Translations under genes and position numbers: made by a program
Part shown: one piece after another, positions 1 through 64,000 of the stretch
Layout: each line of letters starts with the position of its first letter
How positions within the stretch are numbered: the first letter of the stretch is position 1
Notes under the pieces: model-generated
What the model was told of the DNA's origin: nothing
Seen by the model: only the letters and a program-made list of their open reading frames with translations
Databases searched by the model: none
Sequence record: QB031383.1
DNA length: 64,000 nucleotides
Origin: a phage
Reading direction: 5' to 3' (one strand)

Positions 1-1
1 C

Positions 2-154
2 CCAGGTAAGCAACCTAATATGTGGTTGAAATCAGATAAAGAAGGGACCGAAGGAAAATTATGGTTGTATAAATGGGACGATTGGGTTAAAGTAGCTAAA
101 GAGTACGGTGTTTCACCATATATAAGAGATGCAGAAGAGGAGAATGAAGAATGA
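2..154 (+). CDS. 3' end of an upstream CDS running off the window start (hypothetical protein)
   Basis: Open frame from window edge to TGA at 152-154, overlapping the next ATG (ATGA); acidic C-terminus EEENEE. Confidence 0.4.
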   Translation, partial: PGKQPNMWLKSDKEGTEGKLWLYKWDDWVKVAKEYGVSPYIRDAEEENEE

Positions 155-1263
155 CAAGTCCATTTTTAAAAGCAGCTACTGGTGGTCAGAAGAAGCCTGA
201 AATGAGCGTATTTGCTGCAACAACAGATGCAAGTAAATCTGTATTCGCTCCAAGCGTGTTAGATGCCAGTCCTGTTTATGCACCAGCGGCACCGCAAGAA
301 GTTCCAGTTTTGCCTTCTATGACCCGACAAGAGATCGAAGAGATTGGGGCAGAGGCAGGAACAACCTTGCGTTCCTTGAATGCCGAGGTATTAAAACATC
401 AACGTAGTAATCAAGGCGATCAGATGAGTGAACGACTCACAGCTTTGATTAAACAGGCAAAACAACTTGATCCAAACTCTATTAAACAAAGCAAGGGTAT
501 TACTAAACTCATTAAAAAAGTTATGGGTATGAAAGAAGACCTGTTTGGGGAGTTTGATAATGTTAATAACCGTATTGAAGAGTTGGTAAAGAACCTTCAA
601 ATGGATATTCGCAAAGAAGAAGATTCCTTGGTATATCTTGAAAAGCTACATCAAGCTATTGGACAATATGCTGCAAGTTTGAACCGAGATATGCAGCTTC
701 TAACAGCAACCTATGAAAAAGAAGAACAAGCTTTGGCTGCTCTTCCAGAAGATGCAGTAGAACAGCGACAAGTGATCCGAGATACTTTGGATCTTCTGGA
801 GATTCGTATTGCAGATTTAAAAGCATTGCGCCTACTGTGTGTCCAAATGGGACCGCGTGTACAAGGTATGCAAAAAGTTTCTGCAAGCTTAATGCGATCT
901 GCGCGTAACATAGTAAATAATGTTATTCCTGCTTACTCTGCTAACTTCTCAATGTATATTGAGAGCTTACGTCAAATGAAAGCAGCAGAGACGCAGAATA
1001 ACGTTCTTGATGAATTTAACCTGGCAATTAAACTGGGTAGCGATCTTGCCACACAGAATCAGATCGAAGCAGCAGCACTGGCTAACCGTCAAGTGTTGGA
1101 TATTGAAACTCTGCGTCACGATCAGGAAAACTTGGTTAAGATGTTGGAAGAAACTAACCGCATCAATACGGAAGCCCGTGCTGCTCGTGTTGATTATATT
1201 AATGAAGTTCAATCTCTGGAAGACGGGATGGTAGCTGCTGTGAAACGAGGGCTTGGTAAATGA
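151..1263 (+). CDS. telA: TelA-like toxic anion resistance family protein
   Basis: 370 aa ORF, largely helical/coiled-coil composition resembling TelA/KlaA family; stop overlaps next start (ATGA); first gene of a Ter-like cluster. Confidence 0.55.
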   Translation: MTSPFLKAATGGQKKPEMSVFAATTDASKSVFAPSVLDASPVYAPAAPQEVPVLPSMTRQEIEEIGAEAGTTLRSLNAEVLKHQRSNQGDQMSERLTALIKQAKQLDPNSIKQSKGITKLIKKVMGMKEDLFGEFDNVNNRIEELVKNLQMDIRKEEDSLVYLEKLHQAIGQYAASLNRDMQLLTATYEKEEQALAALPEDAVEQRQVIRDTLDLLEIRIADLKALRLLCVQMGPRVQGMQKVSASLMRSARNIVNNVIPAYSANFSMYIESLRQMKAAETQNNVLDEFNLAIKLGSDLATQNQIEAAALANRQVLDIETLRHDQENLVKMLEETNRINTEARAARVDYINEVQSLEDGMVAAVKRGLGK

Positions 1264-1457
1264 GAATCCGTATCTATATAATTGATGAAGACATTGGTGT
1301 CCGTTATGATGACGAAAAACGATTCGCACCGATGGGAGGCATATATCCCCCAAGTGTTCTAGCAGTTTGTCGTGATTGTTATATTTATGAAGGTTGTCGT
1401 AACTTCCGTAAGTTCGAACTGCTTGCAGATATTGACTTCAATGAGGAGGAGGAGTAA
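1260..1457 (+). CDS. hypothetical protein (Cys-rich, acidic C-terminus)
   Basis: 65 aa ORF translationally coupled to the TelA-like gene (ATGA overlap); CxxC-containing. Confidence 0.45.
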   Translation: MRIRIYIIDEDIGVRYDDEKRFAPMGGIYPPSVLAVCRDCYIYEGCRNFRKFELLADIDFNEEEE

Positions 1458-1630
1458 TGAAAATATTACGAGTGAATATTGAAACTGCTTGGTGTGGATG
1501 CAATGAGGTTGTGGATATCGAAATTGAAGATGATATGTCTCAAGAGGATATAGAAGATCTTGCGCACGAAACCTTTCAGGATTATTGTAATTACGGGTTC
1601 CATATTTTAGAGGAGGAAGAAGATGTATAA
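1457..1630 (+). CDS. hypothetical small acidic protein
   Basis: 57 aa ORF not in the track (below 60 aa); ATG overlaps preceding stop (TAATG); ends in EEEEDV. Confidence 0.3.
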   Translation: MKILRVNIETAWCGCNEVVDIEIEDDMSQEDIEDLAHETFQDYCNYGFHILEEEEDV

Positions 1631-2021
1631 TCCAACAGGTATTCTTTTAAAACTTACAGTAACAGACCCTACTCTTTTCACCAAGTTAGCAAGTGGTGAA
1701 GTTTATGAAGTAATGAAAGATGATGACGGTTGGTGTTATCTTTGTGGCTACTTCCTCTGTGATGCAGAAGAGTTAGAATCCATTGTAACTAAAGGTTTTT
1801 ATGAAGAACCAGGGTTCCGTGTGGAAACTACGCAGAAACCTGATACCATTACGTTGACTCGACAAGAACTGATCACAATCATTGAAGATGCTTTTATTGA
1901 TGGCTGGAATACGCAAGATAATGACTGGGGTGGACCCGAAGCTTTTCTGGAACATCATAAAACTTATGGAGACTCTTGTGAAACCACTATAGCTCTTGAT
2001 AATCTGAAGGAGGGTTTGTAA
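1623..2021 (+). CDS. hypothetical protein
   Basis: 132 aa ORF, GGAGG RBS upstream, overlaps neighbours by a few nt as in a coupled operon. Confidence 0.5.
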   Translation: MYNPTGILLKLTVTDPTLFTKLASGEVYEVMKDDDGWCYLCGYFLCDAEELESIVTKGFYEEPGFRVETTQKPDTITLTRQELITIIEDAFIDGWNTQDNDWGGPEAFLEHHKTYGDSCETTIALDNLKEGL

Positions 2022-2584
2022 TGGGTTGTTTTAGCTTTTTGTGCAAAGAATCGGGCAAAGCTGCCCTTTCTACTTCTTTCGACGGATCACCTTGTTATCT
2101 CTTTCTTTTGAAGGACGGTGTTGTTATTGAAGAGATGTATGGCAACTATGATAGTTATGGTTGTGTTTTCTCTGGAAAGGAGGATGAAAACGGCGTTCGT
2201 GAACGGTTCGAATGGGCTATGGATTGGGGTAAGGTTTGTGATTTGATGCATTCCTCAAATCCAAGGGACGGTATCGCTATGGTGCTGGAAGAGTACTTTA
2301 CAGGTGAAATCCCTACAGAACAATCTGACGGAGATCCTAACCAAGGTTGGGGTGATGGTGAAGAAGATCCAGATTGTTTTTTCAGCACAGAAAAGAATAA
2401 GTTTAAACGTGTTGACAACCCTTATCACAAAGTGCATAATACTCTCATTGAAACAGAAGATGACAAGATGGAAATTGAAGAAGATGATCCTCTTGTAACA
2501 CTTCCTATAAGTGAGTTACAAAAGATCACTAAGGAAGCTTACGATTTGGGCTTCAAAATTGGTAGAGGAGGTATGCGTGTTTAG
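2021..2584 (+). CDS. hypothetical protein
   Basis: 187 aa ORF; GAAGGAGG RBS immediately upstream; no recognisable motifs. Confidence 0.5.
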   Translation: MGCFSFLCKESGKAALSTSFDGSPCYLFLLKDGVVIEEMYGNYDSYGCVFSGKEDENGVRERFEWAMDWGKVCDLMHSSNPRDGIAMVLEEYFTGEIPTEQSDGDPNQGWGDGEEDPDCFFSTEKNKFKRVDNPYHKVHNTLIETEDDKMEIEEDDPLVTLPISELQKITKEAYDLGFKIGRGGMRV

Positions 2585-2855
2585 ATTCAATATTCAAGAA
2601 GAAAAAAGTCAGGATTTACCTATTGCTTTCGAAGATCTTGACGTAGGGGCCACATTCATGTATTATGATGCCTATGAAGACGCAGGGTTGGATACCTACC
2701 GTAACTTGGTGTTCATTAAAAATTCCACAAACAGTGCGATTTGTATTAATGGATCACTAGCACAACGAGGCTATACTCATTGCATCCCACCAGATACAAA
2801 TATGGTGGAAGTAGATTTAGAAGTTACCAATATTACACTTAAGAAGGAGAAATAA
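2577..2855 (+). CDS. small protein, paralog A of a duplicated pair
   Basis: GTG start 7 nt after GGAGG; 92 aa; clear similarity to the 3877-4146 product (..DLDVG.TF.Y..A.DE.GLD.. / ..VE.LEVT.ITLK). Confidence 0.5.
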   Translation: MFRFNIQEEKSQDLPIAFEDLDVGATFMYYDAYEDAGLDTYRNLVFIKNSTNSAICINGSLAQRGYTHCIPPDTNMVEVDLEVTNITLKKEK

Positions 2856-2856
2856 T

Positions 2857-3651
2857 ATGTCCGAGAAAATCAGCCTGAAAAAACGTCAAGAAAACCTTGC
2901 TTTCTCTCTGAAAAAGAATAAGAACCTGAATGAAGGTAAGATTGTTCTTCGTGTAGCATGTGCTCTAGATATTTCTGGTAGTATGCATGGTCTATATTCT
3001 AGTGGGGTAGTGAGTGATTTTGTAGGTAAACTGCTTCCTTTTGGTATGCTGTTCGACGATAATCAACAAATTGATATGTGGGCCTTCAATACGAGTTCCC
3101 AAGAGCTTACTCCAGCAACAGCAGATGTTTACGATGACTATGTTGGTAAATGTATGCGTAATGTTCGTATCGGAGGTGGAACAAATTACGCCCCTGTAAT
3201 GGCGGATATCTACGATGAGTATTTTGGCACTGTTACTAAATATATTACCACTAAACAAGTGGTACAAGAGGAGGCTCCAAAGAAAGGCTTCTTTAATCGT
3301 CTGCTTGGTAAAACTGAAACAGTGTCTGTAGAGCGTGAAAAAGTTGTAGCTGTATCTGAACCAGGTGCTGACGTTACCCCTGGTGTTGTATTCTTCCAGA
3401 CGGATGGTGAGAATGGTGATCCTAGTGCTGTTCGTCGTCTTATCGAAGAGAATAAGAATAAACCTATTTATTGGTTCATGGTTGGCGTTGGTAATGAGAA
3501 GTTTGGCTTCCTGAAAGAACTGGCAAATGCTTATGATAATGTTGGTTTTATTGGCATTAAAGATTTAGACTTGACAGATTCAGAGCTTTATGACAAACTC
3601 TTATCTGAAGAGTTCGGAGAGTGGGTTGTTAAAGTAGGTGCTAAAAAATGA
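2857..3651 (+). CDS. vWA domain protein with TerD-like N-terminal start (TerF C-terminal-type vWA)
   Basis: MIDAS motifs present (DISGSM, GGGTNYAPVM, FFQTDGEN); N-terminus MSEKISLKK resembles the TerD-like gene at 4162. Confidence 0.6.
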   Translation: MSEKISLKKRQENLAFSLKKNKNLNEGKIVLRVACALDISGSMHGLYSSGVVSDFVGKLLPFGMLFDDNQQIDMWAFNTSSQELTPATADVYDDYVGKCMRNVRIGGGTNYAPVMADIYDEYFGTVTKYITTKQVVQEEAPKKGFFNRLLGKTETVSVEREKVVAVSEPGADVTPGVVFFQTDGENGDPSAVRRLIEENKNKPIYWFMVGVGNEKFGFLKELANAYDNVGFIGIKDLDLTDSELYDKLLSEEFGEWVVKVGAKK

Positions 3652-3896
3652 TCGACGAGCTTGCCTCTCAAGTCATAGAAAATTATTGGCGCGAGAGAGA
3701 AGCTTTCATTATGCGCAGTCTCAAAGAGTATTTCATTGGGACTGTGCGAATGGAAGATATTGTAAGTAGAGTAGAGATTCATGTATGGCCTGATTATGAA
3801 GAATGGGTTGACAAAGAAAATGAAAATGCTATAATTCTTCGTATATACAAACCGGAGATAACATTAGGAGGAAGAAGTGTTAAACTTCGAAATTGA
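3648..3896 (+). CDS. hypothetical protein
   Basis: 82 aa ORF, start overlaps upstream stop (ATGA). Confidence 0.45.
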   Translation: MIDELASQVIENYWREREAFIMRSLKEYFIGTVRMEDIVSRVEIHVWPDYEEWVDKENENAIILRIYKPEITLGGRSVKLRN

Positions 3897-4146
3897 TGAG
3901 CAAAAAGTAAATAAACGATGCCTTACCATTAAAGATTTGGATGTAGGAGATACTTTCGTCTATGAAAATGCATTTGACGAAAATGGTTTAGACCTTAGTG
4001 AAATCATTGTTTATTTAAAAGTAGATGATGGGGAAAATGATTATTCTGCTGTAGAACTAAACCATCATGCACAATTAGTATCAATCCAAAACACATCTAA
4101 GCTTTTGGAAGTAGAATTGACTGTAACTGGTATTACACTTAAATAA
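3877..4146 (+). CDS. small protein, paralog B of the duplicated pair
   Basis: GTG start after GGAGG; 89 aa; paralogous to 2577-2855. Confidence 0.5.
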   Translation: MLNFEIDEQKVNKRCLTIKDLDVGDTFVYENAFDENGLDLSEIIVYLKVDDGENDYSAVELNHHAQLVSIQNTSKLLEVELTVTGITLK

Positions 4147-4161
4147 TAGAGGAGACAAAAG

Positions 4162-4764
4162 ATGACTGATAAAATTTCCCTGAAAAAAGGCTCTAGCGAA
4201 AAAATTTCCCTGAAGAAAGTTGCTCCGGCTCTGAAAGAACTGCGCCTGGAATTCTCTTGGAAATCTGATTCTAAACTGGATCTGGATGTAAGTGCACTGG
4301 TTTGTCGTCACAATGCCGCTGGCAATCCTGAAATGCTGTCTGCACGTCATCTGGTTTGCTATGCTAACAAGTTTGATCCTGAACGTTCTACCTTCGCTGG
4401 TGACGATGTTCGTGATGGAACTGGCAGCATGGAGCAGATTGATATTACTCTGGCTAAAATCTCTCCTGATGCACAAGAGATTGCCTTTGTTCTGACCATT
4501 GATGATGATACAGGTCTGAAACGTTTTGGTCATGCTTCTGAAGGTATGCTTAAAATCTTCGACTCCGAGCGCAATGTGGAAATTCTGGATTTTGACTTCC
4601 TGGCTCCTGAAGTAGCTGGCAACACAATCTGCCACGTGGCTTCCTTGGTTCGTGAAGATGGGGAATGGAAGCTGAAAGCATATGGTGTAGGTAAAGCTGG
4701 TCTGGATATTTGTGATGTGGTGATGGCCTTCGGTGGTAAAAAAGAATGGTATGAATGTCCATAA
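4162..4764 (+). CDS. terD: TerD-domain stress response protein
   Basis: 200 aa; TerD-like features (N-terminal KISLKKG repeats, LDLDVSALV, GDD..DG acidic Ca-binding-type motifs); strong RBS GAGGAG. Confidence 0.65.
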   Translation: MTDKISLKKGSSEKISLKKVAPALKELRLEFSWKSDSKLDLDVSALVCRHNAAGNPEMLSARHLVCYANKFDPERSTFAGDDVRDGTGSMEQIDITLAKISPDAQEIAFVLTIDDDTGLKRFGHASEGMLKIFDSERNVEILDFDFLAPEVAGNTICHVASLVREDGEWKLKAYGVGKAGLDICDVVMAFGGKKEWYECP

Positions 4765-4782
4765 TAATTAACAAATGATTTT

Positions 4783-4806
4783 GAGGGGGAGAAATCCCCC
4801 TCTTGC
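4783..4806 (+). terminator. stem-loop GAGGGGGA-GAAA-TCCCCCTC after the TerD-like gene (weak U-tract)
   Basis: 8-bp GC-rich perfect stem read directly; T-tract downstream is short, so efficiency uncertain. Confidence 0.45.
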
Positions 4807-4831
4807 AATAAAGCCTCTATCGTGTTATACT
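4803..4831 (+). promoter_or_regulatory. sigma70-like promoter (TTGCAA-17-TATACT)
   Basis: -35 TTGCAA at 4803-4808, -10 TATACT at 4826-4831, upstream of the 4864 gene. Confidence 0.5.
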
Positions 4832-4863
4832 AGAAATTCGTTAACTTAAAAAGGAGGCAAAAT

Positions 4864-5385
4864 TTGCTGATAAAAAACTTTGTAACAGTTGCGTTACTAT
4901 CCTTAACTGCTTTTACATTTACACCTGTTGTGGCGAAAGCCGAAGCTGCAAACGTAAAAACCGCTAAAGTAGTTCACAAATGTACAAAGCAATATAATGA
5001 TAAAATTCTATTAGCTTGTGCAATTTACGCAGAAGGTCGAGGTCTGGGTAAAAAAGGAATGAATGCCGTTGGGAATGTGGTAATCAACAGACGAAATGAT
5101 ACCTACTTCCCTAACACAGTCAGAGGAGTCTTGTTCCAGAAAGGGCAATTCTCATATGCGAAAACTTTTAACGTAACAGAGAAAGATAAGTGGCAGGAAG
5201 CAAAAGCAATAGCGGAGCGTTTACTTTATTTAGAGAAACATTTTCCTGAATTGCGGTCTGTTTTAGATGTTACTAAAGGTGCCCTATACTTCAAGAAACG
5301 GAATATAAGGACAAACTGGGAACGTGATATGCGTCTTGTTTATCGAGATAAAGTGCATGGTTTCTATCTACCAAAGGGGAGTTAA
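4864..5385 (+). CDS. secreted cell wall hydrolase, SleB-like (Hydrolase_2 family); candidate endolysin
   Basis: TTG start after AAAGGAGG; N-terminal signal/SAR-like hydrophobic segment ending AKAEA; SleB-like motifs CAIYAEGRG, VVINRRND, VLFQKGQFSY. Confidence 0.6.
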   Translation: MLIKNFVTVALLSLTAFTFTPVVAKAEAANVKTAKVVHKCTKQYNDKILLACAIYAEGRGLGKKGMNAVGNVVINRRNDTYFPNTVRGVLFQKGQFSYAKTFNVTEKDKWQEAKAIAERLLYLEKHFPELRSVLDVTKGALYFKKRNIRTNWERDMRLVYRDKVHGFYLPKGS

Positions 5386-5386
5386 A

Positions 5387-5671
5387 ATGCAAGAAGATAA
5401 TACTGTTGTTGTAGCAAGTTACCTGGTTGTCGGTCTTACCGAAGAGGACGTATACTACACCCGTAAGCATTTGGAAGCATACGCTACTTTGTTTATGGAA
5501 GATGAAAAGGATGTAGATAAATATAGCATTGATATGATCAACGACAGTATTTATCCTTGTATGGTTCTTAAAGTAGATGCTGTGTTGTGGGAGCGTTTTG
5601 CAAGGACTCATGATGCTGTAGAATGCTCCGCAGTAATGTCTCAAAACAACATTTTAGGGGAGATTCATTGA
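5387..5671 (+). CDS. hypothetical protein
   Basis: ATG at 5387 preceded by AAGGGGAG; track ORF 5324-5671 trimmed to first start with an RBS. Confidence 0.45.
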   Translation: MQEDNTVVVASYLVVGLTEEDVYYTRKHLEAYATLFMEDEKDVDKYSIDMINDSIYPCMVLKVDAVLWERFARTHDAVECSAVMSQNNILGEIH

Positions 5672-5901
5672 TGGGAGAAGTCATTGAAGTCAATTTTCGC
5701 ACTAAACAGAAAGTGCAAAAATATGTCGTTATTAAAAACATTTGCGTTGTCTGCTTCAATACAGTAATATACGACTCACGACGCGGAGAAAACGAAAATG
5801 AACCTTACATTGAAATTTCTAAGAACAAAGGTCAATGTATTTGTAAGAACTGTGCAGTAGCTATTAAGGAGGTTGTAAATGAAAACGCTTGGGACCAATG
5901 A
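5671..5901 (+). CDS. hypothetical Zn-ribbon protein
   Basis: ATG at 5671 overlapping upstream stop; two CxxC pairs (CVVC, CICKNC). Confidence 0.4.
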   Translation: MGEVIEVNFRTKQKVQKYVVIKNICVVCFNTVIYDSRRGENENEPYIEISKNKGQCICKNCAVAIKEVVNENAWDQ

Positions 5902-6070
5902 AACTGGCGAAATCTCTCTTCAAGAAGTGACAAACGACAAGCTGATTAAACTACGGGATGTAGCTCGTGACCATCTCCAAGAATCTTTTAAAGAATATAT
6001 GGAAGCACGAGATCGTGTGATCCAGATTCAACAAGAAATGATTAAACGTGGGATTGTAGCTGACAGTTAA
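5879..6070 (+). CDS. hypothetical protein
   Basis: 63 aa ORF with GGAGG RBS. Confidence 0.4.
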   Translation: MKTLGTNETGEISLQEVTNDKLIKLRDVARDHLQESFKEYMEARDRVIQIQQEMIKRGIVADS

Positions 6071-6086
6071 TATAACGGAGGGGAGA

Positions 6087-6650
6087 ATGATTTATTATAT
6101 TACTCCCTATCTGACAGGAAATATCGGCAAGGCTATCAATGAAGCTATTGCCGTTCTTCCAGATGATAGTTGGGTGTGTTTAAGAGATACCGATACAATG
6201 TTCCTCCTACCTGATCAACCATCTATGCTTGAAGAGCTTGTTATGTCAAACCCGCCTTTTGATGTAATAGGTGCAACTTGTAACAGGTTAGGCAGTGGTT
6301 ATCAGCTTTTCTCTAACCAAATTAACGATGATCCAGATATTCTAAACCATATAGAATATGCTAAGATTGCAAGAGAATATCATAAAGTAAATGTTGAAGA
6401 AGTTCCTTTCGGAACACCTCTGGCAGGTTTCTTTTTGCTTTTTAGAAAATCATTGTGGAATGAAATTCCTTTCGAAGAAAAATCTATCCAATTCGACTTA
6501 ATTTTCTCTCGCGCTTTACATGAAAAAGGAAAGAGGTTAGGATTGATGCGGGGAATGTATCTGTTTCACATTTACAGATTAGGTCAAACAAATCCTCAAC
6601 GGTCTATACATCATTTATTACACTGTCATGATCACAGTAAAACTATTTAG
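6087..6650 (+). CDS. putative glycosyltransferase (GT-A-like)
   Basis: 187 aa; DxD-type motif in CLRDTDTMF; GGAGGGGAG RBS. Confidence 0.4.
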   Translation: MIYYITPYLTGNIGKAINEAIAVLPDDSWVCLRDTDTMFLLPDQPSMLEELVMSNPPFDVIGATCNRLGSGYQLFSNQINDDPDILNHIEYAKIAREYHKVNVEEVPFGTPLAGFFLLFRKSLWNEIPFEEKSIQFDLIFSRALHEKGKRLGLMRGMYLFHIYRLGQTNPQRSIHHLLHCHDHSKTI

Positions 6651-6658
6651 GAGAGAAA

Positions 6659-7342
6659 ATGGAAAATATTAAAATCGGAGTGGGTGTTATCACTGTAGGT
6701 GTCCGTCCGCTTAAAGACTACCTTGTAACAGATCCACGTGCAGATTTTCGAGTATTCAACGATCCAGATCGTAAAGGTGTAGCTTATGCCAGGAATGAAC
6801 TTATGCACCAGTTTTATGAAGAAGGTTATGATTATTGGTTTATTTTTGACGACGATTGCTACCCAGTCATGGAGGGATGGGAAACATATTTTGTAGATCA
6901 AGCTGTCTCTGGAGGATGGGATTTCTTTGGTATGCCGGAGTACTTCAAAGATAAAGTTGTTGGAAGCAAAGGAGAAGTTATTCTCTGGGAACTTGCAATG
7001 TGTCAATTTGCAATGTATTCTCGTGCCGTTGTTGAAAAGATGGGTTATTTCCGTCCTTACACTCACGGTTATGGTTTTGAAGATGCTGAATGGGGACACC
7101 GTTTACAAGCTGCTGGTTTGAATCATGGTATTCAGGCAACACCTTGTCCACTTCGTATCATGGCTTATATCCACCCAGACGATGTTTTTGGCAACAATCC
7201 TATGCCTTTTGCTAACCTGACAAAAGAAGAGAAAGAAGCTGCTATTGGGATTAACTGGGAAGAATATAAAGCATCTTTAGAGGATATTAAAAATGGGAAA
7301 ATCCGAATTTCCTATGAGGAGGCACTAGCACATGTCAAATAA
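6659..7342 (+). CDS. putative glycosyltransferase (GT-A fold, DXD motif)
   Basis: 227 aa; acidic DXD motif WFIFDDDCYP typical of nucleotide-sugar transferases. Confidence 0.5.
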   Translation: MENIKIGVGVITVGVRPLKDYLVTDPRADFRVFNDPDRKGVAYARNELMHQFYEEGYDYWFIFDDDCYPVMEGWETYFVDQAVSGGWDFFGMPEYFKDKVVGSKGEVILWELAMCQFAMYSRAVVEKMGYFRPYTHGYGFEDAEWGHRLQAAGLNHGIQATPCPLRIMAYIHPDDVFGNNPMPFANLTKEEKEAAIGINWEEYKASLEDIKNGKIRISYEEALAHVK

Positions 7343-8279
7343 AAAATGGTCTAAACTAAAAATTGATGCAAAACCTCACAGCGGTTGTGACTATCATCGT
7401 ATTGTTATACCATTTAACAACAATAATATTCAACCTAAGAAAGATGTTGTTGTGTTTAACCGTATCCACTCTAAAGGTGCAGAATACGTTTTATCTTTGA
7501 AACGCCAAGGTGTTAAGATTGTTGTAGACTTAGATGATTTTTACCAACTTAATCCAGAGCATTATTTGGCAAGTTTATACGAGTCAAACACTCATGCTAT
7601 TGTGGCTATGGTTAAGCTTGCTGATGTGGTTATTGTGACTACGGAATACTTGGCATATAAGATCCGTCACTTAAATAGGAATGTTGTTGTGATCCGAAAT
7701 GCACTTCCTTTTGATAGTGGACAATTCACTTTGTCAAATGATCGTTCATCCGGTACCCCTGTTGTATGGGCTGGCGGTGCTAGTCACGAACCCGATTTAC
7801 GACTAGTCTCTAATACTTTCGATGATGAACTTCTTACTATTGCGGGATATGAAGCATCGCAGAGCATCACGGGACAAGAGTGGATTAAGATTCGCAGAAA
7901 TTTACCAAATGCCAAATATAAAGCTGCTGTAAAAGATTTAGATAATTACATGAGTGTTTACGAAAGTCATGCTATTGCTATAGCTCCTTTGGTAGATAAT
8001 GATTTTAATAATTGCAAAAGTAATCTCAAAATCCTGGAAGCTGGGGCAAAAGGTATTCCGATTGTTTGTTCTAAGGTGTTACCTTATTTTAACCCTGTAG
8101 ATGCTCGTGCTGTTGCTTACGCAGAGAATAAAGCAGAATGGCATTACGAAATTGTTAAGCTTCTTCGCAATCCAAACTATCGGGAAGATCGTGGCTTGTT
8201 CTTGGCTGAACATGTTCGAACACATTATAATCTGGCAGATGCAAATGAGTTGCGACGCCAGGTTATTGAAAGTTTGTAG
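7332..8279 (+). CDS. glycosyltransferase-like protein, tandem paralog 1 (possible GT-B C-terminal motif)
   Basis: 315 aa; paralogous to 8287-9231 (CDYHRIVIPF / CDFHRVVLPY; SNLKILEAGAKGIPIVCS / SNLKILEAGAKGLPLICS). Confidence 0.45.
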   Translation: MSNKKWSKLKIDAKPHSGCDYHRIVIPFNNNNIQPKKDVVVFNRIHSKGAEYVLSLKRQGVKIVVDLDDFYQLNPEHYLASLYESNTHAIVAMVKLADVVIVTTEYLAYKIRHLNRNVVVIRNALPFDSGQFTLSNDRSSGTPVVWAGGASHEPDLRLVSNTFDDELLTIAGYEASQSITGQEWIKIRRNLPNAKYKAAVKDLDNYMSVYESHAIAIAPLVDNDFNNCKSNLKILEAGAKGIPIVCSKVLPYFNPVDARAVAYAENKAEWHYEIVKLLRNPNYREDRGLFLAEHVRTHYNLADANELRRQVIESL

Positions 8280-8286
8280 GTGAAGT

Positions 8287-9231
8287 ATGGGACAAATAAT
8301 TCTTGACAATCGTAACGGAATCAATTATAGTGTCTGCGATTTCCATAGGGTAGTGCTGCCTTACTCAAGGCAGTTCTCTTCACAACCTAAACACAACGTT
8401 TTCGTTTTTAACGGAGTGCCAACAAAAGGTAAAGAGGGCTTTTTAGCCCTTAAAAACCTAGGCTTTAAAATGGTTATGGATTTGGATGACTCTTTAGTTA
8501 TTCCAAAAGGACACATGTTAGAAGGTATTTTTGAATCAGGTATTCGTGAACATTTAAAATGGTTTTTAGAGCACAGTGATCTTGTTACAACTACGACACC
8601 TGCCTTGCAAGTTGAACTTTCACAATACAATGATAATGTGCACATAATCCCTAATGGACTTCCTTACGATGAAGGTCAATTTGTGTTGACCCGTGATCGC
8701 TACTCCAAAACTCCATTAGTCTGGGCTGGAAGTGAAACACATAAACAAGATTTGGCTATCTTGCCCGATTTTGGTAAAGATCTTACAATATGTGGTTTTC
8801 GTAGGGATTCTGAAGTTTTAAGTAGTCGTGAATGGTCTGTAATCAGGGAAAATGTAGCACCAACTTGTGTTTATGAAGGTGTAAGACCATATGCCAACTA
8901 CATGGAATCTTACGATGGTCATCAAATCAGTCTTGCGCCATTGATTGATAACGTGTTTAATAATGCAAAAAGCAATCTTAAAATTCTTGAGGCAGGTGCT
9001 AAGGGTTTACCTTTGATCTGTTCTCCTCGTGAGAATTATCATACACAAGAGTTTAAAGATCTGTTATTCTTTGCTGAAACACCTTCCGAGTGGAAAGATA
9101 TTACGGAATACTTATTAAGTGCTCCCGATGTTTGCATGGAGAAAGGATTAGCATTAGCTAAGTATGTCAGGACTCATTATCACATTGATGTGTTGAATGA
9201 GCGTCGTAGACTTTTATTTGAGGAGCTATAA
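8287..9231 (+). CDS. glycosyltransferase-like protein, tandem paralog 2
   Basis: 314 aa; same length and conserved blocks as 7332-8279. Confidence 0.45.
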   Translation: MGQIILDNRNGINYSVCDFHRVVLPYSRQFSSQPKHNVFVFNGVPTKGKEGFLALKNLGFKMVMDLDDSLVIPKGHMLEGIFESGIREHLKWFLEHSDLVTTTTPALQVELSQYNDNVHIIPNGLPYDEGQFVLTRDRYSKTPLVWAGSETHKQDLAILPDFGKDLTICGFRRDSEVLSSREWSVIRENVAPTCVYEGVRPYANYMESYDGHQISLAPLIDNVFNNAKSNLKILEAGAKGLPLICSPRENYHTQEFKDLLFFAETPSEWKDITEYLLSAPDVCMEKGLALAKYVRTHYHIDVLNERRRLLFEEL

Positions 9232-9509
9232 TGATTAACACTTTTGATTTTGAATACACCACTCGTAACGGGAAAGCTTTAGTCGTGGAGGTGGATTACT
9301 ATTATGAAGAGCCTAACCCGCTTTCTCGTGAAAGTGATTGGGATTACCACGGAGGGCTTTTAATTGACGGTATTCGTTTTTACGAAGGCTCTACAGAAGT
9401 TTTTGAAAAAGATTTAAATGTAACTGTAGCAGAAATTGCTTTCCAATTTAGAAAGCACATGGAAGAACTAGAAGCAGAATATATGATGGAGACTAACGAA
9501 CCATTTTAA
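9231..9509 (+). CDS. hypothetical protein
   Basis: 92 aa ORF, ATG overlaps upstream stop (TAATGA). Confidence 0.45.
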   Translation: MINTFDFEYTTRNGKALVVEVDYYYEEPNPLSRESDWDYHGGLLIDGIRFYEGSTEVFEKDLNVTVAEIAFQFRKHMEELEAEYMMETNEPF

Positions 9510-9521
9510 CAGGAGAACAAA

Positions 9522-11300
9522 GTGTCGCACATTATAACTAAATATGGATTTGATGTTGATCTTAGCAAGGAAGGGCATACAGGTTGTCCGCGCTGCATGA
9601 AAAATGGCAAGGATCGCTCTCGTAATAACCTGATGGTTTATGGATTAGATTCTAATGGAGAGCATAAAGGTGCTAAGTGCTTTGCGTGTGAATACACTAT
9701 TCCTAGCGTAGAATGGTTACGAGAAAATGGTGAAGTTTTAGAAGAAGAGGAGGAGATTGTGGGTTCGGAATTTAATAAACAGATTCATCGTAAAATTGTT
9801 CAAGAAACATCAACCAACCCACGTGGTTATCGAGGCATTAAAGAAAAAGTTTCATCTTTCTATGGTGTTCGTTATGAATACCGTCAGGAAGGGGATCAGA
9901 TGGTAGTAGAAAGTTGTTTATATCCAACTACCATCGGTAAAGAACTGGTTGGTTTTAAGCGTCGTATTCATCCTAAAGATTTCAGTAAACCTATTGGTCA
10001 AGTAGGTAAAGATGTAGATCTTTTTGGACAAATTCGTTTTGCAGACCGTTCTCATACTGTTGTAATTACAGGTGGTGAACACGATGCTCTGGCAGCTTAT
10101 CAGATGCTGTCTGAAAACTTGGACAACAAATATGAACTTCCAGCAGTAGTTAGTGGCACAACTGGTGAAACCAGTATGTATAAACAAGTTCAGGCACAAT
10201 ATCCTTTCTTTGAAAAATTTAAGAAGATTATTGTTTGCATGGACAATGACAAAGCGGGTAATGAGGCATTTGAAAATATTGTTAAGGTGCTGCCTCGTAA
10301 CAAAGTCTACCGTATGCAGATGGATCTTAAGGATGCTAATCAGTATCTGGAAGAAGGTCGTGCAAAAGATTTCGTAAAAGCTTTTTGGAGTGCTCGTCTA
10401 TACACCCCAGCAGGTGTTTATGCTTCTAATGTCTTGTATGAAGCTGCATTAGAATGCTTGGAATCCAAGATGATTACCTTGCCTCCTTTTATGCGTGTTG
10501 CTGCAAATATGCTGGGTGGTGGTTTAGTAGAGGAAGAGATTACAGTTATCCTGGCAAAGACCAGTATCGGTAAAACTTTGATGGTGAACGAGATCACCAA
10601 ACATATTATCGTTGCACACCCAGAACATACCCTCGGTATTCTGTCATTGGAAGCAACTTATAAGAAATATTCTCGTAACCTGTTGTCCTCTTTCCTGCAC
10701 ATTCCTCTGCACAGGAAAACACCGGAAGAGAAATTTCAAATCTTGGAAGAGAATAAAGAAAAAATCCTAGATTTTTACGAAAGAGAAGATGGATCACCAC
10801 GTTTTTATGTGTGTGATGATCGTGGAGCAGATGTGGAGTCTATCAAAGAAAAAGTTTTGGAGATGATCATCTATTTTGGAGTAACAATTCTTGTTATCGA
10901 CCCTTATTCTGATTTGCTTTCTGGTATGGATGTTCAAGCCCAGGAAGAGTTAGCAACATGGTTGAAGCGCATCATGAAAGAGTATGCTATAACTATTATC
11001 GTCATCTCACACGTTAAGAAATCGGCTAATGGTGGCAATGAACACTTAACAGAGGACGATGCAATGGGTAGTAGTTTCTTGGCTAAAGGTGCTGGTATTA
11101 CCTTGGCTTTGGAACGAGATAAAGCCGCTGAAGACCCTGTAGAACGAAATACAACTCATTGCTTTATCCTAAAAAACCGTGAGTTCTCGGAAACTGGTCC
11201 GGCAGGGCAGTTTTACTATGACATTAGAACTGCAACTCTGCATGACAAAGAACAGTATTTCAACAATCCTGCTAATTTGCCTACGGATAGCAACTATTAA
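9522..11300 (+). CDS. bifunctional DNA primase/helicase (T7 gp4-like)
   Basis: GTG start after GGAGAA; N-terminal Zn-ribbon (CPRCM...CFACEY), TOPRIM-like middle, C-terminal DnaB/RecA-like ATPase with Walker A AKTSIGKT. Confidence 0.8.
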   Translation: MSHIITKYGFDVDLSKEGHTGCPRCMKNGKDRSRNNLMVYGLDSNGEHKGAKCFACEYTIPSVEWLRENGEVLEEEEEIVGSEFNKQIHRKIVQETSTNPRGYRGIKEKVSSFYGVRYEYRQEGDQMVVESCLYPTTIGKELVGFKRRIHPKDFSKPIGQVGKDVDLFGQIRFADRSHTVVITGGEHDALAAYQMLSENLDNKYELPAVVSGTTGETSMYKQVQAQYPFFEKFKKIIVCMDNDKAGNEAFENIVKVLPRNKVYRMQMDLKDANQYLEEGRAKDFVKAFWSARLYTPAGVYASNVLYEAALECLESKMITLPPFMRVAANMLGGGLVEEEITVILAKTSIGKTLMVNEITKHIIVAHPEHTLGILSLEATYKKYSRNLLSSFLHIPLHRKTPEEKFQILEENKEKILDFYEREDGSPRFYVCDDRGADVESIKEKVLEMIIYFGVTILVIDPYSDLLSGMDVQAQEELATWLKRIMKEYAITIIVISHVKKSANGGNEHLTEDDAMGSSFLAKGAGITLALERDKAAEDPVERNTTHCFILKNREFSETGPAGQFYYDIRTATLHDKEQYFNNPANLPTDSNY

Positions 11301-11320
11301 GGGCTTCGGCCCTTTTATTA
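11299..11320 (+). terminator. rho-independent terminator GGGC-TTCG-GCCC + TTTTATT
   Basis: GC stem with TTCG tetraloop followed by T-run just after the primase-helicase stop. Confidence 0.7.
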
Positions 11321-11330
11321 AAAATACCTG

Positions 11331-11359
11331 TTGACAACTTTACGGAAGGGACTTATACT
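11331..11359 (+). promoter_or_regulatory. sigma70-like promoter (TTGACA-17-TATACT)
   Basis: -35 TTGACA at 11331-11336, -10 TATACT at 11354-11359; followed by RBS and ATG at 11393. Confidence 0.65.
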
Positions 11360-11392
11360 TGTCTCATCAACCAAACAAGAGGAGAAGTAAAA

Positions 11393-11824
11393 ATGCGTAT
11401 GACAATCGATCTGAATGCAAAAATTAAAGCTGCTGGTGCTCTGGGTGCTGGTGTTATTAAACACAAACAAGCGTTGGCATTTGCCATCCCACATATGATT
11501 GTTGAGGATCATCCTGAAGAGTTTGCTGTAAAAGTTGTTGAGAATAATGTCTCTGTTATTGAACATCTTCCAACTGGACGTTCTTACCGTGTTGTTTCTT
11601 CTAAAGGTTTCCGTTTCGATGTAAGCCCTTCTTTCACAAAAGGTGCTGGTCGTAGTAAAGTGGGTATTCTTTCTTACAAATATTATATCGATAAAGTTGC
11701 AGATGGTGTTGCATTCTGTCGTGTAAGTGAAGGTAAAGTAGATATCATCTTTAAAAATACCAAAAACATGGTTATTTCTGACGATGGTAAAGTTGACCTC
11801 ACTATTGAGTTCGCTAACAACTAA
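11393..11824 (+). CDS. hypothetical protein (own promoter, strong RBS)
   Basis: 143 aa ORF, AGAGGAGAAG RBS. Confidence 0.5.
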   Translation: MRMTIDLNAKIKAAGALGAGVIKHKQALAFAIPHMIVEDHPEEFAVKVVENNVSVIEHLPTGRSYRVVSSKGFRFDVSPSFTKGAGRSKVGILSYKYYIDKVADGVAFCRVSEGKVDIIFKNTKNMVISDDGKVDLTIEFANN

Positions 11825-11833
11825 GGAGGACTA

Positions 11834-12628
11834 TTGAGCAAGTTGAACACACTTGATCAATATTACACTAACCCCGCTTATGCGGGGTTCTTATGTGATA
11901 AGATCAAAGAAATTTTTGGAGAGGAAGCTAACTACGTAGAACCATCTGCGGGAGAAGGGGCTTTCTCTTCTTGTTTTAAAAACATAACTTCTTTTGATAT
12001 TGACCCTAAGTTTGAAGATTGTATTGAAGCAGATTTTTTAGCTCAATCTGTTGAGTCTGTTGGTAGTGTAACTGCTTTTGTCGGTAATCCTCCATTTGGA
12101 AAAAATGCTAGTCTTGCCATTAAATTCTTTAACCATTGTGCTGAAATGCTGGATAACGAAGGTGGTATTTGTTTTATCTTGCCTCGCACATTTCAAAAAA
12201 TCTTTTTTGCACACAAACTAAATCCCCATATGCATCTTTTTTACGAAGAAGAATGTCCAAAAGGATCTTTTATTCTTCATGGAGAACCTTGGGATGTTCC
12301 TTGTGTATTCCAGATATGGATTAAACGCAACGAGAAGCGTTCTCCCGTTGTTTTAGGAGAGAATCGACTATTCGTATTAGGTAACAGTAAAGACTACGAT
12401 ATAGCCGTTAGGAGAGCGGGAGCAAGTGCAGGTAAAGTGTTATCAGAAGAAGATTCTTTATCTGAAGCATCTACCTATTTTTTAAAAGCCTTGACTTCTG
12501 ATCTTAAAACGCGTATCATTGAGGCTTACCCGTTACTTAAAGCTGAAGCTAGTAAAACTGCGGGAGTAAGAAGTTTAAGTTTAAAAGAACTTCAGTGGGT
12601 TCTGGAGAACATTAGAAAGGAGGAATAG
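11834..12628 (+). CDS. DNA methyltransferase (probable N6-adenine class; motif I before motif IV)
   Basis: TTG start after AGGAGGA; SAM-binding motif I EPSAGEGAF and catalytic motif IV NPPFG. Confidence 0.6.
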   Translation: MSKLNTLDQYYTNPAYAGFLCDKIKEIFGEEANYVEPSAGEGAFSSCFKNITSFDIDPKFEDCIEADFLAQSVESVGSVTAFVGNPPFGKNASLAIKFFNHCAEMLDNEGGICFILPRTFQKIFFAHKLNPHMHLFYEEECPKGSFILHGEPWDVPCVFQIWIKRNEKRSPVVLGENRLFVLGNSKDYDIAVRRAGASAGKVLSEEDSLSEASTYFLKALTSDLKTRIIEAYPLLKAEASKTAGVRSLSLKELQWVLENIRKEE

Positions 12629-15225
12629 TGAGTAAGTTTACATGGGATATTGAAGCAAACGGATTGTTGAATAATGACACTATCGATTATTTAGCTAGTC
12701 CTTATCGTCTCAAAGACACATTTCAAATGCACTGTATTGTCTTAGAGAACCATGAAACAGGAGAAATAGTAGCTTTCCACGATGGCCCTAAATACATCTT
12801 TGATGGGCGTCCTTATGAAGAGTCAGATGGTAAATACACATATGTTCTTAAAGAGTATGTGGCGCAAGATTACACACATTTTCAACTAAAAGATTTCCCA
12901 GACTTTATTAATCATGAAGGTTATTTTAAAGATAAGCCTGAATATCTGGTTGAAATGGCTGTGGCTCACAACGGTATCAACTATGACTGGTTGGCTACAA
13001 AACTGTTTTATGGCTTAGATTACAGTGTTAAATATAATACGTGGGGCAAAAATAAGGTAAAACTTATTGACTCCTTGATTTTGAGTAAAGTGTTAAACCC
13101 AGATCGAAAGATTGAAGGCAAATCAGGACATAGCTTGGCAGCACTTTCTCGAAAGGCAGGGGGTGATGTAAAAATAGATTTCCGTAAAGAGATTCCAGAA
13201 GAAGATCGATTTAAGACTTTTGCTGCTGATATGCTTTATTACTGTATCTATGACAACAAAGCCAATACGAGCGTATATAATTACCTTATGGAAGAATGGG
13301 GTGATTATGATAAATGGGAAGGTCCATTTGAACTTGAACAACGTGTAGCAGACATTATTACACGCCAGGAACACCGTGGGTTTGCTTTTAACATGAAGCA
13401 AGCAGAAGAGAACCTTGCTTTTTTGGATGCAGAAATGGAGCGTCTTCGTTTACTCGTTGAGCCTATTTTGCCACCTAAACCAGCAACAAAAGGTTATCTT
13501 AAGGCTTTTATTCCACCTAAGTTGCAAATTAAAAAGAACTTAGAGCCAACTAACCATATGATCAATTTTGCTAAGAAACATGATGGTCATTTGGAAGAGA
13601 GGGATGGCGATTGGTGGTTAGTTATGTTGGGGAAAGAGTGGAAACTGCCAGTTGCAGCAGATGAGCCTCTATGTGATCCTAACATTCCTGCAACATTGAA
13701 CGATACAACCCATATTAAAAACTGGCTTGTAGGATTAGGTTGGGTACCGTCTGAATATAAAGATAAAGACTTGACTCTTAAATCTGGCACCAAGATTAAA
13801 AAGAGCGAGGAAGAACTTCAGAAAGGTATTCGAGCTTACGTTGAGCAAACTCTATCTTCTAATTTTTGTCAGGATCGTTGTGATCATCTGGAGTGCACAC
13901 CGGAAACCTTGGAAAGGAAGATTCAAGAGCGTATAGCAAAAGGTAAAGGTCGCGGTCTTAAAGTATTGACTAACCCGTGTTTTACCAAAGGTCAGGAAAA
14001 AGAAATTTGTCCTAACCTGCAAGCTTTGGGTGAGAAGTTTCCTTATGCTACACAGATTGTAGAATACTTAACGTATAAGCATCGTAGGAACTCTATTTTA
14101 GGTGGCGGTGCTGATTGGGAAGAAGATGAAGAAGATCAAGAATACGATAAAGGTTTCTTAGCCGCAGTAAGGGCTGATGGGCGTATTCCTACCCCAGCCG
14201 CTACATGTGATGCTGCAACCTCTCGTATGAAGCATAGATCTGTAGCTAATATTCCTCGTGTCACATCTTTGTTTGGATGGGAGATGCGTAACTTGTTTGG
14301 TGTAGAGGTTCCTAAATACTTCCAGATCGGCTACGACTTCGACTCTTTGGAAGCAAAAATTGAATCACACTACTGTTGGCGGTACGAGCCGGAGCCACAC
14401 GAATATTGTAACGCTCTGTTGTTAGAGAAACCTAACGATGTTCACACAATGATGGCAAAACGTATCACTGAAACTATTGGACGTAAATTTGAACGTAGTC
14501 CTGCTAAATCTGTTAAGTATGGTATTACCTATGGTGCACAAGCCGACAAGGTTGCTAAAACAATTGGTAGCGATAAGTTTACAGGTCAATTGGTGTTTGA
14601 TGCTTTCTGGGAAGCTGCATTCCCATTGGCGCGTCTTAAAGAACGTTTAAACGATTTTTGGGTTAAGACTGGTAAACAATATGTTTTGGGTATTGACGGT
14701 CGTAAGGTTCCTACTCGTTCTGCTCACGCGATTCTTAACTCTCTGTTCCAAAGTGGTGGGGTTATCTGTGCTAAACGTGCAATGGTTATTTATGACGACA
14801 TGATCGAAGAAGAAGGACTAAGTGTTGACTTCTTTAAAGATGACTGGAAGAATAAAGATTTCGTGCAACAAATGATTGCATATCACGATGAAGCCCAGCT
14901 TGAAGTTTCTCGTAACCTTGTAGAATTTAAATGGTTTTCACCTGAATCATTAGGTTGGAAGAAAGTAGACGATCCTGAAGAACAAAAGAAAATTGATAAA
15001 GAATGCCTTGCTAAAGTCGAAGAATGGAAGCATAATAAGGAAAAAGAGACAGGGCAAATTTGGGCTAACATTCATGAATCTCCCAAAGGTGGATGGTTTA
15101 CAGCCTATAGTCGGGCAGGTGAACTTGCTGCTTTAGCTGTTACTAAGGCTGGAGAATTTTACAATCTTAACGTTCAGCTTACTGCCGGATATGATGTGGG
15201 TAATTCCTGGGCCACATGTCACTAA
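12628..15225 (+). CDS. DNA polymerase, family A, with N-terminal 3'-5' exonuclease
   Basis: GTG start; Exo I motif WDIEANG; Pol I-type motifs: motif B-like KSVKYGITYGAQ, motif C AYHDEAQLEV. Confidence 0.85.
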   Translation: MSKFTWDIEANGLLNNDTIDYLASPYRLKDTFQMHCIVLENHETGEIVAFHDGPKYIFDGRPYEESDGKYTYVLKEYVAQDYTHFQLKDFPDFINHEGYFKDKPEYLVEMAVAHNGINYDWLATKLFYGLDYSVKYNTWGKNKVKLIDSLILSKVLNPDRKIEGKSGHSLAALSRKAGGDVKIDFRKEIPEEDRFKTFAADMLYYCIYDNKANTSVYNYLMEEWGDYDKWEGPFELEQRVADIITRQEHRGFAFNMKQAEENLAFLDAEMERLRLLVEPILPPKPATKGYLKAFIPPKLQIKKNLEPTNHMINFAKKHDGHLEERDGDWWLVMLGKEWKLPVAADEPLCDPNIPATLNDTTHIKNWLVGLGWVPSEYKDKDLTLKSGTKIKKSEEELQKGIRAYVEQTLSSNFCQDRCDHLECTPETLERKIQERIAKGKGRGLKVLTNPCFTKGQEKEICPNLQALGEKFPYATQIVEYLTYKHRRNSILGGGADWEEDEEDQEYDKGFLAAVRADGRIPTPAATCDAATSRMKHRSVANIPRVTSLFGWEMRNLFGVEVPKYFQIGYDFDSLEAKIESHYCWRYEPEPHEYCNALLLEKPNDVHTMMAKRITETIGRKFERSPAKSVKYGITYGAQADKVAKTIGSDKFTGQLVFDAFWEAAFPLARLKERLNDFWVKTGKQYVLGIDGRKVPTRSAHAILNSLFQSGGVICAKRAMVIYDDMIEEEGLSVDFFKDDWKNKDFVQQMIAYHDEAQLEVSRNLVEFKWFSPESLGWKKVDDPEEQKKIDKECLAKVEEWKHNKEKETGQIWANIHESPKGGWFTAYSRAGELAALAVTKAGEFYNLNVQLTAGYDVGNSWATCH

Positions 15226-15242
15226 TTAACTCATTGTTTTAT

Positions 15243-15263
15243 AAGGGGCTTCTGCCCCTTTAT
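15243..15263 (+). terminator. stem-loop AGGGGC-TTCT-GCCCCT after the DNA polymerase gene
   Basis: 6-bp GC stem followed by TTTAT; directly downstream of the stop. Confidence 0.5.
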
Positions 15264-15273
15264 AGGAGGAGAT

Positions 15274-15465
15274 ATGCATTACGATTTAGATTGTCTTGGT
15301 ATGCCTTACCTACCAGATGAATTTGAAGGTGAAGAAGAACGTGAATGGGACGATGGGGATATCCGTTGTTGGTCTTGTGGTAAAGATATGTCTTATGAAC
15401 AACATATGCACAATGATGGTTTCTGCATACATTGTTACAATGAAATTGATCTGGAGGAAGATTAA
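15274..15465 (+). CDS. hypothetical Zn-ribbon protein
   Basis: 63 aa, AGGAGGAG RBS; CWSCG...CIHCY. Confidence 0.4.
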   Translation: MHYDLDCLGMPYLPDEFEGEEEREWDDGDIRCWSCGKDMSYEQHMHNDGFCIHCYNEIDLEED

Positions 15466-15632
15466 TGGGAAATGGTATCATGATTTGCTATAAAATTGTG
15501 CGTATTGTCGGAGACGAAGTTACCACTCGGTATTTTATGATAGAGTCTCAAGCCGATGAGGTTTACAATGACTGGCTTGAAAAAGGTGGATACGATTTTG
15601 TATCTAAAGAAACTTTCCGTTTAGAAGTATAA
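15465..15632 (+). CDS. hypothetical small protein
   Basis: 55 aa ORF not in track; ATG overlaps upstream stop (TAATGG). Confidence 0.3.
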   Translation: MGNGIMICYKIVRIVGDEVTTRYFMIESQADEVYNDWLEKGGYDFVSKETFRLEV

Positions 15633-15642
15633 GGAGAAAACA

Positions 15643-15861
15643 ATGCGTAAATTAGTGAGCTTTAATGTTTCAATTCTTGTTGATGAACAAAATGAAGATG
15701 TTATTAAAGGTCTTGCAAATAAGATTGCAGGTGGAATGACGGAAGCTGAAGTGTGGGAAGAATGTGCTCGACTTTATGAGGAAGGTGTTATTGAGGTCTT
15801 GGGGGATGAGATTAATATGGACGATGTTGTAAAAGTAACTGTGGAGCGTATCAATGACTAA
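15643..15861 (+). CDS. hypothetical protein
   Basis: 72 aa ORF; AAGGAGAAAACA RBS. Confidence 0.45.
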   Translation: MRKLVSFNVSILVDEQNEDVIKGLANKIAGGMTEAEVWEECARLYEEGVIEVLGDEINMDDVVKVTVERIND

Positions 15862-16447
15862 ATCAAAACAAATCAATATTGCCAAAGAAATTCTTACCGT
15901 ATTAAAGATCGCTGATCCTAATTCTGTCTTGGCTGGCGGTGCTGTTCGTGATTGGCGTATTCTTGATATTGCTGGACGTGATCTGGATTTCTATACGTCC
16001 CTTCCTGCACATCGGACTGAAGAACAAATACAAGGATTAATTGCATCTGCTTTAATGGGAACCAATATTCGTAAACTAGGAAACAAAGAGGCTTCTGACA
16101 ATTATGAAGGTGTTACTGGTCTTAAACACGTTTTTGAGTTTGAACGTGATGGTCAGCTTTGCAACCTTATGATTATGGAACCAAGCGTAATGACAACCTT
16201 TCTAAATGAGTTCGATCTGTCCATCTGCCAGGCTGCATTTGATGGGAAGGATTGTTATTATTCTAAAGATTTTGAAACAACCTTGGAAACAGGGATCTGC
16301 TTCTTGCACAAAGACGTTAGAGAAGATGCCAAACACGTTATTAAAATTGCTACACGTTTCCCATATCTTCGTTTTGTGAAAGAGGTTAAGGTTCCACGTC
16401 CACCTCAAGTAGATACCAGATTGGAAGAAGATGATATTCCTTGGTAA
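15854..16447 (+). CDS. small nucleotidyltransferase with CCA-adding-enzyme-like head motif and acidic C-terminal tail
   Basis: 197 aa; Pol-beta NTase signature LAGGAVRD...DLDF as in tRNA nucleotidyltransferases; C-terminus EEDDIPW resembles SSB tips. Confidence 0.5.
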   Translation: MTKSKQINIAKEILTVLKIADPNSVLAGGAVRDWRILDIAGRDLDFYTSLPAHRTEEQIQGLIASALMGTNIRKLGNKEASDNYEGVTGLKHVFEFERDGQLCNLMIMEPSVMTTFLNEFDLSICQAAFDGKDCYYSKDFETTLETGICFLHKDVREDAKHVIKIATRFPYLRFVKEVKVPRPPQVDTRLEEDDIPW

Positions 16448-16454
16448 TTAAAGC

Positions 16455-16484
16455 TTGACAATATTAAACATTTTATGATAGGAT
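16455..16484 (+). promoter_or_regulatory. promoter-like element (TTGACA, -10-like TAGGAT) upstream of the 16493 gene
   Basis: TTGACA at 16455-16460; TATGA/TAGGAT block resembles the -10 region of the tRNA-array promoter motif. Confidence 0.4.
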
Positions 16485-16492
16485 AGCATTCA

Positions 16493-16885
16493 ATGACTGA
16501 ACGTTCTAAGATAGCTGTTGAAACTGTTTATGGAAACTATACCAGTTTGACACTAGTTGAGAAAAATGTTGTAGGTCTTGACAACTCTTTTTATTTTCAA
16601 ATTTTGGTTATTCAAGGTGGAAACAAGAAGCTAACTGCTCGTGTTGAAAAATCTGAAATAATTGAAACCACTGTTACAAACAAAGAATTCATTTCACTGC
16701 AAGATACAATCCGAAACGTTATAGACGAAGAAGGCAAAGCTGCCACAATTAAACTCGGAGGTTTCCCAGTGCAAATAGTTCATTTTCCTAATGGTGAAAT
16801 TGGAGTTGGAATAGGTAAAGGTAAATACCTGTTAGAGCAAGATGATATGGAAAGACTCCGTTCTTTCTGTGCAAAATTAATGTAA
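16493..16885 (+). CDS. hypothetical protein
   Basis: 130 aa ORF; start lies very close to the predicted promoter (short or no leader). Confidence 0.45.
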   Translation: MTERSKIAVETVYGNYTSLTLVEKNVVGLDNSFYFQILVIQGGNKKLTARVEKSEIIETTVTNKEFISLQDTIRNVIDEEGKAATIKLGGFPVQIVHFPNGEIGVGIGKGKYLLEQDDMERLRSFCAKLM

Positions 16886-16901
16886 TGTAGAGGAGATAAT
16901 A

Positions 16902-17789
16902 ATGTCCGTAATTAATACTGAAACTGATCGTAAAGGCAAAACCGTAACTTATGCAACTGGTATCGTAGACTACGTTAAACTGGATAAATTCGCTGAACCT
17001 AAAACTTTTCATTGGGAAGGAAAAACGATTGTTTCAACTCACCGAGCTTCTCTTGTTCTGAAAGAGAAAGGTGCTAAACCAGATGAGAAAGGTGTTTGGA
17101 TTTCTCTTGGTGACATTGAACTGAAAGAAGGTTATGAAAACCTGCAAGTCAAAGAAGGTGATAATTGGATCACTATTGAAAAAGGTGTAGAAGTAAGTAT
17201 TGATATTGATCGCGTTGATAATAAAGGCGGTAAAACTTACTACAATACTAAAAAATCTCGTATTACAGTATTGTCTACCGATGGTGTTCAGAAGTCTAAC
17301 AAATCTTCTGGCAATAAAGGTTCCAACGATGCTGCTCCTAAGCAATCCTATAAAAAACGTGATACTGTAGGTCTGGAAACTGGTCACGCAGTAAATGGTG
17401 CACTGGAACTGATTCGTAATGGTGTTAAAGGCGATGCTTTCGATATCGCTGGGGTTGTTCAATCTGCAACTGTCACGCTGAAATCGGAAATTGCTGAATC
17501 TCGTGGCGTTGATATTAATGATTATGATCTTGGGGCATCTGTTGGTCACGCTATTCTTAATGCTTGTAAAGACCATACCATTAAGACTGTATCTGTAGAA
17601 GATCTGATTGACTCTGCTCGTAAAGTTCTAGCTCTGTCTGATAAAGTTGCTGCTGCCATTCGTGGTTCCGCAGAACAACCTAAGAAAGAAGAGAAGAAAG
17701 AAGTTAAAAAGCCTGAACCACAACCAGAACCAACTCCAAGCAATCAAGAAGAACCTCCAATGGACTTCGATGATGATATTCCATTCTGA
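16902..17789 (+). CDS. ssb: single-stranded DNA-binding protein
   Basis: 295 aa; C-terminal acidic tip MDFDDDIPF identical in style to bacterial/phage SSB tails; GGAGA RBS. Confidence 0.6.
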   Translation: MSVINTETDRKGKTVTYATGIVDYVKLDKFAEPKTFHWEGKTIVSTHRASLVLKEKGAKPDEKGVWISLGDIELKEGYENLQVKEGDNWITIEKGVEVSIDIDRVDNKGGKTYYNTKKSRITVLSTDGVQKSNKSSGNKGSNDAAPKQSYKKRDTVGLETGHAVNGALELIRNGVKGDAFDIAGVVQSATVTLKSEIAESRGVDINDYDLGASVGHAILNACKDHTIKTVSVEDLIDSARKVLALSDKVAAAIRGSAEQPKKEEKKEVKKPEPQPEPTPSNQEEPPMDFDDDIPF

Positions 17790-17825
17790 TCTTATTGATT
17801 TATAAAGAGTTTTTATAAAAGAAAA

Positions 17826-17852
17826 GGGAACCTTTGCGGGTTCCCTTTTTTA
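17826..17852. terminator. bidirectional rho-independent terminator between convergent plus and minus gene blocks
   Basis: GGGAACC-TTTGCG-GGTTCCC stem-loop flanked by A-run upstream and T-run downstream. Confidence 0.75.
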
Positions 17853-20528
17853 TTAGTCGTAATATTTCAAACCTGTAATGAACTTCGATCCCCAATCCGC
17901 ACTTGCGGCGGTGAACGTCAACATCCAAGTTGTAGCTGTACCAGTGAAGACCTCTCGTTGCACAGTACCATCAGTGTGGTAAATGTCCACGCCAGTATGT
18001 CCATTCTTAGGAATAGTGAAGGTAACAGCACTGGTAGTGTCTCGTGCATAAGAACAAACAAATGGTGTCCCCGCCCAAACTGGATTTGTCATATCACCCA
18101 TCTCAAGCTGTGGAACCCAAGCAATAAGACCTGCCGTACCATCTCCTGCGAAAGTGTCTGATCCACTTGCATTCAAAGCTATAATCTCATAGGTTATAGA
18201 TGCTTGTTTGGCAACTGTCACTTTGTGTAGAATTACACGATACCAACCGTTCCCCATATCGATTATGTTTGCATCTGCACCTGTAAATGTTCCAGCTACA
18301 AGATCATAAGTCCCTTCGTTAATCTCATCTCCTGAAGTCAATTTGAGTTTCACTTTAGTGATCCCGTCTGGCTTCAAGAATACGGATGCCGCCCAGTGCT
18401 TACCTGCTGTAATATCAGAAGCTGTATTCACTGCTGATAAAATATGTTGTCCTGAAGTTGTAGAAGGTGTTAACTTGTAAGTGTTAGCCGTAGTTCCAAC
18501 CGGAGAGTTGATTGTTGATGCTGTGACTGTCAAGTTCGTCTTCAACCACGGGGAAGCTGTTGTCAAGTTATTGTTGATAAAGATATGTGTACGGTTGGCT
18601 GCTACAACACGTCTACCTTGTGGAGTTGTACCAACATATTCTAAAGGTGCTACGGGAGCAGAACTCTCTGTAGGTACAAGGATATCTCCAGAAGCCCTGG
18701 CATAACGGTTACTCCTGTTGACCTTTACATCCGCCGGAATAGTTTCTTGCGTCAAATCATAGTCCATCACAATGACCACAGCATTCACTGTGAGATAAGA
18801 ACTATCTTCGGCAGTTACCACACCTTGATAAGTTGCTCTACAACCGATACGACAACCTCCATCAGCAACCGCTGTAATAACGCCTGTAACGGGGTCAACT
18901 GTTGCTACCGTAGGGTCATTAGAGAAATACTCAACAACCATACCAGGTAAGCTTGCTGCTCCTGTTGGCGTTATTTCTGCTACCATTGTTTGTGTTGTTC
19001 CTACATCCATCGCAGATAAGCTAGGAGTGTAAACGCTCAATGTTGAAGCATATCCTCCAGAGGTATCTGATAAAGTTGTTCCTTCAGCGTTTAAGGCTGT
19101 CATACCTGCATCAAAACCACCTTCTGCATGGAAAGTCATTAAACCAGTAGATGATATTGTCATGTTTGCAGGGGCAGAAGAAGTGTATTTAATATTGAAA
19201 AGTTTACCTCCTTCTGGGCTAACAGAATGTGTCAACTGTTTAGTTCCACCTACAATACAAATTCCTAAAGAATCTGTAGTTAAGCCAGTTGCCAGAATAT
19301 CACCCGTAATCACGGAGCTTGCTATTGGTGTGAATTTATTATAGTTTAGACCACTATTGAACAGATACGAGGCTTTCCCATCTTTCCAAATACCGGAATA
19401 ATACATATCCCCGTTATAAACGAAAAAGGTTCCTTGATAACCTAATTGGTTAGTAATATCCATATTCAGCGTATGAACGCTTGTGAGCTTGTTTATATCC
19501 CAGGAACCCACTCCTTCAGGTTTAACTGGTTTTCCCACTTGGAGTGGATCTCCGCTCGCAGAATCATACCCCAAACCTAAGTTTGCAGTGTAGTTCTTAC
19601 CAATAGCCCACAAGGAATTGTTGATCCCAACGAAAAAAGAGTGGCGGCTTGGTGGAAATTTCCATGTTGAGAAACCTGCTGCAAAGGTATCCAGTTTAGT
19701 GTAGGTTGTTTCTGTATTAGACCTGACATATAAGTAGTTTACCGTGCCCGTACCACCGGAGGTATCTCCTACAACTATTGTCTGGGAAACTGTATTGATG
19801 TAATCTTTGACATACACTGTTTCAGTAGTGGATATCGTGGCATTGACAAAAGCGGTTGTTGTGTTATTATTACCTGCTAAACCTTTACTAGCTCCACAAA
19901 CACGCAAGGTTCCCACATTGTTGACATAAGAGCATTGGTTGTAACCTGCATCAAAAGCAACTGCTGAACTTGTTATCTGACGAGGAGTAGAAACTTCGTT
20001 AGTAGTGCTTGCACCTAAACTACCTACTGTGTTTTGACCCGATCCATAAAGAACACCACTATTCATTAACCAGAGAGTATTGTTATACCCTCCTTTAACC
20101 TCTTTAAGATTGGCTAAAGAAATAGTCCCTGTTATTACAGATGGAAAGCTGGTCCAAGTAGTTACACATGCATCCGTACCACCTGCTGCTATAGATCCTA
20201 CCAACCCTGCTGTCAATCCTGAATATTGCCATCCCCCACTGTTAGTTTTAATAACAAAACAACGATCTGCGGTAAACACATCCGCTACTACAGTAGAAGC
20301 TAAGTGGAAATTATTGAATCGTGCACTACGAGTTCCATCTGCAATCTCACCAAAGAGGTTTGCGCCTTGAGTAAACAATCTACCATCATTAAGCAAAATT
20401 GCCAAACTGCTGTTAGAATTACCAGCGTTATCTGGGTAATCTAAAGTAATTACTTTTTTAACAATACCTGCTGGCAGAGGAACGACACCAGTGCTGGTCA
20501 TAATAGTAAATATTGGAATTGGAAACAT
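17853..20528 (-). CDS. tail fiber / receptor-binding protein
   Basis: 891 aa, Gly/Thr/Ser/Asn-rich, last gene of the late operon; AGGGTTTAA RBS then ATG. Confidence 0.55.
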   Translation of the reverse strand: MFPIPIFTIMTSTGVVPLPAGIVKKVITLDYPDNAGNSNSSLAILLNDGRLFTQGANLFGEIADGTRSARFNNFHLASTVVADVFTADRCFVIKTNSGGWQYSGLTAGLVGSIAAGGTDACVTTWTSFPSVITGTISLANLKEVKGGYNNTLWLMNSGVLYGSGQNTVGSLGASTTNEVSTPRQITSSAVAFDAGYNQCSYVNNVGTLRVCGASKGLAGNNNTTTAFVNATISTTETVYVKDYINTVSQTIVVGDTSGGTGTVNYLYVRSNTETTYTKLDTFAAGFSTWKFPPSRHSFFVGINNSLWAIGKNYTANLGLGYDSASGDPLQVGKPVKPEGVGSWDINKLTSVHTLNMDITNQLGYQGTFFVYNGDMYYSGIWKDGKASYLFNSGLNYNKFTPIASSVITGDILATGLTTDSLGICIVGGTKQLTHSVSPEGGKLFNIKYTSSAPANMTISSTGLMTFHAEGGFDAGMTALNAEGTTLSDTSGGYASTLSVYTPSLSAMDVGTTQTMVAEITPTGAASLPGMVVEYFSNDPTVATVDPVTGVITAVADGGCRIGCRATYQGVVTAEDSSYLTVNAVVIVMDYDLTQETIPADVKVNRSNRYARASGDILVPTESSAPVAPLEYVGTTPQGRRVVAANRTHIFINNNLTTASPWLKTNLTVTASTINSPVGTTANTYKLTPSTTSGQHILSAVNTASDITAGKHWAASVFLKPDGITKVKLKLTSGDEINEGTYDLVAGTFTGADANIIDMGNGWYRVILHKVTVAKQASITYEIIALNASGSDTFAGDGTAGLIAWVPQLEMGDMTNPVWAGTPFVCSYARDTTSAVTFTIPKNGHTGVDIYHTDGTVQREVFTGTATTWMLTFTAASADWGSKFITGLKYYD

Positions 20529-20540
20529 TTAAACCCTCCA

Positions 20541-20566
20541 TAAAAAGAAAGCCCCTTTCGGGGCTT
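20541..20566 (-). terminator. rho-independent terminator (AAGCCCC-GAAA-GGGGCTT + T-run on minus strand)
   Basis: Perfect 7-bp stem read directly; U-run follows on the transcribed (minus) strand. Confidence 0.65.
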
Positions 20567-20569
20567 CTG

Positions 20570-22594
20570 TTATCGTGTTACAACAACCATGTCCACGATA
20601 TTACCCACACCAGGATACGTTAATTGCAAAATTGTTACTGCGTTAGCAGTAGTTGCTATTTCTGTATCATTCAGTGCTCCATAAGACGCATCTAGTGTAA
20701 CCGTGTGTCCCGTTGTATCTTGAATCAAATAAATCATTGCTGAAAATGCTTTAGGTTTTGTAGATCCAGTGACACCAGGCCATGCTCCAACTGTCAGAGC
20801 GTCAGTTACTGTAACAACATACATATTGGAAGTTCCAGAAGGAGTCCAAGATGCTCCAGAGTTGGCAGTAGTTGTTTCAAGTTCCATGAAACCTGCTGTA
20901 ACTTTAGTTGGTGTTATAGCTTCTGTAGGATCTGATCCTGATATTTCGATCCAGTTCCCATCAGAACGACCATACGTCAAGCCGTCTTGAGGTGCTTCTG
21001 GTATACTAGGAAGAGTTCCTATAAGTGTCCACGTAGAAGAATCTGTTTTCTTGAACACTGCTCCAGTGGTAGTATTGAAGGCGTAATCATTGATAACACC
21101 ATCTCCTGCAACTGGATTAGTTGTTGCTACAAACCACTGTGCGCCGTCCTTACCGTTGGTCCCATCTGTACCGTTGGTTCCGTTTGTTCCAGGATCACCC
21201 TTATCTCCTTTATCCCCTTTTTCACCTTTGTCGCCTTTAATACTTCCCATGTCAACAAAAGATGCGGAATTGGTGTCTTGATCGTAGGTATAGATGTAAA
21301 GATTACTAGTATCTTCAGTTAAGTAGGCATCACCATAGTTATTATAAACAGGGAGAGCTTCACTGTTCGGAACATGACCTTTAGCTGTAATTGATGTTCC
21401 TCCAAGACTGCCAACATTCATCCATTCTGTAGCATCTTGAACCCAAACATACAAATCATTATTAATTTTATATGCATCACCTACTTCTCCAGTAGGAGGA
21501 AGTTCAGCTTCACTGTTCAGAACCCCGATAATCTCTAAGCCTGATCCTGTTGCACCCACTGGTCCTTGTGGACCTAGTTCACCTTGTGGACCTCGCTCTC
21601 CTTGATCACCCTTGTCTCCTTTTGGACCTTTAAGTGAGGCAATAAAATCTACTTCTGTCCCTTCATTACCAGCATCCAGCCAACTTTGATATGCAGATTT
21701 CCCTTCATCTCCATCTGTTCCATCAAGACCGTCTTTACCTGCCTCACCTTGTGGACCTTGAGGACCAACAATATTACCCATGTTGACCCAAGCTGTCCCA
21801 TTAGAGACATAAAGATTACCATTGATAGAATAAGCTTGGCTTACGTTTTCAGAGTTAGGTTGTGGTAAGTTACTTGTAGAAGGTAAATCCCCACGATAAT
21901 CAAAACCGTTGGCGTTAACACCAGGTGCTCCCTGTGGCCCTGTAGGACCAACATCACCTTTATCACCTTTTATAGAGGTAAGAAAGTCATAAACAGATCC
22001 TGTATTACCATCTGCCAACCATACCTCATAAGCTGATTTCCCTTCTGGTCCAAGAGAAGAAATAAGTTTCCAAACAGAACCATCCCAAGCATAGATTACA
22101 TCGCCTACGATATAACCGTCCCCTGCAACGTTACCTGTAGATGGTAGCTCACTAGTGCTTGCTAATGATCCTTTAATATTAAGTTGAGCACCAGTATCTC
22201 CTTTCAAAGAAGCAAGCCATTGTGCTTCTGTTCCAACAAAACCATTATCAAGTGCGATCTGATAAGCTGATTTACCAGCTTCAGGTATTGTTTCCGACAG
22301 ATCATCGATCTGTTGCTGCACTGCCGTAAACTTGGCATTGATAATTGCTATATCATCAGCGGTCCCAACATTTTGCCATGCAAGGGAAGAAATACCACCT
22401 GTGGTGGCTGGTGTAGAGTTTGCTGGAACTACTTTAGGAAAAGTTCCTTTCCATTGGTAATAATTCCCTTCTGCTGCTAACAGCAAAACTTCACGGGAAT
22501 TACGTAATGTAAAACCTGCCTCAAAGCTGCGACGTTTTCGATAAGTAGCTTCTACCAGATCGGCTATCGCACTATTAGGTCTTGTTAAATTCAT
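20570..22594 (-). CDS. tail fiber protein with collagen-like Gly-X-Y repeats
   Basis: 674 aa; runs GDKGDVGPTGPQGAPG, GPKGDKGDQGERGPQGELGPQGPVG, KGDKGEKGDKGDKGDPGTNGTNGTDG; three ~30-aa GKSAY..L..G....F..S[IL]KG repeats. Confidence 0.7.
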   Translation of the reverse strand: MNLTRPNSAIADLVEATYRKRRSFEAGFTLRNSREVLLLAAEGNYYQWKGTFPKVVPANSTPATTGGISSLAWQNVGTADDIAIINAKFTAVQQQIDDLSETIPEAGKSAYQIALDNGFVGTEAQWLASLKGDTGAQLNIKGSLASTSELPSTGNVAGDGYIVGDVIYAWDGSVWKLISSLGPEGKSAYEVWLADGNTGSVYDFLTSIKGDKGDVGPTGPQGAPGVNANGFDYRGDLPSTSNLPQPNSENVSQAYSINGNLYVSNGTAWVNMGNIVGPQGPQGEAGKDGLDGTDGDEGKSAYQSWLDAGNEGTEVDFIASLKGPKGDKGDQGERGPQGELGPQGPVGATGSGLEIIGVLNSEAELPPTGEVGDAYKINNDLYVWVQDATEWMNVGSLGGTSITAKGHVPNSEALPVYNNYGDAYLTEDTSNLYIYTYDQDTNSASFVDMGSIKGDKGEKGDKGDKGDPGTNGTNGTDGTNGKDGAQWFVATTNPVAGDGVINDYAFNTTTGAVFKKTDSSTWTLIGTLPSIPEAPQDGLTYGRSDGNWIEISGSDPTEAITPTKVTAGFMELETTTANSGASWTPSGTSNMYVVTVTDALTVGAWPGVTGSTKPKAFSAMIYLIQDTTGHTVTLDASYGALNDTEIATTANAVTILQLTYPGVGNIVDMVVVTR
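21170..22280 (-). repeat. coding repeat region: collagen-like GXY tracts interleaved with GKSAYQ-type repeats
   Basis: Repeats visible in the translation; opposite-strand track ORF 21090-21281 (SPLSPLSPFSPLSPL) is their shadow. Confidence 0.65.
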
Positions 22595-22630
22595 TTATCT
22601 CTCCTATCATTAGACCATTCTATTGGAAGA

Positions 22631-22649
22631 AGAGGGGGAATCCCCCTCT
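22631..22649 (-). other. GC-rich hairpin AGAGGGGGA-A-TCCCCCTCT between two tail fiber genes
   Basis: Near-perfect palindrome; same GAGGGGGA/TCCCCCTC arms as the hairpin at 4783; no clear U-run. Confidence 0.4.
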
Positions 22650-22655
22650 ATTCCA

Positions 22656-25600
22656 TTAGGTTGTTGGCACATCTACTACTGGCGTTGGGCGAATAACCGC
22701 AGTATTACCTACAGAAACATTACTGGAATCATTAGGTATGGTTTTAATTCTAACTCCAGCACTTGTAGGCGTTACAATTGGATCTGCAATGTCTATTTTA
22801 ACTGGGTTAGTCCACGTATCATTATCTTGATAAGGTGCACGAGTAATAACTGTGTCCAAATCTGCTCCACCTACGCCAGCACCAGGAATACGGATACGTG
22901 TCCCTGCTGACAGAGGGTAATGATACAACCAAGAAGCATTTGTTGCTGTCCCGTTAGGAGTCAAGTTCTGTGTCAGGAAGGTATCTCCTGCCTGTGTAGC
23001 TCGAATACCGAAAGCTGGGATATCTGGAATATATGCCCCACTTGTTGTTACAAGGAAGAACGTATTATCCGCCTTGACTATCATATCACCTTTGTCAAAC
23101 TCTTTCCCTGTTGGGAAATGCATTCCATCAATGTTTCGACTAGGATTAGGCTCTAAGTAATAAACTTTGCCCGTTGTCCCTACAATAGCTCCAATACCAC
23201 CTGCGATATTGGTATACATATTAGCTTCAACATTACAGTTGACACGATGAATATCCGAGTAACGGCAACGGCTCCACTGTGGACGACCAGTAACCATCGT
23301 CTTGCCATCTGGGTAACAGTTTACGTTAACCATTTCAAGAACAGATTTTTCTCTACGGAAGAATCCATCATAAAATGTCCCTGGACCAGATTCAGGTTGA
23401 CCAACACAATCGAAGATATTACAGGTGATGTTAGACATTGAAAGCCAAGAAGCTATACCGAACAACTGCAATGCAGCGCAACGAATATTTTCAAAGCTAA
23501 CTCTGTTTTCATAACCTGGCCCAGCGGAAACTCCCGCAAAAACACGCCCAGTTTTGGTGTGAATGTTACGAACAGAATAGTTAAAACATGGATTTGAAGG
23601 TCTGCCCTGTGCCGGAACTACCGGATTACCCTCTTCATCCAGAACTGCGTTAGTTCCCCACTCCAAATAAATCATACGGATATTACTTGCAAGTGTGCTA
23701 CCGTCTGTTTTAGGCTCTCCATAAACACCGTCAATCGTAAAATCTTTACTTCCGTACATTACAACTGCGCCAGTTGCCAAACCTGTCCCAACAGATACAG
23801 TCTGATCTGGATCGCCATGAATGTTTTCGATAGAGATATTACGACCAACTTCTACGTGGACAATCTGACGACAACGTTTTGCAAAAACGTTACGAATTGT
23901 AATATTCTTGCAATATTGATCATCAGGGATTCCGTAACCATATGGTCCTTTACCAGCTACACCGATACCGATACCCCAGTTGGACAGAGGAATAGGAGCG
24001 TTAGTCCCATCGATATTAGACAGGTAAATATTCTCAATCACACAACCATCGTCATAATGTTTATTGATGACGTTCAGTTCTATTGCATCACCTTGCATGT
24101 CCATGAAGGTAAGGTTACGGAAGACACCACGTGTTACTGGTTCCCCTGTTCCTTGTTGAAGGATGCCATACAACCCGTTTTTAAAAGTACAGTTATCAAT
24201 TTCAAAAGTACCTGATATTGGGTTGCCTTGGAATACCAAGCTACCAACTTGACCTGCGCGAGGAGCACCGTCCCACAAACAATCGAACATGCGCACAGCA
24301 CCACCCCAATACATAACACGAGAGTTACGGAAAGTTGTGCCTTCTACTGTAGCATTTTGCACACGATAGTCGCGTTGACCACGGAACACACCCCCACGCA
24401 AAGTGATACCTTGAATATCAAAAGAGCTTGTCGTGAAAGTCATATCGCAACCGTAAGCATCGAGAATCTTGCTTTTCGAAGCTTTTGCTGCTAACAGTGC
24501 CGCTTGGAAAGCTGCTTCTGGTGTGGTATAGGTAGTTGTATTGTTAGCAAATTCGGACAAGTAGACAACATCGAATAAATCGTTGTATGTTCCACCACGA
24601 GGGGTTAACAGTCCTTCTGTATTAGTCAGAACCCATGCATTTGGACCTAATCCTCCGCTCGTCTCCAAGGTATCGGAAGCCAAAATACTTTTTGGTAAAC
24701 TTCCAGCCCAACGATAACGACCAGCGCCACGTCCAATCGTCTGATTTTTAGCTGTCAGAGTTACATTATTACCAAAGCTTGTAGGCAAATGAACAAACTG
24801 TCCACGCTCAACAGCCAGTGCAGAAAGGTCTACAGATCCTCCAGAATAAGTCATTACTCCAGAAACAGACAAGGATGTTAAAGTGCCTGTAATGTTAGGA
24901 GGTAATGTGTAGGAAGACTGCGCTACCGGATCATACAGAGCTTTAATCCCTGTTAACGATTGACCTGCTGTTGCGTAAGCCACCTCATCATCTAACAAAC
25001 CATACTTACGAGCAATAGTTTGCAGAGGGACTTTATCCATGCTTTCTGTTAGTTCTTCCGTTTTTGTTTCTAAACTAACAAGACGGTTCTCTAGATTAGG
25101 ATCTGTATCTGCTGAAGCTACGATTTTACCAATATAAGCAAAAAGCTTGTTTGGTAGTCCTGTTGCAGGATCGTGTCCCAAAGGTTCAGATAAGATGATC
25201 TTACTATCTTCTATACGGAAAGCTTCCCCCAGAACCTGAATAACACCATTGATCGTAACAATAGCACTATCAAAGATGTAAGGAGGACTAATTACTGTTT
25301 CATAACCCGTTGCACCAGAGTATACCCACGGGGTGACTTCTGTTGCTAATTGTTCTGTTTTCAGTCCCCACAATACCCAGTTGTTATCTCCTACTGGAGT
25401 CCCTTGCATAGGGATTGGGTTAACCAATGTAGCGTTAGGGGCATAGTAATAACCGCTCAATACTCCATTCTGGAAATAACGAAGTTGGTTAAAAACTGTT
25501 TCGTTTGTGCCTTGCGCCCAATCCAATGGGCTTTTAAAGAAAAAGTTGTCAACAAGGGCTTTTCTCAGGGTTGGTATCAACCCTGATTCTGTTTCAATAC

Positions 25601-25709
25601 TCTCTGTAGCACTTCCATTAATAACATCATGGAGTTGGTTAGATGAGAAAATAACCAGGTCTACGCCCTGTTCGAGAGACGTTGCTGGATATGTTGGGAA
25701 TGTTGCCAT
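22656..25709 (-). CDS. tailspike-like protein with probable right-handed beta-helix (depolymerase-type) domain
   Basis: 1017 aa; central region with periodic N/G/I/V-rich repeats typical of parallel beta-helix tailspikes. Confidence 0.5.
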   Translation of the reverse strand: MATFPTYPATSLEQGVDLVIFSSNQLHDVINGSATESIETESGLIPTLRKALVDNFFFKSPLDWAQGTNETVFNQLRYFQNGVLSGYYYAPNATLVNPIPMQGTPVGDNNWVLWGLKTEQLATEVTPWVYSGATGYETVISPPYIFDSAIVTINGVIQVLGEAFRIEDSKIILSEPLGHDPATGLPNKLFAYIGKIVASADTDPNLENRLVSLETKTEELTESMDKVPLQTIARKYGLLDDEVAYATAGQSLTGIKALYDPVAQSSYTLPPNITGTLTSLSVSGVMTYSGGSVDLSALAVERGQFVHLPTSFGNNVTLTAKNQTIGRGAGRYRWAGSLPKSILASDTLETSGGLGPNAWVLTNTEGLLTPRGGTYNDLFDVVYLSEFANNTTTYTTPEAAFQAALLAAKASKSKILDAYGCDMTFTTSSFDIQGITLRGGVFRGQRDYRVQNATVEGTTFRNSRVMYWGGAVRMFDCLWDGAPRAGQVGSLVFQGNPISGTFEIDNCTFKNGLYGILQQGTGEPVTRGVFRNLTFMDMQGDAIELNVINKHYDDGCVIENIYLSNIDGTNAPIPLSNWGIGIGVAGKGPYGYGIPDDQYCKNITIRNVFAKRCRQIVHVEVGRNISIENIHGDPDQTVSVGTGLATGAVVMYGSKDFTIDGVYGEPKTDGSTLASNIRMIYLEWGTNAVLDEEGNPVVPAQGRPSNPCFNYSVRNIHTKTGRVFAGVSAGPGYENRVSFENIRCAALQLFGIASWLSMSNITCNIFDCVGQPESGPGTFYDGFFRREKSVLEMVNVNCYPDGKTMVTGRPQWSRCRYSDIHRVNCNVEANMYTNIAGGIGAIVGTTGKVYYLEPNPSRNIDGMHFPTGKEFDKGDMIVKADNTFFLVTTSGAYIPDIPAFGIRATQAGDTFLTQNLTPNGTATNASWLYHYPLSAGTRIRIPGAGVGGADLDTVITRAPYQDNDTWTNPVKIDIADPIVTPTSAGVRIKTIPNDSSNVSVGNTAVIRPTPVVDVPTT

Positions 25710-25712
25710 TAA

Positions 25713-26048
25713 TTACCCCTTATTCTGTGTACGTTTAACTATGTCATCTAGCATCATTTGGATAGTCGCATTCTTGAGGTCCATAATCTTTTCAATTTTT
25801 TGCTCAAGGGTGTTATTATTTGCCATTAATGTAGAGTTAATTTGATTTAGCATCTGGGTAAGTTCGGCTTTAGTTGCATAAGTTGATTCAACAAAGACCA
25901 ACTTCTTCTCTAGCTCTCGACTTTTCTCCTCCATTTCCTCAAGATCAGAGCCGAATTTATCCATTTTTTGTTTGAAAAAGAACCAGATGACTCCGATTAA
26001 AGGGATTATTGCATCCTTTGCAAGTCCCCATGCTTCTTGAAATTCCAT
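25713..26048 (-). CDS. small protein with N-terminal hydrophobic segment and coiled coil
   Basis: 111 aa; hydrophobic stretch IIPLIGVIWFFF followed by charged helical region. Confidence 0.4.
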   Translation of the reverse strand: MEFQEAWGLAKDAIIPLIGVIWFFFKQKMDKFGSDLEEMEEKSRELEKKLVFVESTYATKAELTQMLNQINSTLMANNNTLEQKIEKIMDLKNATIQMMLDDIVKRTQNKG

Positions 26049-26057
26049 AGTGATCCC

Positions 26058-26603
26058 TTATTCTGTCGGTAATGTAGGCCAATCTATAGCGTAAGGATAG
26101 TCTTTTTGAAGCGGAACACGATTTAGTTTAACTACATAAACTTGAAGATTTTTAAGATAAGCTAATTCGTCTTCAGTAGCCATTTCTAAATCTTTAGCAT
26201 ACTGTAAAGGTGTTATAAGTGCTACCGCTGTTTCTTGTAAAGAGCGAATTTTTGCACTAGCTTGTGTCATCAACTCTTCACGGGAATACTCTTTATCCTT
26301 AAGAGTTAAGGTTTCTAAATCCAGAACCTTGTTCCTAATATCCTCAAAAGTATCTATATTAAAATCTACTTGTGCTATAGAAAGATCTTCAGGGCAAAGT
26401 AGTGTAGGATCAGTATTCCAAAACACAATACGATTTTGATCATCAAAAACGACTTTCATTTTATCGTTATTGAATTCTGTGCTACGTAAATCATACCAGT
26501 CGTAACCTTGATCGCAACGAAGAAAAAGAATGTTCTCTGCTTCTACCAATTCTTTTAGTTCAGGGTCTTCAGGAATATATTTTTTAAAGTTTGTAAATAT
26601 CAT
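26058..26603 (-). CDS. hypothetical protein (tail fiber assembly region)
   Basis: 181 aa ORF in the structural operon. Confidence 0.4.
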   Translation of the reverse strand: MIFTNFKKYIPEDPELKELVEAENILFLRCDQGYDWYDLRSTEFNNDKMKVVFDDQNRIVFWNTDPTLLCPEDLSIAQVDFNIDTFEDIRNKVLDLETLTLKDKEYSREELMTQASAKIRSLQETAVALITPLQYAKDLEMATEDELAYLKNLQVYVVKLNRVPLQKDYPYAIDWPTLPTE

Positions 26604-27665
26604 TTAGCCTCCAATATCGTACCAGTTTCCGTTAACGTTGCGCTGGAGGCGTTTGAAGTAAACCCCACCGATGTTATCCGCAGAGCTACGTCCTGTTTCC
26701 TGTACGATAATACCAGAAAGAACATAACCAGAAGAACAGATATAAGTCCAAGAAACCTCGTTCCCTGGTGGATAATACACACCTTGGCTAGTATAACGAA
26801 TATCTCTTACAAAGGTTCCGTTAGCATAGTTGTAGTTATTTGTAATCTGACTTTGATGATTACTTTCTACATTGTTTATACGAGAAGAGAGGTTGTTGTT
26901 AACATTATTCAAGTTGTTTTGAACAGTGTTAATATTCGTCTGCAATGTGTTCTGAAGGGAAGTCAAACGAGAGTTCAGATAATCTAAACGAACTAAAGCA
27001 TTTCCGTTAGAAGTATCTTGTCCACTGTTCGATCTTGGATTATCTATTAGAACATAACCTGCATCATATAAACGAACACCTGCCGATACACTACCTGTGC
27101 TAGGATTTCTACGATAGATGTAAAGCTGACCTCCGCTTTGATACTCGGCAGAAATCTCACCATTTGTTTGTCCTGCAAAGTTTTTGAAGAACAGTGTTGC
27201 AGGATCTGTTGTGGAAGTACCGTTAACATAAACATCGCCACCATAAATAGCACCACCCGCATCACGTTTTACCAACACGTTTGGTGTTACTGTTGAACTA
27301 GTAGCATCTGTAATGTTTGCTGACAAGTGATTATGACTGTTATCTTGAACTTGGATAGATAAAGTAACTTCTTTGTTACCGTTCCAAGTGGCCTCACCAG
27401 TAGCATCACCTGCCACTGTAATCTTAGTTCCCACTAAAGGCAAGTAGGTATTAGGTAAAGTTGGAAGAAAATCATCCACCAAATAGCGAATCCATAAACC
27501 GATATTATTAAGAATCCAGTTCATTTCTTCGCAAGTCATGATTTGACCATAATCCATACCAACTGTGCGGATGGTTTCTTTAGGTCTAATTTTGTTTGTG
27601 TTTAAAGTTCCTGGGAGCGTTACAGTTTGTGTAGCCCAGTCAGGATAATATATTGGCTTCGCCAT
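26604..27665 (-). CDS. tail fiber-like protein
   Basis: 353 aa; N/Q-rich coiled segment (NTLQTNINTVQNNLNNVNNNL) and Gly/Ser/Thr-rich C-terminus. Confidence 0.45.
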   Translation of the reverse strand: MAKPIYYPDWATQTVTLPGTLNTNKIRPKETIRTVGMDYGQIMTCEEMNWILNNIGLWIRYLVDDFLPTLPNTYLPLVGTKITVAGDATGEATWNGNKEVTLSIQVQDNSHNHLSANITDATSSTVTPNVLVKRDAGGAIYGGDVYVNGTSTTDPATLFFKNFAGQTNGEISAEYQSGGQLYIYRRNPSTGSVSAGVRLYDAGYVLIDNPRSNSGQDTSNGNALVRLDYLNSRLTSLQNTLQTNINTVQNNLNNVNNNLSSRINNVESNHQSQITNNYNYANGTFVRDIRYTSQGVYYPPGNEVSWTYICSSGYVLSGIIVQETGRSSADNIGGVYFKRLQRNVNGNWYDIGG

Positions 27666-27674
27666 TTAAACTCC

Positions 27675-28304
27675 TTAATCTATTTGCTTGAGAAGCGTAC
27701 ACATGCGTCCTGTTTCATCCCCAGTAGATTCCATGTACAGGGAACCTAAACCACCAATACCATGAGGCGGTTTGGTAGCATAATAAGAACTAAAACCAAA
27801 AGCTGATCCTGCTTTTGCTCCAAGACGGTAGCTACTAATAATAGGGAAAACACTTAGCAACTGCTCTAAAGCTTGATCAGATTGAAGACACAGGTTGTAG
27901 AAAAACACATCAAAGGTTTTATTCAAACCTACGTAAGTATTAAGCGTTTCACGCTCTGTTCCTGTGAAACGGGCGAAGATATCAATTATGTCACCACGAG
28001 TCCCCGACGAGGCTACGCGGTAAGCCCTGATTTTTAATATTGTTCTATACTCTTCATCATCAGAGCCATTACGTTCGATCCCCATTTCTTCCCCTAGAAT
28101 ATCTAGGTATTTGCCTGTGGCTGTAGAGATCAAGCGGTGTTTAGCAAGATAGATCATTGCCTGATCTATCTTTTGCTTTTCACTGGATACGATGTAGAGG
28201 AGCTTGACAATGTTAGGAGAAGATTTAAAATCTTCAATCAGAAGGTTTTTAACATCTTCATTGATACTGGCCCAAGTTGTTACATGGTCAACACTCACTG
28301 CCAT
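27675..28304 (-). CDS. baseplate/tail protein
   Basis: 209 aa ORF adjacent to baseplate J-like gene. Confidence 0.4.
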   Translation of the reverse strand: MAVSVDHVTTWASINEDVKNLLIEDFKSSPNIVKLLYIVSSEKQKIDQAMIYLAKHRLISTATGKYLDILGEEMGIERNGSDDEEYRTILKIRAYRVASSGTRGDIIDIFARFTGTERETLNTYVGLNKTFDVFFYNLCLQSDQALEQLLSVFPIISSYRLGAKAGSAFGFSSYYATKPPHGIGGLGSLYMESTGDETGRMCTLLKQID

Positions 28305-28306
28305 TT

Positions 28307-29794
28307 TTACACTCCATACTCGTAAGAAATGTTATCAAGGTCAAAAGAAGGGACAACATTATAAGCAGGAATTATATTATTCTCTGTATATTTACTGTCA
28401 TCCTCAGTATTAAGTTTAACATAAACACGAAGAGAAGTCAAGCGTCCAAAAGCAAGTGCTGCATAAATAACACCTTTGATTTGATCGTTCGTTACTGAAG
28501 AACCTAACTCAAAGTAAGCTTGCAGGTTTTGTAAAGCTTCTACGATGTTTTGTTTTTCTGTTCCACTTAAAGTTGTTCCGTTGACAGTTTGATAAACAAG
28601 TTTTACGGAATACATAGCAGAAGCACCAGGAGAGAAGCGAATAATTTCTTGTCCTCCATCTTCTGTTGTAACTGTTATGTTAGTTGTTCCGTGTGTCAAA
28701 GTGTTGATTGGTTTGGTTTTATAGATAACATTTGCAATTTCTTCTGCACTGCCACCATAAACTATAGTCTGGAAAGTCATAGCTGGAGCATGTTCTTGAT
28801 CATGTAATGTAGGGTTATCATAAATCTTCACCTTAGTAACACCATCTGTAAGTAGCAGGGCTTTCACAATAGCTGCTCGTGTCCCTGCGTTAGCTTCATC
28901 AACGTTGTCATTGAAACGAGAGCGGAATTCTGCGTCTGTCTCAACATCCCGACCAGGAGAAAATGAATAAAAGTTACCACTGTCAAGATAACCTGTAAAG
29001 GTAGAAGATATCCCTGTAATAGACTCCACACCAACAGGATTGTATCCTTTCTCTGCTGCAACTACTGGAATTTCACTCCATTTGGTTCCAACTGGAACAC
29101 TGGCATAAAATTTGATAGGAGTTACTAGTCCCACTGGAGTATCGCTGGTTAAAGAAGTAAAACCAATTGATAAGTTACCTGAATCAGAAAATACAAGACT
29201 ACGATCAGCTTCTGTTAAATTCGCCTTGATAAAAGTTTCAAGATCGGTTATAAATGTAGAAGAACCAGGTGCAAGTGTTTTACTGTTTAGTCCTCCATCC
29301 ACCGCACTTTGTGCATAAAAAGTAATATTTGGAACACCTGTAGCAGTTGCATTAGCACGAGAGATTTGATAAGCTGCAATCTTAGCATTCAACATAGTTG
29401 GTGTGCTAACATAGTAATTCATATCACTATCAGAGTTGAAGTAAATATCCGTGCCTAACTCATAAGTCCAAGCTGCTTTGTTATTACTCTTAACATAGGC
29501 ATAACCTGTACTTGCTGCTGCCCCTGCTCGATAGAAACCGCGTTTAGAAAAGATTTCGTCAAGATAAATACCTTCTGCACCATCCAGTGTTTGAGTATTA
29601 TAAACACCTTGCATACCTTCCCACAATGTGTAATCTGTGTATGCAATTATTCTAAACAGTTGTCCGATCACAGTATCTTCCGAAGTGGCTGCATCTGCAC
29701 CAAATGTGTTTTTTACTGCTGTCATATAATTGTTTAGAACATCGTCAAAAGTCGGGATTACAAATCCCGCATCTGTCAAACCATATTCGTCCAT
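28307..29794 (-). CDS. baseplate protein (J-like)
   Basis: 495 aa; position and N-terminus typical of baseplate J-family proteins (similarity judged by eye only). Confidence 0.45.
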   Translation of the reverse strand: MDEYGLTDAGFVIPTFDDVLNNYMTAVKNTFGADAATSEDTVIGQLFRIIAYTDYTLWEGMQGVYNTQTLDGAEGIYLDEIFSKRGFYRAGAAASTGYAYVKSNNKAAWTYELGTDIYFNSDSDMNYYVSTPTMLNAKIAAYQISRANATATGVPNITFYAQSAVDGGLNSKTLAPGSSTFITDLETFIKANLTEADRSLVFSDSGNLSIGFTSLTSDTPVGLVTPIKFYASVPVGTKWSEIPVVAAEKGYNPVGVESITGISSTFTGYLDSGNFYSFSPGRDVETDAEFRSRFNDNVDEANAGTRAAIVKALLLTDGVTKVKIYDNPTLHDQEHAPAMTFQTIVYGGSAEEIANVIYKTKPINTLTHGTTNITVTTEDGGQEIIRFSPGASAMYSVKLVYQTVNGTTLSGTEKQNIVEALQNLQAYFELGSSVTNDQIKGVIYAALAFGRLTSLRVYVKLNTEDDSKYTENNIIPAYNVVPSFDLDNISYEYGV

Positions 29795-30036
29795 TAGTCA
29801 TCCTCTTTGGTAGATTGTGATCTGCCCCAACGTAAATCAATAAGATTTTTCATGAGGCGAGAAGGGGTTATCATGAAAACAAAAGCCCAACCCATCCATT
29901 CAGGAATTTCTTTTTCTATTCCTAAAAAGATAAACATGCCTGTCATAACAGACATGCCTACAGCGTTCCAAACTTTAGTAGAACTAACCTTATTCTCAGG
30001 ATATGTACAAAACATCCCACGTAAAAATTTTTTCAT
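29794..30036 (-). CDS. small membrane protein (two predicted TM segments)
   Basis: 80 aa; hydrophobic stretches VMTGMFIFLGI and WMGWAFVFMI; charged C-terminus. Confidence 0.4.
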   Translation of the reverse strand: MKKFLRGMFCTYPENKVSSTKVWNAVGMSVMTGMFIFLGIEKEIPEWMGWAFVFMITPSRLMKNLIDLRWGRSQSTKEDD

Positions 30037-30038
30037 AG

Positions 30039-31634
30039 TTACACCGAAGGTGCATAAACACCGTTAAAGTTAATTGAAATACCGGAAGATTGTAGGTTAG
30101 CAGGAGTAATTAGCAAATCTTTAAGTGTAACAACCACCCAAGGGTTATTGTCCGCTTTATCACAATAAACTCTTGTCACTGTGTCAGACGGAGCATTCAC
30201 AGATACACTTGCTACAGTCATTGATCCATCATTGGAAGCGTAGTATGTAGCAGACGGCATTGACCTGGTGCGCCCATGTGTTATCTCGACGGCCCCAGGT
30301 TTGATAACAGAAACAGAGATATTATTACTCATCCATGCTGGGGGAACAGCACCGGATATAGGAGGTCTTCCATAACGGATCTCACCTGTGGTAGTATTAA
30401 CAAGGAAAGAAACGTCAGCATACGCAGTAATTTTTAATGTGAATGCATTTCCAACTTTAAGCGGCTCCGCGTAAGCTCTAACCCCTGTTAGAGATGTAAC
30501 CCTATCGACACCAGCGGTAGCATAGAACCAGTTTTCTGCATTGTCTGCAATTTCTACAGAAAAATACTCCTCGGAATCAGCAACAACTAACTTATGAGCA
30601 TTGGATATTTTCCATTCACTGTTTGTGTCTTTAGATAAAAGAACCCATTTAGCTTTATCATTACTGTATTTAATAGTACCAGCGACTAATTTTGATCTTG
30701 TCCAAGGCGGGGCAAAATTTGAATATTGCGCTAAATCGGTTGAGGTTTTATTACTCGCCCCTCCTTTGACTATAGACCATAACCCCCTAGCACCTTCTCG
30801 CCCCATCGTATTGTAACCACGTTGTGTATAATGGACGCCTCCATCGTAAGTGCCAATATTGCCATCACCTTTTAAAAATGAAGGACAACCATCAAATACT
30901 GTCACAGCCTCAGTTTTGTTATTACAAACCCATCTTTGTGCATTTTGAATAGCAGCCCATGATTCTTCCGTTCGGTTCCCAGGGCAACCAACGGTAAAAT
31001 TACCAAATAAATCAAAATTAATATCGGCTTTCAGGTCATCTATCAAAGCTATAAAGCGATCTCTATAAGCATTGTATGTGGTTCCTGATGACATATCCGT
31101 CTCACCCTGATGGAACAATACGTATGTTTTACCGACAGTCAGACCAGCGGCAACCATTGCCTGTTTAGCTGCTACTACAGCGTCCACCAACAGCGAGTAA
31201 TATGTTGTCCCTTTTGATAGCTGTGTTATCGACGTTGCGCCACGGCCACAATGAACAACAACAGAACCTCTCCCACTAAGAGCATACCATTCGTTAGTAA
31301 AAGCGCCCCATGCATGACCAGAAGATGCAACTCCAGAAGAACTTACAATAGCTTGTATGATTGGTTTTATTGTCTTATCCCCAAAGTCATACATACGAGA
31401 CATGGGGGAGGCTGCTGGAAAACCTGAAACATCTCCAGACAACACAGCCTCACCTGCGCTATTGGATTGCCCGTAAGTGACAAACACGTCATATACAACA
31501 TCTTGTATTAAACCTTGATCCTTTAGAAGAGATTTGACAGATGTTTTAACCGTTTGTGAAGGTTGCTCCACAATTAAGTAATCTGTATCAGCCACTTTCG
31601 TGGCTGTTGGTAATGCAGAAATAGTCTTGGACAT
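30039..31634 (-). CDS. tail fiber/tailspike with SGNH-hydrolase (sialate-O-acetylesterase-like) domain
   Basis: 531 aa; SGNH block I VTYGQSNSAGE and block V DGGVHYT; N-terminus resembles tail-fiber attachment region. Confidence 0.5.
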   Translation of the reverse strand: MSKTISALPTATKVADTDYLIVEQPSQTVKTSVKSLLKDQGLIQDVVYDVFVTYGQSNSAGEAVLSGDVSGFPAASPMSRMYDFGDKTIKPIIQAIVSSSGVASSGHAWGAFTNEWYALSGRGSVVVHCGRGATSITQLSKGTTYYSLLVDAVVAAKQAMVAAGLTVGKTYVLFHQGETDMSSGTTYNAYRDRFIALIDDLKADINFDLFGNFTVGCPGNRTEESWAAIQNAQRWVCNNKTEAVTVFDGCPSFLKGDGNIGTYDGGVHYTQRGYNTMGREGARGLWSIVKGGASNKTSTDLAQYSNFAPPWTRSKLVAGTIKYSNDKAKWVLLSKDTNSEWKISNAHKLVVADSEEYFSVEIADNAENWFYATAGVDRVTSLTGVRAYAEPLKVGNAFTLKITAYADVSFLVNTTTGEIRYGRPPISGAVPPAWMSNNISVSVIKPGAVEITHGRTRSMPSATYYASNDGSMTVASVSVNAPSDTVTRVYCDKADNNPWVVVTLKDLLITPANLQSSGISINFNGVYAPSV

Positions 31635-31643
31635 TGGGACTCC

Positions 31644-33806
31644 TTAATCATAATATTTTTGAAGTGTAACAATACTCTCACCAGATAGGGTAAGAATATC
31701 TTCGTTGCTTAGAGTAACTAGTTGTTGTTGGGTTGGGGCATCCCCATTCCAAACCGTATCTTGTAAATAAACGTTCAAAGGCACGTTACCCATATAGAAA
31801 ACTTGGGATTGAGAATTAACTACCGTGATGGAATCGTGCATTATTTGAGGATAGGCCCATATATATTGTGTAAGTCCATTGAACTTATTGGCGTTCAACA
31901 CTATGTTACCTATAATCATCTTCCAAAGATATGTGCGGTAGTTTGATTCAGGATCAAAGCCATACAAAGGTGCAAGAGTAGCATCTGGAACAAAACCTGA
32001 AAGGTAGTGAATATCAGAATATTCAAAGCCTAATTTTTCATGTGGTATGGTAATTGCATCAAATGCTTTCATCATTTTACCTTCCAGAAGCCAGTCGTAA
32101 CACTCTGAACAATAAAAATCAAAAGTTTCAGGAATGTAGTAATCAGACGGAAAGTTAACTTTCTCCATCAAACCGTTGCCGATAATTGATGGTAAGAACG
32201 GAAGCAATGTTACTTTAGCTCCAGGATAAGTTGCTCTGGTGTCTGTTGCAAACTTTGTAACTCTTAACCCTAGTTTACGAGACAAAAATGCATAATATTC
32301 GTCAAATGGTGTTCCTGTTTTATAATTATCTATTGTTCCTGCATCTTGTGCAAATAAGCCTGTTTCTGTATTGAATGCTAGTTTGGTAGTGTAATCATAT
32401 ATACAAGGCATTTTACTTGCTGTATTATACCACCACCAAGGTTCACCAATTTGAATGACGACTGGAATATTGTTAGCTTGAGAAATAGATGCTATTTTGT
32501 TAATAACATTTTGCAAATATTCCATACCTTCATCAATTGTTGGAGATAACACATAACTAGGCGGCTCATAACCTGTTGCTGCAAGAGCATCGTTCCAATC
32601 ATGTTGAACCCATTCTACAGGACAAACTGTGCTCATCAACTCAAAACTCAAAGAGTTCATTATTGTGTAGCCATTTTCATTAGCTATAGAATGGAAACTG
32701 TTAAGCCAAGCTTCTGTAGCCGGATTCAGGAAAACAGATCTATTTAAAGCCCAAGATGTTCCGTTCCATGAGAACTCATAATAGTGAGACATTCCGTTGT
32801 AATGGTTAATCATTCCACGATAACCTAGTGCATATGTATTATAAATAACTCTCTCTGGAGTCAGGTTATACATATCATCATAAGATGTGCACATGCGAAT
32901 ATCATGTTCAGGCTGGACAAGGTTGCTGACTTTCATCATACTATAACCAGAGGTAGGTTCAAGAAGAGTGAAAGTAAACCAAGCCTCTTGACTGTCAATA
33001 GGTACAACCTCTTCTATTTCTTCATACCTTGCTGTAATCAAAGAGAAGAAAATATTATCTACAGCACTCATATCCAAAGGAATATCATTATTAGGGCCAG
33101 AAAAGATATTACCAAAATCTAACTTGATTGTAGCTGTTTTACCATCTTCTGAAATATCCGAAGCGTAGAATCCTAAACTGACATAATGAACACTTTTATC
33201 CAGGAGAGTTACAGTCAAAGTCGGCACCAAAGGTTCTTCTTTAAAACCTGGCATGTTTTGACTAATTTCCATTTTAAACCAAAGTTTCTCTGAACTTAAA
33301 TCTGTGTGGGGCAAATACCCAACACCTTTATGGTCATATTTGTCAACTGTGCTCCAGATAACCCCTGCCAAACCTGCTGTTGTTCTGTTTACAAATCTTG
33401 CAGTAAAAGAGTCTCCATGAGATACAATAGAACAACTTTCCGTTGCTTGAGAATCTATTGTCCAATACATAGGAGAGAACATTTTAACGTCTTTTGTAGT
33501 CCAAGTTATTGGAGTGGTATTTTCTTGGATAGTAGTTATAATACAATTGATGGTTGTTTCAACCATCATATTATTTTGACTAATCCCTGAAACTTGGAGG
33601 GAGAAGTTAAGATCTATTGAGTTCTTTGGTCGTTCAAATACTTCAACCACAATGGTAGCAGAATCAGCATCATCAGGGAACACAAGTGTTCCCGATTTTG
33701 CTATATAATCTCTACCAGCGACTGCTGTTCCATCAACAGTCGTGTAGTTAAATGAACTCGCATTTACTCTCTTGTCTCGCGTGACAGTAAATATAGCTTG
33801 TTTCAT
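31644..33806 (-). CDS. large tail-associated protein
   Basis: 720 aa ORF in tail fiber block. Confidence 0.45.
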   Translation of the reverse strand: MKQAIFTVTRDKRVNASSFNYTTVDGTAVAGRDYIAKSGTLVFPDDADSATIVVEVFERPKNSIDLNFSLQVSGISQNNMMVETTINCIITTIQENTTPITWTTKDVKMFSPMYWTIDSQATESCSIVSHGDSFTARFVNRTTAGLAGVIWSTVDKYDHKGVGYLPHTDLSSEKLWFKMEISQNMPGFKEEPLVPTLTVTLLDKSVHYVSLGFYASDISEDGKTATIKLDFGNIFSGPNNDIPLDMSAVDNIFFSLITARYEEIEEVVPIDSQEAWFTFTLLEPTSGYSMMKVSNLVQPEHDIRMCTSYDDMYNLTPERVIYNTYALGYRGMINHYNGMSHYYEFSWNGTSWALNRSVFLNPATEAWLNSFHSIANENGYTIMNSLSFELMSTVCPVEWVQHDWNDALAATGYEPPSYVLSPTIDEGMEYLQNVINKIASISQANNIPVVIQIGEPWWWYNTASKMPCIYDYTTKLAFNTETGLFAQDAGTIDNYKTGTPFDEYYAFLSRKLGLRVTKFATDTRATYPGAKVTLLPFLPSIIGNGLMEKVNFPSDYYIPETFDFYCSECYDWLLEGKMMKAFDAITIPHEKLGFEYSDIHYLSGFVPDATLAPLYGFDPESNYRTYLWKMIIGNIVLNANKFNGLTQYIWAYPQIMHDSITVVNSQSQVFYMGNVPLNVYLQDTVWNGDAPTQQQLVTLSNEDILTLSGESIVTLQKYYD

Positions 33807-33814
33807 TTTACCCC

Positions 33815-36691
33815 TTACTCGGTAACGTCCACACTAATGTTTGCCATTGTCAAAACAGTAAGTGCAGGAATATTGCTCGAATCCAAAACAGGTAATGCAT
33901 TTTGGGGATTAAGTTTTTTGTATAAGGCATACAACCCAAAACCACGTAACAACTCTCCAGCGTGGAAGCCAAAGAAGACTCCGTTATCACTGTCTGGTCT
34001 AGGAGCAGCACTCCAACAACCATTCATAACGTGATTAGGACCAAGAACAATATAATTTTCCTGAATAAGTTCAAAACAGCGATCTGCTACTATTTTAATG
34101 TTAGGAATTTCTGAATCATATCCAGCCATCCCCATTATAGCACATCCCGCCATAAAGAGCGCAGACATGTGACTTGTAAAGTCATCTACAGGCGCAGCCA
34201 CTTCTCCATTGGGATAAAATATTGTTGGTGTTCTTCCTTCGTTGTTGTCTTGGAACCACTTCAGATAGTTGATCCAGTTTTTACAAACTGTTAAAAGTTT
34301 TTCAGGAACTTCTGCTCCTCGTTGTTTCAGTTCGTATACTGTATGACACGCACAGAAGAATGCTCGTGCTTCATAACCATCCCAAGCTTTATCGTTCCAA
34401 TGATACATTGTGAACTCATTCTTGTTTCCGTATTTATGAGCATCCCAACGATCCCAAACATAAGCTTGTGCCATTGGCCCAGGCATCACAGGGGCAAACT
34501 TATTATAAAACCACATTTGTGAATCATATAAAAAGTCTATACTGTTGTTCATACGAACCCAGTCAATATCTCTCCCTTTAAAACAATATAAGGATGGGTA
34601 TTGATAACCTGGGTAAGGAATACCACGCCAACCATCATATAATGCTGTATTAGGATCGCTGATATTGGAAAATGGAATGATTCCTGGAGTATAATTCAAA
34701 CTATCAAGTTTGTAGTCCAGTATCGTACAATCTCCAAGTTTTGCTGTATAAGGCTTTTCAGATGAAACTGTAACCCTGAAGTACATTGTGTAATCATCGC
34801 CAGTGGCTGAAGAATACAAAGATGGGATATCGTTAACGCAATAAAAGTCGATTGCCCCTGTCAAACCATTTGTAGGTTCAGAATCCAATGCAATGTTAAT
34901 CTGATCAACAGCAGTCAGGTTTATTGACGAAGGTTTTGTCTCTGTGTCATTGTGATTAGGTTGCCAAGTACTTAATTTGAAATCAGCAGGACTTAAAGCT
35001 TTAGTAACCCATGCAGAATTTGTTTTTTCTAACATGGCCCACCATCTCCAACCTGCGGAATCCGTAATAGTGATGTTAAAATCATCTGCGTATGAACGAT
35101 ATGTAATAGATTTTAAATTGGTTGTTTTAGTTGGTGTTAACCAAAATCCAATAGTAAAACCACCATCTGAATCCATATTGGCAGAAACTATCTGATCACT
35201 ATTTGTCCCAGCAATACCAGTTGCATATTTATATTGTATCACAGTATTGCTTCCCCAGTCAACAATGATTCTAGGTTCAGCAATAATATATACACCACCT
35301 CCAGGAGGTTCAGTGCGCATAAAACTGGATAAAGGTATATCCATCTTAGTCATATTAGCTGCACCAAGAGGTAAGCCACAACGATATGTCACTGTGTCTG
35401 TTTCACTCTTAGTCTTGCTTAATTCTAACTCTGGACGGAAAAGAACACCTTCCCCTGCATCATCTACACCTTGAAACTCAATACGCAGTTTTGAATTCTG
35501 ATCCACTCTGAACCAAACTGCCTGTTGTTCTAGAGTTGTTTGTGCTGCAACATCTTGGCGAATTACTGTGTATCCTAACTCGTCACGAGAATATTTAGGT
35601 ATTGCTGTAGATGGGTATGAGTAATCATATGAGATACCATCTGTAAAAGGAATTATTGCTGTCGTAGATCTACGGAAGAATTTATCAAACATATCGATGT
35701 TTGAGTAGTCTTGACACAACAATAAAGAAGATTGCCAGCAAAGCCAGTATTTTCTCTCTCCTGTGATCTGATACATCAAGTAGTTTGCATCACACCACCA
35801 CGTTTCAGCATCGGAAGCATTATCTTGATAACCTAACTCTACCGGAACGTTTACAGGACGGTTATGCCACATCTCATTACGTTTAAGTAGATACCCACCG
35901 TGTTCTACAGGGTTGCATGTAGCGTAGTTGAATTTATAGTCACCGTTCACAGAAGCGTTTTTAAGTTGCACTGTTCCATATTCTGCAAAGCTATGACCAG
36001 TAGATAAAATGTTACCATCCCAGTCAACTTTACGTCCTAGACGATCTATAATCCATTCAACGTCCCACTGATCTCCATATTCTTTCCAGTTGGTTGAACC
36101 ATCTGGGTTAGTTGCATACACTGTTGCGTTAACAGAGTTCCAACCAAGATTACCATTGAAAGCAAACCAAGCTTTATCTAAGTATTCTCCCCAGTGTGGC
36201 GCACCTTTAGGAATAACAGTCCTTCCGTTAATCCAAGTCATCATGCTACCTTTGAACCCACCGTGCGTAGGATACCCATCATCTGTGAGAGGGTAGTGTG
36301 CTAAACGTGGTTCTTTACCATTGATGATCCAGTTGGGACGATACTTAGCTGGAGGATCAGGAATAGGTTGGCCCCCGAAGAAGTGATCTATATAGGCTTG
36401 CCAATACTTCTCGGCAGATTCAAGATATTTTTTATCCCCTGTAGCCAAATATGCATAAGCAAAACCAGTGATAAGCACAGATTGACCTTCGGTAGTAGCG
36501 TCACCGTTTGGTTGCCCTTCCTGCGCTGTCCAGTTAATAAAGTGTCTGTTGTTCGCCAATACGTTTTGTGGGTTGATAATGTAATGCTGAACCGTAGGAT
36601 CTATGGTAAGCCCAGTATTTCTTTCCAAAAACTGAACCAACCCTTCAATCAACTGAAACGTGTTGTCAATATTGTGCTTAACTCTTGACAT
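33815..36691 (-). CDS. large tail-associated protein, possibly glycoside-hydrolase-like
   Basis: 958 aa; Trp/Tyr-rich segments suggestive of an alpha/alpha-toroid carbohydrate-active fold (weak). Confidence 0.4.
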   Translation of the reverse strand: MSRVKHNIDNTFQLIEGLVQFLERNTGLTIDPTVQHYIINPQNVLANNRHFINWTAQEGQPNGDATTEGQSVLITGFAYAYLATGDKKYLESAEKYWQAYIDHFFGGQPIPDPPAKYRPNWIINGKEPRLAHYPLTDDGYPTHGGFKGSMMTWINGRTVIPKGAPHWGEYLDKAWFAFNGNLGWNSVNATVYATNPDGSTNWKEYGDQWDVEWIIDRLGRKVDWDGNILSTGHSFAEYGTVQLKNASVNGDYKFNYATCNPVEHGGYLLKRNEMWHNRPVNVPVELGYQDNASDAETWWCDANYLMYQITGERKYWLCWQSSLLLCQDYSNIDMFDKFFRRSTTAIIPFTDGISYDYSYPSTAIPKYSRDELGYTVIRQDVAAQTTLEQQAVWFRVDQNSKLRIEFQGVDDAGEGVLFRPELELSKTKSETDTVTYRCGLPLGAANMTKMDIPLSSFMRTEPPGGGVYIIAEPRIIVDWGSNTVIQYKYATGIAGTNSDQIVSANMDSDGGFTIGFWLTPTKTTNLKSITYRSYADDFNITITDSAGWRWWAMLEKTNSAWVTKALSPADFKLSTWQPNHNDTETKPSSINLTAVDQINIALDSEPTNGLTGAIDFYCVNDIPSLYSSATGDDYTMYFRVTVSSEKPYTAKLGDCTILDYKLDSLNYTPGIIPFSNISDPNTALYDGWRGIPYPGYQYPSLYCFKGRDIDWVRMNNSIDFLYDSQMWFYNKFAPVMPGPMAQAYVWDRWDAHKYGNKNEFTMYHWNDKAWDGYEARAFFCACHTVYELKQRGAEVPEKLLTVCKNWINYLKWFQDNNEGRTPTIFYPNGEVAAPVDDFTSHMSALFMAGCAIMGMAGYDSEIPNIKIVADRCFELIQENYIVLGPNHVMNGCWSAAPRPDSDNGVFFGFHAGELLRGFGLYALYKKLNPQNALPVLDSSNIPALTVLTMANISVDVTE

Positions 36692-37164
36692 TAAATAACT
36701 CCTGCTAAAACTAAGCTACCTGTCCAAGTTGCACCATTATCATAACTGATAAACTCAAAAGTGTCTGTTGCACCTTGACGATAACTTAAAACTGGGGAAC
36801 GACCAAAACTCCATTTTACAGAAGAAGGCCATACGACTTTATTTGCACCACTTCCTTGACGCAAAGCTAAAGTAAAGTTTAAAACTGCATTTGTTGCTAC
36901 TGGAATATTAGTAAAACTAATTGTGCACGTTGCAGAAGATAAAGTTGCTGAAAAATATTCTGCTGAACTAATATCTAATGCCAGGGTGCTAGTTACTGTT
37001 CCCCGTGCATTCAAACGGTTTCTAGTTACTCCTGCACCACTCAACAGCACTTTCAAAGAAGTTTTCTTTGTTATTCCAGCCTGATCTGTTACAAAGAAAT
37101 CTGTATCAGACACAGAGGTTGTTTGTGTAAGATCAGAAACTTTGATCGTAGTTAAATCTGCCAT
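36691..37164 (-). CDS. hypothetical structural protein
   Basis: 157 aa ORF, stop/start overlap with neighbours. Confidence 0.4.
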   Translation of the reverse strand: MADLTTIKVSDLTQTTSVSDTDFFVTDQAGITKKTSLKVLLSGAGVTRNRLNARGTVTSTLALDISSAEYFSATLSSATCTISFTNIPVATNAVLNFTLALRQGSGANKVVWPSSVKWSFGRSPVLSYRQGATDTFEFISYDNGATWTGSLVLAGVI

Positions 37165-37790
37165 TACTCTTCTACTCCTGTCATAGCTGTTATACCGAAA
37201 TTATTGTTTGTAGCTAATGCATCACCTTTTTCGTTAACCATGATTCTTTCCACTGCTGACTCTGTAGACCATTCATTCCACCAAGTAGAGTAGGTATCAC
37301 GTGGCAAACCAACAAAGTTGATAAAGCGATAAAGTCTATTCGAATTCTCAACAATACTGTAAGCTTCGCAAGTGATCGCTGCATTGTCTTCACCAGCTTC
37401 AGGGTAAATAAACTCTTCAGAAGGTTGAGTATTGAATATAGATGTTACTGTATCTGCTCCAACTGTGACCATAACTGTCATTGAGTAATAACGTTGGTCC
37501 ATGTCATAAGCAGATTTATAACTGTTTATTGTATCAATGTAAACGTTTTTGGCAATCTCTGCTAAAAATATTCTGTCTACAATATCTTTCTTTCTGGCAA
37601 CACCAATAATCTCTTGTAAGTAAGGAACACCGAAGTTAGTATTTAAAAACCACTCCCCACGATACGTGTTCAGAGTTATCCCAAGAGTTTGTGCTGCAAT
37701 TTCTGTTCTGGTTGTGGTGAGGACCAAATCCCCATCATCCATGATGAGGTCGTTGTTTGGCCCAAGTTTTAAGTCAAAAGGGATTCCCAT
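37164..37790 (-). CDS. baseplate protein
   Basis: 208 aa; block GEWFLNTNFGVPY resembles conserved baseplate-protein motifs. Confidence 0.45.
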   Translation of the reverse strand: MGIPFDLKLGPNNDLIMDDGDLVLTTTRTEIAAQTLGITLNTYRGEWFLNTNFGVPYLQEIIGVARKKDIVDRIFLAEIAKNVYIDTINSYKSAYDMDQRYYSMTVMVTVGADTVTSIFNTQPSEEFIYPEAGEDNAAITCEAYSIVENSNRLYRFINFVGLPRDTYSTWWNEWSTESAVERIMVNEKGDALATNNNFGITAMTGVEE

Positions 37791-37791
37791 G

Positions 37792-38526
37792 TTAGGCTCC
37801 TGTTGGTTTTAAGGACTCGGCACTTGAGTTACCGCTCTGAATGTTACGAACCGTGTGCGTGTGAGTATGGAATCCGATGCCATTGCCATCTGTCATCAAA
37901 CCGTTCTGATCTATTTTAAGACCATTGATATCTGCTACGCCGCCTTTGAAAGTTAAATTACCACCTTTTAGATCCAAAGTCCCTGTGCCATCTGTAATAG
38001 TAATACCGGAGGTAGTAATGTCTATTTTCATCCCTTGACTATTCCATATTGAAATATTACCTGTAGGGTCGAAAGAAGCGTACGTGTTTTTGTTATTAGA
38101 AATAACTACCTTTTCAGAATCTACAGCTTCTGTTGAATCTGTTCCTGTAGCTATTTTGGGAATAAAACAAATAGGGTATAATCCACAAGGCTGCATAAAA
38201 GTAGATGATGAAGAGGTTTCTCCACTAGTTTGCAGTGCATTAGAAGGATCTCTTTCAGAAAATATAACAGTTCCTAAATCGCCAGCTTTAATAGGGAATG
38301 AGATTCTTCCTGTCCCACCCCCATTAACCATAAAAGGAACATCTTCAAAAGTAGGATAATCTATTTCATCTTCACTAGATCGTGTGTTTTTAACAATAGA
38401 TTCTAAAGTGACAGTTTTAGCACCATAATTAACGCCAGTCACACGGACTGGCAGGGCTGTATGGACTTCTGCTAATTGTTCTGTCATTAAGCCACGCATT
38501 GCTGTGACAAAATTCAATGCATCCAT
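37792..38526 (-). CDS. baseplate spike/hub protein (gpV-like)
   Basis: 244 aa; N-terminal OB-fold-like region (LPVRVTGVNYGAKTVTLES...IKAGDLGTVIFSERD) as in baseplate assembly protein V. Confidence 0.5.
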   Translation of the reverse strand: MDALNFVTAMRGLMTEQLAEVHTALPVRVTGVNYGAKTVTLESIVKNTRSSEDEIDYPTFEDVPFMVNGGGTGRISFPIKAGDLGTVIFSERDPSNALQTSGETSSSSTFMQPCGLYPICFIPKIATGTDSTEAVDSEKVVISNNKNTYASFDPTGNISIWNSQGMKIDITTSGITITDGTGTLDLKGGNLTFKGGVADINGLKIDQNGLMTDGNGIGFHTHTHTVRNIQSGNSSAESLKPTGA

Positions 38527-39536
38527 TATTTCTCCTTAGTCATTATTTCAGACACGGATACACATTCCACTTCAGTAACCCACTCTTTACCTTCTTTATC
38601 TCCGTTGTGAGAAACAGAAACTACTTTAAATGGACCATCATAATCTCGGCTTTTTAACCAGATTGTTTTTTCTGGTAATATTGCACCATTCATTTGGCAT
38701 TTGAATTTAACACCATCTGTAGGTTTCTTTGCCTTCTTAGAAGACTTGGTAACTTTTTTAGTAGGTTTTATATCGTTGTGGAATGGTTCTGGACTTCCTA
38801 TCAGACCAGTTTCAGGGCTAATATAGGCGCTACGTGCACTAGACATTTGTGAACGAGGAGTGACATAAACAGATCCATCTTGTATTGACACATTGTGATC
38901 AATACTTTTACAAATATGTTCTAGGTAATGTGAAGTGTTTCCACACATAGCTGTTGCTGAAGATAAGGTTTGATCATTATCTACATGTATATTACCTTCT
39001 GTAGTTCCTAAATCCTTTACCAAATCTGTCACAACACGTTTGATTTTAGTTCCTTTAGGATAACTGCGGCTTGTTCTTGCTTCTGCAATGTTAATACCAC
39101 CATCCAAACAGTGTAAAGTGGTTTTCCTGTCTACCGAGTCAAAAGTATCACTAACCCACTGGATAGTTCCTTTGAAGATCATAACCAACTCTTCACCTTC
39201 GTATCCTACCGCTAAAGCAACAGCCAAGTTATTTCGGATACCACGGTTTATATAGTTAACAGTATCATCTGAAAGGTTATAAACTACAATCTCTGCTTGG
39301 TTAGGATCTTTGTTATTATCTTTCTTAATACTGAAGGTTATTTGATGGTCTTGCAACAAATACAAATTAGAAGAGGATTTTTCTGTTGTCCCTAACTTGG
39401 TATCCAAATCTACTGTAGATTTAAATGCCGAGTTCTTAGTTCTCTTCTGTATTGTGTTTGTGGCAGAACCAATTAATAATTTGTATGCCCTGTTTAAATT
39501 AGGGGCAGGAGCTTTTGTATACTCTCTTTCTGCCAT
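38526..39536 (-). CDS. baseplate/tail protein
   Basis: 336 aa ORF, translationally coupled. Confidence 0.4.
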   Translation of the reverse strand: MAEREYTKAPAPNLNRAYKLLIGSATNTIQKRTKNSAFKSTVDLDTKLGTTEKSSSNLYLLQDHQITFSIKKDNNKDPNQAEIVVYNLSDDTVNYINRGIRNNLAVALAVGYEGEELVMIFKGTIQWVSDTFDSVDRKTTLHCLDGGINIAEARTSRSYPKGTKIKRVVTDLVKDLGTTEGNIHVDNDQTLSSATAMCGNTSHYLEHICKSIDHNVSIQDGSVYVTPRSQMSSARSAYISPETGLIGSPEPFHNDIKPTKKVTKSSKKAKKPTDGVKFKCQMNGAILPEKTIWLKSRDYDGPFKVVSVSHNGDKEGKEWVTEVECVSVSEIMTKEK

Positions 39537-39545
39537 ATTATCTCC

Positions 39546-39959
39546 TTACGCCTGATTAGGTTTGTTATCAATATAAACCAATACAAAACGTTTATCTCGA
39601 CCTGTAGTTGTATACCCAGGACGACCATTAATCTTAACTGTATCTACTATATACAATTGACCATCTGGTACACTTTCAAGATATTTATAAGGTTTAAGAA
39701 GATCTAAACCATTTGTAACTTTGAAACTTATACTCGGATCATCTCCAGATAATCCCATTTGACATTGCCAAGATTCGTCCCTAGTGTTCCACCTTAAACG
39801 AATGTCATAATCAACTCCATCCAATGTAACTGTATATGTTTGATCAGGGTACTCTTCAGTTTTCAGATACCATGCAAAATAAGTAGAATGGTCCTCCAGA
39901 TAAACTGCACTGTAGCCAGTATTACTTGTAGACCTTGTTGTTTTAGAATAAGTTGTCAC
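39546..39959 (-). CDS. hypothetical tail protein
   Basis: 137 aa ORF with GGAGA RBS. Confidence 0.4.
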   Translation of the reverse strand: MTTYSKTTRSTSNTGYSAVYLEDHSTYFAWYLKTEEYPDQTYTVTLDGVDYDIRLRWNTRDESWQCQMGLSGDDPSISFKVTNGLDLLKPYKYLESVPDGQLYIVDTVKINGRPGYTTTGRDKRFVLVYIDNKPNQA

Positions 39960-39961
39960 TA

Positions 39962-40663
39962 TTAACCTCCATTGTTTGTTGGGGTATTAGTAGCTTCAGC
40001 AGTTCTTACTGTAATATCTGACTTAGGACCATTAGAAGCAACTTGACCTTTCACATCACCACCAGTTGACTTATTTGGTGCTGTTTTTACAGCAATAGCG
40101 TTAGTAGTGGCCTTAGAAACGAGACGGATTTGTTCAAACTCTAAATCAAATTGCATAGCAAATTCAGATTTATAATCATACGAATAACCTTTGAGAATAA
40201 CATTTTCAAAAGTTCTGTGTTCTGTCAAAAGAACTATTGGTTGTCTTGACTCAAATATTTGATCTAGATACTCTATTGCTTGAGAAATCCTAGCCCCATT
40301 TACACCTGCACTGTATAATTGATCTCGCATAAGCCGAATTGGTGTTTCGGTAATTATACCTGAAAGTTTAAATCTGTTGTTTTTTATTTGAACGTGGTCA
40401 CTTACATCCGATCCTGATTCTACTGGAAAACTTGTAACATCTGCCTCACGAGTTACACCTATTTCAGGGACTGAATCGAAAGTAATTGCTTTAAAGTTTT
40501 GAATGTATTGATCACTTGAACTATTATAAACACTTGCTAAAATGCAGAAACCATTATCACCCTTTACAGTAGATGCCGAGGTATTTTTATTCTCGGTAGA
40601 GTTGATTTCCTGTTCTGCCTTATAGACGGCTCTCACCGACTGTTGTGGAGTCATTGCTGCCAT
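39962..40663 (-). CDS. tail protein downstream of the tape measure gene
   Basis: 233 aa ORF; GAGG RBS. Confidence 0.4.
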   Translation of the reverse strand: MAAMTPQQSVRAVYKAEQEINSTENKNTSASTVKGDNGFCILASVYNSSSDQYIQNFKAITFDSVPEIGVTREADVTSFPVESGSDVSDHVQIKNNRFKLSGIITETPIRLMRDQLYSAGVNGARISQAIEYLDQIFESRQPIVLLTEHRTFENVILKGYSYDYKSEFAMQFDLEFEQIRLVSKATTNAIAVKTAPNKSTGGDVKGQVASNGPKSDITVRTAEATNTPTNNGG

Positions 40664-40721
40664 GATAACCTCGTAGTAATGATAATGCCAAAAGGAAGAT
40701 GCAAGATCTTCCCATATTGAT

Positions 40722-40752
40722 TATTGTAACACATATAGAAACTTCGTGTCAA
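40722..40752 (-). promoter_or_regulatory. sigma70-like promoter on the minus strand (TTGACA ~18 nt TTACAAT)
   Basis: Read on the reverse complement immediately downstream of the tape-measure terminator. Confidence 0.45.
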
Positions 40753-40756
40753 GGGA

Positions 40757-40784
40757 AACGAAAAAACCCCGCCGAAGCGAGGTA
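40757..40784 (-). terminator. rho-independent terminator after the tape measure gene
   Basis: Minus strand CCUCGC-UUCG-GCGGGG (one G-U pair) followed by UUUUUU. Confidence 0.65.
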
Positions 40785-40789
40785 TTTTA

Positions 40790-42778
40790 TTAACCACCAG
40801 TGTTAGATTGTCCACTTAGAGTTGAAAGAGACAAACGTTGGAAAATGCTATTTCCGCTATTTTGAATTCTTGCATCAAGAATATTTCCAAACTCGGAAGA
40901 AGGACTGATCGTAACTTTGATAAGATCACTTGGTATTGCTACCGTATTCTCAACAACAGGTTGATTACGAGCCAAACTTACGTTAGGTGTATAGGCTGAT
41001 TCACGTAAATCTTCAAGAGGATTACCAAATCCAAAAGCACGTGTCCTTGTTTGTTCTCCTCTCCACATACGACCAATATCTTGTGTATCAATACCTGTTA
41101 AATTGTACAACCAATCTGCTACAGGATTGCTGTCTCCACTTTGCGTTGCCTCGTATGCTTTTTGTGCCATAGATTTATTAGGATCTGTGTTGTCTCCGAA
41201 TGTATCTGGGAATGTTTCTTTAAGCCAATTGGTAAAAGATCCGAAACCATCTCCCAATTCTTTAGCAAAACCTCCTAATTGAACTGTTGTCTTACCGAGT
41301 TCTTCACCTAAATCTTTGGCAAACTGATCTAGCACTTTAACGTTATCCAACCAAGAATCATCTTTAGGTAACGCTTTCACAAAACCCTCTAAGAAGTGGT
41401 TCTGCATACCTTGACCTACAAGCTGAACTGTTGCAGCAAAACGAGTAAACTCCTTAGAAGCATCTATTTGTTCCTGAGTTAATGTTGCACCTGTTCTTTG
41501 AAGCATTTTCAATACTTCATTGTATCCTTCGCCGTTTTTACTAAACATTCGTTGGTAGTGCATAAGGTCGTCACCAAGGTTTTCAAGAAGTCGCCCGATT
41601 TGAGCAGAGTTCATACCTCGACGTTCACCTTCATTAACAGTAGCCTGAATAAAAGCTAAAGGATCGTTCTGTAAAGGTTTAAGCTGTTCTGGATTCCATC
41701 CAAACAAGTTCATAATGTCATTTATGCCATTATCACCGCCTTTCCACTTCCCTTCTTTCTCATTCCATTTTGAGGCTAAAACTGTATTACCAAGACGTTC
41801 ACGAACGTCTTTAATATTATCTATTGACTTAATAATATTTGCAGAGTCTACACCGTTCTGTTCACCCCAAGCTGTCATTGCCAAAATAGCGTTGGCGTTT
41901 GTCTGAACGTTTTCAGCACCACGACTTACAAGTTTAATTCTTTCGTTAGTATTCATCAACGTGTTACCAACTACAGAACCACCTGCAAACAGCCCAGCAC
42001 CTATTAAAGAGGATGCAATCATGCGTGGATTAAGACCTGCTGCACCTTCTTTTAATTGTCCATATCGACGATCACGATCACGTTTTTGTTGAGCTAATTC
42101 ACGCTTACGGTTGCGTTCTATATCTCTAAGTTCACGATTTCGCATACGTATACGCATTTTAGCTTCTGCTTCTAGCTCTCTACGAATACGGCGACGACCG
42201 CGAACCTCGTCTTCTATTTCAGCATTCTTTTCACGATGAGATCTGCGTAAAGCATCCAACTGGTGAGCAAGAGCTTGGTTCATACGTTGAAGAGTTATTT
42301 CACCCTTTTTGTATTGCTCTACAGCTTTACCCATAACGTCCCTAGCTTCTTGCATAGCCCCAGGACTGGCTTTACTAAACGCTCTTGCTCTGTAGTTAAA
42401 GTTCTGCAAACGAAGATTACCTAAATCTTCCCTACGTGCTGCTGCTTTAGCTTCGCGTTCAGCAGCTTTACGAGCTTTTTCTTCTTCTCTTCCTTGCGGG
42501 GTTTTAGGAGTTCTAGGTCTGCCAGATCCGCCTACAGGAGCACCCGCTCCAGCGGGAGTAGGTGCTCGCATAGGTTTTTGACTTTGAGTTTGAGCTTTCT
42601 TAAGTTCACGCTCAATCTCTTTCATTTGTTGTCTAAACTTGGTCATGTTCATAGTGGGTTGCATTTTATTTGCAAACTTCTGAACACTCAACACGGCATC
42701 TTTTGCTTCCTTGAGACTGTTCTTGTCCACCTTAAACGTAACCACGTTACTAATTTTGGAGGCGTTAATTTCTAACAA
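40790..42778 (-). CDS. tail tape measure protein
   Basis: 662 aa; N-terminal highly charged coiled-coil, hydrophobic Gly-rich segment, downstream of chaperone pair. Confidence 0.7.
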   Translation of the reverse strand: MLEINASKISNVVTFKVDKNSLKEAKDAVLSVQKFANKMQPTMNMTKFRQQMKEIERELKKAQTQSQKPMRAPTPAGAGAPVGGSGRPRTPKTPQGREEEKARKAAEREAKAAARREDLGNLRLQNFNYRARAFSKASPGAMQEARDVMGKAVEQYKKGEITLQRMNQALAHQLDALRRSHREKNAEIEDEVRGRRRIRRELEAEAKMRIRMRNRELRDIERNRKRELAQQKRDRDRRYGQLKEGAAGLNPRMIASSLIGAGLFAGGSVVGNTLMNTNERIKLVSRGAENVQTNANAILAMTAWGEQNGVDSANIIKSIDNIKDVRERLGNTVLASKWNEKEGKWKGGDNGINDIMNLFGWNPEQLKPLQNDPLAFIQATVNEGERRGMNSAQIGRLLENLGDDLMHYQRMFSKNGEGYNEVLKMLQRTGATLTQEQIDASKEFTRFAATVQLVGQGMQNHFLEGFVKALPKDDSWLDNVKVLDQFAKDLGEELGKTTVQLGGFAKELGDGFGSFTNWLKETFPDTFGDNTDPNKSMAQKAYEATQSGDSNPVADWLYNLTGIDTQDIGRMWRGEQTRTRAFGFGNPLEDLRESAYTPNVSLARNQPVVENTVAIPSDLIKVTISPSSEFGNILDARIQNSGNSIFQRLSLSTLSGQSNTGG

Positions 42779-42798
42779 AGTATGTTCCTCGTGTTGGA

Positions 42799-43017
42799 TT
42801 AAACAAGTTTCTTAAACAAATCTGACATTTTATTTGTCTGGTTTTGATGTTTTCTCTTTATTGAAGTGTCTTTAACATACATGGCTTCAACATACTCTTC
42901 GTATGTTAAATACTCATATAGTTTTAAAAGATAATCTACACCGTAGTTATCCAATGTTTTCAGTGTTTCCGAGGTATCTTTAACGACTTTGCAAAGAATA
43001 ACCTCATACCACTTCAA
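42799..43017 (-). CDS. frameshift extension (T-like part) of the tail assembly chaperone
   Basis: ORF is in the -1 frame relative to 43065-43547 and is open back to the slippery site at 43128-43134. Confidence 0.5.
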   Translation of the reverse strand: MKWYEVILCKVVKDTSETLKTLDNYGVDYLLKLYEYLTYEEYVEAMYVKDTSIKRKHQNQTNKMSDLFKKLV

Positions 43018-43064
43018 AGTAAGGGTTTTCGTTGCTGTGTCGATAGCATGTTCAATCGCAGGTG

Positions 43065-43547
43065 TTAATTTGCTGCTAAACTCGTCATCGCCTGAAGCTG
43101 TGTGAACAGTTTTCCGAAACCTCGTTTGAAAAAAGGGCCGTAGTTTACCTCCAGAACTTTAGCAGTAAGATCTAACACTAGTTCTGGGTGAGCCATAAAT
43201 AATTCATCAAAATTTTCTGCAACGTTATAACCGTCTTGAGTATAAACCTCATCTAAAATTTTACGCAAAAAGACAGTTAAATTCTTTTCTTCCAAACCTG
43301 CAAAAAGTTGGATTAGTGCCATAGCAATACGTGACTCAAGGTCTTCGTCTGCGGACATTGTTGCTGTGCTATACATAGTCATAGGAACAACCAGAACACT
43401 ACCCAATTCTGGAATCCTGTCAAACACTTTAGATGGACTCCACTTCATAATACGGAAAGTAACAGATCTGTTTCCATCTAACGGAATCTCAACTACTTCT
43501 TCTGGTCGAGCATATTTTTGAATTGTGTTATCTTGTTCTTGTGACAT
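43065..43547 (-). CDS. tail assembly chaperone (G-like)
   Basis: 160 aa ORF immediately upstream of the tape measure gene; contains slippery heptamer near its 3' end. Confidence 0.5.
   Translation of the reverse strand: MSQEQDNTIQKYARPEEVVEIPLDGNRSVTFRIMKWSPSKVFDRIPELGSVLVVPMTMYSTATMSADEDLESRIAMALIQLFAGLEEKNLTVFLRKILDEVYTQDGYNVAENFDELFMAHPELVLDLTAKVLEVNYGPFFKRGFGKLFTQLQAMTSLAAN
43128..43134 (-). other. -1 programmed ribosomal frameshift slippery site U_UUU_UUC
   Basis: Minus-strand codons CCU UUU UUC; the -1 frame from here reads without stops into the 42799-43017 ORF. Confidence 0.55.
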
Positions 43548-43561
43548 ATTTTCCTCTCTAA

Positions 43562-43586
43562 TGATAAAAAGGGCATTTCTGCCCTT
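43562..43586 (-). terminator. rho-independent terminator after the tail tube gene
   Basis: Minus strand AAGGGCA-GAAA-UGCCCUU followed by UUUUUAU. Confidence 0.7.
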
Positions 43587-43592
43587 TATTTA

Positions 43593-44072
43593 TTATTGAA
43601 TTGTCAGAGCAGAGATTGAGTTAAGGGTGCTCAAACCTACACCAACTTCATTACGCAGAAGGCTTGCATCTTTAAGACCAATAACCCATTGGTTCTCTGT
43701 AATCATTTCGCCAATAGTATCTTCAGGCTGACTTTGAATCCATCCAATCGTGCTAATGTAATAGCCACGTGGGTCTTCCAAGTAAACGCTGAATGCTACT
43801 TGACGAGTAGAATACATTGTTTGTGCATATGTTGCAAGTACTTCGTTAGCTGGAGATGTGCGTTGCAAAGACATTGTGAGTGTTCCCAAGCGGTTACGAC
43901 TCAAAGCTAGTGAAACGTCTCCATCAGTCCCTGAATAAGGGTTGATAATATCGTTAGATTTAGCAATAACGATTTTAGTATCAGCCGCAAAACCCCACGG
44001 TTCCCAACCACCTAATGAAAGGATAACTTGAGATGGGTCGTAGGCCATTACGCCAGTAAGCATTTTATCCAT
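43593..44072 (-). CDS. tail tube protein
   Basis: 159 aa ORF directly downstream of the sheath-like gene, followed by a strong terminator. Confidence 0.5.
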   Translation of the reverse strand: MDKMLTGVMAYDPSQVILSLGGWEPWGFAADTKIVIAKSNDIINPYSGTDGDVSLALSRNRLGTLTMSLQRTSPANEVLATYAQTMYSTRQVAFSVYLEDPRGYYISTIGWIQSQPEDTIGEMITENQWVIGLKDASLLRNEVGVGLSTLNSISALTIQ

Positions 44073-44118
44073 TATAGATCCTCTTTATTTTGATAACGGG
44101 GGCTTAACCCCCGCCGTA

Positions 44119-45492
44119 TTAGTTTGCAGTACGGTTAGTCAGGACGTTGACCTGAACTTTAACGTAATGGAAGAAGCCAGCGTAAACATATTCAATCTTC
44201 ATCCCATCGACCAGACGAGCATTGATTTGCGCATCAGTCATATCGGCACGAGAAGGAATATAAACAATAGGTTTCAGATCGACACGCAAACCAGTCTCTT
44301 CAGAAGTAACAACTTCATTAGCGATGGAACCGTTGAGGATACCTACTTGGATCGGGTTAGCCAGAACAGCTTGTCGAATCAAAGCCAGACCGTTTGAAGT
44401 AGCACGAACACCGCCACCCAGCATAGACTGTTGTTTAAACAGTGTAAACAGTGATTCTTCTGTGCGAGCTTTAAACCACAAAGCATGAACAACATAGTCA
44501 ACAAAGAAACCGCTAACCATCAATCCATCACGATAGAACAGAGTTCCATGCTCTTTACGATAGATGTTACCGTTCTGTTGAACAATATTGTTTTCCGAAG
44601 TCTGATCCAGTTTCTCGATCTCTACACCTACCAGTGTTTTACCGTGAAGAGTAGTTAAACCAGGTTGACGAGAACAGATTGCACCAACAACTGCTGCTTC
44701 TGGGAATACAGAATCTGCATCGGTCATCCACAAAGCAAAGCAAGTGTTATTATAACCGAGGTCATTCAGTCGTTCCAGAACGTTATCTTCTGCTTTCGTT
44801 TTAATTCCAGGTTCAGAGCTAGAGAAGAAGTAAACTTTATCATTCTCTTCTACCCATGCAGCCAAAGCTAGAACATCTTCTGTTTCATGGGAATCTGAAA
44901 GGGTCCAGAACCAGCTACTATCAATATCATGCAGAGCAGCAATATCTTCCGTAATAGCATTAGCATAGACAGTTTCTTGAGTGAAACCTGTGCTGTCAAT
45001 AGAACCAAACTTACCTTCTACTGGAGTGAAAGTCATTGCAGCGCCGTTGTTAGCTACTGTAAACAGTGGGCCATAAACGAGATCTGCATTGATCATTTCA
45101 GTCAGACCAACTACAATCTCTTGTGCAGTTGCAGTGTCATCAGCAATGAATTTAAATTCTTTTTTCTTGGTACCATTTTTGATGGTAATTGTGTAAGTTG
45201 CACTATCTTCTACGATTGGAGTTAGAGTAAAGTTTGTAACTTCACGCTTACCAACCATAACTTGATCTGGTGGGAACAAACCGTTGAACAGTTTGACTGC
45301 CATAATATACGCTGGATCATTTAATCCATAACCTGCTTCCAAAAGTGCATCGGAAGAAGAGTAATATTGAATCGCTTCGCCAGTTACGTTCTGACCTGTA
45401 AGGATCAGGGGAATATCGAACTGGGTTTCACGAATTGATGTAGCACCATACAGTAAAGTTACGGTTGCTACCTTTTCACGAAAAGTTGCCAT
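44119..45492 (-). CDS. tail sheath protein
   Basis: 457 aa; size and position (before tube, chaperones, tape measure) as in contractile tails. Confidence 0.55.
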   Translation of the reverse strand: MATFREKVATVTLLYGATSIRETQFDIPLILTGQNVTGEAIQYYSSSDALLEAGYGLNDPAYIMAVKLFNGLFPPDQVMVGKREVTNFTLTPIVEDSATYTITIKNGTKKKEFKFIADDTATAQEIVVGLTEMINADLVYGPLFTVANNGAAMTFTPVEGKFGSIDSTGFTQETVYANAITEDIAALHDIDSSWFWTLSDSHETEDVLALAAWVEENDKVYFFSSSEPGIKTKAEDNVLERLNDLGYNNTCFALWMTDADSVFPEAAVVGAICSRQPGLTTLHGKTLVGVEIEKLDQTSENNIVQQNGNIYRKEHGTLFYRDGLMVSGFFVDYVVHALWFKARTEESLFTLFKQQSMLGGGVRATSNGLALIRQAVLANPIQVGILNGSIANEVVTSEETGLRVDLKPIVYIPSRADMTDAQINARLVDGMKIEYVYAGFFHYVKVQVNVLTNRTAN

Positions 45493-45526
45493 TTATGCTC
45501 CTGTTAGAAACTTAATTCCAATGAGT

Positions 45527-46186
45527 TTATTCGGTAGGGTTGTTAAATAATGATCCATTTTGATTAACTGACGAGTATTCGCCTGGAACCAAAGTAATTG
45601 CATAAACCCTGTTTAGAATTAAATCTAAAGGGATAGGATCATTGTAACTATCTCTGAATGAACGGATGTGCATGTTGATTGCTTCTATTGGTGTAGTAGC
45701 AATATCTTCAATACTCATACGAGTGTTGAACGTCATAACCATACGCGCTCTTAATTCAGTCTTATCTCCGTCTACAATCGTATTGGCTTGAGCTATATTA
45801 GAGGCTCCTAAAAAACCAAGACCTTTAGAATAGAGATGTTTGTATTTTAATTCCTCTGCACCACGGAGAGCAGCCAGAACATAGCTCATCAAAGTGGTAG
45901 GTCTTCCACGATAGGCTACAAGTTCAATCTCGTAGGTATTATCCATCTCGTAGGAATACATATCATTTTGAATAGAGCTTCGGTAAGACCAACCTCCAGA
46001 ATCGCTGGAAGTGATAATACGTAGTGCTAGGTAAGGAGTATCCGGTTTAATGAATGGCTTATCCATAACATAGACTGGCAACCCCACTAATTCTTGAAGG
46101 AAGCCACCTATATTTAAGTAGATGGCATTTTCGTATGCTTCTATTTGTTGGTAAATATTAGCCAAAGTTTCCTCCTTCTGTTCCAT
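45527..46186 (-). CDS. structural protein (head-tail joining region)
   Basis: 219 aa ORF; overlaps upstream gene by 29 nt. Confidence 0.4.
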   Translation of the reverse strand: MEQKEETLANIYQQIEAYENAIYLNIGGFLQELVGLPVYVMDKPFIKPDTPYLALRIITSSDSGGWSYRSSIQNDMYSYEMDNTYEIELVAYRGRPTTLMSYVLAALRGAEELKYKHLYSKGLGFLGASNIAQANTIVDGDKTELRARMVMTFNTRMSIEDIATTPIEAINMHIRSFRDSYNDPIPLDLILNRVYAITLVPGEYSSVNQNGSLFNNPTE

Positions 46187-46607
46187 AAGACCAGGAGTTG
46201 TTTTGATCGTCTAATATCGCAACACAGTGATGATGGACTAAGAAAGATGTTCTGGTCCAATCTTTAAGGGAATAAACAGAATACCATTTACCATCTATCA
46301 ATATCTGATCTGATAACTGTTCTGTTCCTTGTTGTAACCCCTTCATTTCTGTTTTAGTCCAGAAACTATATTGAGCCTTAGATCTGTAACCTTCAGGTAG
46401 TGCATTCAGTGTTTTACCAGATATCGGTTGTAAGCTTGCCGCTTCAATAGTAAATGGTTCATATTCTACACTACTTTCTAAGTTAGCAATAACTGAACCA
46501 ACTGCCTCTTTGTAGACTCGTCTACGACCTTGGTATTCAGTTAGATCAAGGAGAGTAAATTGATCTAGTAACACTTGTATCTCCTTTTTAGTATACATCA
46601 AAAACAA
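46158..46607 (-). CDS. head-tail connector/completion protein
   Basis: 149 aa ORF in the head-tail joining block. Confidence 0.4.
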   Translation of the reverse strand: MFLMYTKKEIQVLLDQFTLLDLTEYQGRRRVYKEAVGSVIANLESSVEYEPFTIEAASLQPISGKTLNALPEGYRSKAQYSFWTKTEMKGLQQGTEQLSDQILIDGKWYSVYSLKDWTRTSFLVHHHCVAILDDQNNSWSYGTEGGNFG

Positions 46608-46619
46608 AGTTTATGCAAG

Positions 46620-47108
46620 TTATTTTTTAGACTTGCTTTTTGTGATTTTTGTTTCGATTGCATTTATCATATATGCCGTATCTATTAAGATATGATTAGA
46701 ATAGTTGCCTTTATCTTGTCGTATCTTAATTGTCACAGGAGATAAAGGACGATAACGTTGCATTGCAATCGCTTGAGCTATTCCTTCTCTAGAGGCTCTC
46801 GCTATAGGCTCAAAAACAGCCAACCCAACATTGTTCATTAGGTAATTTGCAAAAACCTGCTTCATCTTTTTAGCGATATTGTTCTGTGAGATAACAGCAC
46901 CATCTGTTATAAAAGGGCGAGCAGGTATGTTGTTTGTTTCATTACCATATTGTTGAATAGCTGCTATTGCAGGAATAGTGAGATCTGATTCAGGATGCCT
47001 TTTGTTTGTTAAAAAACCAGCTTCGATTTGAACTTGTTCAAGATCCATCATCTTTTTGATAATGGTTTCCCAATCTGTATCGTCACCTGGTAAGATCTCA
47101 CTTTCCAT
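46620..47108 (-). CDS. head-tail connector/completion protein
   Basis: 162 aa ORF. Confidence 0.4.
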   Translation of the reverse strand: MESEILPGDDTDWETIIKKMMDLEQVQIEAGFLTNKRHPESDLTIPAIAAIQQYGNETNNIPARPFITDGAVISQNNIAKKMKQVFANYLMNNVGLAVFEPIARASREGIAQAIAMQRYRPLSPVTIKIRQDKGNYSNHILIDTAYMINAIETKITKSKSKK

Positions 47109-47656
47109 TATTTGTCCCTACGATAAAAAGAAACAGGTCCGTAATTTCGCAAATAATTAACGTTGCGGGTATTACGATCAACACTTGCAACATTACCAAG
47201 ACCATTCACAGAGTTAGGATCGCTGTTTACTCGATCAATCTCACGAGCATCAACACCGCCAATAAGAACTTTACTGGTTGCTCCTCGTCCTGCCGTGCAC
47301 CCAGGAATGACCATAAGACCATTTAAATAGTTATGATAGATATCTTCCCACGGAGACTTATAAGTTACTTGACCGTTGTTAAATTTAACTTCAACTTCGA
47401 CTTCACCCATCTTTTCTCTGCGGGACATAGCTCCTCCTGTTTGAGTACTGTTGTTAAGAACATCGTTGTTCCATAGATACTCTAAAACAGAAATCAAGCT
47501 GTTCCACAATACTGCACACTTATCCTTATCTTCATTCCCTATAATATCAATCCAAGTTTGGATGATCTGAATCAGCATTGCATCTGGCAATACTTCTTGA
47601 GAAGGGTTATAAACAAGAATTCGGATCAGTGGTGCCAACTCTACCGCATTCAGCAT
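47108..47656 (-). CDS. head completion protein
   Basis: 182 aa ORF, start/stop overlap. Confidence 0.4.
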   Translation of the reverse strand: MLNAVELAPLIRILVYNPSQEVLPDAMLIQIIQTWIDIIGNEDKDKCAVLWNSLISVLEYLWNNDVLNNSTQTGGAMSRREKMGEVEVEVKFNNGQVTYKSPWEDIYHNYLNGLMVIPGCTAGRGATSKVLIGGVDAREIDRVNSDPNSVNGLGNVASVDRNTRNVNYLRNYGPVSFYRRDK

Positions 47657-47665
47657 AAGCCCACC

Positions 47666-48010
47666 TTATTTTTTACGAAGGGAACGTTTTTTAGCTGGAG
47701 TGTCTACCGCTTCTACTTTTAAAACTTCTTCTTTGATTTTTACAGGTGCATAGTCTTCGTAACTTACAAGATAGTAACCCATGTGTTCTTCACTTGCAAA
47801 AGGATGCACAAGAATACCTGTTTCTTCTCTCAAACGCGTGAGGAAGTGAATGAAGTTTCCACCTAATGCAATACGACCATCTTTCAGATAGAAAGACATT
47901 GGTGGCGCAGATACTAATGTTTTATCAGCATCGATCAGTGGTGAAAGCGATTCAAAATCACGAATCATTTCGTGATAACTAAAGTAACGTTTCAATTCTG
48001 GGTTTGACAT
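47666..48010 (-). CDS. hypothetical structural protein
   Basis: Start chosen at ATG 48010 (GAGGAG RBS); the longer track ORF to 48064 would overlap the capsid terminator hairpin. Confidence 0.4.
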   Translation of the reverse strand: MSNPELKRYFSYHEMIRDFESLSPLIDADKTLVSAPPMSFYLKDGRIALGGNFIHFLTRLREETGILVHPFASEEHMGYYLVSYEDYAPVKIKEEVLKVEAVDTPAKKRSLRKK

Positions 48011-48040
48011 ATCAATCTCCTCGTTGTAAACTCTTATTGT

Positions 48041-48074
48041 AAACAGAAAAGGCTCGCCCATCACGGACGAGCCT
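48041..48074 (-). terminator. rho-independent terminator after the major capsid gene
   Basis: Minus strand GGCUCG...CGAGCC stem followed by UUUUCUGUUU. Confidence 0.6.
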
Positions 48075-48094
48075 CTAATCTTAACAGAGTTCTA

Positions 48095-49096
48095 TTAAGC
48101 CGTAGTCAGTTTAACTACCAGTTCTGGACGGGTGTTAACTGCGAGCAGAGAGAATTCAGACTGAAGCTGAATAGTGCGGTGCTGGCTGATCATGAAGGTA
48201 TACAGTTCACGAGCCTGGGTGTTAGCCAGTTCTGGAGTATCCGCAGGAGCGTAGTGCGCCTGGAACATACCTTCGATACCCATAGGCAGAACATATGCTT
48301 CACCAGCAGGGATGTTACCGTGGATATCTTCAATGTAAGTTACACCGTTCCATTCGAACACCTGAACATCCATGTTACCGCTAAGGCGGTCACGCAGAAG
48401 GTTAGGAGTTCCCTGGAAATACTGATATGCCTGGCGAACAAATGGAGAGTTAACCAGAGATGCGAAAAATTCACGAGAACACAGAGCTACGATACGAGTA
48501 GCGGTAGAGCCATCTTGTTTAGTATCGATGATGTAAGCACGAGCTTCTTTCTCGATAGTGGCTGCTGGAGAAACAGTGGTAGAAGCAAAGTCTACAGCAA
48601 CAGATTTCTGGGTAGCACCCCATTCGGTATACCAGTTGTATGCAGAGTTAGCTGCACCACCTACGCCGTTATAGGCACGACCCATAACTGCTTCTGCAAA
48701 GATTTTCTCTTTGGTTTTTGCTACGTCACGCAGAATCTGGGACATATAGCGGTTAACAACTTCAGCGTCTGTGCGCAGAGAGTCATTGATTCCTGCCATT
48801 GCAAAGCTACGGAAAGATTGAATATCTTGAGCTTTGATGTTTTTATCCAGAGGGAAGAACGGAATGCGGAACGCTTTCAGTTCTGGATTTTTCATGCTCA
48901 GGAAGTTACGCTCACCACCACGCTCACGAGCGGAGATCAGAGCATCTTCAGCTTTTTCTTTACCGATTTCAATAGCGGTAGTTGAATGATAGTCAACACT
49001 GAACAGATTCAGGCTGGCAATCAGTGTATCAGGGGAATCCTGAAGTTCGATCATAGGGCTGAAATCTACAACCTGATCTAAAATTACTGCTGGCAT
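48095..49096 (-). CDS. major capsid protein (lambda gpE-like family)
   Basis: 333 aa; C-terminal NTQAR block and length match the E-type capsid family; preceded by a small decoration-like gene. Confidence 0.6.
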   Translation of the reverse strand: MPAVILDQVVDFSPMIELQDSPDTLIASLNLFSVDYHSTTAIEIGKEKAEDALISARERGGERNFLSMKNPELKAFRIPFFPLDKNIKAQDIQSFRSFAMAGINDSLRTDAEVVNRYMSQILRDVAKTKEKIFAEAVMGRAYNGVGGAANSAYNWYTEWGATQKSVAVDFASTTVSPAATIEKEARAYIIDTKQDGSTATRIVALCSREFFASLVNSPFVRQAYQYFQGTPNLLRDRLSGNMDVQVFEWNGVTYIEDIHGNIPAGEAYVLPMGIEGMFQAHYAPADTPELANTQARELYTFMISQHRTIQLQSEFSLLAVNTRPELVVKLTTA

Positions 49097-49117
49097 TATA
49101 TTAATCTCCTATTAAAA

Positions 49118-49516
49118 TTAAGAAGTGAAAACGACTTTTTCGGTCAGTTTCAGATCATGTGTTTCCAGTGCTGCTACGCCAGCGTCATCTACCAGGGAGC
49201 CATCTTTGTAGTATACTGCAAAGCGGTTCAGAGTAAGATCACGTACGCCAACAACTGCGGTGAAAGTGTCACCTACTGCTACATCGTCAATACCGAACAG
49301 AGCATCAGTCCAAATCAGAACTTTAGCAGCGTCGGCAGCTTCAGCTTTAGCAGCTTCAGTGTTGTCAGCTTTCAGGATAGAACCAATTTTCATGGTTGCT
49401 GTTTTAACCAGGTTAACTTCACGCACACAGTGTCCAAGGTCAGAGCTAAACACTCCACCCAGAACCAGGTGTCCGAATTCCTGGCGAGAGTTAGATAAAG
49501 TAATTCCTTTAGCCAT
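49118..49516 (-). CDS. head decoration-like protein
   Basis: 132 aa, Ala/Val/Asp-rich, immediately upstream of the capsid gene. Confidence 0.4.
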   Translation of the reverse strand: MAKGITLSNSRQEFGHLVLGGVFSSDLGHCVREVNLVKTATMKIGSILKADNTEAAKAEAADAAKVLIWTDALFGIDDVAVGDTFTAVVGVRDLTLNRFAVYYKDGSLVDDAGVAALETHDLKLTEKVVFTS

Positions 49517-49535
49517 TTAATTTAATCTCCTAAGA

Positions 49536-50651
49536 TTATTGTTTCTGGGCTTTTTTAAGTTCAGCAGCTTTCTGACTAATCAGTTCAGAAGAAGATTTAG
49601 CTACAGGTTGAGTATTGATCACGTCAACACCACGTTCTGTTCCAAATTCTTTCTTAACTGCGTCCACTTCTGCACGTGCTTTTTCGAATGCTTTGACGAT
49701 AGTTTCAGCGATATCTTTATTGTCTACCAGATATTTAACGAGAGCTTCAACTTTGTCTTCTTCTACGAAAGAATAGGATTTAACAACAGTTGTATATTCT
49801 TCTTCGATACGAGCTTGTTCAGCTTTACGAAGTTCTTCTGCTTCCTGTTCTGCCTTAGCGATTTTTTCCTGTGCTTCAAGTTCTGCGGCTGCACGTGCAT
49901 CTGCGGCTGCTTTTTCTACAGCTTCAGCGATCTGTGCTTTCATCAGTTCTTGGAATTCAGCAGATTTCAGGAATTCTTCTTTGTTGATATTTTCCAAAGG
50001 GGTTTCTCCTTTATTGATTCCAGTTGTGTTTGCAGATTTATCACCTGCGGGGTTAGCCTCTGCATCCACAGAGTTTGTATTAGCTTTAGCGTGAGCTTTC
50101 ACTAAATAATCTTTAACTTGACTTTGTTTCAAGGAACTCTTAACGAGATTACTCAAAGCATCGTCTAAAACGTCCTCAAAGAAATCAATGGAGATCATTA
50201 CATCACCATCAACAACTTGATAATCAGTAACACGAACAACAGGTTTAGCAACCTCTTCAACTTCAACATTCAGTCCGTCAACTTTAAAGCCAACAGAGAA
50301 CATACCGTTATCTGAACAGAAAATTGCAACGTTCGCATCGAAGTCAGCATCAATAACGTAAACCCAATCCCAACCAGCTTCAAATTTTTCACGCACTTTT
50401 TCAGAAATGCGATCCATCACTTGTTGAATATAGCTTTTACGTAACTCTGTAACATCTTCTCCCATTTTAGTGAGAGCTTCTAACTTTTCAAAAGTTATGT
50501 CTGGAGATCCGTCTGACTTAAATAAAAGGGGGGTATTATAACCAGATGCCGCTCCACCTTGAAAATCAAAAGTGTAAGCAATATGAGCACCTAGTGACTC
50601 TTCCGTAGCTTTTCCTGAAAAGTCTACGTTAGTTAAATATGTATTTGCCAC
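49536..50651 (-). CDS. head scaffolding protein
   Basis: 371 aa; long Ala/Glu/Lys-rich coiled-coil (AAELEAQEKIAKAEQEAEELRKAEQ). Confidence 0.5.
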   Translation of the reverse strand: MANTYLTNVDFSGKATEESLGAHIAYTFDFQGGAASGYNTPLLFKSDGSPDITFEKLEALTKMGEDVTELRKSYIQQVMDRISEKVREKFEAGWDWVYVIDADFDANVAIFCSDNGMFSVGFKVDGLNVEVEEVAKPVVRVTDYQVVDGDVMISIDFFEDVLDDALSNLVKSSLKQSQVKDYLVKAHAKANTNSVDAEANPAGDKSANTTGINKGETPLENINKEEFLKSAEFQELMKAQIAEAVEKAAADARAAAELEAQEKIAKAEQEAEELRKAEQARIEEEYTTVVKSYSFVEEDKVEALVKYLVDNKDIAETIVKAFEKARAEVDAVKKEFGTERGVDVINTQPVAKSSSELISQKAAELKKAQKQ

Positions 50652-50653
50652 GA

Positions 50654-51133
50654 TTAGTCCTTCTTGACTTTAACGCCCATTGCGCCTATACTCAAACCTT
50701 TAAGAACGCCGTCTTTACGAGCTTGATATAATTCAGGGTCGTTGAATTGGATTTTAACGAGGGGAGTTCCTTCCACAACGAGTTCGTCACCAATGTAACA
50801 ATCGACTTCATTTACCCAAGCTTTAATTGGAGCAAACTTATCGGTGTTCTTCATGTGACCAAGATTACCACTAATGTTGGTAATATTCTCATTGAAGTTG
50901 TCAACCATCTTCCTGATTTCCAAATCAGACATGCGCTCTCCGTGGAGATCGTCTTCTTCAGGTGGACAATACAAGACCTCAATAACCTGCATCTTTTCTT
51001 CATCAAATTTATTTTGTTTGACTAGAGTTTCAGGTTTTTGAGATGGTATAGAATCTTGTTGGGATTCAGAATTCTCTTTAAAACCAGCGAAGGTTTTGAA
51101 GAGTTCCCACAGTGTATCTTTATTGAGTTCCAT
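50654..51133 (-). CDS. head assembly protein (possible prohead protease)
   Basis: 159 aa ORF between portal and scaffold genes; own promoter-like element upstream. Confidence 0.35.
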   Translation of the reverse strand: MELNKDTLWELFKTFAGFKENSESQQDSIPSQKPETLVKQNKFDEEKMQVIEVLYCPPEEDDLHGERMSDLEIRKMVDNFNENITNISGNLGHMKNTDKFAPIKAWVNEVDCYIGDELVVEGTPLVKIQFNDPELYQARKDGVLKGLSIGAMGVKVKKD

Positions 51134-51169
51134 TTGAAACCTCTTAAAAACAGATATCCCATAAATCTT

Positions 51170-51198
51170 AGTCTACAGGATATTTGTTGTTTTGTCAA
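51170..51198 (-). promoter_or_regulatory. promoter-like element (CTATTGACAA motif, -10-like TAGACT)
   Basis: Third minus-strand copy of the aCTATTGACAa motif, between the portal and 51133 genes. Confidence 0.45.
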
Positions 51199-51226
51199 TA
51201 GAAAAATTAAAAAATATTAAATATTT

Positions 51227-52792
51227 TTAATTCGACAGGTTTTGTGCTGAAGGATCTAAAGCAGAAACAGTATCAGACGTTCCAGTTCCCGCTGTAGCTA
51301 AACCATCTCCTGATCGTGAAGTTTTGTCAGGCATATAGTTATCCATGAATTCAAAGAATTTCTCTTTATTGGCAACAATATCGTCAGGGATGCGATATTC
51401 AAAACCAATTTTTTCAAGGAACTCGTTAATAACTTCTGGGGTTAAAGGTATTGCACCAGAGGCTACCAACTGCTGAATAGCTTTAGCATTTACTTCAATA
51501 TCAGGATCACCCATTTCACCACTGACAAACTTAGGCATATCTTCATCAGAAAGGAAGATATTGTTTAGTCGTAGTGTTTGAGGGATCAGTTGAGAGTTTA
51601 TAGCTTCTACAACAATATCTACATCTCGCTCAATAAAATGAGACAATAGTGTTTGTTTGTTGTCAGAAAGCGCAAAACTTCCTGCATCACCATCACCCAT
51701 AATCAACACACCCGCACCAAAGCGGTTATAAATATCTAGCTTGCGTTGTTTGATTAGTGCTTGAGTGTCAAACTGTTTACCCGTGCCATCAACACCTTGG
51801 AATACAAGATCGTATTGACGCATCACTGTGCCTTCATAAACGTCTGAAGGCAATACCATGTAGGCTTGTTCACCAGAGTGTAGGTTAGCGATGTTGGCTT
51901 GGAGAACTCGAAGAGATTGTGCTTCATCCCCAGCAGGATCTAAAGATGCCCTGTTTAGAATGTCACTTGGAACCTTAAGAACTGGCATACCGCCTAAATC
52001 TTTAGATACCCCAATAACCTCAAATTCCTGAATAAGAGATTTTTCACGCCAGCTACGATATACAGCTAACAGCGGACTAACTCCTAATGGGTTATTCTCT
52101 GTAATGTTGCTACCAACAAATAAAACTTTACTGAAAGGAATTTCTTTAATACCCGTTTCTAAAGTTGTATTACCTGGAGCTAACATCGTATTGGTGATAT
52201 TCTGGTTAACAGATAGAATAGAACGTCCGTCTGCCGAATATGTAAAAGGTTGAGCCATGTGAAGAGTATCTTGTGGTCTAAAAGCCAGTTTGGTCAATCG
52301 CCAATACCCAAAGTAAGGACTTTTAGGATCTTCATCCAACTCATAAACTTTCTCTGCGAATGCAAAACCATATTGCTTATATGTCAAAAGTGATCTAACA
52401 TATTGACGTAGAGGGGCTTGCATATTGCGCAACATGTAATCAATAAACTTAGCAGCTTTTCTTGACTTTGCCGAGTTTACATTGTATTTTATCTTGAAAT
52501 CAAAGAATGCTCTATCTACAAAGATATATGTAGCGTCAAGAGCAGTAGCTACATCAGGGTCTTCACCCATCTCTTTAAAAGTGCGAATACATTCTGGGAA
52601 ACGAGTCTCATAGGGTTGCATGAAATTCGTAAATGCTTTGATTGAGTTTAATCCGATCGTTCCTATTTCAGGTGACAGGAGTAACGTTTTCTCTTTCTCT
52701 GCCTCTTTTGTTGGAGAGAGAGCAGCTTTATTTGCAGCACCTTTGTCCCAGTATTCTGACTTTTTAGTGTACGTTCTTTTTCCTGTTGACAC
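51227..52792 (-). CDS. portal protein
   Basis: 521 aa; GTG start after GGAGGA; immediately downstream of the terminase large subunit. Confidence 0.65.
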   Translation of the reverse strand: MSTGKRTYTKKSEYWDKGAANKAALSPTKEAEKEKTLLLSPEIGTIGLNSIKAFTNFMQPYETRFPECIRTFKEMGEDPDVATALDATYIFVDRAFFDFKIKYNVNSAKSRKAAKFIDYMLRNMQAPLRQYVRSLLTYKQYGFAFAEKVYELDEDPKSPYFGYWRLTKLAFRPQDTLHMAQPFTYSADGRSILSVNQNITNTMLAPGNTTLETGIKEIPFSKVLFVGSNITENNPLGVSPLLAVYRSWREKSLIQEFEVIGVSKDLGGMPVLKVPSDILNRASLDPAGDEAQSLRVLQANIANLHSGEQAYMVLPSDVYEGTVMRQYDLVFQGVDGTGKQFDTQALIKQRKLDIYNRFGAGVLIMGDGDAGSFALSDNKQTLLSHFIERDVDIVVEAINSQLIPQTLRLNNIFLSDEDMPKFVSGEMGDPDIEVNAKAIQQLVASGAIPLTPEVINEFLEKIGFEYRIPDDIVANKEKFFEFMDNYMPDKTSRSGDGLATAGTGTSDTVSALDPSAQNLSN

Positions 52793-52861
52793 TTGTTCCT
52801 CCAGTCAGGTATAAAATCGTTAAGGCAAGGCTGTATTATATACAACCTCACCTATCTAGTT

Positions 52862-52890
52862 ATAATACACTTTAAAGTGACTTTTGTCAA
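52862..52890 (-). promoter_or_regulatory. sigma70-like promoter (TTGACA-17-TATTAT) upstream of portal
   Basis: Read on the reverse complement in the terminase-portal intergenic region. Confidence 0.55.
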
Positions 52891-52893
52891 CAA

Positions 52894-54969
52894 TTATCTT
52901 TTACGGACACTATACGGTTGGTGAAATCCGCTGTTCATTCTACTGTATCCTGTAGGAGCATTTGTTGTTGTAGGGATAGCTACTGCCTTGAAAGTATTCT
53001 CTTTTGACAGAGTATTAAAACAAGAGGCAGCAGCATCGGGAATGTCATCTTTAATAGTGGCTGTAGATCTTTCACCATTGAAAGATTCCAATTCTTTATA
53101 AAAGTGGGTTAAAGTTTCCACATTAGGGAAAGAATCTTCAACAATATAAACAAAACCGTTTTGACACGCACTACTAAAAGGCATAAAACGCTGAAGCTTT
53201 TTCTTGTTGCCTGGCATAGCATCTGGTTTAACAACAAAACCTTCCAGAATAAGTTTCTTTGCAGACTCTGTATATTCTATTGTCCCAGCACCAGATGGGT
53301 CTTTAGGAAGAACTACTGTAACTTCTGGTCCATCGATCTTACATTGATTTAGAATCAGGTTATCCCTTTCCCCAGGTAGTCTTCGAAACCTTCCAAAAAT
53401 TTTACTTTTCTCATCCACAGCATCATAATCATAGTCGCCAAAGATGTAGATATTACCATCTTGGTCTTTACCCATTTTGACAGATGTTGTATAGTCTGGA
53501 TAACGGTAAGTTTCTGTAGGAACTGAAACAGCTTTATCCCATGCTCGCATTAGTTTAAGATTGTTAGGAACATCTTTATAAGATATTTTATGTAACCATT
53601 CACGTTGAAAGAAAGATTCTTTCTGAATACGTGCAAACCAACAACCGTCCAGAAGCTGTGCTCTTTTAATCGCTGTTTGTGATTTAAGCTGTGCTAAGTA
53701 ATTAGGGTTAAGCCTAATGAGTTCTGGGTTATCAAATATTGTCCCACCAATAAATACGAAAGTTTGTGGTTCAATAACAACTGTCTCCCCTGTATTAGGG
53801 TTTTCCATGAAACAGTTTTCTGGATATTTTTCTTTCAGTTCTTCAGGTGTGTCAGCAAAAACAGGTTCATCGTTAACAATGATGAAATATTTTTGTTTAC
53901 CACACATATCTTCTCTAGGATAACCACCCTCATCAAGATAAGGTAACACCCAATTCAAAACCCAACTATCTGCGTCAGGGTTACATGTGCACAACATGAA
54001 ACTTGTTTCTGACTCTGAACGCATACGTCCCAGAAGATAGAGCATTTCATATTGTGTGAAGTGGGTTAACTCGTCAAAACCTACCATTGAATACTGTGTA
54101 CCCTGATGGTTTGTTTCTGCTGTTACGTTATCATTTTCCAAATGGTCAAATTTGAGGGTTCCACCACCAGTGGCTTCAAAAATGATATCCATTGTACTTT
54201 CTTTTACGTGCGGTTGTAAAGGAAGATACAAACGTTTTGCTTCTGTAAACAGACCACCTGGTTTACGGTGAGCAGTGGTGTTCTTACGGAAAAGTATTCC
54301 ACCAAACAAAGGGTCTTTGTAGGCGTATTTTAAAGCTTTCAGCAATAGCAGACGAGACTTGCCGCTATTCCCAGTAACGAAGCAGTGATCGCCACGTCTA
54401 AAGACAATATAGCTGCTTGGAGTCTCAAAACAATATTTCTTATCATCTGTTGAAATAACCTCGTGTATTTTTAAGTAAGTGCTCTTTTTACCAGGTATGT
54501 TAAAAGGAACACGTTTACCGAATGGATTTTCTACATAACCTTGCAGGGGTTTTCCTATTTGCTGTAATGCAATAAGATCTCCTACAAGAATCTCGAAATG
54601 TTTCTTTGATTTCTTTTTCTTATAGAATACAAAACGGTGTTCCATACTAAGTTCTTGGAACAATCCTACACCATTTGTTATTCTGTATAGGTTATCTCCA
54701 TTTAAATCGTATTCTACAAAATAAGGTGTTACCAATTCTAAACGCTTATTCTTAGGATTGTATTGGTAAATATCCTCTCCAGAATATTCACTAATCTGTC
54801 TCCAACCATCTTTTGTAAGATATTCTGTTTCAGCAGAAACACATCCAGCGGCACCACCATAAATCATAACTTCTGGCATTAAATCCATTGCAAGAGTCTG
54901 TTTACCTGGTTGAGCCTTTACTTCAATATCTACTCCAGCTAAACTACCTGCTGCCTTTTTCTTTGCCAC
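52894..54969 (-). CDS. terminase large subunit interrupted by a mini-intein
   Basis: 691 aa; Walker A split as GGAAG | intein | SGKS; Walker B VGFDELTHF; the intein-free size (~532 aa) is typical. Confidence 0.8.
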   Translation of the reverse strand: MAKKKAAGSLAGVDIEVKAQPGKQTLAMDLMPEVMIYGGAAGCVSAETEYLTKDGWRQISEYSGEDIYQYNPKNKRLELVTPYFVEYDLNGDNLYRITNGVGLFQELSMEHRFVFYKKKKSKKHFEILVGDLIALQQIGKPLQGYVENPFGKRVPFNIPGKKSTYLKIHEVISTDDKKYCFETPSSYIVFRRGDHCFVTGNSGKSRLLLLKALKYAYKDPLFGGILFRKNTTAHRKPGGLFTEAKRLYLPLQPHVKESTMDIIFEATGGGTLKFDHLENDNVTAETNHQGTQYSMVGFDELTHFTQYEMLYLLGRMRSESETSFMLCTCNPDADSWVLNWVLPYLDEGGYPREDMCGKQKYFIIVNDEPVFADTPEELKEKYPENCFMENPNTGETVVIEPQTFVFIGGTIFDNPELIRLNPNYLAQLKSQTAIKRAQLLDGCWFARIQKESFFQREWLHKISYKDVPNNLKLMRAWDKAVSVPTETYRYPDYTTSVKMGKDQDGNIYIFGDYDYDAVDEKSKIFGRFRRLPGERDNLILNQCKIDGPEVTVVLPKDPSGAGTIEYTESAKKLILEGFVVKPDAMPGNKKKLQRFMPFSSACQNGFVYIVEDSFPNVETLTHFYKELESFNGERSTATIKDDIPDAAASCFNTLSKENTFKAVAIPTTTNAPTGYSRMNSGFHQPYSVRKR
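54367..54843 (-). other. mini-intein (~159 aa) inserted in the terminase Walker A motif
   Basis: Begins with Cys (CVSAETEYLTKDG), has block B-like TxxH (SMEHRF), ends ...FVTGN followed by Ser; no homing endonuclease domain. Confidence 0.6.
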
Positions 54970-54978
54970 ATTCCCTCC

Positions 54979-55323
54979 TTATTCAGCAATAATACCTTTT
55001 TCTTGCAGTGTTTTAATATATGTTTGTAAACCTAGAACCTTTCGTCTATCTTGCTCCCAAAGAGCATTGTTTTGAGTTTGGTTGTTAACAACTTCAGATC
55101 TACTAACCCCTTTTGCAATTTGATTTTTAGTGTATGGCACAGGTGTCGATACTTTATCCATCAAGTCCGAATCTGGACCTTTAACCTTTTCTATGGCTAC
55201 AGCCTTACACTCATCAATAAGAACTGGGGAAACTTTTGTTGATGATGAACAACCCGTCATCATTAGGGGCAAAGCAAGACATACTGCCAGAATTAGTTTT
55301 TGCATAATTCGTTGTATCCTCAT
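54979..55323 (-). CDS. o-spanin (outer-membrane lipoprotein, Rz1-like)
   Basis: Signal peptide with lipobox LMMTGC; embedded out of frame in the 3' part of the i-spanin gene. Confidence 0.55.
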   Translation of the reverse strand: MRIQRIMQKLILAVCLALPLMMTGCSSSTKVSPVLIDECKAVAIEKVKGPDSDLMDKVSTPVPYTKNQIAKGVSRSEVVNNQTQNNALWEQDRRKVLGLQTYIKTLQEKGIIAE

Positions 55324-55606
55324 TGATCGTTTGTTTCTTCTTCTCTAAATCTGCTTTTAATTGTGCATTGTTTTTAGACAAGTTGTTTATTTGAGTATTT
55401 AATAATGCTCTTTCTTCATCCGCTCTTTTTTGAAGAACATCGAAATCTTGTTTTGCTTTTGCTTGGGCTGCTTGATATACTTGCGTTTGATAGGCAACAC
55501 CATCTTTGTAGCCAGACTCACGTATCTTGTTATAAGCAAACATTCCGGCAAGAATAAGAACAACAATTAAAACAAAACTTAATACAGTTTTAGTCTTTAG
55601 ATTCAT
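55214..55606 (-). CDS. i-spanin (Rz-like)
   Basis: 130 aa; N-terminal TM helix (VLSFVLIVVLILAGMF) followed by coiled-coil periplasmic domain. Confidence 0.55.
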   Translation of the reverse strand: MNLKTKTVLSFVLIVVLILAGMFAYNKIRESGYKDGVAYQTQVYQAAQAKAKQDFDVLQKRADEERALLNTQINNLSKNNAQLKADLEKKKQTINEDTTNYAKTNSGSMSCFAPNDDGLFIINKSFPSSY

Positions 55607-55650
55607 TATCTTCTACTTCCTCATAAAATTTTATTTTAGGAAGAGAAGGG

Positions 55651-55821
55651 GCGTTGTTAACTATCTTCTTCACTTCCATTGGTTGAGCCTCCGCTAGGAT
55701 CTCTTCCCAAGTCTTCTCTGTCATCATAAAGTTCTTCCTCCAAGTTCCAAACCCGTGTGTAATCATTCTTTTTATCTTTATGATAAGAAGAACGGTTAAA
55801 ATCATTTTTAACTACAAAATT
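55651..55821 (-). CDS. hypothetical small protein (alternative overlapping frame 55590-55805 also possible)
   Basis: 56 aa ORF with GAGGAGG RBS; the overlapping 71-aa frame also has a GGAGGAAG RBS, so the true frame is unresolved. Confidence 0.3.
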
Positions 55822-55881
55822 GCGCATATTTTATCCTCCTCATATCTGATCTTATCACAAAATGATATACAATTGCAAGCA

Positions 55882-55918
55882 TTAAAAATAAAAAAGCCCC
55901 TAACCTTTCGGAGAGGGG
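55882..55918 (-). terminator. rho-independent terminator after the 55968-56264 gene
   Basis: Minus strand CCCCUCUCC-GAAA-GGUUAGGGG followed by a long U-run. Confidence 0.6.
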
Positions 55919-55967
55919 TGTTAAAAATAACAAGGAGGAGGGGCAAAGCCCCAAGAGAGGAGAGGGA

Positions 55968-56264
55968 TTAGATTACGATCTTTTTAGGAACGTCATCTGT
56001 ATTCTGCACGGCAGGGGTTTCTTCTTCCATAGCTTCATAATGTTCTTCTAACCATTCTTCTACTTGCTCTTTAATAGCTTTAGCTGCTTGGAAGCGGAGA
56101 GGTTTTGCTGCATCCTTATCATTAACAAGTTCAACAATATATCGCATAGCTTCTAAATAATGCTCTGCAAATAATTCTTTTACACTTGCTTGCGCCGCAT
56201 CCATTGCGTAGATCTGTTGCATTTCGGCTGTTGGTCTTCCACGACCACGTTTTAGTTTAGGCAT
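55968..56264 (-). CDS. hypothetical protein
   Basis: 98 aa; AGGAGGATTT RBS; basic N-terminus KLKRGRGRP. Confidence 0.45.
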   Translation of the reverse strand: MPKLKRGRGRPTAEMQQIYAMDAAQASVKELFAEHYLEAMRYIVELVNDKDAAKPLRFQAAKAIKEQVEEWLEEHYEAMEEETPAVQNTDDVPKKIVI

Positions 56265-56329
56265 AATAAAATCCTCCTAAACTTTATCTTAACATATAAA
56301 AAATAATAAGTCAAGTTTTATTCAATAGA

Positions 56330-56356
56330 TAGCAAAAAGCCTCCAATAAGGAGGCT
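56330..56356 (-). terminator. rho-independent terminator at the downstream end of the tRNA array
   Basis: Minus strand AGCCUCC-UUAUU-GGAGGCU followed by UUUUUGCU. Confidence 0.7.
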
Positions 56357-56471
56357 AATAAATACTGTTAATTTGAAATGCTTTATTATAATTGTGCGTT
56401 AAGGAGTCGCACCCCTCCATCTTAGAAGGAACCAGGCAAGGTCTTCAAAGATACCGCTGGCAAGCGATATT

Positions 56472-56550
56472 TGGAGGCGGGAATCGGATTTGAACCGATG
56501 ATCTCCAGCATATGAAACTGGCGAGGACGACCAGACTCCTCTATCCCGCT
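56472..56550 (-). tRNA. tRNA-Met (anticodon CAT)
   Basis: Hand-folded cloverleaf: T-arm ATCGG-TTCAAAT-CCGAT, anticodon loop TTCATAT, CCA encoded; 1-72 position appears mismatched (A/C). Confidence 0.55.
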
Positions 56551-56552
56551 AT

Positions 56553-56627
56553 TATGTATCCCGTGCTGGATTCGAACCAGCATCACAATAAGCTGTGGAA
56601 CTCTTATCCTGTAAGTCTAACGGGAAA
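56553..56627 (-). ncRNA. tRNA-like element, anticodon arm not resolvable (possible pseudo-tRNA)
   Basis: Canonical T-arm GCTGG-TTCGAAT-CCAGC and 6-bp acceptor, packed between two tRNAs, but no standard D/anticodon arms. Confidence 0.3.
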
Positions 56628-56628
56628 C

Positions 56629-56702
56629 TGGTTGTTTCGACAAGAATCGAACTTGTGTCTCACGATTATCAGTCGTGGGTTCTACCATTGAACTACGAAA
56701 CA
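56629..56702 (-). tRNA. tRNA-Ile (anticodon GAT)
   Basis: Acceptor TGTTTCG/CGAAACA, D-arm GTTC-AATGGTA-GAAC, anticodon stem CACGA/TCGTG with loop CTGATAA, T-loop TTCGATT, CCA encoded. Confidence 0.7.
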
Positions 56703-56708
56703 TTTGAT

Positions 56709-56785
56709 TGGTCGGAATTGCAGGATTCGAACCTGCGACCCTACGCTCCCAAAGCGTATGCTCTACCAAACTGAGCTAAATTCCG
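56709..56785 (-). tRNA. tRNA-Pro (anticodon TGG)
   Basis: Acceptor CGGAATT/AATTCCG, D-arm GCTC-AGTTTGGTA-GAGC, anticodon loop TTTGGGA, T-arm GCAGG-TTCGAAT-CCTGC, CCA encoded. Confidence 0.75.
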
Positions 56786-56790
56786 TTATA

Positions 56791-56866
56791 TGGCTGGTCT
56801 GTCTGGATTTGAACCAAACCTACGACAGTCAAAGTGTCGTGTGCTACCGGACTACACTACAAACCA
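56791..56866 (-). tRNA. tRNA-Gln (anticodon TTG)
   Basis: Acceptor with U1-A72, anticodon stem CGACA/TGTCG with loop CTTTGAC, T-loop TTCAAAT, discriminator G, CCA encoded. Confidence 0.7.
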
Positions 56867-56964
56867 ATAAATCATTTAATGAAGGGCAACCAGAAGAGGT
56901 GTGAGAGAAGGAGAAAACCATGAGTAAAAGAGAAAGTTTTCTGGCAACCCTTTATTAAATAATT

Positions 56965-57038
56965 TGGAGCGTTCTACGAGGATCGAACTCGTGCCGCCGA
57001 CTTGGAAGGACGGAATGCTACCGCTACACCAAGAACGC
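56965..57038 (-). tRNA. tRNA-Gly (anticodon TCC)
   Basis: Acceptor GCGTTCT/AGAACGC, anticodon loop CTTCCAA, T-arm ACGAG-TTCGATC-CTCGT, discriminator U, CCA encoded. Confidence 0.6.
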
Positions 57039-57049
57039 CCTACATCTTT

Positions 57050-57079
57050 ACTATACTACATTTTACTATTGGTTGTCAA
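57050..57079 (-). promoter_or_regulatory. promoter-like element (aCTATTGACAa, -10-like TATAGT) directly upstream of tRNA-Gly
   Basis: Minus strand TTGACA-18-TATAGT; one of four copies of the same -35-containing motif. Confidence 0.5.
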
Positions 57080-57352
57080 TAGTTTTATTGAGCGGGACAG
57101 TGACGAGTATCCCATTGGGTGACTAGCCCTACGTTCGGTAAGCTAACTTAAAATAATACAAAACCAAAGTCAAATATTATTCTTCGTTGCTGTCGATGGG
57201 AGAGCCGCTTCTTCTTTTGCCCCATCCAACCCTACTCCGGTCAAGTTTCAGGTAACTCTTTTTGTGATCAACACAATACTAAGAACACTGTCTTTCGAGC
57301 AGACCTTGTGCACAGGATACGACGATCAATCACAGTGCTCTTAATGTTGTGT

Positions 57353-57427
57353 TGGTGCTCCCACTCTGAATCGAACAGAGATCCACGGATTACAAAACCG
57401 TTGTAATAGCCATTATACTATAGGAGC
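57353..57427 (-). tRNA. tRNA-Thr (anticodon TGT)
   Basis: Acceptor GCTCCTA/TGGGAGC (one G-U), anticodon loop TTTGTAA, T-arm CTCTG-TTCGATT-CAGAG, CCA encoded. Confidence 0.6.
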
Positions 57428-57433
57428 AAAGCT

Positions 57434-57511
57434 GGGACTCGGCAGGATTCGATACCTGCAATTCCAGAAGCCTCTTGGCGACTGGGGGGTTTACCTTAAC
57501 TCTACAAGTCC
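57434..57511 (-). ncRNA. tRNA-like element with 8-nt T-loop and no recognisable anticodon arm (possible pseudo-tRNA)
   Basis: 7-bp acceptor GGACTTG/CGAGTCC and T-arm GCAGG-TATCGAAT-CCTGC; internal region forms a long imperfect hairpin instead. Confidence 0.3.
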
Positions 57512-57518
57512 ATAATTC

Positions 57519-57604
57519 TGGCGATGAGTATAGGATTTGAACCTATATCGTTCTTTCGAACACGGATTAACAGTCCGCCGCTTAAACCATTCAGCCAACT
57601 CATC
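57519..57604 (-). tRNA. tRNA-Asn (anticodon GTT) with an unusually long variable arm
   Basis: Perfect acceptor GATGAGT/ACTCATC, Asn-type anticodon arm GCGGA-CTGTTAA-TCCGT, discriminator G, CCA encoded; 15-nt variable region GTTC-GAAA-GAAC. Confidence 0.55.
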
Positions 57605-57610
57605 TTAATT

Positions 57611-57698
57611 TGGTGGTGAGTGATGGAGTCGAACCACCCGAATCGCAATGATAACAGATTTACAGTCTGCCCCGCTACCCCTACGGAATTAACTCACC
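57611..57698 (-). tRNA. tRNA-Tyr (anticodon GTA), type II
   Basis: Acceptor GGTGAGT/ACTCACC, anticodon arm GCAGA-CTGTAAA-TCTGT, long variable arm, T-loop TTCGACT, CCA encoded. Confidence 0.65.
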
Positions 57699-57828
57699 TA
57701 AATACTAATATTTAAATTCTTTTTAAAATAGCCAGTGTTCACACCACTAACTATGAGTTATCGGTAAAGTGGTTACCGCCACTTGCCGAAGATTTACTCT
57801 GCTAAAGTAAGCTATATTAAAAAGAACT

Positions 57829-57914
57829 TGGCGGTAGATGTAGGACTCGAACCTACACGCCGTTTCCGACTACAGTTTAGCAAACTGTCGTGGCTACCAT
57901 TTCACCAATCTACC
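57829..57914 (-). tRNA. tRNA-Ser (anticodon GCT), type II
   Basis: Acceptor GGTAGAT/ATCTACC, anticodon stem ACAGT/ACTGT with loop TTGCTAA, long variable arm, T-arm GTAGG-TTCGAGT-CCTAC, CCA encoded. Confidence 0.7.
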
Positions 57915-57918
57915 AATC

Positions 57919-58009
57919 TGGCGGAAGGAGGGAGAGTCGAACTCCCAAGGCTCTTTCAAGCTCGGCGGTTTTCAAGACCGTTTTCGTCGCCACGTCGATT
58001 TGCCCTTCC
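57919..58009 (-). tRNA. tRNA-Ser (anticodon TGA), type II
   Basis: Acceptor GGAAGGG/TCCTTCC, anticodon loop CTTGAAA, long variable arm, T-arm GGGAG-TTCGACT-CTCCC, CCA encoded; D-arm atypical. Confidence 0.55.
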
Positions 58010-58018
58010 ATACTTATA

Positions 58019-58047
58019 ATCTAACATAAAATAATGTTAGTTGTCAA
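58019..58047 (-). promoter_or_regulatory. promoter-like element (aCTATTGACAa, -10-like TTAGAT) upstream of tRNA-Ser
   Basis: Minus strand TTGACA-17-TTAGAT; shares the TATG-TTAG block with the 58605 copy. Confidence 0.5.
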
Positions 58048-58243
58048 TAGTTTTTTAAAACATTTTACCATGAATGGTGACTCCACCAACCCCCGTTCTC
58101 AACGAACGGTGCTCTTCGAGCATTTATGTCTTCTAATATAACCGTGGCCTTTGTTTATAATGTCTGACATACTTGCCTCATTCTCTGCCACCATGATCAG
58201 TAGTGGGTTCAAATCACTTGAGCTAATTCATGTTAAAATGTTC

Positions 58244-58318
58244 TGGTGTCTTTACAAGGAATCGAACCTTGACTAAGAGTTTAGAAGACTCCTGTGCTAT
58301 CCATTACACCATAAAGAC
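58244..58318 (-). tRNA. tRNA-Arg (anticodon TCT)
   Basis: Acceptor GTCTTTA/TAAAGAC, D-arm GTGT-AATGGATA-GCAC, anticodon loop CTTCTAA, T-arm CAAGG-TTCGATT-CCTTG, CCA encoded. Confidence 0.7.
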
Positions 58319-58320
58319 GT

Positions 58321-58395
58321 TGGTGGCCCTGGCTGGTTTCGATCCAGCTACCTATCGGTTATGAGCCGACAGCTCTCCCATTGAGCTACAGGGCC
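58321..58395 (-). tRNA. tRNA with CAT anticodon (Met or lysidine-type Ile2)
   Basis: Acceptor GGCCCTG/CAGGGCC, D-arm GCTC-AATGGGA-GAGC, anticodon loop CTCATAA, non-canonical T-loop ATCGAAA, CCA encoded. Confidence 0.6.
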
Positions 58396-58604
58396 ATAAA
58401 TGTGGTAACAGAGACGCTGACGATTGTAGAGAACCGCTACATTCTCTAAGACCAAGCCCAACTTTCAGCGTAAAAGTTCTTGAGCCGAGACTATTCCTTT
58501 TCCTCTTTGGTAGCTAACCTCTGAAGAAGTAGTCTCTAACACTACCGCAGTGCAAGCCCCTCTTAACAAAAGTCAACGACCCTGTTACCACACTTGATGA
58601 ACGT

Positions 58605-58633
58605 ATCCTAACATATGAAGGATACGTTTGTCA
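58605..58633 (-). promoter_or_regulatory. promoter-like element (aCTATTGACAa, -10-like TTAGGA) at the upstream end of the tRNA array
   Basis: Minus strand TTGACA-17-TTAGGA; would transcribe the structured spacer and the tRNAs. Confidence 0.45.
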
Positions 58634-58641
58634 ATAGTTAT

Positions 58642-58890
58642 TTAAGCATATTCTGCTACTTCTTCACTATCTTTCTTTTCCAGAAGAGCAACAACCAAAG
58701 CTTCTGCGTTAAAAGTATTAATTTCAAGATCCATCTCTCGCATCAGAGCCAAGAAATCAATAACTTTAACATCTTTAGTGATTACAATAGAAGTTGTACC
58801 ATTGTTTTCAGATGTGTATTTTTCTGGATGGAAAAGAAAAACTGCATTGCCGTTACCATCTTCAAACACGTGTTTTTCTAATAGAGACAT
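58642..58890 (-). CDS. hypothetical protein
   Basis: Start set at the internal ATG preceded by AGGAGGAAC (82 aa) rather than the longer track ORF. Confidence 0.4.
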   Translation of the reverse strand: MSLLEKHVFEDGNGNAVFLFHPEKYTSENNGTTSIVITKDVKVIDFLALMREMDLEINTFNAEALVVALLEKKDSEEVAEYA

Positions 58891-58898
58891 TGTTCCTC

Positions 58899-59150
58899 CT
58901 AATCTGTTAGTTGTTCGTCCTCTACCAAGTTTGACACGAGAACGTCTGTTATACATTGATGCTGATAAACCCTTTCGGGACTATCATCAAAAGCCAAACC
59001 TGTGCAAATAGAACAGAGGTCTGATTCCTTGATGACTCCATTTTTATCACGTCTGGAGTGGTTTGTCAAATGCCTATTACAAGCACGGCACCTAAAATAA
59101 AAGCTATTTTGCATATATCCTTCGAACCCCAAATGGGGAGTGATCGGCAT
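58899..59150 (-). CDS. hypothetical Zn-finger protein
   Basis: 83 aa; CRACN...CSIC cysteine pairs. Confidence 0.4.
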   Translation of the reverse strand: MPITPHLGFEGYMQNSFYFRCRACNRHLTNHSRRDKNGVIKESDLCSICTGLAFDDSPERVYQHQCITDVLVSNLVEDEQLTD

Positions 59151-59187
59151 CTCCTCACTTCTAGTTTAGCACGAAGGATATCTTAAG

Positions 59188-59373
59188 TCAACTAGGAATA
59201 ATTTTATCCTTTTTGGTTTCATAACCAGTCCAATCTAAATCCTCCCAGCCTTCATCATCGTCTAACACATTGTCATCATCATAAGATGCAATGTTATAAA
59301 TAGAACGTGGATTACAAGACATACAATCTTTAATAGGCACATGATGCCATTTGCACGGATTCTCGCTAATCAT
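59188..59373 (-). CDS. hypothetical small acidic protein
   Basis: 61 aa; GGAGGTG RBS; first gene of the leftward unit leaving the divergent region. Confidence 0.45.
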   Translation of the reverse strand: MISENPCKWHHVPIKDCMSCNPRSIYNIASYDDDNVLDDDEGWEDLDWTGYETKKDKIIPS

Positions 59374-59405
59374 TGCACACCTCCATTCTTGTTAAGATGT
59401 TCCGT

Positions 59406-59434
59406 ACTGTACTTCATACTGATCTATAGATCAA
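59406..59434 (-). promoter_or_regulatory. leftward promoter candidate (TTGATC-17-TACAGT) in the divergent control region
   Basis: Read on the reverse complement; spacer contains the palindrome GATCTATAGATC. Confidence 0.45.
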
Positions 59435-59781
59435 GTATTATTTATAATAATTTATTATTTTATTTTTAATTGATAGAAGTTGATCTGTACGTACCAGTTC
59501 TGATACACTGTACCTGTTTGTTAGATCTAATAATTATTTATTATTAATATTTAATAATTATTAATCTAGTACGGAGTACAGTACTTGAGTACAGAGTACT
59601 ACATCAACAACCTAAAACCTTAACTCGCTGCGCTCGTTAATAGATTTCTAGGGTAGCATACTTCGAACACAAAAGTCAAGAGTTTTATTAAAAATTATTT
59701 TCTGTGTGCAAAAACCTTGCTTAAACAGGTAGCAATAGTATAGCCTATAACATAAGCTTCATAAGAGGCTCGTAGAGCAAG

Positions 59782-59810
59782 TTTACTTACTAGGTAAGGT
59801 GATTTATCAT
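59782..59810 (+). promoter_or_regulatory. rightward promoter candidate (TTTACT-17-TATCAT)
   Basis: Upstream of the first plus-strand small gene (RBS AGGAGG, ATG 59855). Confidence 0.35.
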
Positions 59811-59854
59811 CTTATATATAAAAAGTGAGTCAGAGACGCGTTTAGGAGGCTAGA

Positions 59855-60178
59855 ATGAGATTTACAAGACAAGAGGTAGTTGTGCTGGACGAAGCAATGA
59901 CAATGATCGTCTTTTACTATGAGGATATCTTCTGTGCAGCATATCATTTAAATGACATTCAGATTGAATGGCAGCAGATAGCATTCCTGTTGGACAAGAG
60001 TAATCATTTGGATGGCTTTGAGTATTTGGAGTGGGATGGTGCAAAGGAAGTTAAAATTGTAGGGTTAAATCACGATCAGATTGTTGACATGCAATGTAAG
60101 TTGTGTCATTATCAGTTCTCAAACAAAGTCAAACTCGAAAGGCAATTGGAGGTGGTTAAAGATGATAGCACTAATTAG
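59855..60178 (+). CDS. hypothetical protein
   Basis: 107 aa ORF with TAGGAGG RBS. Confidence 0.45.
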   Translation: MRFTRQEVVVLDEAMTMIVFYYEDIFCAAYHLNDIQIEWQQIAFLLDKSNHLDGFEYLEWDGAKEVKIVGLNHDQIVDMQCKLCHYQFSNKVKLERQLEVVKDDSTN

Positions 60179-60274
60179 TGAGAATCCAGTCCTGACAACA
60201 ATTGTTCTGATTTTTGCCATGTGTGTGGTTCACGATATTCTGGTAAGTTATTTTGACAACAAAGGAGGTAAGAA

Positions 60275-60469
60275 ATGAAAGACGTTATTCAAATGGTATT
60301 CCGTGTAACTCTAGATGGTATACACGTTGTTAAAGGCACACAGAACTACACAGAAGCGAAAGAATACTTCTTAGAGTGGATTGATACACTGAAGACACAA
60401 GATGTGTCCTACAGCCGTGTTACGCTTACTGGCGACCATACCCCAATCATGGAGTACGTAAAGAAATGA
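60275..60469 (+). CDS. hypothetical protein
   Basis: 64 aa; AAAGGAGG RBS. Confidence 0.4.
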   Translation: MKDVIQMVFRVTLDGIHVVKGTQNYTEAKEYFLEWIDTLKTQDVSYSRVTLTGDHTPIMEYVKK

Positions 60470-60705
60470 GCAACTATCCAATTACAGGCGTAACCTATTC
60501 TTGTGTATCAAAAGGTGGTTTATATACAGTAGTGGAATTTCCAAAACCTGCCGGAATATCTAAAGTGTTTGATCCTGTGGTTATCTATGAAGATCTTAGA
60601 ACAGGTCAACGTTACTGGAGATTTGTGAATGACTTTTTAGATCGTATGGAGGTAGTAAGTGGCGAAAACACCGAAGAAGTTATCAAAGCCAAAGAACGTT
60701 ACTAA
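60466..60705 (+). CDS. hypothetical protein
   Basis: 79 aa; ATG overlaps upstream stop (ATGA). Confidence 0.4.
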   Translation: MSNYPITGVTYSCVSKGGLYTVVEFPKPAGISKVFDPVVIYEDLRTGQRYWRFVNDFLDRMEVVSGENTEEVIKAKERY

Positions 60706-61012
60706 GAAACCGAAAAACGAGGTTCTCAAAGTAGCTAAATCAGTTCCTAAGAAAGATAAATTTGATACGGAGGCATTCGTCTTTGACACACCAATCGAGA
60801 AGATTGAAGAAGCGTTGCAACGTCTTGAGGAGCAGGAGGCAGATCCAATGGCTGAACCACTCACGGCAGACCAAATTTATTGGTGGGGAATATGGACTTT
60901 GCAACTGCCAGAAGCAAAAAGAAGAGGAATGACTTCAGTTCCTACTTGTGCAAAAGAAGCGGCTGTGTTAGGTTTGTATGAGAAATCTAAAAAGAGGAGC
61001 AAAAAGAAATGA
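60659..61012 (+). CDS. hypothetical lysine-rich protein
   Basis: GTG start after GGAGG; KKxK-rich N- and C-termini (possible nucleic-acid binding). Confidence 0.4.
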   Translation: MAKTPKKLSKPKNVTKKPKNEVLKVAKSVPKKDKFDTEAFVFDTPIEKIEEALQRLEEQEADPMAEPLTADQIYWWGIWTLQLPEAKRRGMTSVPTCAKEAAVLGLYEKSKKRSKKK

Positions 61013-61290
61013 TCAAGACTTTTCTGAAGTGTGTAAAAGCAACAGATAATGAGTGGTACTCTGGATTATTCACTGCTGGCAAGAAATACGAGATCCTCAA
61101 CGGGACAGGCAAGAAGTTTTCTCTCGTTGTAAACGATGAAGGCACGAAGCAAATGGTATTTGCTGAAAGTTCTGTTTATGGTATTTTTGAAGTAGTGCAA
61201 GAAGGCTCTCCAATGATTCTGGAGTATCATGGCACTAATAAACCATATACTGCTATGGATGTTATCAACAACAAGAGGAATGCAAAATGA
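61009..61290 (+). CDS. hypothetical protein
   Basis: 93 aa; overlapping start/stop. Confidence 0.45.
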   Translation: MIKTFLKCVKATDNEWYSGLFTAGKKYEILNGTGKKFSLVVNDEGTKQMVFAESSVYGIFEVVQEGSPMILEYHGTNKPYTAMDVINNKRNAK

Positions 61291-61469
61291 TTTTACTATA
61301 TTCCGGTAAGGCAAAATACATGCAAGGTGTTAAACGTGTAGAGGTTACTAAGACAGTAACAATCGGGAAATCTTTTATCGTTTATTATTTCCTTGTTAAT
61401 GGGAAGGAGTATGCTGTAGCAAAGACCTTGGTTGATAAGGGTAAAACGTGGAAAGTGGAGGCACTATGA
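61287..61469 (+). CDS. hypothetical protein
   Basis: 60 aa; coupled to neighbours. Confidence 0.35.
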   Translation: MILLYSGKAKYMQGVKRVEVTKTVTIGKSFIVYYFLVNGKEYAVAKTLVDKGKTWKVEAL

Positions 61470-61672
61470 TCCCTATAGCTGGGTGGGTGGTATTGGCAAC
61501 ACTTAATGGGAATGTTACTGTGGAGACTAAAACCATCTTCAAAGCACCAGAAGATTGCTATAACTCCTTGGTAACTTGGCCTCGTGATGAGGATGATAAG
61601 TCAGAGTATCAGTGTTTTTACATTGAGGGTAATCCTGTAGAATTTGAGGTTAAAGTGAAGGAGGAAAAATGA
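61448..61672 (+). CDS. hypothetical protein
   Basis: 74 aa; GGAGG RBS. Confidence 0.4.
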   Translation: MESGGTMIPIAGWVVLATLNGNVTVETKTIFKAPEDCYNSLVTWPRDEDDKSEYQCFYIEGNPVEFEVKVKEEK

Positions 61673-62139
61673 GAATTAAAGTAACTAAAGCTTACGATGA
61701 TAACCCGAAGTTTATCTCTTTGAATAAGAGTTATGGTGTAGAAAACGGCGATGAGTTCGAGGTTATCGATCTTTTTGAGGATCACGGGTATATTGTCAAA
61801 GCCCCAATCACAGAGCAGGCTATTATCATCTTACGCACAGAGGCTGTTGAGGTAGGTTCTGATGAGCCTCAATATGACAGCCCATACATGACAGAGTGGA
61901 TCGTAGCTGTGGATGTTGGAGGTATGGTTTCTGTACTGGAAGCTCCTAATCTCCATCCTGGTTTTACAGAGAACGGTAAGACAGCTTTGGATTATGGGTT
62001 GCCAGAAGATGTTGAGAATACACCGCCAGGTATGTACCGTTGGATTTGCTCTTTCCATGAAGAGAAGGATTGGGAATCAGGACTTGTTGATGATTGGCAT
62101 TTTGAAGTGGAAAGTTCTTTTTTGATCATGCCAGCTTAA
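61669..62139 (+). CDS. hypothetical protein
   Basis: 156 aa; AAGGAGGAAAA RBS. Confidence 0.45.
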   Translation: MRIKVTKAYDDNPKFISLNKSYGVENGDEFEVIDLFEDHGYIVKAPITEQAIIILRTEAVEVGSDEPQYDSPYMTEWIVAVDVGGMVSVLEAPNLHPGFTENGKTALDYGLPEDVENTPPGMYRWICSFHEEKDWESGLVDDWHFEVESSFLIMPA

Positions 62140-62149
62140 AGGAGGTTAT

Positions 62150-62494
62150 ATGAAAGTTTGGATAGATGATATGCGGAACCCAGCCGACTATGGACAGGAA
62201 GATGCAATTTGGTTTAAAACGTCACAAGAAGCTATGGCCTTTCTCAATGATCCTGCTAAACTGTATCGAAGAGTAACCGAGTGGTCTTTTGACAATGATT
62301 TAGGTATGGAGTCAGACCAAGATGGGTATGATGTTTTCCTGCACCTGGAAGAACTTCTGGCGTTTGGTAAACCTTGCTTTGGTTCACCTACCATTTTCGT
62401 GCATACTTCTAATCCCGCCGCTGGGGATAAATTCATGCTTGCAAAAGAATCCATGCAGCGTTATGGTATTAAAATGATTCGTGTGCACTACTAA
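62150..62494 (+). CDS. hypothetical protein
   Basis: 114 aa; AAGGAGG RBS. Confidence 0.45.
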   Translation: MKVWIDDMRNPADYGQEDAIWFKTSQEAMAFLNDPAKLYRRVTEWSFDNDLGMESDQDGYDVFLHLEELLAFGKPCFGSPTIFVHTSNPAAGDKFMLAKESMQRYGIKMIRVHY

Positions 62495-62653
62495 GGAGAG
62501 AACATGCATCATTCGGTTTGGTCGGAACAAGAAGAGGACGAAGGTTACTTTATCTACAGAGAAGAAGAGGATTGGCCCGACACAAGCAATGATCTTTTAC
62601 TTCCAGATACTAGTTTTTTCGAGGATAATTTAAGAGAGGAGGATTAGGAAACA

Positions 62654-63010
62654 ATGAGTGGTATTGAAAACAACATTTGTTACCAACCTCTTACCTGGAT
62701 GGGTGAGGGTCATTATGCGCAACGTGTTATCGTCTGTGCTGCAAATAAGTATATTTTGAATAATGGTGAAGAATTAATTATTCCTTGTGTTCGACATGCA
62801 AATCCTGTACTATATGCACAGTTAAACGTGTTGAAAGAAGCAGGTGTAATCAACAAAACTTTGTGCACACCAGATAATCAAGGCTTTATCGATCAGTATT
62901 ACAATTGGTGGAGTCGTGCGGATGCTTACATCATCGCGGAAAATGCTGACCAGATCGACCATGAGCGTAATGGTCACGACCATGAATTATTTAGCGAGGG
63001 ATTATACTAA
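62654..63010 (+). CDS. hypothetical protein
   Basis: 118 aa; GAGAGGAGGA RBS; several Cys/His. Confidence 0.45.
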   Translation: MSGIENNICYQPLTWMGEGHYAQRVIVCAANKYILNNGEELIIPCVRHANPVLYAQLNVLKEAGVINKTLCTPDNQGFIDQYYNWWSRADAYIIAENADQIDHERNGHDHELFSEGLY

Positions 63011-63561
63011 TGTTTATTACAAGCGATTTGCATTTTATGCATAAACGTATTCGAGAGTTTGCTCCTGAATATCGTCCGTGGGAAGATATGGACCACATGA
63101 CAGAAGCCTTGATCGAAGCATGGAACAAATGTGCTACTACTCCTGGTGTTAAGATGTGGCATTTGGGCGACTTCTGTTTCGGAACTGAAGAAGATACCCG
63201 TAAAATTGCTTCCCGTCTCCAAGGAGATATCACCTACTGTGTTGGGAACCATGACTACAGCAAACACCGAGAAGTGCTTGCAGAGTATGGAGAAGTGGTG
63301 TATTATGACGAAGTGAAATATCAGAAGCTGTTCTTCGTCTTAAGCCATTACCCTATGGCCTCCTGGAATAAACAAGGTCGTGGATCAATCATGCTACACG
63401 GGCATTCCCACGGATCTTTCCCTGATGAAGCTTATGGTAAAATGTTAGATGTGGGTTGGGATGCACACGGAAAAATCTTGCATTTTGATGAGATAATTTC
63501 TATGATGAGTAAACGAGATATCGTGACTGTAGACCATCACAAAATAATCAAAGGAGAGTAA
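63010..63561 (+). CDS. metallophosphoesterase (calcineurin-like phosphatase family)
   Basis: 183 aa; ordered metal-binding motifs DLHF.H, GDFCFG, GNHD, HGHSHG. Confidence 0.65.
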   Translation: MFITSDLHFMHKRIREFAPEYRPWEDMDHMTEALIEAWNKCATTPGVKMWHLGDFCFGTEEDTRKIASRLQGDITYCVGNHDYSKHREVLAEYGEVVYYDEVKYQKLFFVLSHYPMASWNKQGRGSIMLHGHSHGSFPDEAYGKMLDVGWDAHGKILHFDEIISMMSKRDIVTVDHHKIIKGE

Positions 63562-63562
63562 T

Positions 63563-64000
63563 GTGGCTAAATTTAATTGCGACGATTTGGTTGAAAAAGG
63601 TTTAGTTCATAAGAAAACATATAAAGAAGGAGAGTATTCTGGTCTATCTGTTCTTAAGTATAAGAACAAAGTTTTCTGGGATAACTTATGGAGCATTGAT
63701 TCTCGTCTTCTAGAATGTCGAGGAATCGTTGTTGATGCGGATGACAATGTTGTTATTTGGCCTTTCACTAAGATTTTTAATCGTTTTGAGAATGGCACAG
63801 ACCTACCAGAGGATGAATTTGTAGATGTGGTTCGTAAAGTAAATGGTTTTATGGCCTCTGTGGGTGTATATAAAGGTCAACTTATTGTATCGACAACAGG
63901 AAGCCTTGAATCAGATTTTGCAAGTATTGCAAAGAATCGTATTGTTTCAGAGTGTGATGACATAGAACATTTCATCAAATGGACAGAGAGTGCAAAAGCA
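63563..64000 (+). CDS. RNA ligase, T4 Rnl1-like (N-terminal part; continues beyond window)
   Basis: GTG start after AAGGAGAG; LECRGI block and motif I-like lysine KVNG (T4 Rnl1 has KEDG), STTGS block; open to the window end. Confidence 0.55.
   Translation, partial: MAKFNCDDLVEKGLVHKKTYKEGEYSGLSVLKYKNKVFWDNLWSIDSRLLECRGIVVDADDNVVIWPFTKIFNRFENGTDLPEDEFVDVVRKVNGFMASVGVYKGQLIVSTTGSLESDFASIAKNRIVSECDDIEHFIKWTESAKA

Follow-up and report, generated by a model that had tools for sequence, protein, structure and literature searches.

What do four adjacent glycosyltransferase (GT) genes do in the replication region of a lytic phage? The genes lie in a 64-kb stretch of DNA (the window, that is, the whole stretch analysed here) from a Phapecoctavirus (phAPEC8-like), which shares 98-99% identity with more than 60 GenBank phages. 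A first-pass annotation of the locus proposed two functions, a multi-step DNA sugar hypermodification pathway and host glycan remodelling. The literature that we found holds no direct experiments on these four genes, only speculation. Here, we consider the enzymes, the settings of their relatives and the candidate acceptors. The contexts of the remote homologues point more to the glycosylation of virion proteins, an option that the first-pass annotation did not contain.

Four glycosyltransferase genes upstream of the primase-helicase gene

The four genes are genuine and conserved, and their public annotation predates this analysis: all four were already called glycosyltransferases in RefSeq. 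Their coordinates and strand (Table 1) agree exactly with those first described, as do the motifs, which are seen in the translations as RDTDTM (ORF1), FIFDDDCYP (ORF2), and CDYHR or CDFHR together with SNLKILEAGAKG (ORF3 and ORF4). The key residues are invariant among homologues, namely D34, D36 and H161 of ORF1 (20 homologues, down to 45% identity), F63, D64, D65 and D66 of ORF2 (18 homologues, down to 36% identity), and C19, H22, R23 and S230-N-L-K-x-L-E236-x-G of ORF3/4 (45 homologues). The motifs are therefore family signatures, and chance strings are ruled out.

Table 1. The glycosyltransferase cluster and the genes that follow it
Feature	Coordinates	Strand	Description
GT-A1 (ORF1)	6087..6650	+	187 aa, soluble, GT-A fold, DxD (D34-T-D36), conserved His161
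GT-A2 (ORF2)	6659..7342	+	227 aa, GT2-like, invariant F-D-D-D motif; phrog_2456
GT-B copy 1 (ORF3)	7332..8279	+	315 aa, GT4-like; orthologue of the single-copy GT-B of other phages
GT-B copy 2 (ORF4)	8287..9231	+	314 aa, diverged paralogue of copy 1
Acidic 92-aa protein, phrog_4240	9231..9509	+	conserved; always between the last GT-B gene and the primase-helicase gene
Primase-helicase	9522-11300
DNA-methyltransferase-like gene	11834-12628
Family A polymerase	12628-15225

Folds, motifs and the 41% identity between ORF3 and ORF4 bear out the original assignment of two GT-A enzymes and two tandem GT-B paralogues. ORF1 forms a single Rossmann-like alpha/beta/alpha domain that superposes on known GT-A enzymes, and its DxD metal/nucleotide-sugar binding motif is conserved throughout the family. 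ORF3 and ORF4 each have two Rossmann domains that superpose on GT4 enzymes, and a C-terminal nucleotide-sugar motif with a conserved Glu; ORF4 also passes the Pfam family Glyco_trans_1_2 (25.2 bits, cut-off 25).

The case of ORF2 is less direct. It matches phrog_2456 (E 1e-78), and its Pfam scores are all below threshold and confined to the DDD region (TAGT 19.5, GT2 13.3 and GT7C 13.6 bits). Two distant members of its family, L039 and L043, which are tied to it via the A3 profile (E 1e-17 to 1e-19), do pass Glycos_transf_2 (42.6 bits) and Glyco_transf_7C (29.7 bits). On these sequence comparisons, ORF2 is predicted to be a GT-A enzyme of the GT2-like type. No relationship between the families of ORF1 and ORF2 was detected when their profiles were compared with each other (probability 0.1%), and recent paralogy of the two is thus rejected. 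The family profiles of ORF1, ORF2 and ORF3 gave only spurious matches against all PDB sequences, and a search of NCBIfam with all four GTs gave zero matches.

ORF4 is 77% identical to bas60_0048 of phage PaulScherrer and only 35-38% identical to all single-copy homologues, and so the duplication must be older than the split between Phapecoctavirus and Justusliebigvirus, with both copies retained since. The top structural neighbours of ORF3 are the small-molecule GT4 enzymes sucrose-phosphate synthase, BshA, tetrahydrobiopterin glucosyltransferase and SenB. However, the fold neighbours of the GT-B enzymes coincide with those of proven DNA arabinosyl- and glucosyl-transferases, and the acceptor is thus not identifiable from structure. 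When ORF3 was compared with viral structures by Foldseek, the best 50 matches were generic GTs of phages and giant viruses and included no DNA GT by name, many entries being unnamed; this absence is weak evidence.

The neighbourhood is as it was first described, with primase-helicase, methyltransferase-like and polymerase genes downstream of the cluster. By its Pfam and PHROG matches, the methyltransferase looks N6-adenine/Eco57I-like rather than of the C5-cytosine type. From ORF1 through the primase-helicase gene, successive genes lie 7-12 nt apart or overlap, which suggests a single transcription unit. A scan for promoters and terminators gave counts no higher than in shuffled sequence and nothing convincing within the cluster, and thereby weakly supports co-transcription. 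The 92-aa protein, whose ATG overlaps the ORF4 stop (ATGA), keeps its position in PaulScherrer and in two distant relatives with three GTs (L011 and L012). It matched no family of known function in Pfam, PHROG or NCBIfam, and its membership in a glycosylation module is uncertain.

Two further properties of the locus bear on the choice of acceptor. None of the four GTs has a transmembrane segment; on the Kyte-Doolittle scale, no window of 19 residues exceeds a hydrophobicity of 1.65. In addition, the cluster belongs to the replication block of the window and is neither within nor beside structural or packaging genes; the nearest tail gene in the window is about 8.6 kb away.

Spread of the cluster and the settings of its relatives

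The entire cluster is kept in the sister genus Justusliebigvirus, at 66-77% amino-acid identity. We find here that it is common to all Stephanstirmvirinae, and that the GT-A2/GT-B pair is also a mobile cassette of viral contigs and prophages, mostly adjoining terminase genes. IMG/VR contains at least 581 contigs that encode GT-B relatives. ORF2 shares 38-43% identity with the gene immediately upstream of the GT-B homologue in prophages of Pseudomonas and Enterobacter, and both there and in metagenomic phages the pair occupies the late operon, in the interval between lysis and terminase genes. Among 10 distant loci of GT-B relatives, the large terminase subunit was found at eight, a GT2 enzyme at five and hexapeptide acyltransferases at three, with UDP-glucose dehydrogenase, formyltransferase and FkbM methyltransferase as other neighbours in the same survey. 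DNA methylases also occupy this terminase-upstream slot of small phages, as does a Mom-family gene at one locus, so the context is not exclusive to protein glycosylation.

A further new finding is that distant homologues of GT-A1 are located between portal and capsid genes, in the company of sugar-tailoring enzymes. At seven loci of distant GT-A1 homologues, the neighbours were portal (five), capsid (five) and terminase (four family matches), along with GT2 enzymes (four), Methyltransf_24 (three), NDP-sugar 4,6-dehydratase (two), a DegT aminotransferase and a deacetylase. In Cellulophaga phage phi12:1, a fusion that contains GT-A1 sits between the portal/minor capsid and protease/major capsid genes, and one podovirus has a multi-enzyme GT cluster flanked by the major capsid gene on one side and a tail gene on the other. 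GT-A1 is often fused to extra domains of the GT and methyltransferase types, as one would expect of enzymes that make oligosaccharides. One chromosomal homologue, in Trinickia, lies near an invasin-like gene in surroundings that are not those of a phage, and is uninformative.

A rhamnose pathway in the same phages

The phage vB_Ec-G1, which is 98.8% identical, encodes the full set of RmlA, RmlB, RmlC and RmlD (Pfam E 1e-67 to 1e-80). The operon is about 75 kb from the GT cluster and hence outside the 64-kb window, and the phage of the window probably carries it as well, judging from this close relative. In the phage database, RmlC was found in phages labelled Escherichia (106), Klebsiella (8-9), Campylobacter (5), Phapecoctavirus (3) and Justusliebigvirus (3), and the spread of the GT cluster is the same, a match that is new here. 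[quoted passage not shown] It is this co-occurrence that suggests a link between rhamnose and the cluster. Phage ESCO37, which keeps the GT cluster without RmlA and RmlB, speaks against the link.

A proposed assembly line and its acceptor

We infer that the four genes may encode a soluble cytoplasmic glycan-assembly line. The two GT-A and two GT-B enzymes would add sugars in sequence, so that a short oligosaccharide grows on an acceptor other than DNA. One step or more probably consumes dTDP-L-rhamnose from the phage's own RmlABCD operon, and the remaining steps would draw on host NDP-sugars as donors. The acceptor would most likely be at least one protein of the phage virion, whose capsid or tail would then bear a glycan coat. 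We put the probability of this whole explanation at roughly 0.4. Its broader core, a genuine multi-GT pathway linked to the rml genes and serving something other than bulk DNA modification, is fairly probable, while the choice of a virion protein is the best single guess at somewhat less than even odds.

Mycobacteriophages provide the model for such a coat. Freeman and colleagues are said to have shown in 2023 that phage GTs glycosylate mycobacteriophage capsids and tails; in Che8, Corndog and Myrna, soluble GTs, often with methyltransferases, reportedly act on capsid and tail proteins. The precedent of virion glycosylation is echoed elsewhere (PMC11256854). The resemblance lies in the remote homologues of GT-A1 and GT-B, which are found in head/packaging modules with FkbM/Methyltransf_24 methyltransferases, acyltransferases and NDP-sugar enzymes. 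In contrast to the mycobacteriophages, the cluster here is far from the structural genes, and no Ser/Thr-rich acceptor tails (at least 50% S+T in 30 residues), the type that carries the sugars in mycobacteriophages, were seen among the structural proteins of the window. Our search for published evidence of glycosylated virion proteins found none for phi92, phAPEC8 or any other of the Stephanstirmvirinae. The position of the cluster in an early/middle replication region, and not beside structural genes, is a counterpoint to the virion reading.

Could the acceptor instead be DNA? Rhamnose or other sugars would then be added to bases of the replicating phage DNA, much as T4 makes glucosyl-hmC and RB69 arabinosyl-5hoC, and would serve in the evasion of nucleases, a proposal already made in print for this phage group (Olsen et al. 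2020, PMC7552041). The layout invites it: the genes for the primase-helicase, the methyltransferase-like protein and the polymerase are tightly packed behind the cluster, no convincing promoter or terminator separates them from it, and T4 likewise has its DNA beta-glucosyltransferase gene (b-gt) and gene 42 between the helicase (gp41) and polymerase (gp43) genes. An NDP-sugar pathway in a nucleotide-metabolism region also has a counterpart in RB69 and DLP3, where the pathway is that of UDP-arabinose. Against this, the enzyme that would make a hydroxylated base was not found. In T4, b-gt adjoins the gene 42 hydroxymethylase, whereas here tblastn with T4 gp42 as single query found no ThyA-family hydroxylase or hydroxymethylase in the window and the vB_Ec-G1 loci, which together amount to a whole-genome equivalent; the genome annotations include no TET or JBP enzyme, the sole thymidylate synthase is a divergent ThyX, and none of 79 viral loci has a ThyA homologue within 10 kb. 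The lambdoid prophage cassettes also lack a base-modifying partner in the flanks examined. ORF2 does have weak local matches to TAGT and to the PHROG of beta-glucosyl-HMC-alpha-glucosyltransferase, but the TAGT match falls well short of the 27.5-bit cut-off and spans 37 residues around the DDD; we have rejected these sub-threshold matches as evidence of DNA modification, since they reflect only a generic DDD loop. Three of the four GTs (ORF1, ORF2 and ORF4) are acidic (pI 4.9-6.0), compared to 9.05 for T4 beta-GT, a proxy for DNA binding that we retain as weak evidence only.

The restriction data, which come from the literature on related phages rather than from the chemistry of this phage's own DNA, point the same way. 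In the Trotereau collection, only two T-even relatives and ESCO10 withstood HincII, which cut the DNA of all other phages, the five Phapecoctavirus and three Justusliebigvirus isolates among them (PMC10269720); the window itself has 63 HincII sites. Moreover, six restriction-modification systems of types I, II and III find Justusliebigvirus Bas60-62 'exceptionally susceptible' (PMC8594841), and these phages bear the orthologous cluster. The published data on these relatives thus reveal no broad restriction resistance of virion DNA. Bulk hypermodification of DNA is disfavoured, and DNA sugar hypermodification in general is improbable. Of the two functions first proposed, this one has become the less likely, given that tblastn found no ThyA-type hydroxylase and that HincII cuts the DNA of the group. 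Perhaps canonical or methylated bases are glycosylated (for example, rhamnosylated) sparsely or at specific sequences, with no hydroxymethyl or hydroxy precursor. This is very unlikely; if true, it would be an undescribed chemistry, under which HincII could still cut the DNA and the restriction-modification systems tested could still attack it.

The main rival to a virion-protein acceptor is the host envelope. The GTs would modify lipid-linked intermediates or the LPS core on the cytoplasmic side of the membrane, with O-antigen, ECA, NGR or colanic acid as targets, and would either mask receptors (for superinfection exclusion, or to avoid adsorption to debris) or redirect the flux of sugars. 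L-rhamnose is typical of surfaces, these phages recognise surface glycans and LPS core glucose, and exclusion would fit early or middle expression; modification of the host surface has indeed been suggested for phage ZCKP1 (PMC6141743). However, searches by Pfam, PHROG and hydropathy found no transmembrane segments, flippase, polymerase or GtrA/B/C-type partner, and it is head genes that surround the remote homologues. The prophage cassettes sit in the late lytic operon, between lysis and terminase genes, and so would stay silent in lysogens, where true conversion genes are expressed. Existing outer-membrane LPS would also presumably be slow to remodel within one lytic cycle. We consider an envelope acceptor, its proposed targets and its proposed effects to be unlikely, if less so than DNA.

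Finally, the acceptor might be some other soluble molecule, such as a small molecule (a defence signal or metabolite), a host protein, or RNA. All four GTs are soluble, the best structural neighbours of ORF3 act on small molecules, and the phage has 10 tRNA genes, including a tRNA-Asn(GTT), which has an anticodon of the queuosine type; the queuosine base of tRNA would be the candidate acceptor in RNA. There is, however, no specific support for small-molecule, host-protein or RNA acceptors; four GTs and the tailoring enzymes at homologous loci favour an oligosaccharide over a single glycoside, and the recurrent link to head and packaging genes is left unexplained. We regard such acceptors as decidedly improbable.

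Comparison with known glycosylation systems

No sequence similarity was detected between the four GTs and the T4 alpha- or beta-glucosyltransferases. The present cluster differs from T4 in having two GT-A enzymes and a dTDP-rhamnose pathway, which do not imply a chemistry based on UDP-glucose only, and the DNA of this phage group is cut by HincII whereas that of T-even type resisted it (PMC10269720). The arabinosyl-5-hydroxycytosine system of RB69 and DLP3 (PMC13326640) is closer, with several sequential GT-B (GT4-like) transferases, a phage-encoded NDP-sugar pathway and identical structural neighbours (6kih, BshA). Its hallmark is that the GT genes cluster with those for a dCTPase, a nucleotide kinase and the 5hodCMP synthase, which is a flavin-binding ThyA homologue; its DNA is also highly resistant to restriction (PMC13326640). 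Here those hallmark genes were not found, except for an unlinked MazG-like gene and a small kinase.

TAGT (PF20691) systems also use a small phage GT-A enzyme, and TAGT is the best Pfam match of ORF2, but that match is sub-threshold and extends no further than the generic DDD loop, and the genome annotations list no TET/JBP dioxygenase. The gtrABC modules of O-antigen conversion likewise consist of phage GTs that alter receptor surface glycans. Their proteins, however, are membrane-embedded and expressed from prophages, while the four GTs here are soluble enzymes of a lytic phage, with no match to the Pfam or PHROG families of the GtrA flippase, the GtrB bactoprenol GT or GtrC; the homologous prophage cassettes, moreover, sit in a late operon.

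Implications

The Stephanstirmvirinae, coliphages of the phAPEC8- and phi92-like kinds, have broad host ranges, are often isolated and have been put forward for therapy, and they spend eight genes, four GTs and four Rml enzymes, on sugar chemistry. If the virion is the target, phage virion glycosylation would extend from actinobacteriophages to enterobacterial phages, with a bearing on immunogenicity, particle stability and clearance during therapy. These phages might then carry the first virion glycan coat of a coliphage, the product of a GT-A/GT-B cassette that moves among phages in their hundreds, a suggestion that we make tentatively. If DNA or the host envelope is the target instead, the cluster would bear on the evasion of host defences or on superinfection exclusion. 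Considering that the GT-A2/GT-B cassette is widespread beside the terminase genes of unrelated phages, identification of the acceptor could annotate hundreds of phage genes.

Organization and conservation of the cluster

The four glycosyltransferase (GT) genes lie on the + strand exactly where the first-pass annotation had placed them, their translations contain the motifs it had listed, and domain matches put primase-helicase, methyltransferase-like and polymerase genes downstream, as it had described. The gaps from ORF1 through ORF4 measure 8, -11 and 7 nt, ORF4 shares an ATGA with the gene for an acidic 92-aa protein, and 12 nt separate that gene from the primase-helicase. The four GT genes are probably co-transcribed. 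The gene for the 92-aa protein always separates the last GT-B gene from that of the primase-helicase, including in two relatives of ~50% identity (L011, L012), and could be part of either module.

Features of the window in and around the glycosyltransferase cluster
Feature	Position	Strand	Remarks
TelA	151-1263	+	tellurite-resistance-like set
vWA-TerF-like	2857-3651	+	tellurite-resistance-like set
TerD	4162-4764	+	tellurite-resistance-like set
Cell-wall hydrolase	4864-5385	+	Pfam Hydrolase_2; 'endolysin' in relatives' annotation
ORF1, GT-A1	6087-6650	+
ORF2, GT-A2	6659-7342	+
ORF3, GT-B copy 1	7332-8279	+
ORF4, GT-B copy 2	8287-9231	+
Acidic 92-aa protein	9231-9509	+	pI 4.2; phrog_4240; N-terminal FDFEY motif
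DnaB/Toprim primase-helicase	9522-11300
Methyltransferase-like gene	11834-12628
Family A DNA polymerase (DNA polymerase I)	12628-15225	+
10 tRNA genes	56472-58395	-	Met x2, Ile, Pro, Gln, Gly, Thr, Asn, Ser, Arg

A megablast search with window positions 5800-9600 matched 68 phage records, 65 of them at 95-99% identity over the full query length. All 65 belong to the phAPEC8-like myophage genus Phapecoctavirus (subfamily Stephanstirmvirinae), including vB_EcoM_DE16, vB_Ec-G1, tuntematon and phAPEC8, and in RefSeq and several GenBank records the four ORFs are already labelled 'glycosyltransferase (x4)'. The entire block is present, likewise upstream of the primase-helicase, in the sister genus Justusliebigvirus (66-77% amino-acid identity), where carriers include phi92 and BASEL phages such as PaulScherrer/Bas60. 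In distant metagenomic relatives, the order is GT-A1, GT-A2, a single GT-B, a small protein of 85-92 aa and then the primase-helicase. ORF3 is the orthologue of the GT-B found in single copy elsewhere (42-53% identity), while ORF4 is a diverged paralogue, 77% identical to its Justusliebigvirus counterpart versus 35-38% to all others; the GT-B duplication is therefore older than the split between the two genera, and neither copy has since been lost.

Alignments revealed invariant residues in each family: D34, D36 and H161 in ORF1 (20 homologues), F63-D-D-D66 in ORF2 (18 homologues), and C19, H22, R23 and S230-N-L-K-x-L-E-x-G in ORF3/4 (45 homologues). These motifs are family signatures and not chance strings. 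ORF4, 41% identical to ORF3, scores above the Pfam Glyco_trans_1_2 threshold; ORF2 alone gives sub-threshold Pfam matches, and its family profile reaches members that pass Glycos_transf_2 and Glyco_transf_7C. A sequence scan detected no transmembrane segment in any of the four. The superfamilies of the proteins are known, but their families are uncharacterised and have no solved relatives.

Several features of the surroundings deserve mention. The tellurite-resistance-like set (151-4764) lies upstream on the same strand, and the order TelA, vWA-TerF, TerD, Hydrolase_2 is retained in the distant metagenomic relative L011. Because the cell-wall hydrolase sits in the + strand block with GT and replication genes, and not among late genes, the expression timing of the block is ambiguous. 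The polymerase gene is an allele without an intein and encodes 865 aa; the vB_Ec-G1 polymerase (1110 aa) has a 245-aa insertion after residue 583, flanked by segments of 100% and 99.6% identity, and the equivalent insertion in PaulScherrer is annotated as an intein. The sign of the GC skew flips at ~18 kb (17.8) and ~60 kb, coinciding with switches between + strand early/replication genes and - strand structural genes. The tRNA cluster occupies an otherwise ORF-poor stretch that separates the structural genes from the next + strand block. Outside the window, the putative 'thymidylate synthase' of vB_Ec-G1 (L003, 21315-22313; 332 aa) resembles ThyX only very distantly (31 bits versus an NCBIfam equivalog cut-off of 88), and its gene has a deoxyribonucleotidase gene and a small nucleotide-kinase gene beside it.

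Homologues in other phages and prophages

GT-A2 and GT-B make up a mobile cassette. Full-length GT-B homologues of 40-55% identity are abundant; at least 581 IMG/VR contigs encode GT-B relatives, and an ORF2-like gene was called beside GT-B in 24 of 79 viral loci. In lambdoid-type prophages of Pseudomonas silvicola and Enterobacter huaxiensis, a 215-aa protein 38-43% identical to ORF2 directly precedes the GT-B homologue, and the pair has the lysis genes on one side and the gene for the small terminase subunit on the other.

Pfam neighbours were counted for distant homologues only, at 10 GT-B and seven GT-A1 loci. GT-B is accompanied by the large terminase subunit (8/10), GT2 (5/10) and hexapeptide acyltransferases (3/10), as well as UDP-glucose dehydrogenase, formyltransferase, FkbM methyltransferase, DNA methylases, NinG and one Mom-family gene. 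Across the 10 sampled IMG/VR loci (L046-L091), the slot upstream of terminase that carries GT-B homologues in small phages also houses C5 and N6/N4 DNA methylases and, at one locus, the Mom-family protein, and so seems to attract modification genes in general. Around GT-A1 we found portal and capsid genes (5/7 each), GT2 (4/7), Methyltransf_24 (3/7), terminase families (four matches), NDP-sugar 4,6-dehydratase (2/7), DegT aminotransferase and polysaccharide deacetylase. Individual cases point the same way: the 407-aa fusion protein of Cellulophaga phage phi12:1, whose C-terminal half is GT-A1-like, is encoded between portal/minor capsid and protease/major capsid genes; a spring-water podovirus has a multi-enzyme GT cluster between major capsid and tail genes; Streptomyces phage Zuko carries UDP-glucose dehydrogenase and a GT just ahead of terminase; and GT-A1 domains are frequently fused to other GT domains and a methyltransferase.

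Supply of activated rhamnose

The near-identical phage vB_Ec-G1 encodes RmlD, RmlC, RmlA and RmlB (Pfam E-values 1e-67 to 1e-80) in an operon ~75 kb from the GT cluster, outside the window. According to Olsen et al. (PMC7552041), every phapecoctavirus and every phi92-like phage has the full dTDP-rhamnose pathway. In a phage database search, the taxonomic spread of RmlC was practically equal to that of the cluster. The natural isolate ESCO37 is without RmlA and RmlB and retains the cluster; both enzymes have counterparts in the host. As an independent case, an Enterobacter prophage has an RmlB-like dehydratase immediately upstream of the GT-A2/GT-B pair. In the E. huaxiensis prophage (L007, 7354-9921), the late-operon insert consists of this 4,6-dehydratase and the two GT homologues, lies between the endolysin region and HNH/terminase genes, and resembles a pared-down Stephanstirmvirinae sugar system.

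Candidate acceptors

What do the four enzymes glycosylate? DNA was one of two acceptors suggested in the first-pass annotation. The position of the cluster mirrors that of T4 b-gt, which likewise lies within the replication genes, with gene 42, between gp41 and gp43, and RB69 and DLP3 also encode an NDP-sugar pathway. Structurally, ORF3 has the neighbours described in print for DNA arabinosyltransferases and glucosyltransferases, so that the fold is neutral on the acceptor. However, all known DNA glycosylation pathways require a hydroxyl-bearing base from a ThyA homologue or TET/JBP. A T4 gp42 query found no such ThyA-type enzyme in the window and vB_Ec-G1 loci, which jointly amount to a whole genome; the divergent ThyX is the sole thymidylate synthase, the genome annotations contain no TET/JBP, and a ThyA homologue occurs within 10 kb of GT-B in none of the 79 viral loci. 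HincII, with 63 sites in the window, did cut the five Phapecoctavirus and three Justusliebigvirus isolates of a collection in which it failed only on ESCO10, ESCO47 (Dhakavirus) and ESCO58 (Tequatrovirus) (PMC10269720), and the BASEL phages Bas60-62, 'exceptionally susceptible' to six restriction-modification systems (PMC8594841), are Justusliebigvirus members with the orthologous cluster. Weak matches of ORF2 to TAGT and PHROG-842 span the generic DDD loop only and were discounted as a sign of a DNA glycosyltransferase. It is therefore very unlikely that a base is replaced in bulk; the cluster might conceivably modify DNA sparsely or site-specifically, and DNA as the acceptor ranks third, as an improbable reading.

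The other earlier suggestion, remodelling of host envelope glycans, had also been made for ZCKP1 (PMC6141743) and ranks second. It fits the enzyme families involved and the glycan receptors of these phages, but membrane partners are lacking and the prophage cassettes occupy late operons; we regard it as rather unlikely. Above both we place a virion protein (probability about 0.35-0.4), because homologous cassettes occur in late operons and head modules with glycan-type sugar-tailoring enzymes and no means of making a glycosylatable base was found. Against this reading, the cluster is far from the structural genes in this phage, the structural proteins of the window have no Ser/Thr-rich tails, and we found no biochemical report of glycosylated virions in the literature. 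Other soluble acceptors come last and are more doubtful still.

The four soluble enzymes would most likely act in sequence, with GT-A2 and GT-B copy 1 as the ancestral core pair and GT-A1 and GT-B copy 2 adding further residues, to give a short oligosaccharide that probably includes L-rhamnose and may be attached to a virion protein. The genes, their annotation and the DNA and host-glycan hypotheses are already public, and a literature search found no experiment on these four genes. The cluster will not surprise specialists, but it poses a real, conserved and experimentally tractable question, and it belongs among phage glycosylation modules as an uncharacterised example.

What the first reader, a model, noticed from the sequence alone, without database searches (positions are those of the whole stretch)
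42799..43547. Programmed -1 frameshift in the tail assembly chaperone upstream of the tape measure gene
The chaperone gene contains the slippery heptamer U_UUU_UUC (minus strand, 43128-43134) 18 codons before its stop. The -1 frame from that point is open for roughly 110 codons into the 42799-43017 ORF, which ends just upstream of the tape measure start. This matches the conserved G/GT frameshift of tailed phages and means the 72-aa track ORF is probably not an independent gene.
Basis: partly seen in the sequence, partly recalled or inferred. Interest (0 to 1): 0.45.

Follow-up and report, generated by a model that had tools for sequence, protein, structure and literature searches.

The report
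Tail chaperone G/GT ribosomal frameshift
A coliphage of the phAPEC8 group makes a short and a long form of its tail assembly chaperone by letting a few ribosomes slip back one base at a TTTTTTC site; this is the ordinary, well-known trick of tailed phages, but public records of this phage group do not annotate it.

Summary
The window is a Phapecoctavirus (phAPEC8-like myovirus, 99.4% identical to Mt1B1_P17). On the minus strand the gene order is sheath, tube, tail assembly chaperone (43547-43065, Pfam Phage_TAC_15), a small ORF, and the tape measure. U_UUU_UUC (43134-43128) is in the correct phase and overlaps a second in-phase heptamer, C_CCU_UUU (43137-43131). From there the -1 frame is open for 109 codons to the stop at 42799. 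The products would be G (160 aa) and GT (249 aa). One small correction: 20 codons, not 18, separate the heptamer from the G stop.

Comparison settles the interpretation. Every Stephanstirmvirinae, Vequintavirinae and Ounavirinae locus I inspected keeps the in-phase TTTTTTC and an 80-92-codon -1 extension. The heptamer is the most conserved DNA in the locus. More distant relatives keep the -1 ORF with other in-phase motifs (A_AAT_TTT, G_GGA_AAG, C_CCT_TTG). The "72-aa ORF" has no Shine-Dalgarno sequence and no conserved start codon. The sequence upstream of its annotated TTG is under purifying selection in the T frame.

There is no conserved 3' RNA structure. An upstream GGAGG 13 nt away is a plausible stimulator.

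The homologous site is already annotated as ribosomal slippage in Mooglevirus Michonne, so this is a new, unannotated member of a known kind. Interest is low.

The parts
43065..43547 (-). Gene G: tail assembly chaperone, 160 aa, the zero-frame product
   Evidence: ORF. Pfam PF21822 Phage_TAC_15, E=1.3e-23, 84.3 bits. phrog_3840 tail assembly chaperone, E=2.8e-55. SD-like GAGAGGA lies upstream of the ATG.
43128..43134 (-). Slippery heptamer U_UUU_UUC, in phase with G (codons 139-140, Phe-Phe)
   Evidence: Present in phase in every Stephanstirm-, Vequinta- and Ounavirinae locus inspected. Of the 29 unique contexts, 28 have Pro CCT, Cys TGT or Ser AGT at codon 0, so the third-base T stays while the amino acid changes. 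The centre of nucleotide conservation in the locus is here.
43131..43137 (-). Second, overlapping in-phase heptamer C_CCU_UUU; together the two form the 10-nt run CCCUUUUUUC
   Evidence: Present in the Stephanstirmvirinae-type loci only. CCCTTTTTTCAA is the longest invariant run in a 9-sequence alignment of the locus. A shift on either heptamer gives the same protein (...GPFFQT...), which follows directly from the sequence.
43148..43152 (-). SD-like GGAGG, 13 nt 5' of U_UUU_UUC (10 nt 5' of C_CCU_UUU); a candidate upstream stimulator (inferred)
   Evidence: Coordinates read. GGAGG or GAGGT occurs at this position in all 9 Stephanstirmvirinae-type sequences, and GGAGG also in rV5, Avunavirus, JH2 and Michonne. 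The Glu codon here is GAG in 21 of 24 sequences, although GAG is only 27% of Glu codons in the window. P of about 0.01 for such a motif in an 8-nt window.
42799..43128 (-). T extension: 109 codons plus stop in the -1 frame, translated only as the C-terminal part of GT (249 aa)
   Evidence: tblastn aligns residues 1-109 at 58-66% identity in Justusliebigvirus and other genera. RFR[KR] motif lies just after the slip site and a T-P...A[IM]..A....SL.W[YF] motif further on; both are conserved across subfamilies.
43065..43127 (-). Dual-coding zone: the last 20 codons of G overlap the first 21 codons of T
   Evidence: Synonymous divergence in the T frame falls to 0.225 here, against 0.71-0.82 downstream. 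GGTTTCG is fixed because it encodes Gly-Phe in frame 0 and Arg-Phe-Arg in frame -1.
42799..43017 (-).
   Evidence: Annotated as a separate CDS or left unannotated. Its TTG has no SD and lies inside a conserved motif. Relatives have their first possible start at codon 58-66 of T. Gene callers place the start at seven different alignment positions in 18 homologues.
40790..42778 (-). Tape measure protein gene (662 aa); starts 20 nt after the T stop
   Evidence: phrog_16051 tail length tape measure protein, 1249 bits; RefSeq annotation.
43593..44072 (-). Tail tube gene, upstream neighbour of G
   Evidence: phrog_280; PF11681 KPP10_Orf10, 24.4 bits, just under the cutoff of 25; annotated as tail tube in SKA64.
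44119..45492 (-). Tail sheath gene
   Evidence: phrog_205 tail sheath, E=2.9e-100; PF11863.

Best explanation
This is the G/GT tail assembly chaperone locus of a phAPEC8-like myovirus, expressed by programmed -1 ribosomal frameshifting. Most ribosomes translate gene G (43547-43065) to its stop and make the 160-aa chaperone. A minority slip back one base when tRNA-Phe occupies the P site (UUU) and the A site (UUC) of U_UUU_UUC, or when tRNA-Pro and tRNA-Phe sit on the overlapping C_CCU_UUU. Those ribosomes continue in the -1 frame for 109 codons and make the 249-aa GT, which is G residues 1-140 fused to the T domain. The slippery run itself is the main determinant. An SD-like GGAGG 13 nt upstream probably pauses or strains the ribosome and raises the rate. 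No 3' hairpin or pseudoknot is involved. By analogy with lambda G/GT, G and the G part of GT coat the tape measure protein, while the T domain recruits tube subunits, and the fixed low GT:G ratio is set by the slip frequency.

Shown here: the site, its phase, the open frame, its conservation, the lack of initiation signals for T, and purifying selection on T. Inferred: that ribosomes actually shift here, the efficiency, the role of the GGAGG, and the binding partners.
For: Anatomy.

Family and gene order: PF21822 and phrog_3840 for G, with sheath, tube and tape measure neighbours.

Conservation of the site: in-phase T_TTT_TTC plus an 80-92-codon -1 ORF is found in every inspected locus of Stephanstirmvirinae, Vequintavirinae and Ounavirinae. 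These comprise 16 GenBank loci and 32 of 33 IMG/VR loci, giving 29 unique contexts. Pro CCT, Cys TGT or Ser AGT precedes the run in 28 of them, and TTT-TTC is never TTC-TTT, although neighbouring 2-fold codons vary.

Other slippery motifs: more distant homologues keep the -1 ORF with different in-phase motifs. These are A_AAT_TTT (Vibrio S4-7), G_GGA_AAG (Rheinheimera Barba) and C_CCT_TTG (L056). The slip column is homologous in the G alignment.

Nucleotide conservation peaks at the heptamer: 0.86 and 0.71 of columns invariant, against locus means of 0.29 and 0.26.

T has no start codon or SD: the first ATG/GTG/TTG in frame is at codon 37 here and at codons 58-66 in relatives, whereas G, the tape measure, tube and sheath genes all have SDs.

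Selection on T: pN/pS is 0.46 between the G stop and the annotated TTG, against 0.41 downstream. The whole 109-aa segment aligns in other genera.

Motif efficiency: H_HH.U_UU.Y heptamers, which include both heptamers here, are among the most efficient in E. coli (PMC4066793).

Precedent: Michonne KT001916 has a joined CDS 'ribosomal slippage (47149)' inside the homologous TTTTTTC. A -1 PRF at a GTTTTT motif has been proposed for Vandenendeviridae and Andersonviridae (PMC12846349).
Against: No experimental detection of GT exists for this phage group in the literature I searched. No conserved 3' stimulatory structure was found: z = -0.22 and alifold -1.4 kcal/mol. Efficiency may therefore be low. 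The SD-like element is absent in Certrevirus, Zyzzx and KpS8. No natural in-frame G-T fusion was found among homologues. The conserved element is also a T6 run, so the conservation of the X base and of the run does not by itself separate ribosomal slippage from RNA polymerase slippage. Part of the IMG/VR set was retrieved with the peptide VLE[VI]NYG[CP] just upstream of the site, which inflates conservation 5' of the heptamer.
Confidence: 0.86

Rival explanations
1. Transcriptional slippage. RNA polymerase stutters on the T6 run and adds one U to a fraction of mRNAs. Standard translation of those mRNAs then gives exactly the same GT protein.
For: A T5-T6 run is the element conserved from Pakpunavirus to Phapecoctavirus. 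In PaoP5 the T6 run is out of phase for a canonical heptamer, reading G_GUU_UUU. A non-frameshifting mechanism has been proposed for the chaperones of T4-like phages (title of reference 76 in PMC12846349; the paper itself could not be read). The protein products of the two mechanisms are indistinguishable.
Against: Documented bacterial slippage involves runs of about 9 A or T (PMC5009743), and T6 is short. Three distant homologues keep the -1 ORF with in-phase heptamers that have no homopolymer of 5 or more (A_AAT_TTT, G_GGA_AAG, C_CCT_TTG). Those motifs only make sense for tRNA re-pairing. Nankokuvirus has only T5 but does have a U_UUU tetramer in phase, and U_UU.U is a shift-prone tetramer in E. 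coli.
Confidence: 0.07
2. The downstream ORF is an independent small gene, the 72-aa 'hypothetical protein' of RefSeq, translated from the TTG at 43017. The heptamer is then a coincidence.
For: It is annotated this way in several records. A TTG start is possible, since the tape measure gene itself starts with TTG. An in-phase heptamer somewhere in a 30-codon overlap has a chance expectation of about 0.1.
Against: There is no SD before the TTG. The TTG encodes a conserved Leu inside the SL.W[YF] motif. Relatives L032, L040 and CB7 have no in-frame start before codon 58-66. The 16 codons upstream of the TTG evolve under purifying selection in this frame and align across genera. The frame is open for 47 codons upstream of the TTG. 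The heptamer is invariant in all relatives.
Confidence: 0.03
3. Translational coupling or re-initiation. Ribosomes terminating at the G stop (43065) restart in the -1 frame at a non-canonical codon just downstream and make a free T protein of about 88 aa.
For: The T frame is open across the G stop. Some callers start T 20-30 nt after the G stop at an ATG in phiWec181 and 05F01.
Against: The window has no ATG/GTG/TTG within 16 codons after the G stop. The -1-frame peptide RFR[KR] upstream of the G stop is conserved from Pakpunavirus to this phage, which shows that the overlap is read in the T frame. The overlap length (58-154 nt) is kept open in every lineage.
Confidence: 0.02

Closest known systems
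Tape-measure chaperone frameshift of Mooglevirus and Felix O1-like phages (Ounavirinae), e.g. Citrobacter phage Michonne KT001916 and Moogle (PMC4319497)
   Same: The G protein is homologous and the slip falls in the same alignment column (N[YF]G-x-FF). The same heptamer T_TTT_TTC is used. In Michonne and JH2 the same GGAGG lies 13 nt upstream. The gene order sheath-tube-G-T-tape measure is the same, with a terminator-like hairpin between tube and G in both. Michonne's record carries a joined CDS 'ribosomal slippage'.
   Different: Only about 21% identity in G. The codon before the run is Ser AGT rather than Pro CCT, so there is no second C_CCU_UUU heptamer. The G tail after the slip is shorter (11-14 codons against 20) and the T part is shorter (about 80 codons).
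-1 PRF at the 'GTTTTT' motif proposed for the tail assembly chaperones of Vandenendeviridae (Pakpunavirus Adele) and Andersonviridae (PMC12846349)
   Same: Same locus, same logic (an uninterrupted -1 frame across a region annotated as hypothetical or intergenic), and a homologous position. The RFR[KR] motif follows the slip site in the -1 frame.
   Different: In PaoP5 and PS24 the in-phase motif is G_GUU_UUU, a U_UUU tetramer with imperfect P-site re-pairing, not a canonical heptamer. That paper did not analyse Stephanstirmvirinae or Vequintavirinae for the frameshift.
Lambda G/GT and the conserved tail assembly frameshift of long-tailed dsDNA phages (Xu, Hendrix & Duda 2004, cited in PMC8785237 and PMC5009743)
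   Same: Two overlapping ORFs lie between the major tail or tube gene and the tape measure gene. [quoted passage not shown] Lambda's G:GT ratio is about 30:1, and neither product is in virions.
   Different: There is no detectable sequence relationship to lambda G; the Pfam family here is PF21822. The heptamer is U_UUU_UUC rather than G_GGA_AAG, although the Barba-phage homologue does use G_GGA_AAG. The slip is 20 codons before the G stop. This is a contractile-tail phage.
E. coli dnaX and IS911/IS3 -1 frameshift cassettes
   Same: A heptamer is combined with an upstream SD-like element that pairs with the 16S rRNA of elongating ribosomes (PMC4066793). The spacing here (10-13 nt) is similar to the 10 nt of dnaX (own knowledge).
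   Different: Those cassettes also use a 3' hairpin or pseudoknot. None is supported here.

Membership tests
G/GT-type tail assembly chaperone frameshift (Xu-Hendrix-Duda class) | The gene pair lies between the major tail/tube gene and the tape measure gene | tested here: met
   Tube 44072-43593, G 43547-43065, T to 42799, tape measure 42778-40790, all on the minus strand.
G/GT-type tail assembly chaperone frameshift (Xu-Hendrix-Duda class) | The second ORF overlaps the 3' end of the first in the -1 frame and extends it | tested here: met
   The -1 frame is open from 43158 to 42799, overlaps G by 91 nt and runs 88 codons beyond the G stop. The +1 frame closes after 4 codons.
G/GT-type tail assembly chaperone frameshift (Xu-Hendrix-Duda class) | A slippery sequence lies in phase within the overlap and is conserved among relatives | tested here: met
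   U_UUU_UUC and C_CCU_UUU. Conserved in all three subfamilies, with other in-phase motifs in outgroups.
G/GT-type tail assembly chaperone frameshift (Xu-Hendrix-Duda class) | The second ORF lacks its own translation initiation signals | tested here: met
   No SD and no conserved start codon; the first possible start is at codon 37 to 66, depending on the lineage.
G/GT-type tail assembly chaperone frameshift (Xu-Hendrix-Duda class) | Both G and GT are made, GT as the minor product, and both are needed for tail assembly | not testable with these tools
   Needs proteomics or genetics. No such data were found for phAPEC8, phi92 or rV5.
Pfam PF21822 Phage_TAC_15 | Score above the curated gathering threshold | tested here: met
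   84.3 bits against a cutoff of 22, residues 29-143, profile positions 3-125 of 127.
SD-stimulated -1 PRF (dnaX / IS911 type) | An SD-like sequence lies about 10-14 nt 5' of the heptamer | tested here: inconclusive
   GGAGG at 43152-43148, 13 nt (or 10 nt) upstream. It is enriched relative to codon usage but missing in some lineages. Its function was not tested.
SD-stimulated -1 PRF (dnaX / IS911 type) | A 3' stimulatory hairpin or pseudoknot | tested here: not met
   MFE z-scores of -0.22 and +1.11. Consensus fold -1.4 kcal/mol with no covariation support. No Rfam match reached a gathering score.
Programmed transcriptional slippage | A homopolymeric run long enough for RNA polymerase slippage (about 9 A/T in documented bacterial cases) | tested here: not met
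   The run is T6 here and T5 in Nankokuvirus. No run of 5 or more is present in the Vibrio S4-7, Barba or L056 homologues. Criterion taken from PMC5009743.

The most novel reading that the evidence does not exclude
The most novel reading not excluded is that GT in this whole supergroup (Stephanstirm-, Vequinta- and Ounavirinae, Pakpunavirus) is made partly or wholly by RNA polymerase stuttering on a run of only five or six T. That would extend the 'mechanism other than translational frameshifting' proposed for T4-like chaperones. A milder variant is that this is an efficient -1 PRF driven only by a double heptamer (CCCUUUUUUC) plus an upstream SD-like element, with no 3' structure at all.
Probability: 0.08. 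Interest if true: 0.45.

Novelty: new member of a known kind. Interest (0 to 1): 0.2.

Why it matters
The main value is for annotation. The roughly 20 Stephanstirmvirinae and Vequintavirinae records whose feature tables I read (and about 100 more seen only as feature names) list the T part as a stray 'hypothetical protein' or leave a gap of about 290 nt. None of those I opened carries a joined CDS. Recognising GT removes a spurious small gene and adds a real 249-aa assembly protein in phages that are being used for therapy work. The comparison also shows that one slip site at one homologous codon has been kept across several phage families, while distant branches swapped in other heptamers. 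That makes a tidy natural data set for studying frameshift-site evolution. It does not change what is known about how tails are built.

Tried and rejected
3' stimulatory structure: a single-sequence fold of +1..+88 and a 171-nt fold were no better than shuffles. RNAalifold on 9 Stephanstirmvirinae-type sequences gave -1.4 kcal/mol with an unfavourable covariation term. The Rfam scan gave only sub-threshold noise.

Natural G-T fusions or annotated slippage products: a search of the 5.8-billion-protein set with the T segment found only 18 stand-alone calls of 64-85 aa.

Solved structures: there is no sequence relative of G in the PDB. The AlphaFold2 model of T is a two-helix hairpin of moderate confidence (pLDDT 72, other models about 50) with no Foldseek match in the PDB, so it is uninformative.

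Locus search: the broad 18-sequence alignment was too divergent for the search for related loci, so I repeated it with 10 sequences.

Conserved GGTTTCG 6-9 nt after the heptamer: I considered it as an RNA signal. I rejected that because it is fully determined by Gly-Phe in frame 0 and Arg-Phe-Arg in frame -1.

Literature: there is no description of the frameshift for phAPEC8, phi92, rV5 or PVP-SE1. Vladimirov et al. 2022 is not held.

+1 frameshift: the +1 frame closes 4 codons past the G stop.

Full report
**What the window is.** Bases 40700-45600 are 99.4% identical to Escherichia phage Mt1B1_P17 and to about 60 other Phapecoctavirus genomes (phAPEC8-like, Stephanstirmvirinae, roughly 150-kb myoviruses). 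On the minus strand the ORFs run in this order:
- sheath, 45492-44119
- tube, 44072-43593
- a 160-aa ORF, 43547-43065
- a small ORF ending at 42799
- a 662-aa ORF, 42778-40790

The 160-aa protein matches Pfam PF21822 Phage_TAC_15 (84.3 bits, cutoff 22) and phrog_3840 'tail assembly chaperone'. The 662-aa protein matches phrog_16051, tape measure.

**Checking the observation.** TTTTTTC lies at 43134-43128 on the minus strand, at offset 413 of the chaperone ORF. The zero-frame codons are therefore CCU UUU UUC, and the heptamer reads U_UUU_UUC in the phase needed for tandem -1 slippage. It overlaps a second in-phase heptamer, C_CCU_UUU (43137-43131). A shift on either gives the same protein.

The -1 frame is open from 43158 to the stop at 42801-42799. 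The shifted product is 249 aa: 140 aa shared with G plus 109 new residues. Everything else is correct.

By chance alone the heptamer is not impressive, with about 0.1 expected in the overlap. A 120-codon open -1 run, however, has P of about 2e-6 at the local off-frame stop density of 0.105. The two other in-phase T_TTT_TTC sites in the window run into -1 stops after 11 and 5 codons.

**Comparative evidence.** I collected chaperone loci from GenBank phages by tblastn with G and with the tube protein. I also took 33 loci from IMG/VR.

Every locus from Stephanstirmvirinae (Phapecoctavirus, Justusliebigvirus, Klebsiella 05F01 and metagenomic relatives at 60-82% identity) has T_TTT_TTC in phase and a -1 ORF running 80-92 codons past the G stop. 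The same is true of every locus from Vequintavirinae (rV5, Avunavirus, Seunavirus, Henunavirus, Mydovirus, Certrevirus) and Ounavirinae (JH2, Zyzzx, Michonne).

In 28 of the 29 unique nucleotide contexts, the codon before the run encodes Pro, Cys or Ser and is CCT, TGT or AGT. The third-base T is kept even though the amino acid changes. The Phe-Phe pair is always TTT-TTC, while neighbouring two-fold codons vary freely: TAC/TAT 20:7 and ATT/ATC 11:10.

The heptamer is the centre of nucleotide conservation in the whole G-T locus. The longest invariant runs are CCCTTTTTTCAA (9 Stephanstirmvirinae-type sequences) and TGTTTTTTC (11 Vequintavirinae).

More distant homologues keep the -1 ORF but use other in-phase motifs:
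- A_AAT_TTT in Vibrio phage S4-7
- G_GGA_AAG (lambda's own heptamer) in Rheinheimera Barba phages
- C_CCT_TTG in L056
- G_GTT_TTT, non-canonical, in Pakpunavirus and Nankokuvirus

The slip column is homologous in the alignment of G proteins, at N[YF]G-x-[FV]F.

One caveat applies. One of the two search peptides for the IMG/VR scan was VLE[VI]NYG[CP], which lies directly upstream of the site. This inflates conservation 5' of the heptamer in that subset. The GenBank loci were found with whole proteins and show the same result.

**Is the downstream ORF an independent gene?** The evidence says no.
- In the window, the first ATG/GTG/TTG in the T frame is the TTG at codon 37. It has no SD-like sequence upstream. 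G, the tape measure, tube and sheath genes all have one.
- In relatives L032, L040 and CB7 the first possible start is at codon 58-66 of about 105-123.
- Gene callers placed the start at seven different alignment positions in 18 database homologues.
- The TTG codes for the Leu of a motif, SL.W[YF], that is conserved across subfamilies. The residues upstream of it (T-P...A[IM]..A) are conserved as well.
- tblastn aligns the full 109-aa segment at 58-66% identity in other genera.
- Among nine Stephanstirmvirinae-type sequences, pN/pS in the T frame is 0.46 for the 16 codons between the G stop and the TTG. This is the same as for the rest of T (0.41).
- In the overlap with G, synonymous change drops to 0.225, as expected for dual coding.
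- Immediately after the heptamer, both frames are conserved: Gly-Phe in frame 0 and Arg-Phe-Arg in frame -1. This fixes GGTTTCG from Pakpunavirus to this phage, and it shows that the -1 frame is already being read there. The shift therefore has to occur between 43158 and about 43122, where the only in-phase heptamers are the two described.

**Mechanism.** In E. coli, H_HH.U_UU.Y heptamers are among the most efficient -1 motifs. This class includes both U_UU.U_UU.C and C_CC.U_UU.U. U_UU.C and U_UU.U rank second and third among tetramers (PMC4066793).

I found no 3' stimulator. Folding energies are no better than shuffles (z = -0.22 and +1.11). The consensus fold of nine relatives is -1.4 kcal/mol without covariation. 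Rfam gives nothing above threshold.

Upstream, GGAGG (43152-43148) lies 13 nt from U_UUU_UUC and 10 nt from C_CCU_UUU. GGAGG or GAGGT sits at this position in all nine Stephanstirmvirinae-type sequences, and GGAGG also in rV5, Avunavirus, JH2 and Michonne. The Glu codon there is GAG in 21 of 24 sequences, although GAG is only 27% of Glu codons in this window. Such a motif is expected in an 8-nt window with P of about 0.01. SD-like elements are known upstream stimulators of bacterial -1 frameshifting (PMC4066793). The element is missing in Certrevirus, KpS8 and Zyzzx, so I treat it as a probable enhancer and not a requirement.

**Rivals.** Transcriptional slippage on the T6 run would give the same protein, and the T-run conservation alone cannot exclude it. 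Three points argue against it. T6 is short compared with the runs of about 9 documented in bacteria (PMC5009743). Three distant lineages use heptamers without such a run. Nankokuvirus has only T5. I give this rival about 7%. Independent initiation and re-initiation after the G stop are contradicted by the start-codon, SD and conservation data above.

**Comparison with what is known.** This is the conserved tail-assembly frameshift of long-tailed phages, of which lambda G/GT is the model (ratio about 30:1; PMC5009743). The closest described cases are homologous:
- Citrobacter phage Michonne (Mooglevirus) carries a joined CDS 'ribosomal slippage (47149)'. That coordinate falls inside the same TTTTTTC, with GGAGG 13 nt upstream.
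- The Moogle genome announcement mentions the frameshift (PMC4319497).
- A 2025 paper proposes a -1 PRF at a 'GTTTTT' motif for Vandenendeviridae and Andersonviridae, but it does not examine Stephanstirmvirinae or Vequintavirinae (PMC12846349).

In the records of those two subfamilies that I inspected, T is a separate hypothetical protein or is unannotated, and none of the records I opened carries a join. I found no paper describing the frameshift for phAPEC8, phi92, rV5 or PVP-SE1.

**Verdict.** This is a new, unannotated member of a well-known kind. Interest is low (0.2). Confidence that GT is made by -1 ribosomal frameshifting at 43137-43128 is 0.86. What remains untested is the actual production and ratio of GT, the contribution of the GGAGG, and the exclusion of RNA polymerase slippage.

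Noticed in passing
window 43568-43587 (minus strand): A terminator-like hairpin (AAAGGGCAGAAATGCCCTTT followed by TTATCATT) lies between the tube gene stop and the chaperone start. Michonne's annotators marked a terminator at the equivalent place. It may lower transcription of the chaperone and tape measure genes relative to sheath and tube.
   Followed up: partly
window 40766-40783 (minus strand): A strong terminator-like hairpin (ACCTCGCTTCGGCGGGGT followed by TTTTTCGTTT) lies directly after the tape measure stop at 40790. A near-consensus sigma-70-like promoter (TTGACA, 18 nt spacer, TACAAT, 40752-40723) lies just downstream.
   Followed up: no
window 17853-20528 (-) codon 296; window 2021-2584 (+) codon 118: Two other in-phase T_TTT_TTC heptamers occur in long ORFs. 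Their -1 frames close after 11 and 5 codons, so a slip there would only truncate the protein. I used them as negative controls.
   Followed up: yes
window 1623-2021 (+): An in-phase G_GGT_TTG lies within the 16-nt overlap with the next gene (2021-2584), which is in the -1 frame. It is probably an ordinary overlapping gene pair rather than a frameshift.
   Followed up: no
GenBank records MG0656xx ('Campylobacter phage'), OP562383 ('Acinetobacter phage vB_AbaM_ABPW7'), OK283618 ('Listeria phage LPML1'): At these tail genes, records labelled with non-enterobacterial hosts match coliphage groups closely: 98.8-99.8% DNA identity to rV5 for many MG0656xx records, 99.4% DNA identity of ABPW7 to the window, and 100% chaperone protein identity of LPML1 to the Hafnia Ounavirinae phage Zyzzx. 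The host labels look doubtful.
   Followed up: no
L023 3431-4108 (Rheinheimera phage barba_12-6I): A reverse-strand 'putative DNA binding protein' gene sits between the T ORF and the tape measure gene. This interrupts the otherwise universal adjacency. The same phage uses lambda's heptamer G_GGA_AAG.
   Followed up: no
L007 1551 (rV5 DQ832317 ORF50): The original rV5 annotation starts ORF50 at a CTG codon 3 nt before the heptamer. This is the maximal open frame, which is an implicit sign that no real start codon exists.
   Followed up: partly
L003 164-256 (phi92 NC_023693): A 'hypothetical tRNA' is annotated inside the tail sheath gene of phi92. It is likely a spurious prediction.
   Followed up: no
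L022 (PaoP5) 4440-4470 and L021 (PS24) 3555-3575: Pakpunavirus and Nankokuvirus chaperones have G_GUU_UUU in phase instead of a canonical heptamer. P-site re-pairing would be imperfect (GUU to GGU). This is either tetramer-type slippage or a different mechanism.
   Followed up: partly

Follow-up and report, generated by a model that had tools for sequence, protein, structure and literature searches.

Four intergenic sites on the minus strand of a phage genome, which share the motif CTATTGACA and are located in the tRNA array and the head module, are very probably strong promoters for the host sigma-70 RNA polymerase and not members of a new phage-specific class. Their promoter function is well supported, as inferred from their placement and from the conservation of their orthologs; with regard to class, each conserved part of the sites matches ordinary recognition by the sigma-70 polymerase, which argues against a class of their own. 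In a preliminary description of this DNA, the motif had been taken for a phage-specific promoter class rather than for generic sigma-70 sites. The promoter part of that proposal finds good support, since the sites are intergenic, co-oriented with genes, and conserved; the phage-specific part is not, since the triplet CTA in front of the −35 hexamer is unconserved, the motif is rare, and the extended block TATGTTAG is a host motif.

Genomes Compared

The window, i.e., the whole stretch of 64,000 nucleotides that was analyzed (sequence record QB031383.1), derives from a Phapecoctavirus (phAPEC8-like) myophage of E. coli and is 99.7% identical to phage ECO340P2. For genome-wide counts, the complete genome of phage anhysbys (149 kb; 99% identical to the window) was used as reference. 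Orthologous sites were compared in the lineages L006, L007, L009, L011, and L017 (phage nepoznato), the diverged ones having a TerL identity of 85–90%, and, for the site at 58629, in L006, phiWec179, and PsgM04F. About 70% of the phage's proteins are without annotation, and among the approximately 270 coding sequences of phage anhysbys, most of which encode hypothetical proteins, neither an RNA polymerase nor a sigma factor is annotated. A literature search, part of which was loosely specified, did not retrieve transcriptomics or start-site mapping for Phapecoctavirus or Stephanstirmvirinae. The record of phage ASO2A contains only terminators and no promoter in the corresponding region; nine promoters are reported in the accompanying paper.

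Occurrence of the Motif

By exact search, CTATTGACA is found six times in the window, always on the minus strand, with start positions 32993, 44994, 51193, 57074, 58042, and 58629. The expectation from shuffled sequences is 0.54, and none of 100 shuffles reaches six copies; when one mismatch is allowed there is no excess in the window (21 matches versus 21.3 expected). Four of the six copies (51193–51201, 57074–57082, 58042–58050, and 58629–58637) are intergenic, co-oriented with genes, and followed after 17-18 nt by a hexamer of the type TAnnnT; the corresponding promoters are designated P51193, P57074, P58042, and P58629. The preliminary description had correctly recognized these four copies and a −10-like hexamer behind each of them. 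The hexamers are TAGACT after 17 nt and TATAGT, TAGATT, and TAGGAT after 18 nt, respectively. The positions it gave for an 11-nt form of the motif were 1-2 nt too low, and at 51193 the base in front of the motif is t instead of a.

The two copies within coding sequences had been missed. One of them (32993–33001, minus strand) lies inside an ORF (31644–33806) and is unconvincing as a promoter, because the A-tract is missing and only a weak TACTTT hexamer is present; this copy does not occur in the genome of phage anhysbys. The other (44994–45002, minus strand), inside the tail-sheath gene (44119–45492), is ruled out as a promoter, there being no A-tract upstream and no −10-like hexamer at 16–18 nt; it is kept in phage anhysbys as coding sequence. 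In all 149 kb of phage anhysbys, CTATTGACA occurs only six times, five copies being promoter-like and one being located in the sheath gene. The fifth promoter-like copy sits in the early region; the other four lie within 8 kb.

Promoter Architecture and Conservation

A profile was derived from 33 intergenic promoter-like sites of phage anhysbys, which are composed of an A-tract, three unconserved bases, TTGACA, a spacer of 16–18 nt, often TGn (15 of 33 sites), and TAnnnT. At positions −10 to −4 relative to the −35 hexamer, A accounts for 48–73% of the bases, and C and G are nearly missing. Positions −3 to −1 are unconserved over the 33 sites, with CTA found in five of them versus about one expected by position-wise chance.

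All four CTATTGACA promoters possess a −35 hexamer, TTGACA, with six of six consensus bases. The UP-like tract reads AAATAA at P58629, AAAAAA at P58042, and AATAAAA at P57074, and is a T-rich tract at P51193. The extended −10 sequence TATGt is found at P58042 and P58629, not at P51193 and P57074. As had been noted before, these two sites share the block TATGTTAG (58021–58028 and 58608–58615), which is TRTGn plus TAG, i.e., the extended −10 motif of E. coli fused to the −10 hexamer. The similar plus-strand block TATGATAGGAT at 16474–16484 is likewise present and constitutes the 3′ end of a promoter of the form TTGACA-18-TAGGAT (16455–16484). The discriminators of the four promoters are AT-rich; those of stringently controlled host tRNA promoters are GC-rich.

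Each of these elements has a predicted counterpart in the host polymerase. The C-terminal domain of the alpha subunit would contact the A-tract, which lies at about −45 to −39 (4-10 nt before the −35 hexamer) and is similar to a proximal UP-element subsite; the consensus −35 hexamer would be bound by sigma region 4. At two of the four sites, TATGt, which conforms to the TRTGn extended −10, would interact with sigma region 3, and the TAnnnT hexamers TAGGAT, TAGATT, TAGACT, and TATAGT would be recognized by sigma region 2. The shortcomings of imperfect −10 hexamers and 18-nt spacers would be made up for by the full-consensus −35 hexamer in combination with the A-tract and TGn.

In the diverged lineages, orthologous promoters are found at the same place with a spacer length within 1 nt, nearly all of them with TTGACA and TAnnnT. 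The spacer sequence and the flanks diverge, while the distance to the tRNA 5′ end largely holds. CTA is replaced by GTA, GTG, CTC, or TAC in the orthologs of L006, L007, and L011, and only close relatives, nepoznato for instance, have kept it. Most likely, this triplet fills an otherwise unconstrained position, as a mark of common descent or local homogenization in the phAPEC8 lineage and not as a recognition element. Since CTA is commoner than position-wise chance would predict, the five CTA sites are probably related by descent or by local sequence homogenization.

Predicted Transcription of the tRNA Array

The tRNA array, extending from 58637 down to a terminator at 56338–56356 that closes it, would be organized in three nested transcription units, starting from P58629, P58042, and P57074. 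The first unit would comprise a structured leader of 200 nt, tRNA-Met, and tRNA-Arg; the second would have its start some 2 nt ahead of a tRNA-Ser(UGA)-like gene, and the third 3-5 nt ahead of tRNA-Gly.

P58629 (58605–58643, minus strand) has the structure AAATAA-CTA-TTGACA-18 nt-(TATGt)TAGGAT, with the −10 hexamer at 58605–58610 and a predicted start at about 58598; the promoter lies 5 nt past the stop codon of ORF 58642–58956. In its ortholog (L006, phiWec179, PsgM04F), TTGACA and TGtTAAGAT are kept, the spacer is 17 nt, and CTA is changed to GTA. The spacer is filled by a perfect 10-bp inverted repeat (58600–58628, minus strand; AACGTATCCT-9 nt-AGGATACGTT) that also holds most of the −10 hexamer; it is matched by none of 1000 dinucleotide shuffles (p ~0.003 with hexamers fixed). 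In the L006 lineage the arms read AGCGTGTCTT/AAGATACGCT, and the repeat survives by means of one G.T pair and two compensatory pair changes, of which one falls within the −10 hexamer. Between the predicted start and tRNA-Met, a leader RNA of about 200 nt (58396–58599, minus strand) would fold into a structure closed by a helix of 22 bp, with several hairpins inside it; of the 70 pairs predicted by RNAalifold, ten show compensatory changes among only three distinct sequences. The leader has no Rfam match, only tRNAs and sub-threshold noise being returned at E ≤ 1 over 50500–60000. A covariance model of the leader (R1) retrieved it only from phAPEC8-type lineages and gave neither paralogs nor copies beyond them, and a pattern scan of IMG/VR with its 5′ part returned nothing beyond one already-known contig. 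Other helix-closed spacers are present in the array.

P58042 (58018–58056, minus strand) reads AAAAAA-CTA-TTGACA-18 nt-(TATGt)TAGATT. Its hexamer (58018–58023) ends 8 nt before the tRNA-Ser(UGA)-like gene (57923–58009, minus strand), so that the start is predicted at about 58011, some 2 nt before that gene. The distance is also 8 nt in L006 and L011 and amounts to 15 nt in L007 and L009; in nepoznato the −10 hexamer is followed by an identical ataagtat-GGAAGG. The upstream triplet of the orthologs is CTA, GTG, or TAC, and the ortholog in L011 combines a poorer −35 hexamer, TTGCTT, with an extended −10, TGaTAAGAT. The tRNA-Ser(UGA)-like gene has an atypical D-arm and is not called by ARAGORN in the window; it scores 37.4 bits with the Rfam tRNA-Sec model, which is under the threshold of that model. 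At the corresponding position, tRNA-Ser-TGA is annotated in phage ASO2A, and the orthologs of L006, L007, and L011 are recognized by ARAGORN.

P57074 (57050–57089, minus strand) reads AATAAAA-CTA-TTGACA-18 nt-TATAGT, with the hexamer at 57050–57055 and a predicted start at about 57041–57043, ahead of tRNA-Gly (56965–57038). A 7-bp inverted repeat, ACTATTG/CAATAGT, overlaps its −35 hexamer (p = 0.04). L006, L017, L007, L009, and L011 all keep TTGACA and TA(T/G)AGT, separated by a spacer of 18 nt. The Vequintavirinae Mydo, BIS47, GAP31, and PVP-SE1 were discarded from this comparison: because tRNA-Gly directly follows tRNA-Ile there, they have no orthologous promoter. Promoters of the same style occur elsewhere in their arrays. 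Both acquisition and loss of cassettes and of homing-endonuclease genes are seen in the tRNA arrays of these phages.

Two further minus-strand sites had been passed over by the preliminary description. One, of the same style, comes after the terminator at 56338–56356 and lies upstream of ORF 55968–56264 (56286–56314; TTGACT-17 nt-(TATGt)TAAGAT); the other, which is weaker and was read from the sequence, comes after a terminator and precedes lysis genes assigned as spanins by PHROG matches (55849–55878; TTGCAA-18 nt-(TGa)TAAGAT). Between the −10 hexamer of the plus-strand promoter at 16455–16484 (TTGACA-18 nt-(TATGa)TAGGAT) and the ATG of ORF 16493–16885 there are 8 nt without a Shine-Dalgarno sequence, which makes a leaderless mRNA probable; the relative annotates the same start (gp003).

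Predicted Promoters of the Head Module

P51193 (51154–51210, minus strand) is located between the portal gene (51227–52792) and a gene (50654–51133) that matches head-maturation-protease PHROGs. It consists of a T-rich tract-CTA-TTGACA-17 nt-TAGACT, with the hexamer at 51170–51175 and a start expected at about 51163, and CTA is GTA in six of six relatives. The 30-nt block 51154–51183 (about −20 to +10) and TATTGACAAA are invariant in seven sequences whose flanks are about 80–87% identical, and the block carries ATATCC-18 nt-GGATAT. Further copies of this block or its halves, as might be expected of a late-promoter motif, were found neither in the window nor in the 149-kb genome of the relative. 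The invariance of the block exceeds what sigma-70 recognition alone requires.

The more canonical TTGACA-17-TATTAT site upstream of the portal gene, which had also been described previously, is confirmed in the sequence. This promoter, P52885 (52862–52890, minus strand), lies between the large terminase gene (52894–54969) and the portal gene, and its start is expected at about 52855; L006, L007, L009, and L011 retain GATAAnTnTTGACAAAA along with a −10 hexamer. Together with this neighbor, P51193 would provide transcription from within the head-assembly module, ahead of the prohead-protease-like gene. A consensus sigma-70 promoter before head genes is unexpected under a simple early/late scheme.

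Alternative Readings

If aCTATTGACAa and TATGTTAG defined a phage-specific class, the sites would be read with the help of a phage factor, such as a sigma appropriator, an activator, or a new sigma factor, and would follow a temporal programme of their own. Such a reading could draw on the surplus of CTA (five of 33 sites versus about one expected), on the clustering of the four copies in the tRNA and head region, on the many phage proteins of unknown function, among which a specificity factor may be hidden, and on spacers of 17-18 nt, as against 16 nt at about 20 early-region promoters, which carry a conserved transcribed leader. It is nevertheless very unlikely, because the CTA extension is not kept in the relatives' orthologous promoters, only five promoter-like copies of the motif exist in the genome of anhysbys, whose annotation lists neither a polymerase nor a sigma factor, TATGTTAG is accounted for by TRTGn and −10 motifs of the host, and every conserved position coincides with a sigma-70 or alpha contact. 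It is extremely improbable that the motif is devoid of promoter activity and belongs to a dispersed repeat, or to the scar of a duplication, next to tRNA cassettes. P57074 and P58042 do have 16 identical bases in common, AAAACTATTGACAAC, their longest shared stretch, within a 23-nt repeat, and tRNA cassettes and homing-endonuclease genes come and go in these arrays; however, the likeness between copies stops at the promoter core, one copy (51193) lies outside the array before the head-protease gene, and a fifth is found in the early region of the relative. Diverged lineages, moreover, retain the promoter with a near-equal spacer and tRNA distance while the surrounding sequence turns over, which points to selection on promoter function.

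Recognition by sigma-70 would also be compatible with an added layer of control, at least at P58629 and P51193, formed by a palindrome, a hairpin, or a protein-binding site over the −10 hexamer and the start. It could be an operator, a supercoil-sensitive cruciform, or, in read-through RNA, a hairpin for processing or 3′-end protection. The palindrome at 58600–58628, unmatched in 1000 shuffles and maintained in L006 by two compensatory changes, speaks for it, as do the invariance of 51154–51183 with its internal ATATCC/GGATAT repeat, the persistence, in four lineages and with differing sequences, of an inverted repeat across the −35 hexamer at the tRNA-Gly promoter, and an annotated promoter of PVP-SE1 whose spacer repeat, CAGAGA/TCTCTG, covaries in GAP31 and Mydo. 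This reading is rather unlikely all the same. Inverted repeats are not enriched over 36 predicted promoters when hexamers are fixed (four with p < 0.05 versus about two expected; Fisher p = 0.19), so that as a general trait they were rejected, the idea surviving for P58629 and, with less force, P57074. Since the palindromes are unlike one another in both sequence and geometry, regulation by one shared factor is unlikely; TTGaCAA forms a palindrome by itself, and CA...TG will pair in any case; and the covariation comes from two or three independent lineages. The hairpins were rejected as intrinsic terminators on either strand, as none in the window is followed by an adequate U-run. Quite unlikely, too, is the more specific possibility that the P58629 palindrome and the P51193 block represent an undescribed control device, be it a regulator or a DNA/RNA hairpin switch, that times the tRNA and head genes, with starts 2-5 nt before tRNA 5′ ends giving nearly leaderless tRNAs that would depend little on RNase P.

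Comparison with Known Systems

For the preferred reading, i.e., promoters of the host sigma-70 polymerase, the closest models are E. coli promoters with an UP element and an extended −10 motif. In E. coli, the proximal UP subsite of the rrnB P1 type is AAAAAARNR at −46 to −38, and TRTGn defines the extended −10 class. The phage sites agree with these promoters in TTGACA, the 17-18 nt spacer, TAnnnT, TRTGn in two of four cases, and the A-tract at about −45 to −39. They differ in the A-tract, which lies about 1-2 nt nearer to the hexamer than the proximal subsite of textbooks, in discriminators that are rich in AT instead of GC, and in −10 hexamers that read TAGGAT, TAGATT, or TAAGAT in place of TATAAT. 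The T4 tRNA cluster is transcribed by the host polymerase together with small stable RNAs (species 1 and 2). The array described here likewise contains predicted structured non-tRNA segments (the leader 58396–58599 and other helix-closed spacers); there is no sequence relationship to T4.

Phages of the sister subfamily are described as depending wholly on the host polymerase and as having sigma-70-like promoters with UP elements (PMC7344957, PMC3606486). For Certrevirus (Vequintavirinae), which lacks a phage polymerase, a putative early promoter with an UP element, AAAA(N3-4)TGTTGAC(N17-19)TATAAT, has been described (PMC7344957). Members of this genus resemble the present phage in being myophages of about 145 kb without an RNA polymerase of their own, with an A-tract and a short fixed extension before the −35 hexamer in 13–21 copies per genome; in contrast, the extension is TG where it is CTA here, and the sites are concentrated in the early and middle regions (PMC7344957), whereas the CTA variant has just five copies, with sites in the head module and the tRNA array. 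In phage rV5 there are 33 predicted sigma-70-like promoters genome-wide, 11 of them with an extended −10, including TTGACA...TGTATAGGAT (PMC3606486, Table S4). Similar sequences, such as AAAATTAAGC-TTGACA-...TGTA-TAGGAT, are found there, although rV5 belongs to another subfamily and no CTATTGACA subgroup has been reported for it (PMC3606486). The authors of that study concluded that the specificity of the host polymerase may not be modified and proposed a T4-late-like motif, TggTAaAAtA, upstream of late genes (PMC3606486).

Implications

The main practical value of these results lies in annotation, as the genus is widely isolated, includes therapeutic candidates, and is represented by records without promoter features in this region (e.g., ASO2A). 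They provide a usable promoter model, AAAAWAA-N3-TTGACA-N16-18-(TGn)TAnnnT, and a prediction of three nested units in the tRNA array. They also correct an over-reading, in that a common flank around a consensus hexamer need not imply a new promoter class. Should a regulatory role be established for the palindrome and for the invariant block, both could serve as entry points to the timing of expression in a phage group without known late-transcription machinery.

The Promoter-Like Motif in the Window and in a Complete Genome

The 9-mer CTATTGACA occurs six times in the window, always on the minus strand, versus 0.54 copies expected, and six copies were reached in 0 of 100 shuffles; since no excess was found in the window when one mismatch was allowed, the signal resides in the exact 9-mer. 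Four copies are intergenic, at 51193, 57074, 58042, and 58629 (hereafter P51193, P57074, P58042, and P58629); these are the sites named in the preliminary description, which placed the 11-mers 1-2 nt too low. Each is followed after 17-18 nt by a -10-like hexamer, namely, TAGACT, TATAGT, TAGATT, and TAGGAT, respectively, the last two being preceded by TG. The extended block common to two sites (TATGTTAG at 58021-58028 and 58608-58615), the similar plus-strand block TATGATAGGAT at 16474-16484, and a fifth, more canonical promoter, TTGACA-17-TATTAT at 52862-52890 (P52885), were likewise found as described. The two other copies of the 9-mer (32993 and 44994) are located within coding sequence and have neither an A-tract nor a convincing -10 hexamer.

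From these features a phage-specific promoter class had been proposed, which did not hold at the level of the genome. The complete genome of the near-identical phage anhysbys (149,335 bp; 99.2% identical over the test region) contains only six copies of CTATTGACA, corresponding to the four promoter sites of the window, a copy in the tail-sheath coding sequence, and one extra promoter-like site outside the window (TTGACA-17-TATTAT), upstream of an early-region gene. A scan of this genome for TTGAC(A/T)-16 to 18 nt-TAnnnT, restricted to intergenic, co-oriented positions, yielded 36 sites, 33 of which were profiled. Positions -10 to -4 before the -35 hexamer are 48-73% A, with C and G almost absent, while the triplet at -3 to -1 is not conserved; an A directly follows the -35 hexamer in 16/33 sites, and 15/33 have TGn ahead of the -10 hexamer. 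On the basis of this profile, the general promoter of the phage is AAAAWAA-N3-TTGACA-N16-18-(TGn)TAnnnT, with CTA as one of the triplets found at N3. This triplet is present in 5 of the 33 sites, versus about one expected by position-wise chance, and two CTA sites have 16 identical bases in common (AAAACTATTGACAAC), so that a relationship through common descent or local homogenisation is likely.

Among the promoters of the genome, a different family is the most uniform, comprising about 20 early-region sites outside the window (anhysbys 44.4-53.4 kb) with an A-tract, TTGACA, a 16-nt spacer, and TAAGAT or TAAACT, followed by the conserved transcribed sequence gtatcacatagggcgg(c/g)aatggtgcc. As the latter is able to fold into a hairpin close to the 5' end, it may serve as an mRNA-stabilising or regulatory leader.

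Conservation in Related Lineages

Relatives were obtained by a large-terminase search of IMG/VR (82-90% protein identity), with phiWec179, PsgM04F, and nepoznato added from GenBank. The tRNA-Gly promoter P57074 is kept in five lineages as TTGACA, exactly 18 nt, and TA(T/G)AGT, preceded by CTA, CTC, or TAC. At the tRNA-Ser(UGA) promoter P58042, TTGACA-18-TGtTAGATT is kept with CTA, GTG, or TAC; the -10 end lies 8 nt ahead of the tRNA in four lineages and 15 nt ahead in one, and the ortholog of one lineage combines a poorer -35 with an extended -10, TAAGAT. The L006 lineage has GTA and TTGACA-17-TGtTAAGAT in place of P58629. At P51193, TATTGACAAA and the -10 hexamer are invariant in 7/7 sequences, the triplet being GTA in 6/6 relatives, and P52885 is kept in all lineages. 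These comparisons show selection on position, on spacing, and nearly always on the hexamers, but not on the CTA extension, which is replaced by GTA, GTG, CTC, or TAC.

Comparison with Host Promoters

Each extension attributed to a phage-specific class has an explanation in terms of E. coli promoters. TATGt corresponds to TRTGn, the extended -10 motif; TTGACA and TAnnnT are the sigma-70 hexamers; and the A-tract, at about -45 to -39, is similar to the proximal UP-element subsite. No conserved element is left that requires a phage-specific recogniser, and neither an RNA polymerase nor a sigma factor is annotated in anhysbys, where most proteins are hypothetical. Promoters of the sister subfamily have been described in the same sigma-70 terms: phage rV5 has 33 sigma-70-like promoters, 11 with an extended -10, including TTGACA...TGTATAGGAT (PMC3606486), and Certrevirus has the putative promoter AAAA(N3)TGTTGAC(N19)TATAAT plus an UP element and lacks a phage polymerase (PMC7344957). 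The window sites are very probably real promoters and, very probably, belong to the ordinary sigma-70 type of the host, which has been reported before in related phages.

Gene Layout and Predicted Transcription Units

Over 50500-59500, the window shares 99.7% identity with Escherichia phage ECO340P2 and no less than 98.6% with any of the 25 best-matching phage records, almost all of which belong to Phapecoctavirus (phAPEC8-like, Stephanstirmvirinae; ~150 kb). With gene names transferred from the RefSeq annotation of phage Mt1B1_P17, the minus strand carries the large terminase (52894-54969), the portal (51227-52792), and further head genes. The 159-aa protein encoded at 50654-51133 (minus) is labelled "DNA methyltransferase" in RefSeq relatives; because it matches head-maturation-protease PHROGs and its gene is placed between portal and head genes, this label was probably carried over in error from a family of fusion proteins.

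The tRNA array occupies 56472-58395 (minus). ARAGORN found 10 tRNAs, and Rfam added a tRNA-Tyr-like (57614-57698) and a tRNA-Ser(UGA)-like element (57923-58009), both minus strand and missed by ARAGORN in the window, which are annotated as tRNAs in some relatives and as pseudo-tRNAs in others. The D-arm of the Ser-like element is atypical, yet the position of its upstream promoter is conserved across lineages. Across lineages with 85-90% TerL identity, the number of tRNA genes varies between about 10 and 19, pointing to a rapid turnover of cassettes; insertion differences among the arrays involve an HNH endonuclease gene and small opposite-strand ORFs (nepoznato, L017 1790-2308; PsgM04F, L016 4026-4344).

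No start-site data for the genus Phapecoctavirus were found in the literature, and we therefore infer starts, units, and internal promoters. Promoter geometry predicts starts at ~58598, 58011, 57041-57043, and 51163, two of which would lie only 2-5 nt ahead of a tRNA 5' end. The array is closed by a good terminator (56338-56356) and would therefore be read as three nested units, and P51193 and P52885 would act within the head module as internal promoters. Two predicted minus-strand promoters of similar design, at 56286-56314 and 55849-55878, each lie just after a terminator.

On the plus strand, the promoter TTGACA-18-TGaTAGGAT (16455-16484) ends 8 nt ahead of the ATG of ORF 16493-16885; an equal distance separates the -10 of P58042 from the 5' end of the tRNA-Ser-like element. 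Since the sequence between 16484 and this ATG contains no Shine-Dalgarno, a leaderless or nearly leaderless mRNA is predicted. Divergent transcription units are separated by 481 bp of non-coding DNA (59374-59854), a candidate control region or origin of replication, in which direct repeats rich in GTACT (gtactctgtactcaagtactgtactccgtactag) occur along with long palindromic stretches of A and T only; at the equivalent position of anhysbys, RefSeq has a repeat_region.

Structured RNA Candidates and Local Promoter Features

Between P58629 and the first tRNA-Met, a leader of ~200 nt (58396-58599, minus) is predicted to form a multi-helix fold that is closed by a 22-bp helix and contains several hairpins. 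Compensatory changes affect 10/70 predicted pairs among only three distinct sequences. The leader has no match in Rfam, is found only in phAPEC8-type lineages, and is reminiscent of the small stable RNAs encoded in the tRNA cluster of T4. Three other minus-strand spacers of the array are predicted to be closed by 17-23-bp helices: 58059-58242 (17 nt, 94% complementarity), 57714-57829 (19 nt, 89%), and 57269-57354 (23 nt, 87%). In the first, the closing helix shows a single compensatory change, and a stretch of 22 nt has 86% identity to a portion of tRNA-Ile. These spacers may represent decayed tRNAs, sites of processing, or additional structured RNAs.

P58629 overlaps a perfect 10-bp palindrome (58600-58628), matched by 0/1000 shuffles; the larger part of the -10 hexamer falls within its right arm, and the L006 lineage retains the palindrome via one G.T and two compensatory changes. 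A 7-bp inverted repeat at P57074 overlaps the -35 hexamer (p = 0.04), with different inverted repeats in the same place in its orthologs. At P51193, a 30-nt block (51154-51183) is invariant in seven sequences and has no second copy in the genome. When the 36 predicted promoters were tested together, inverted repeats were not enriched (Fisher p = 0.19), and these features are thus local rather than shared by a class. For P58629 and P51193, a further layer of regulation is possible but unproven, and these local oddities of otherwise ordinary promoters are worth an experiment.
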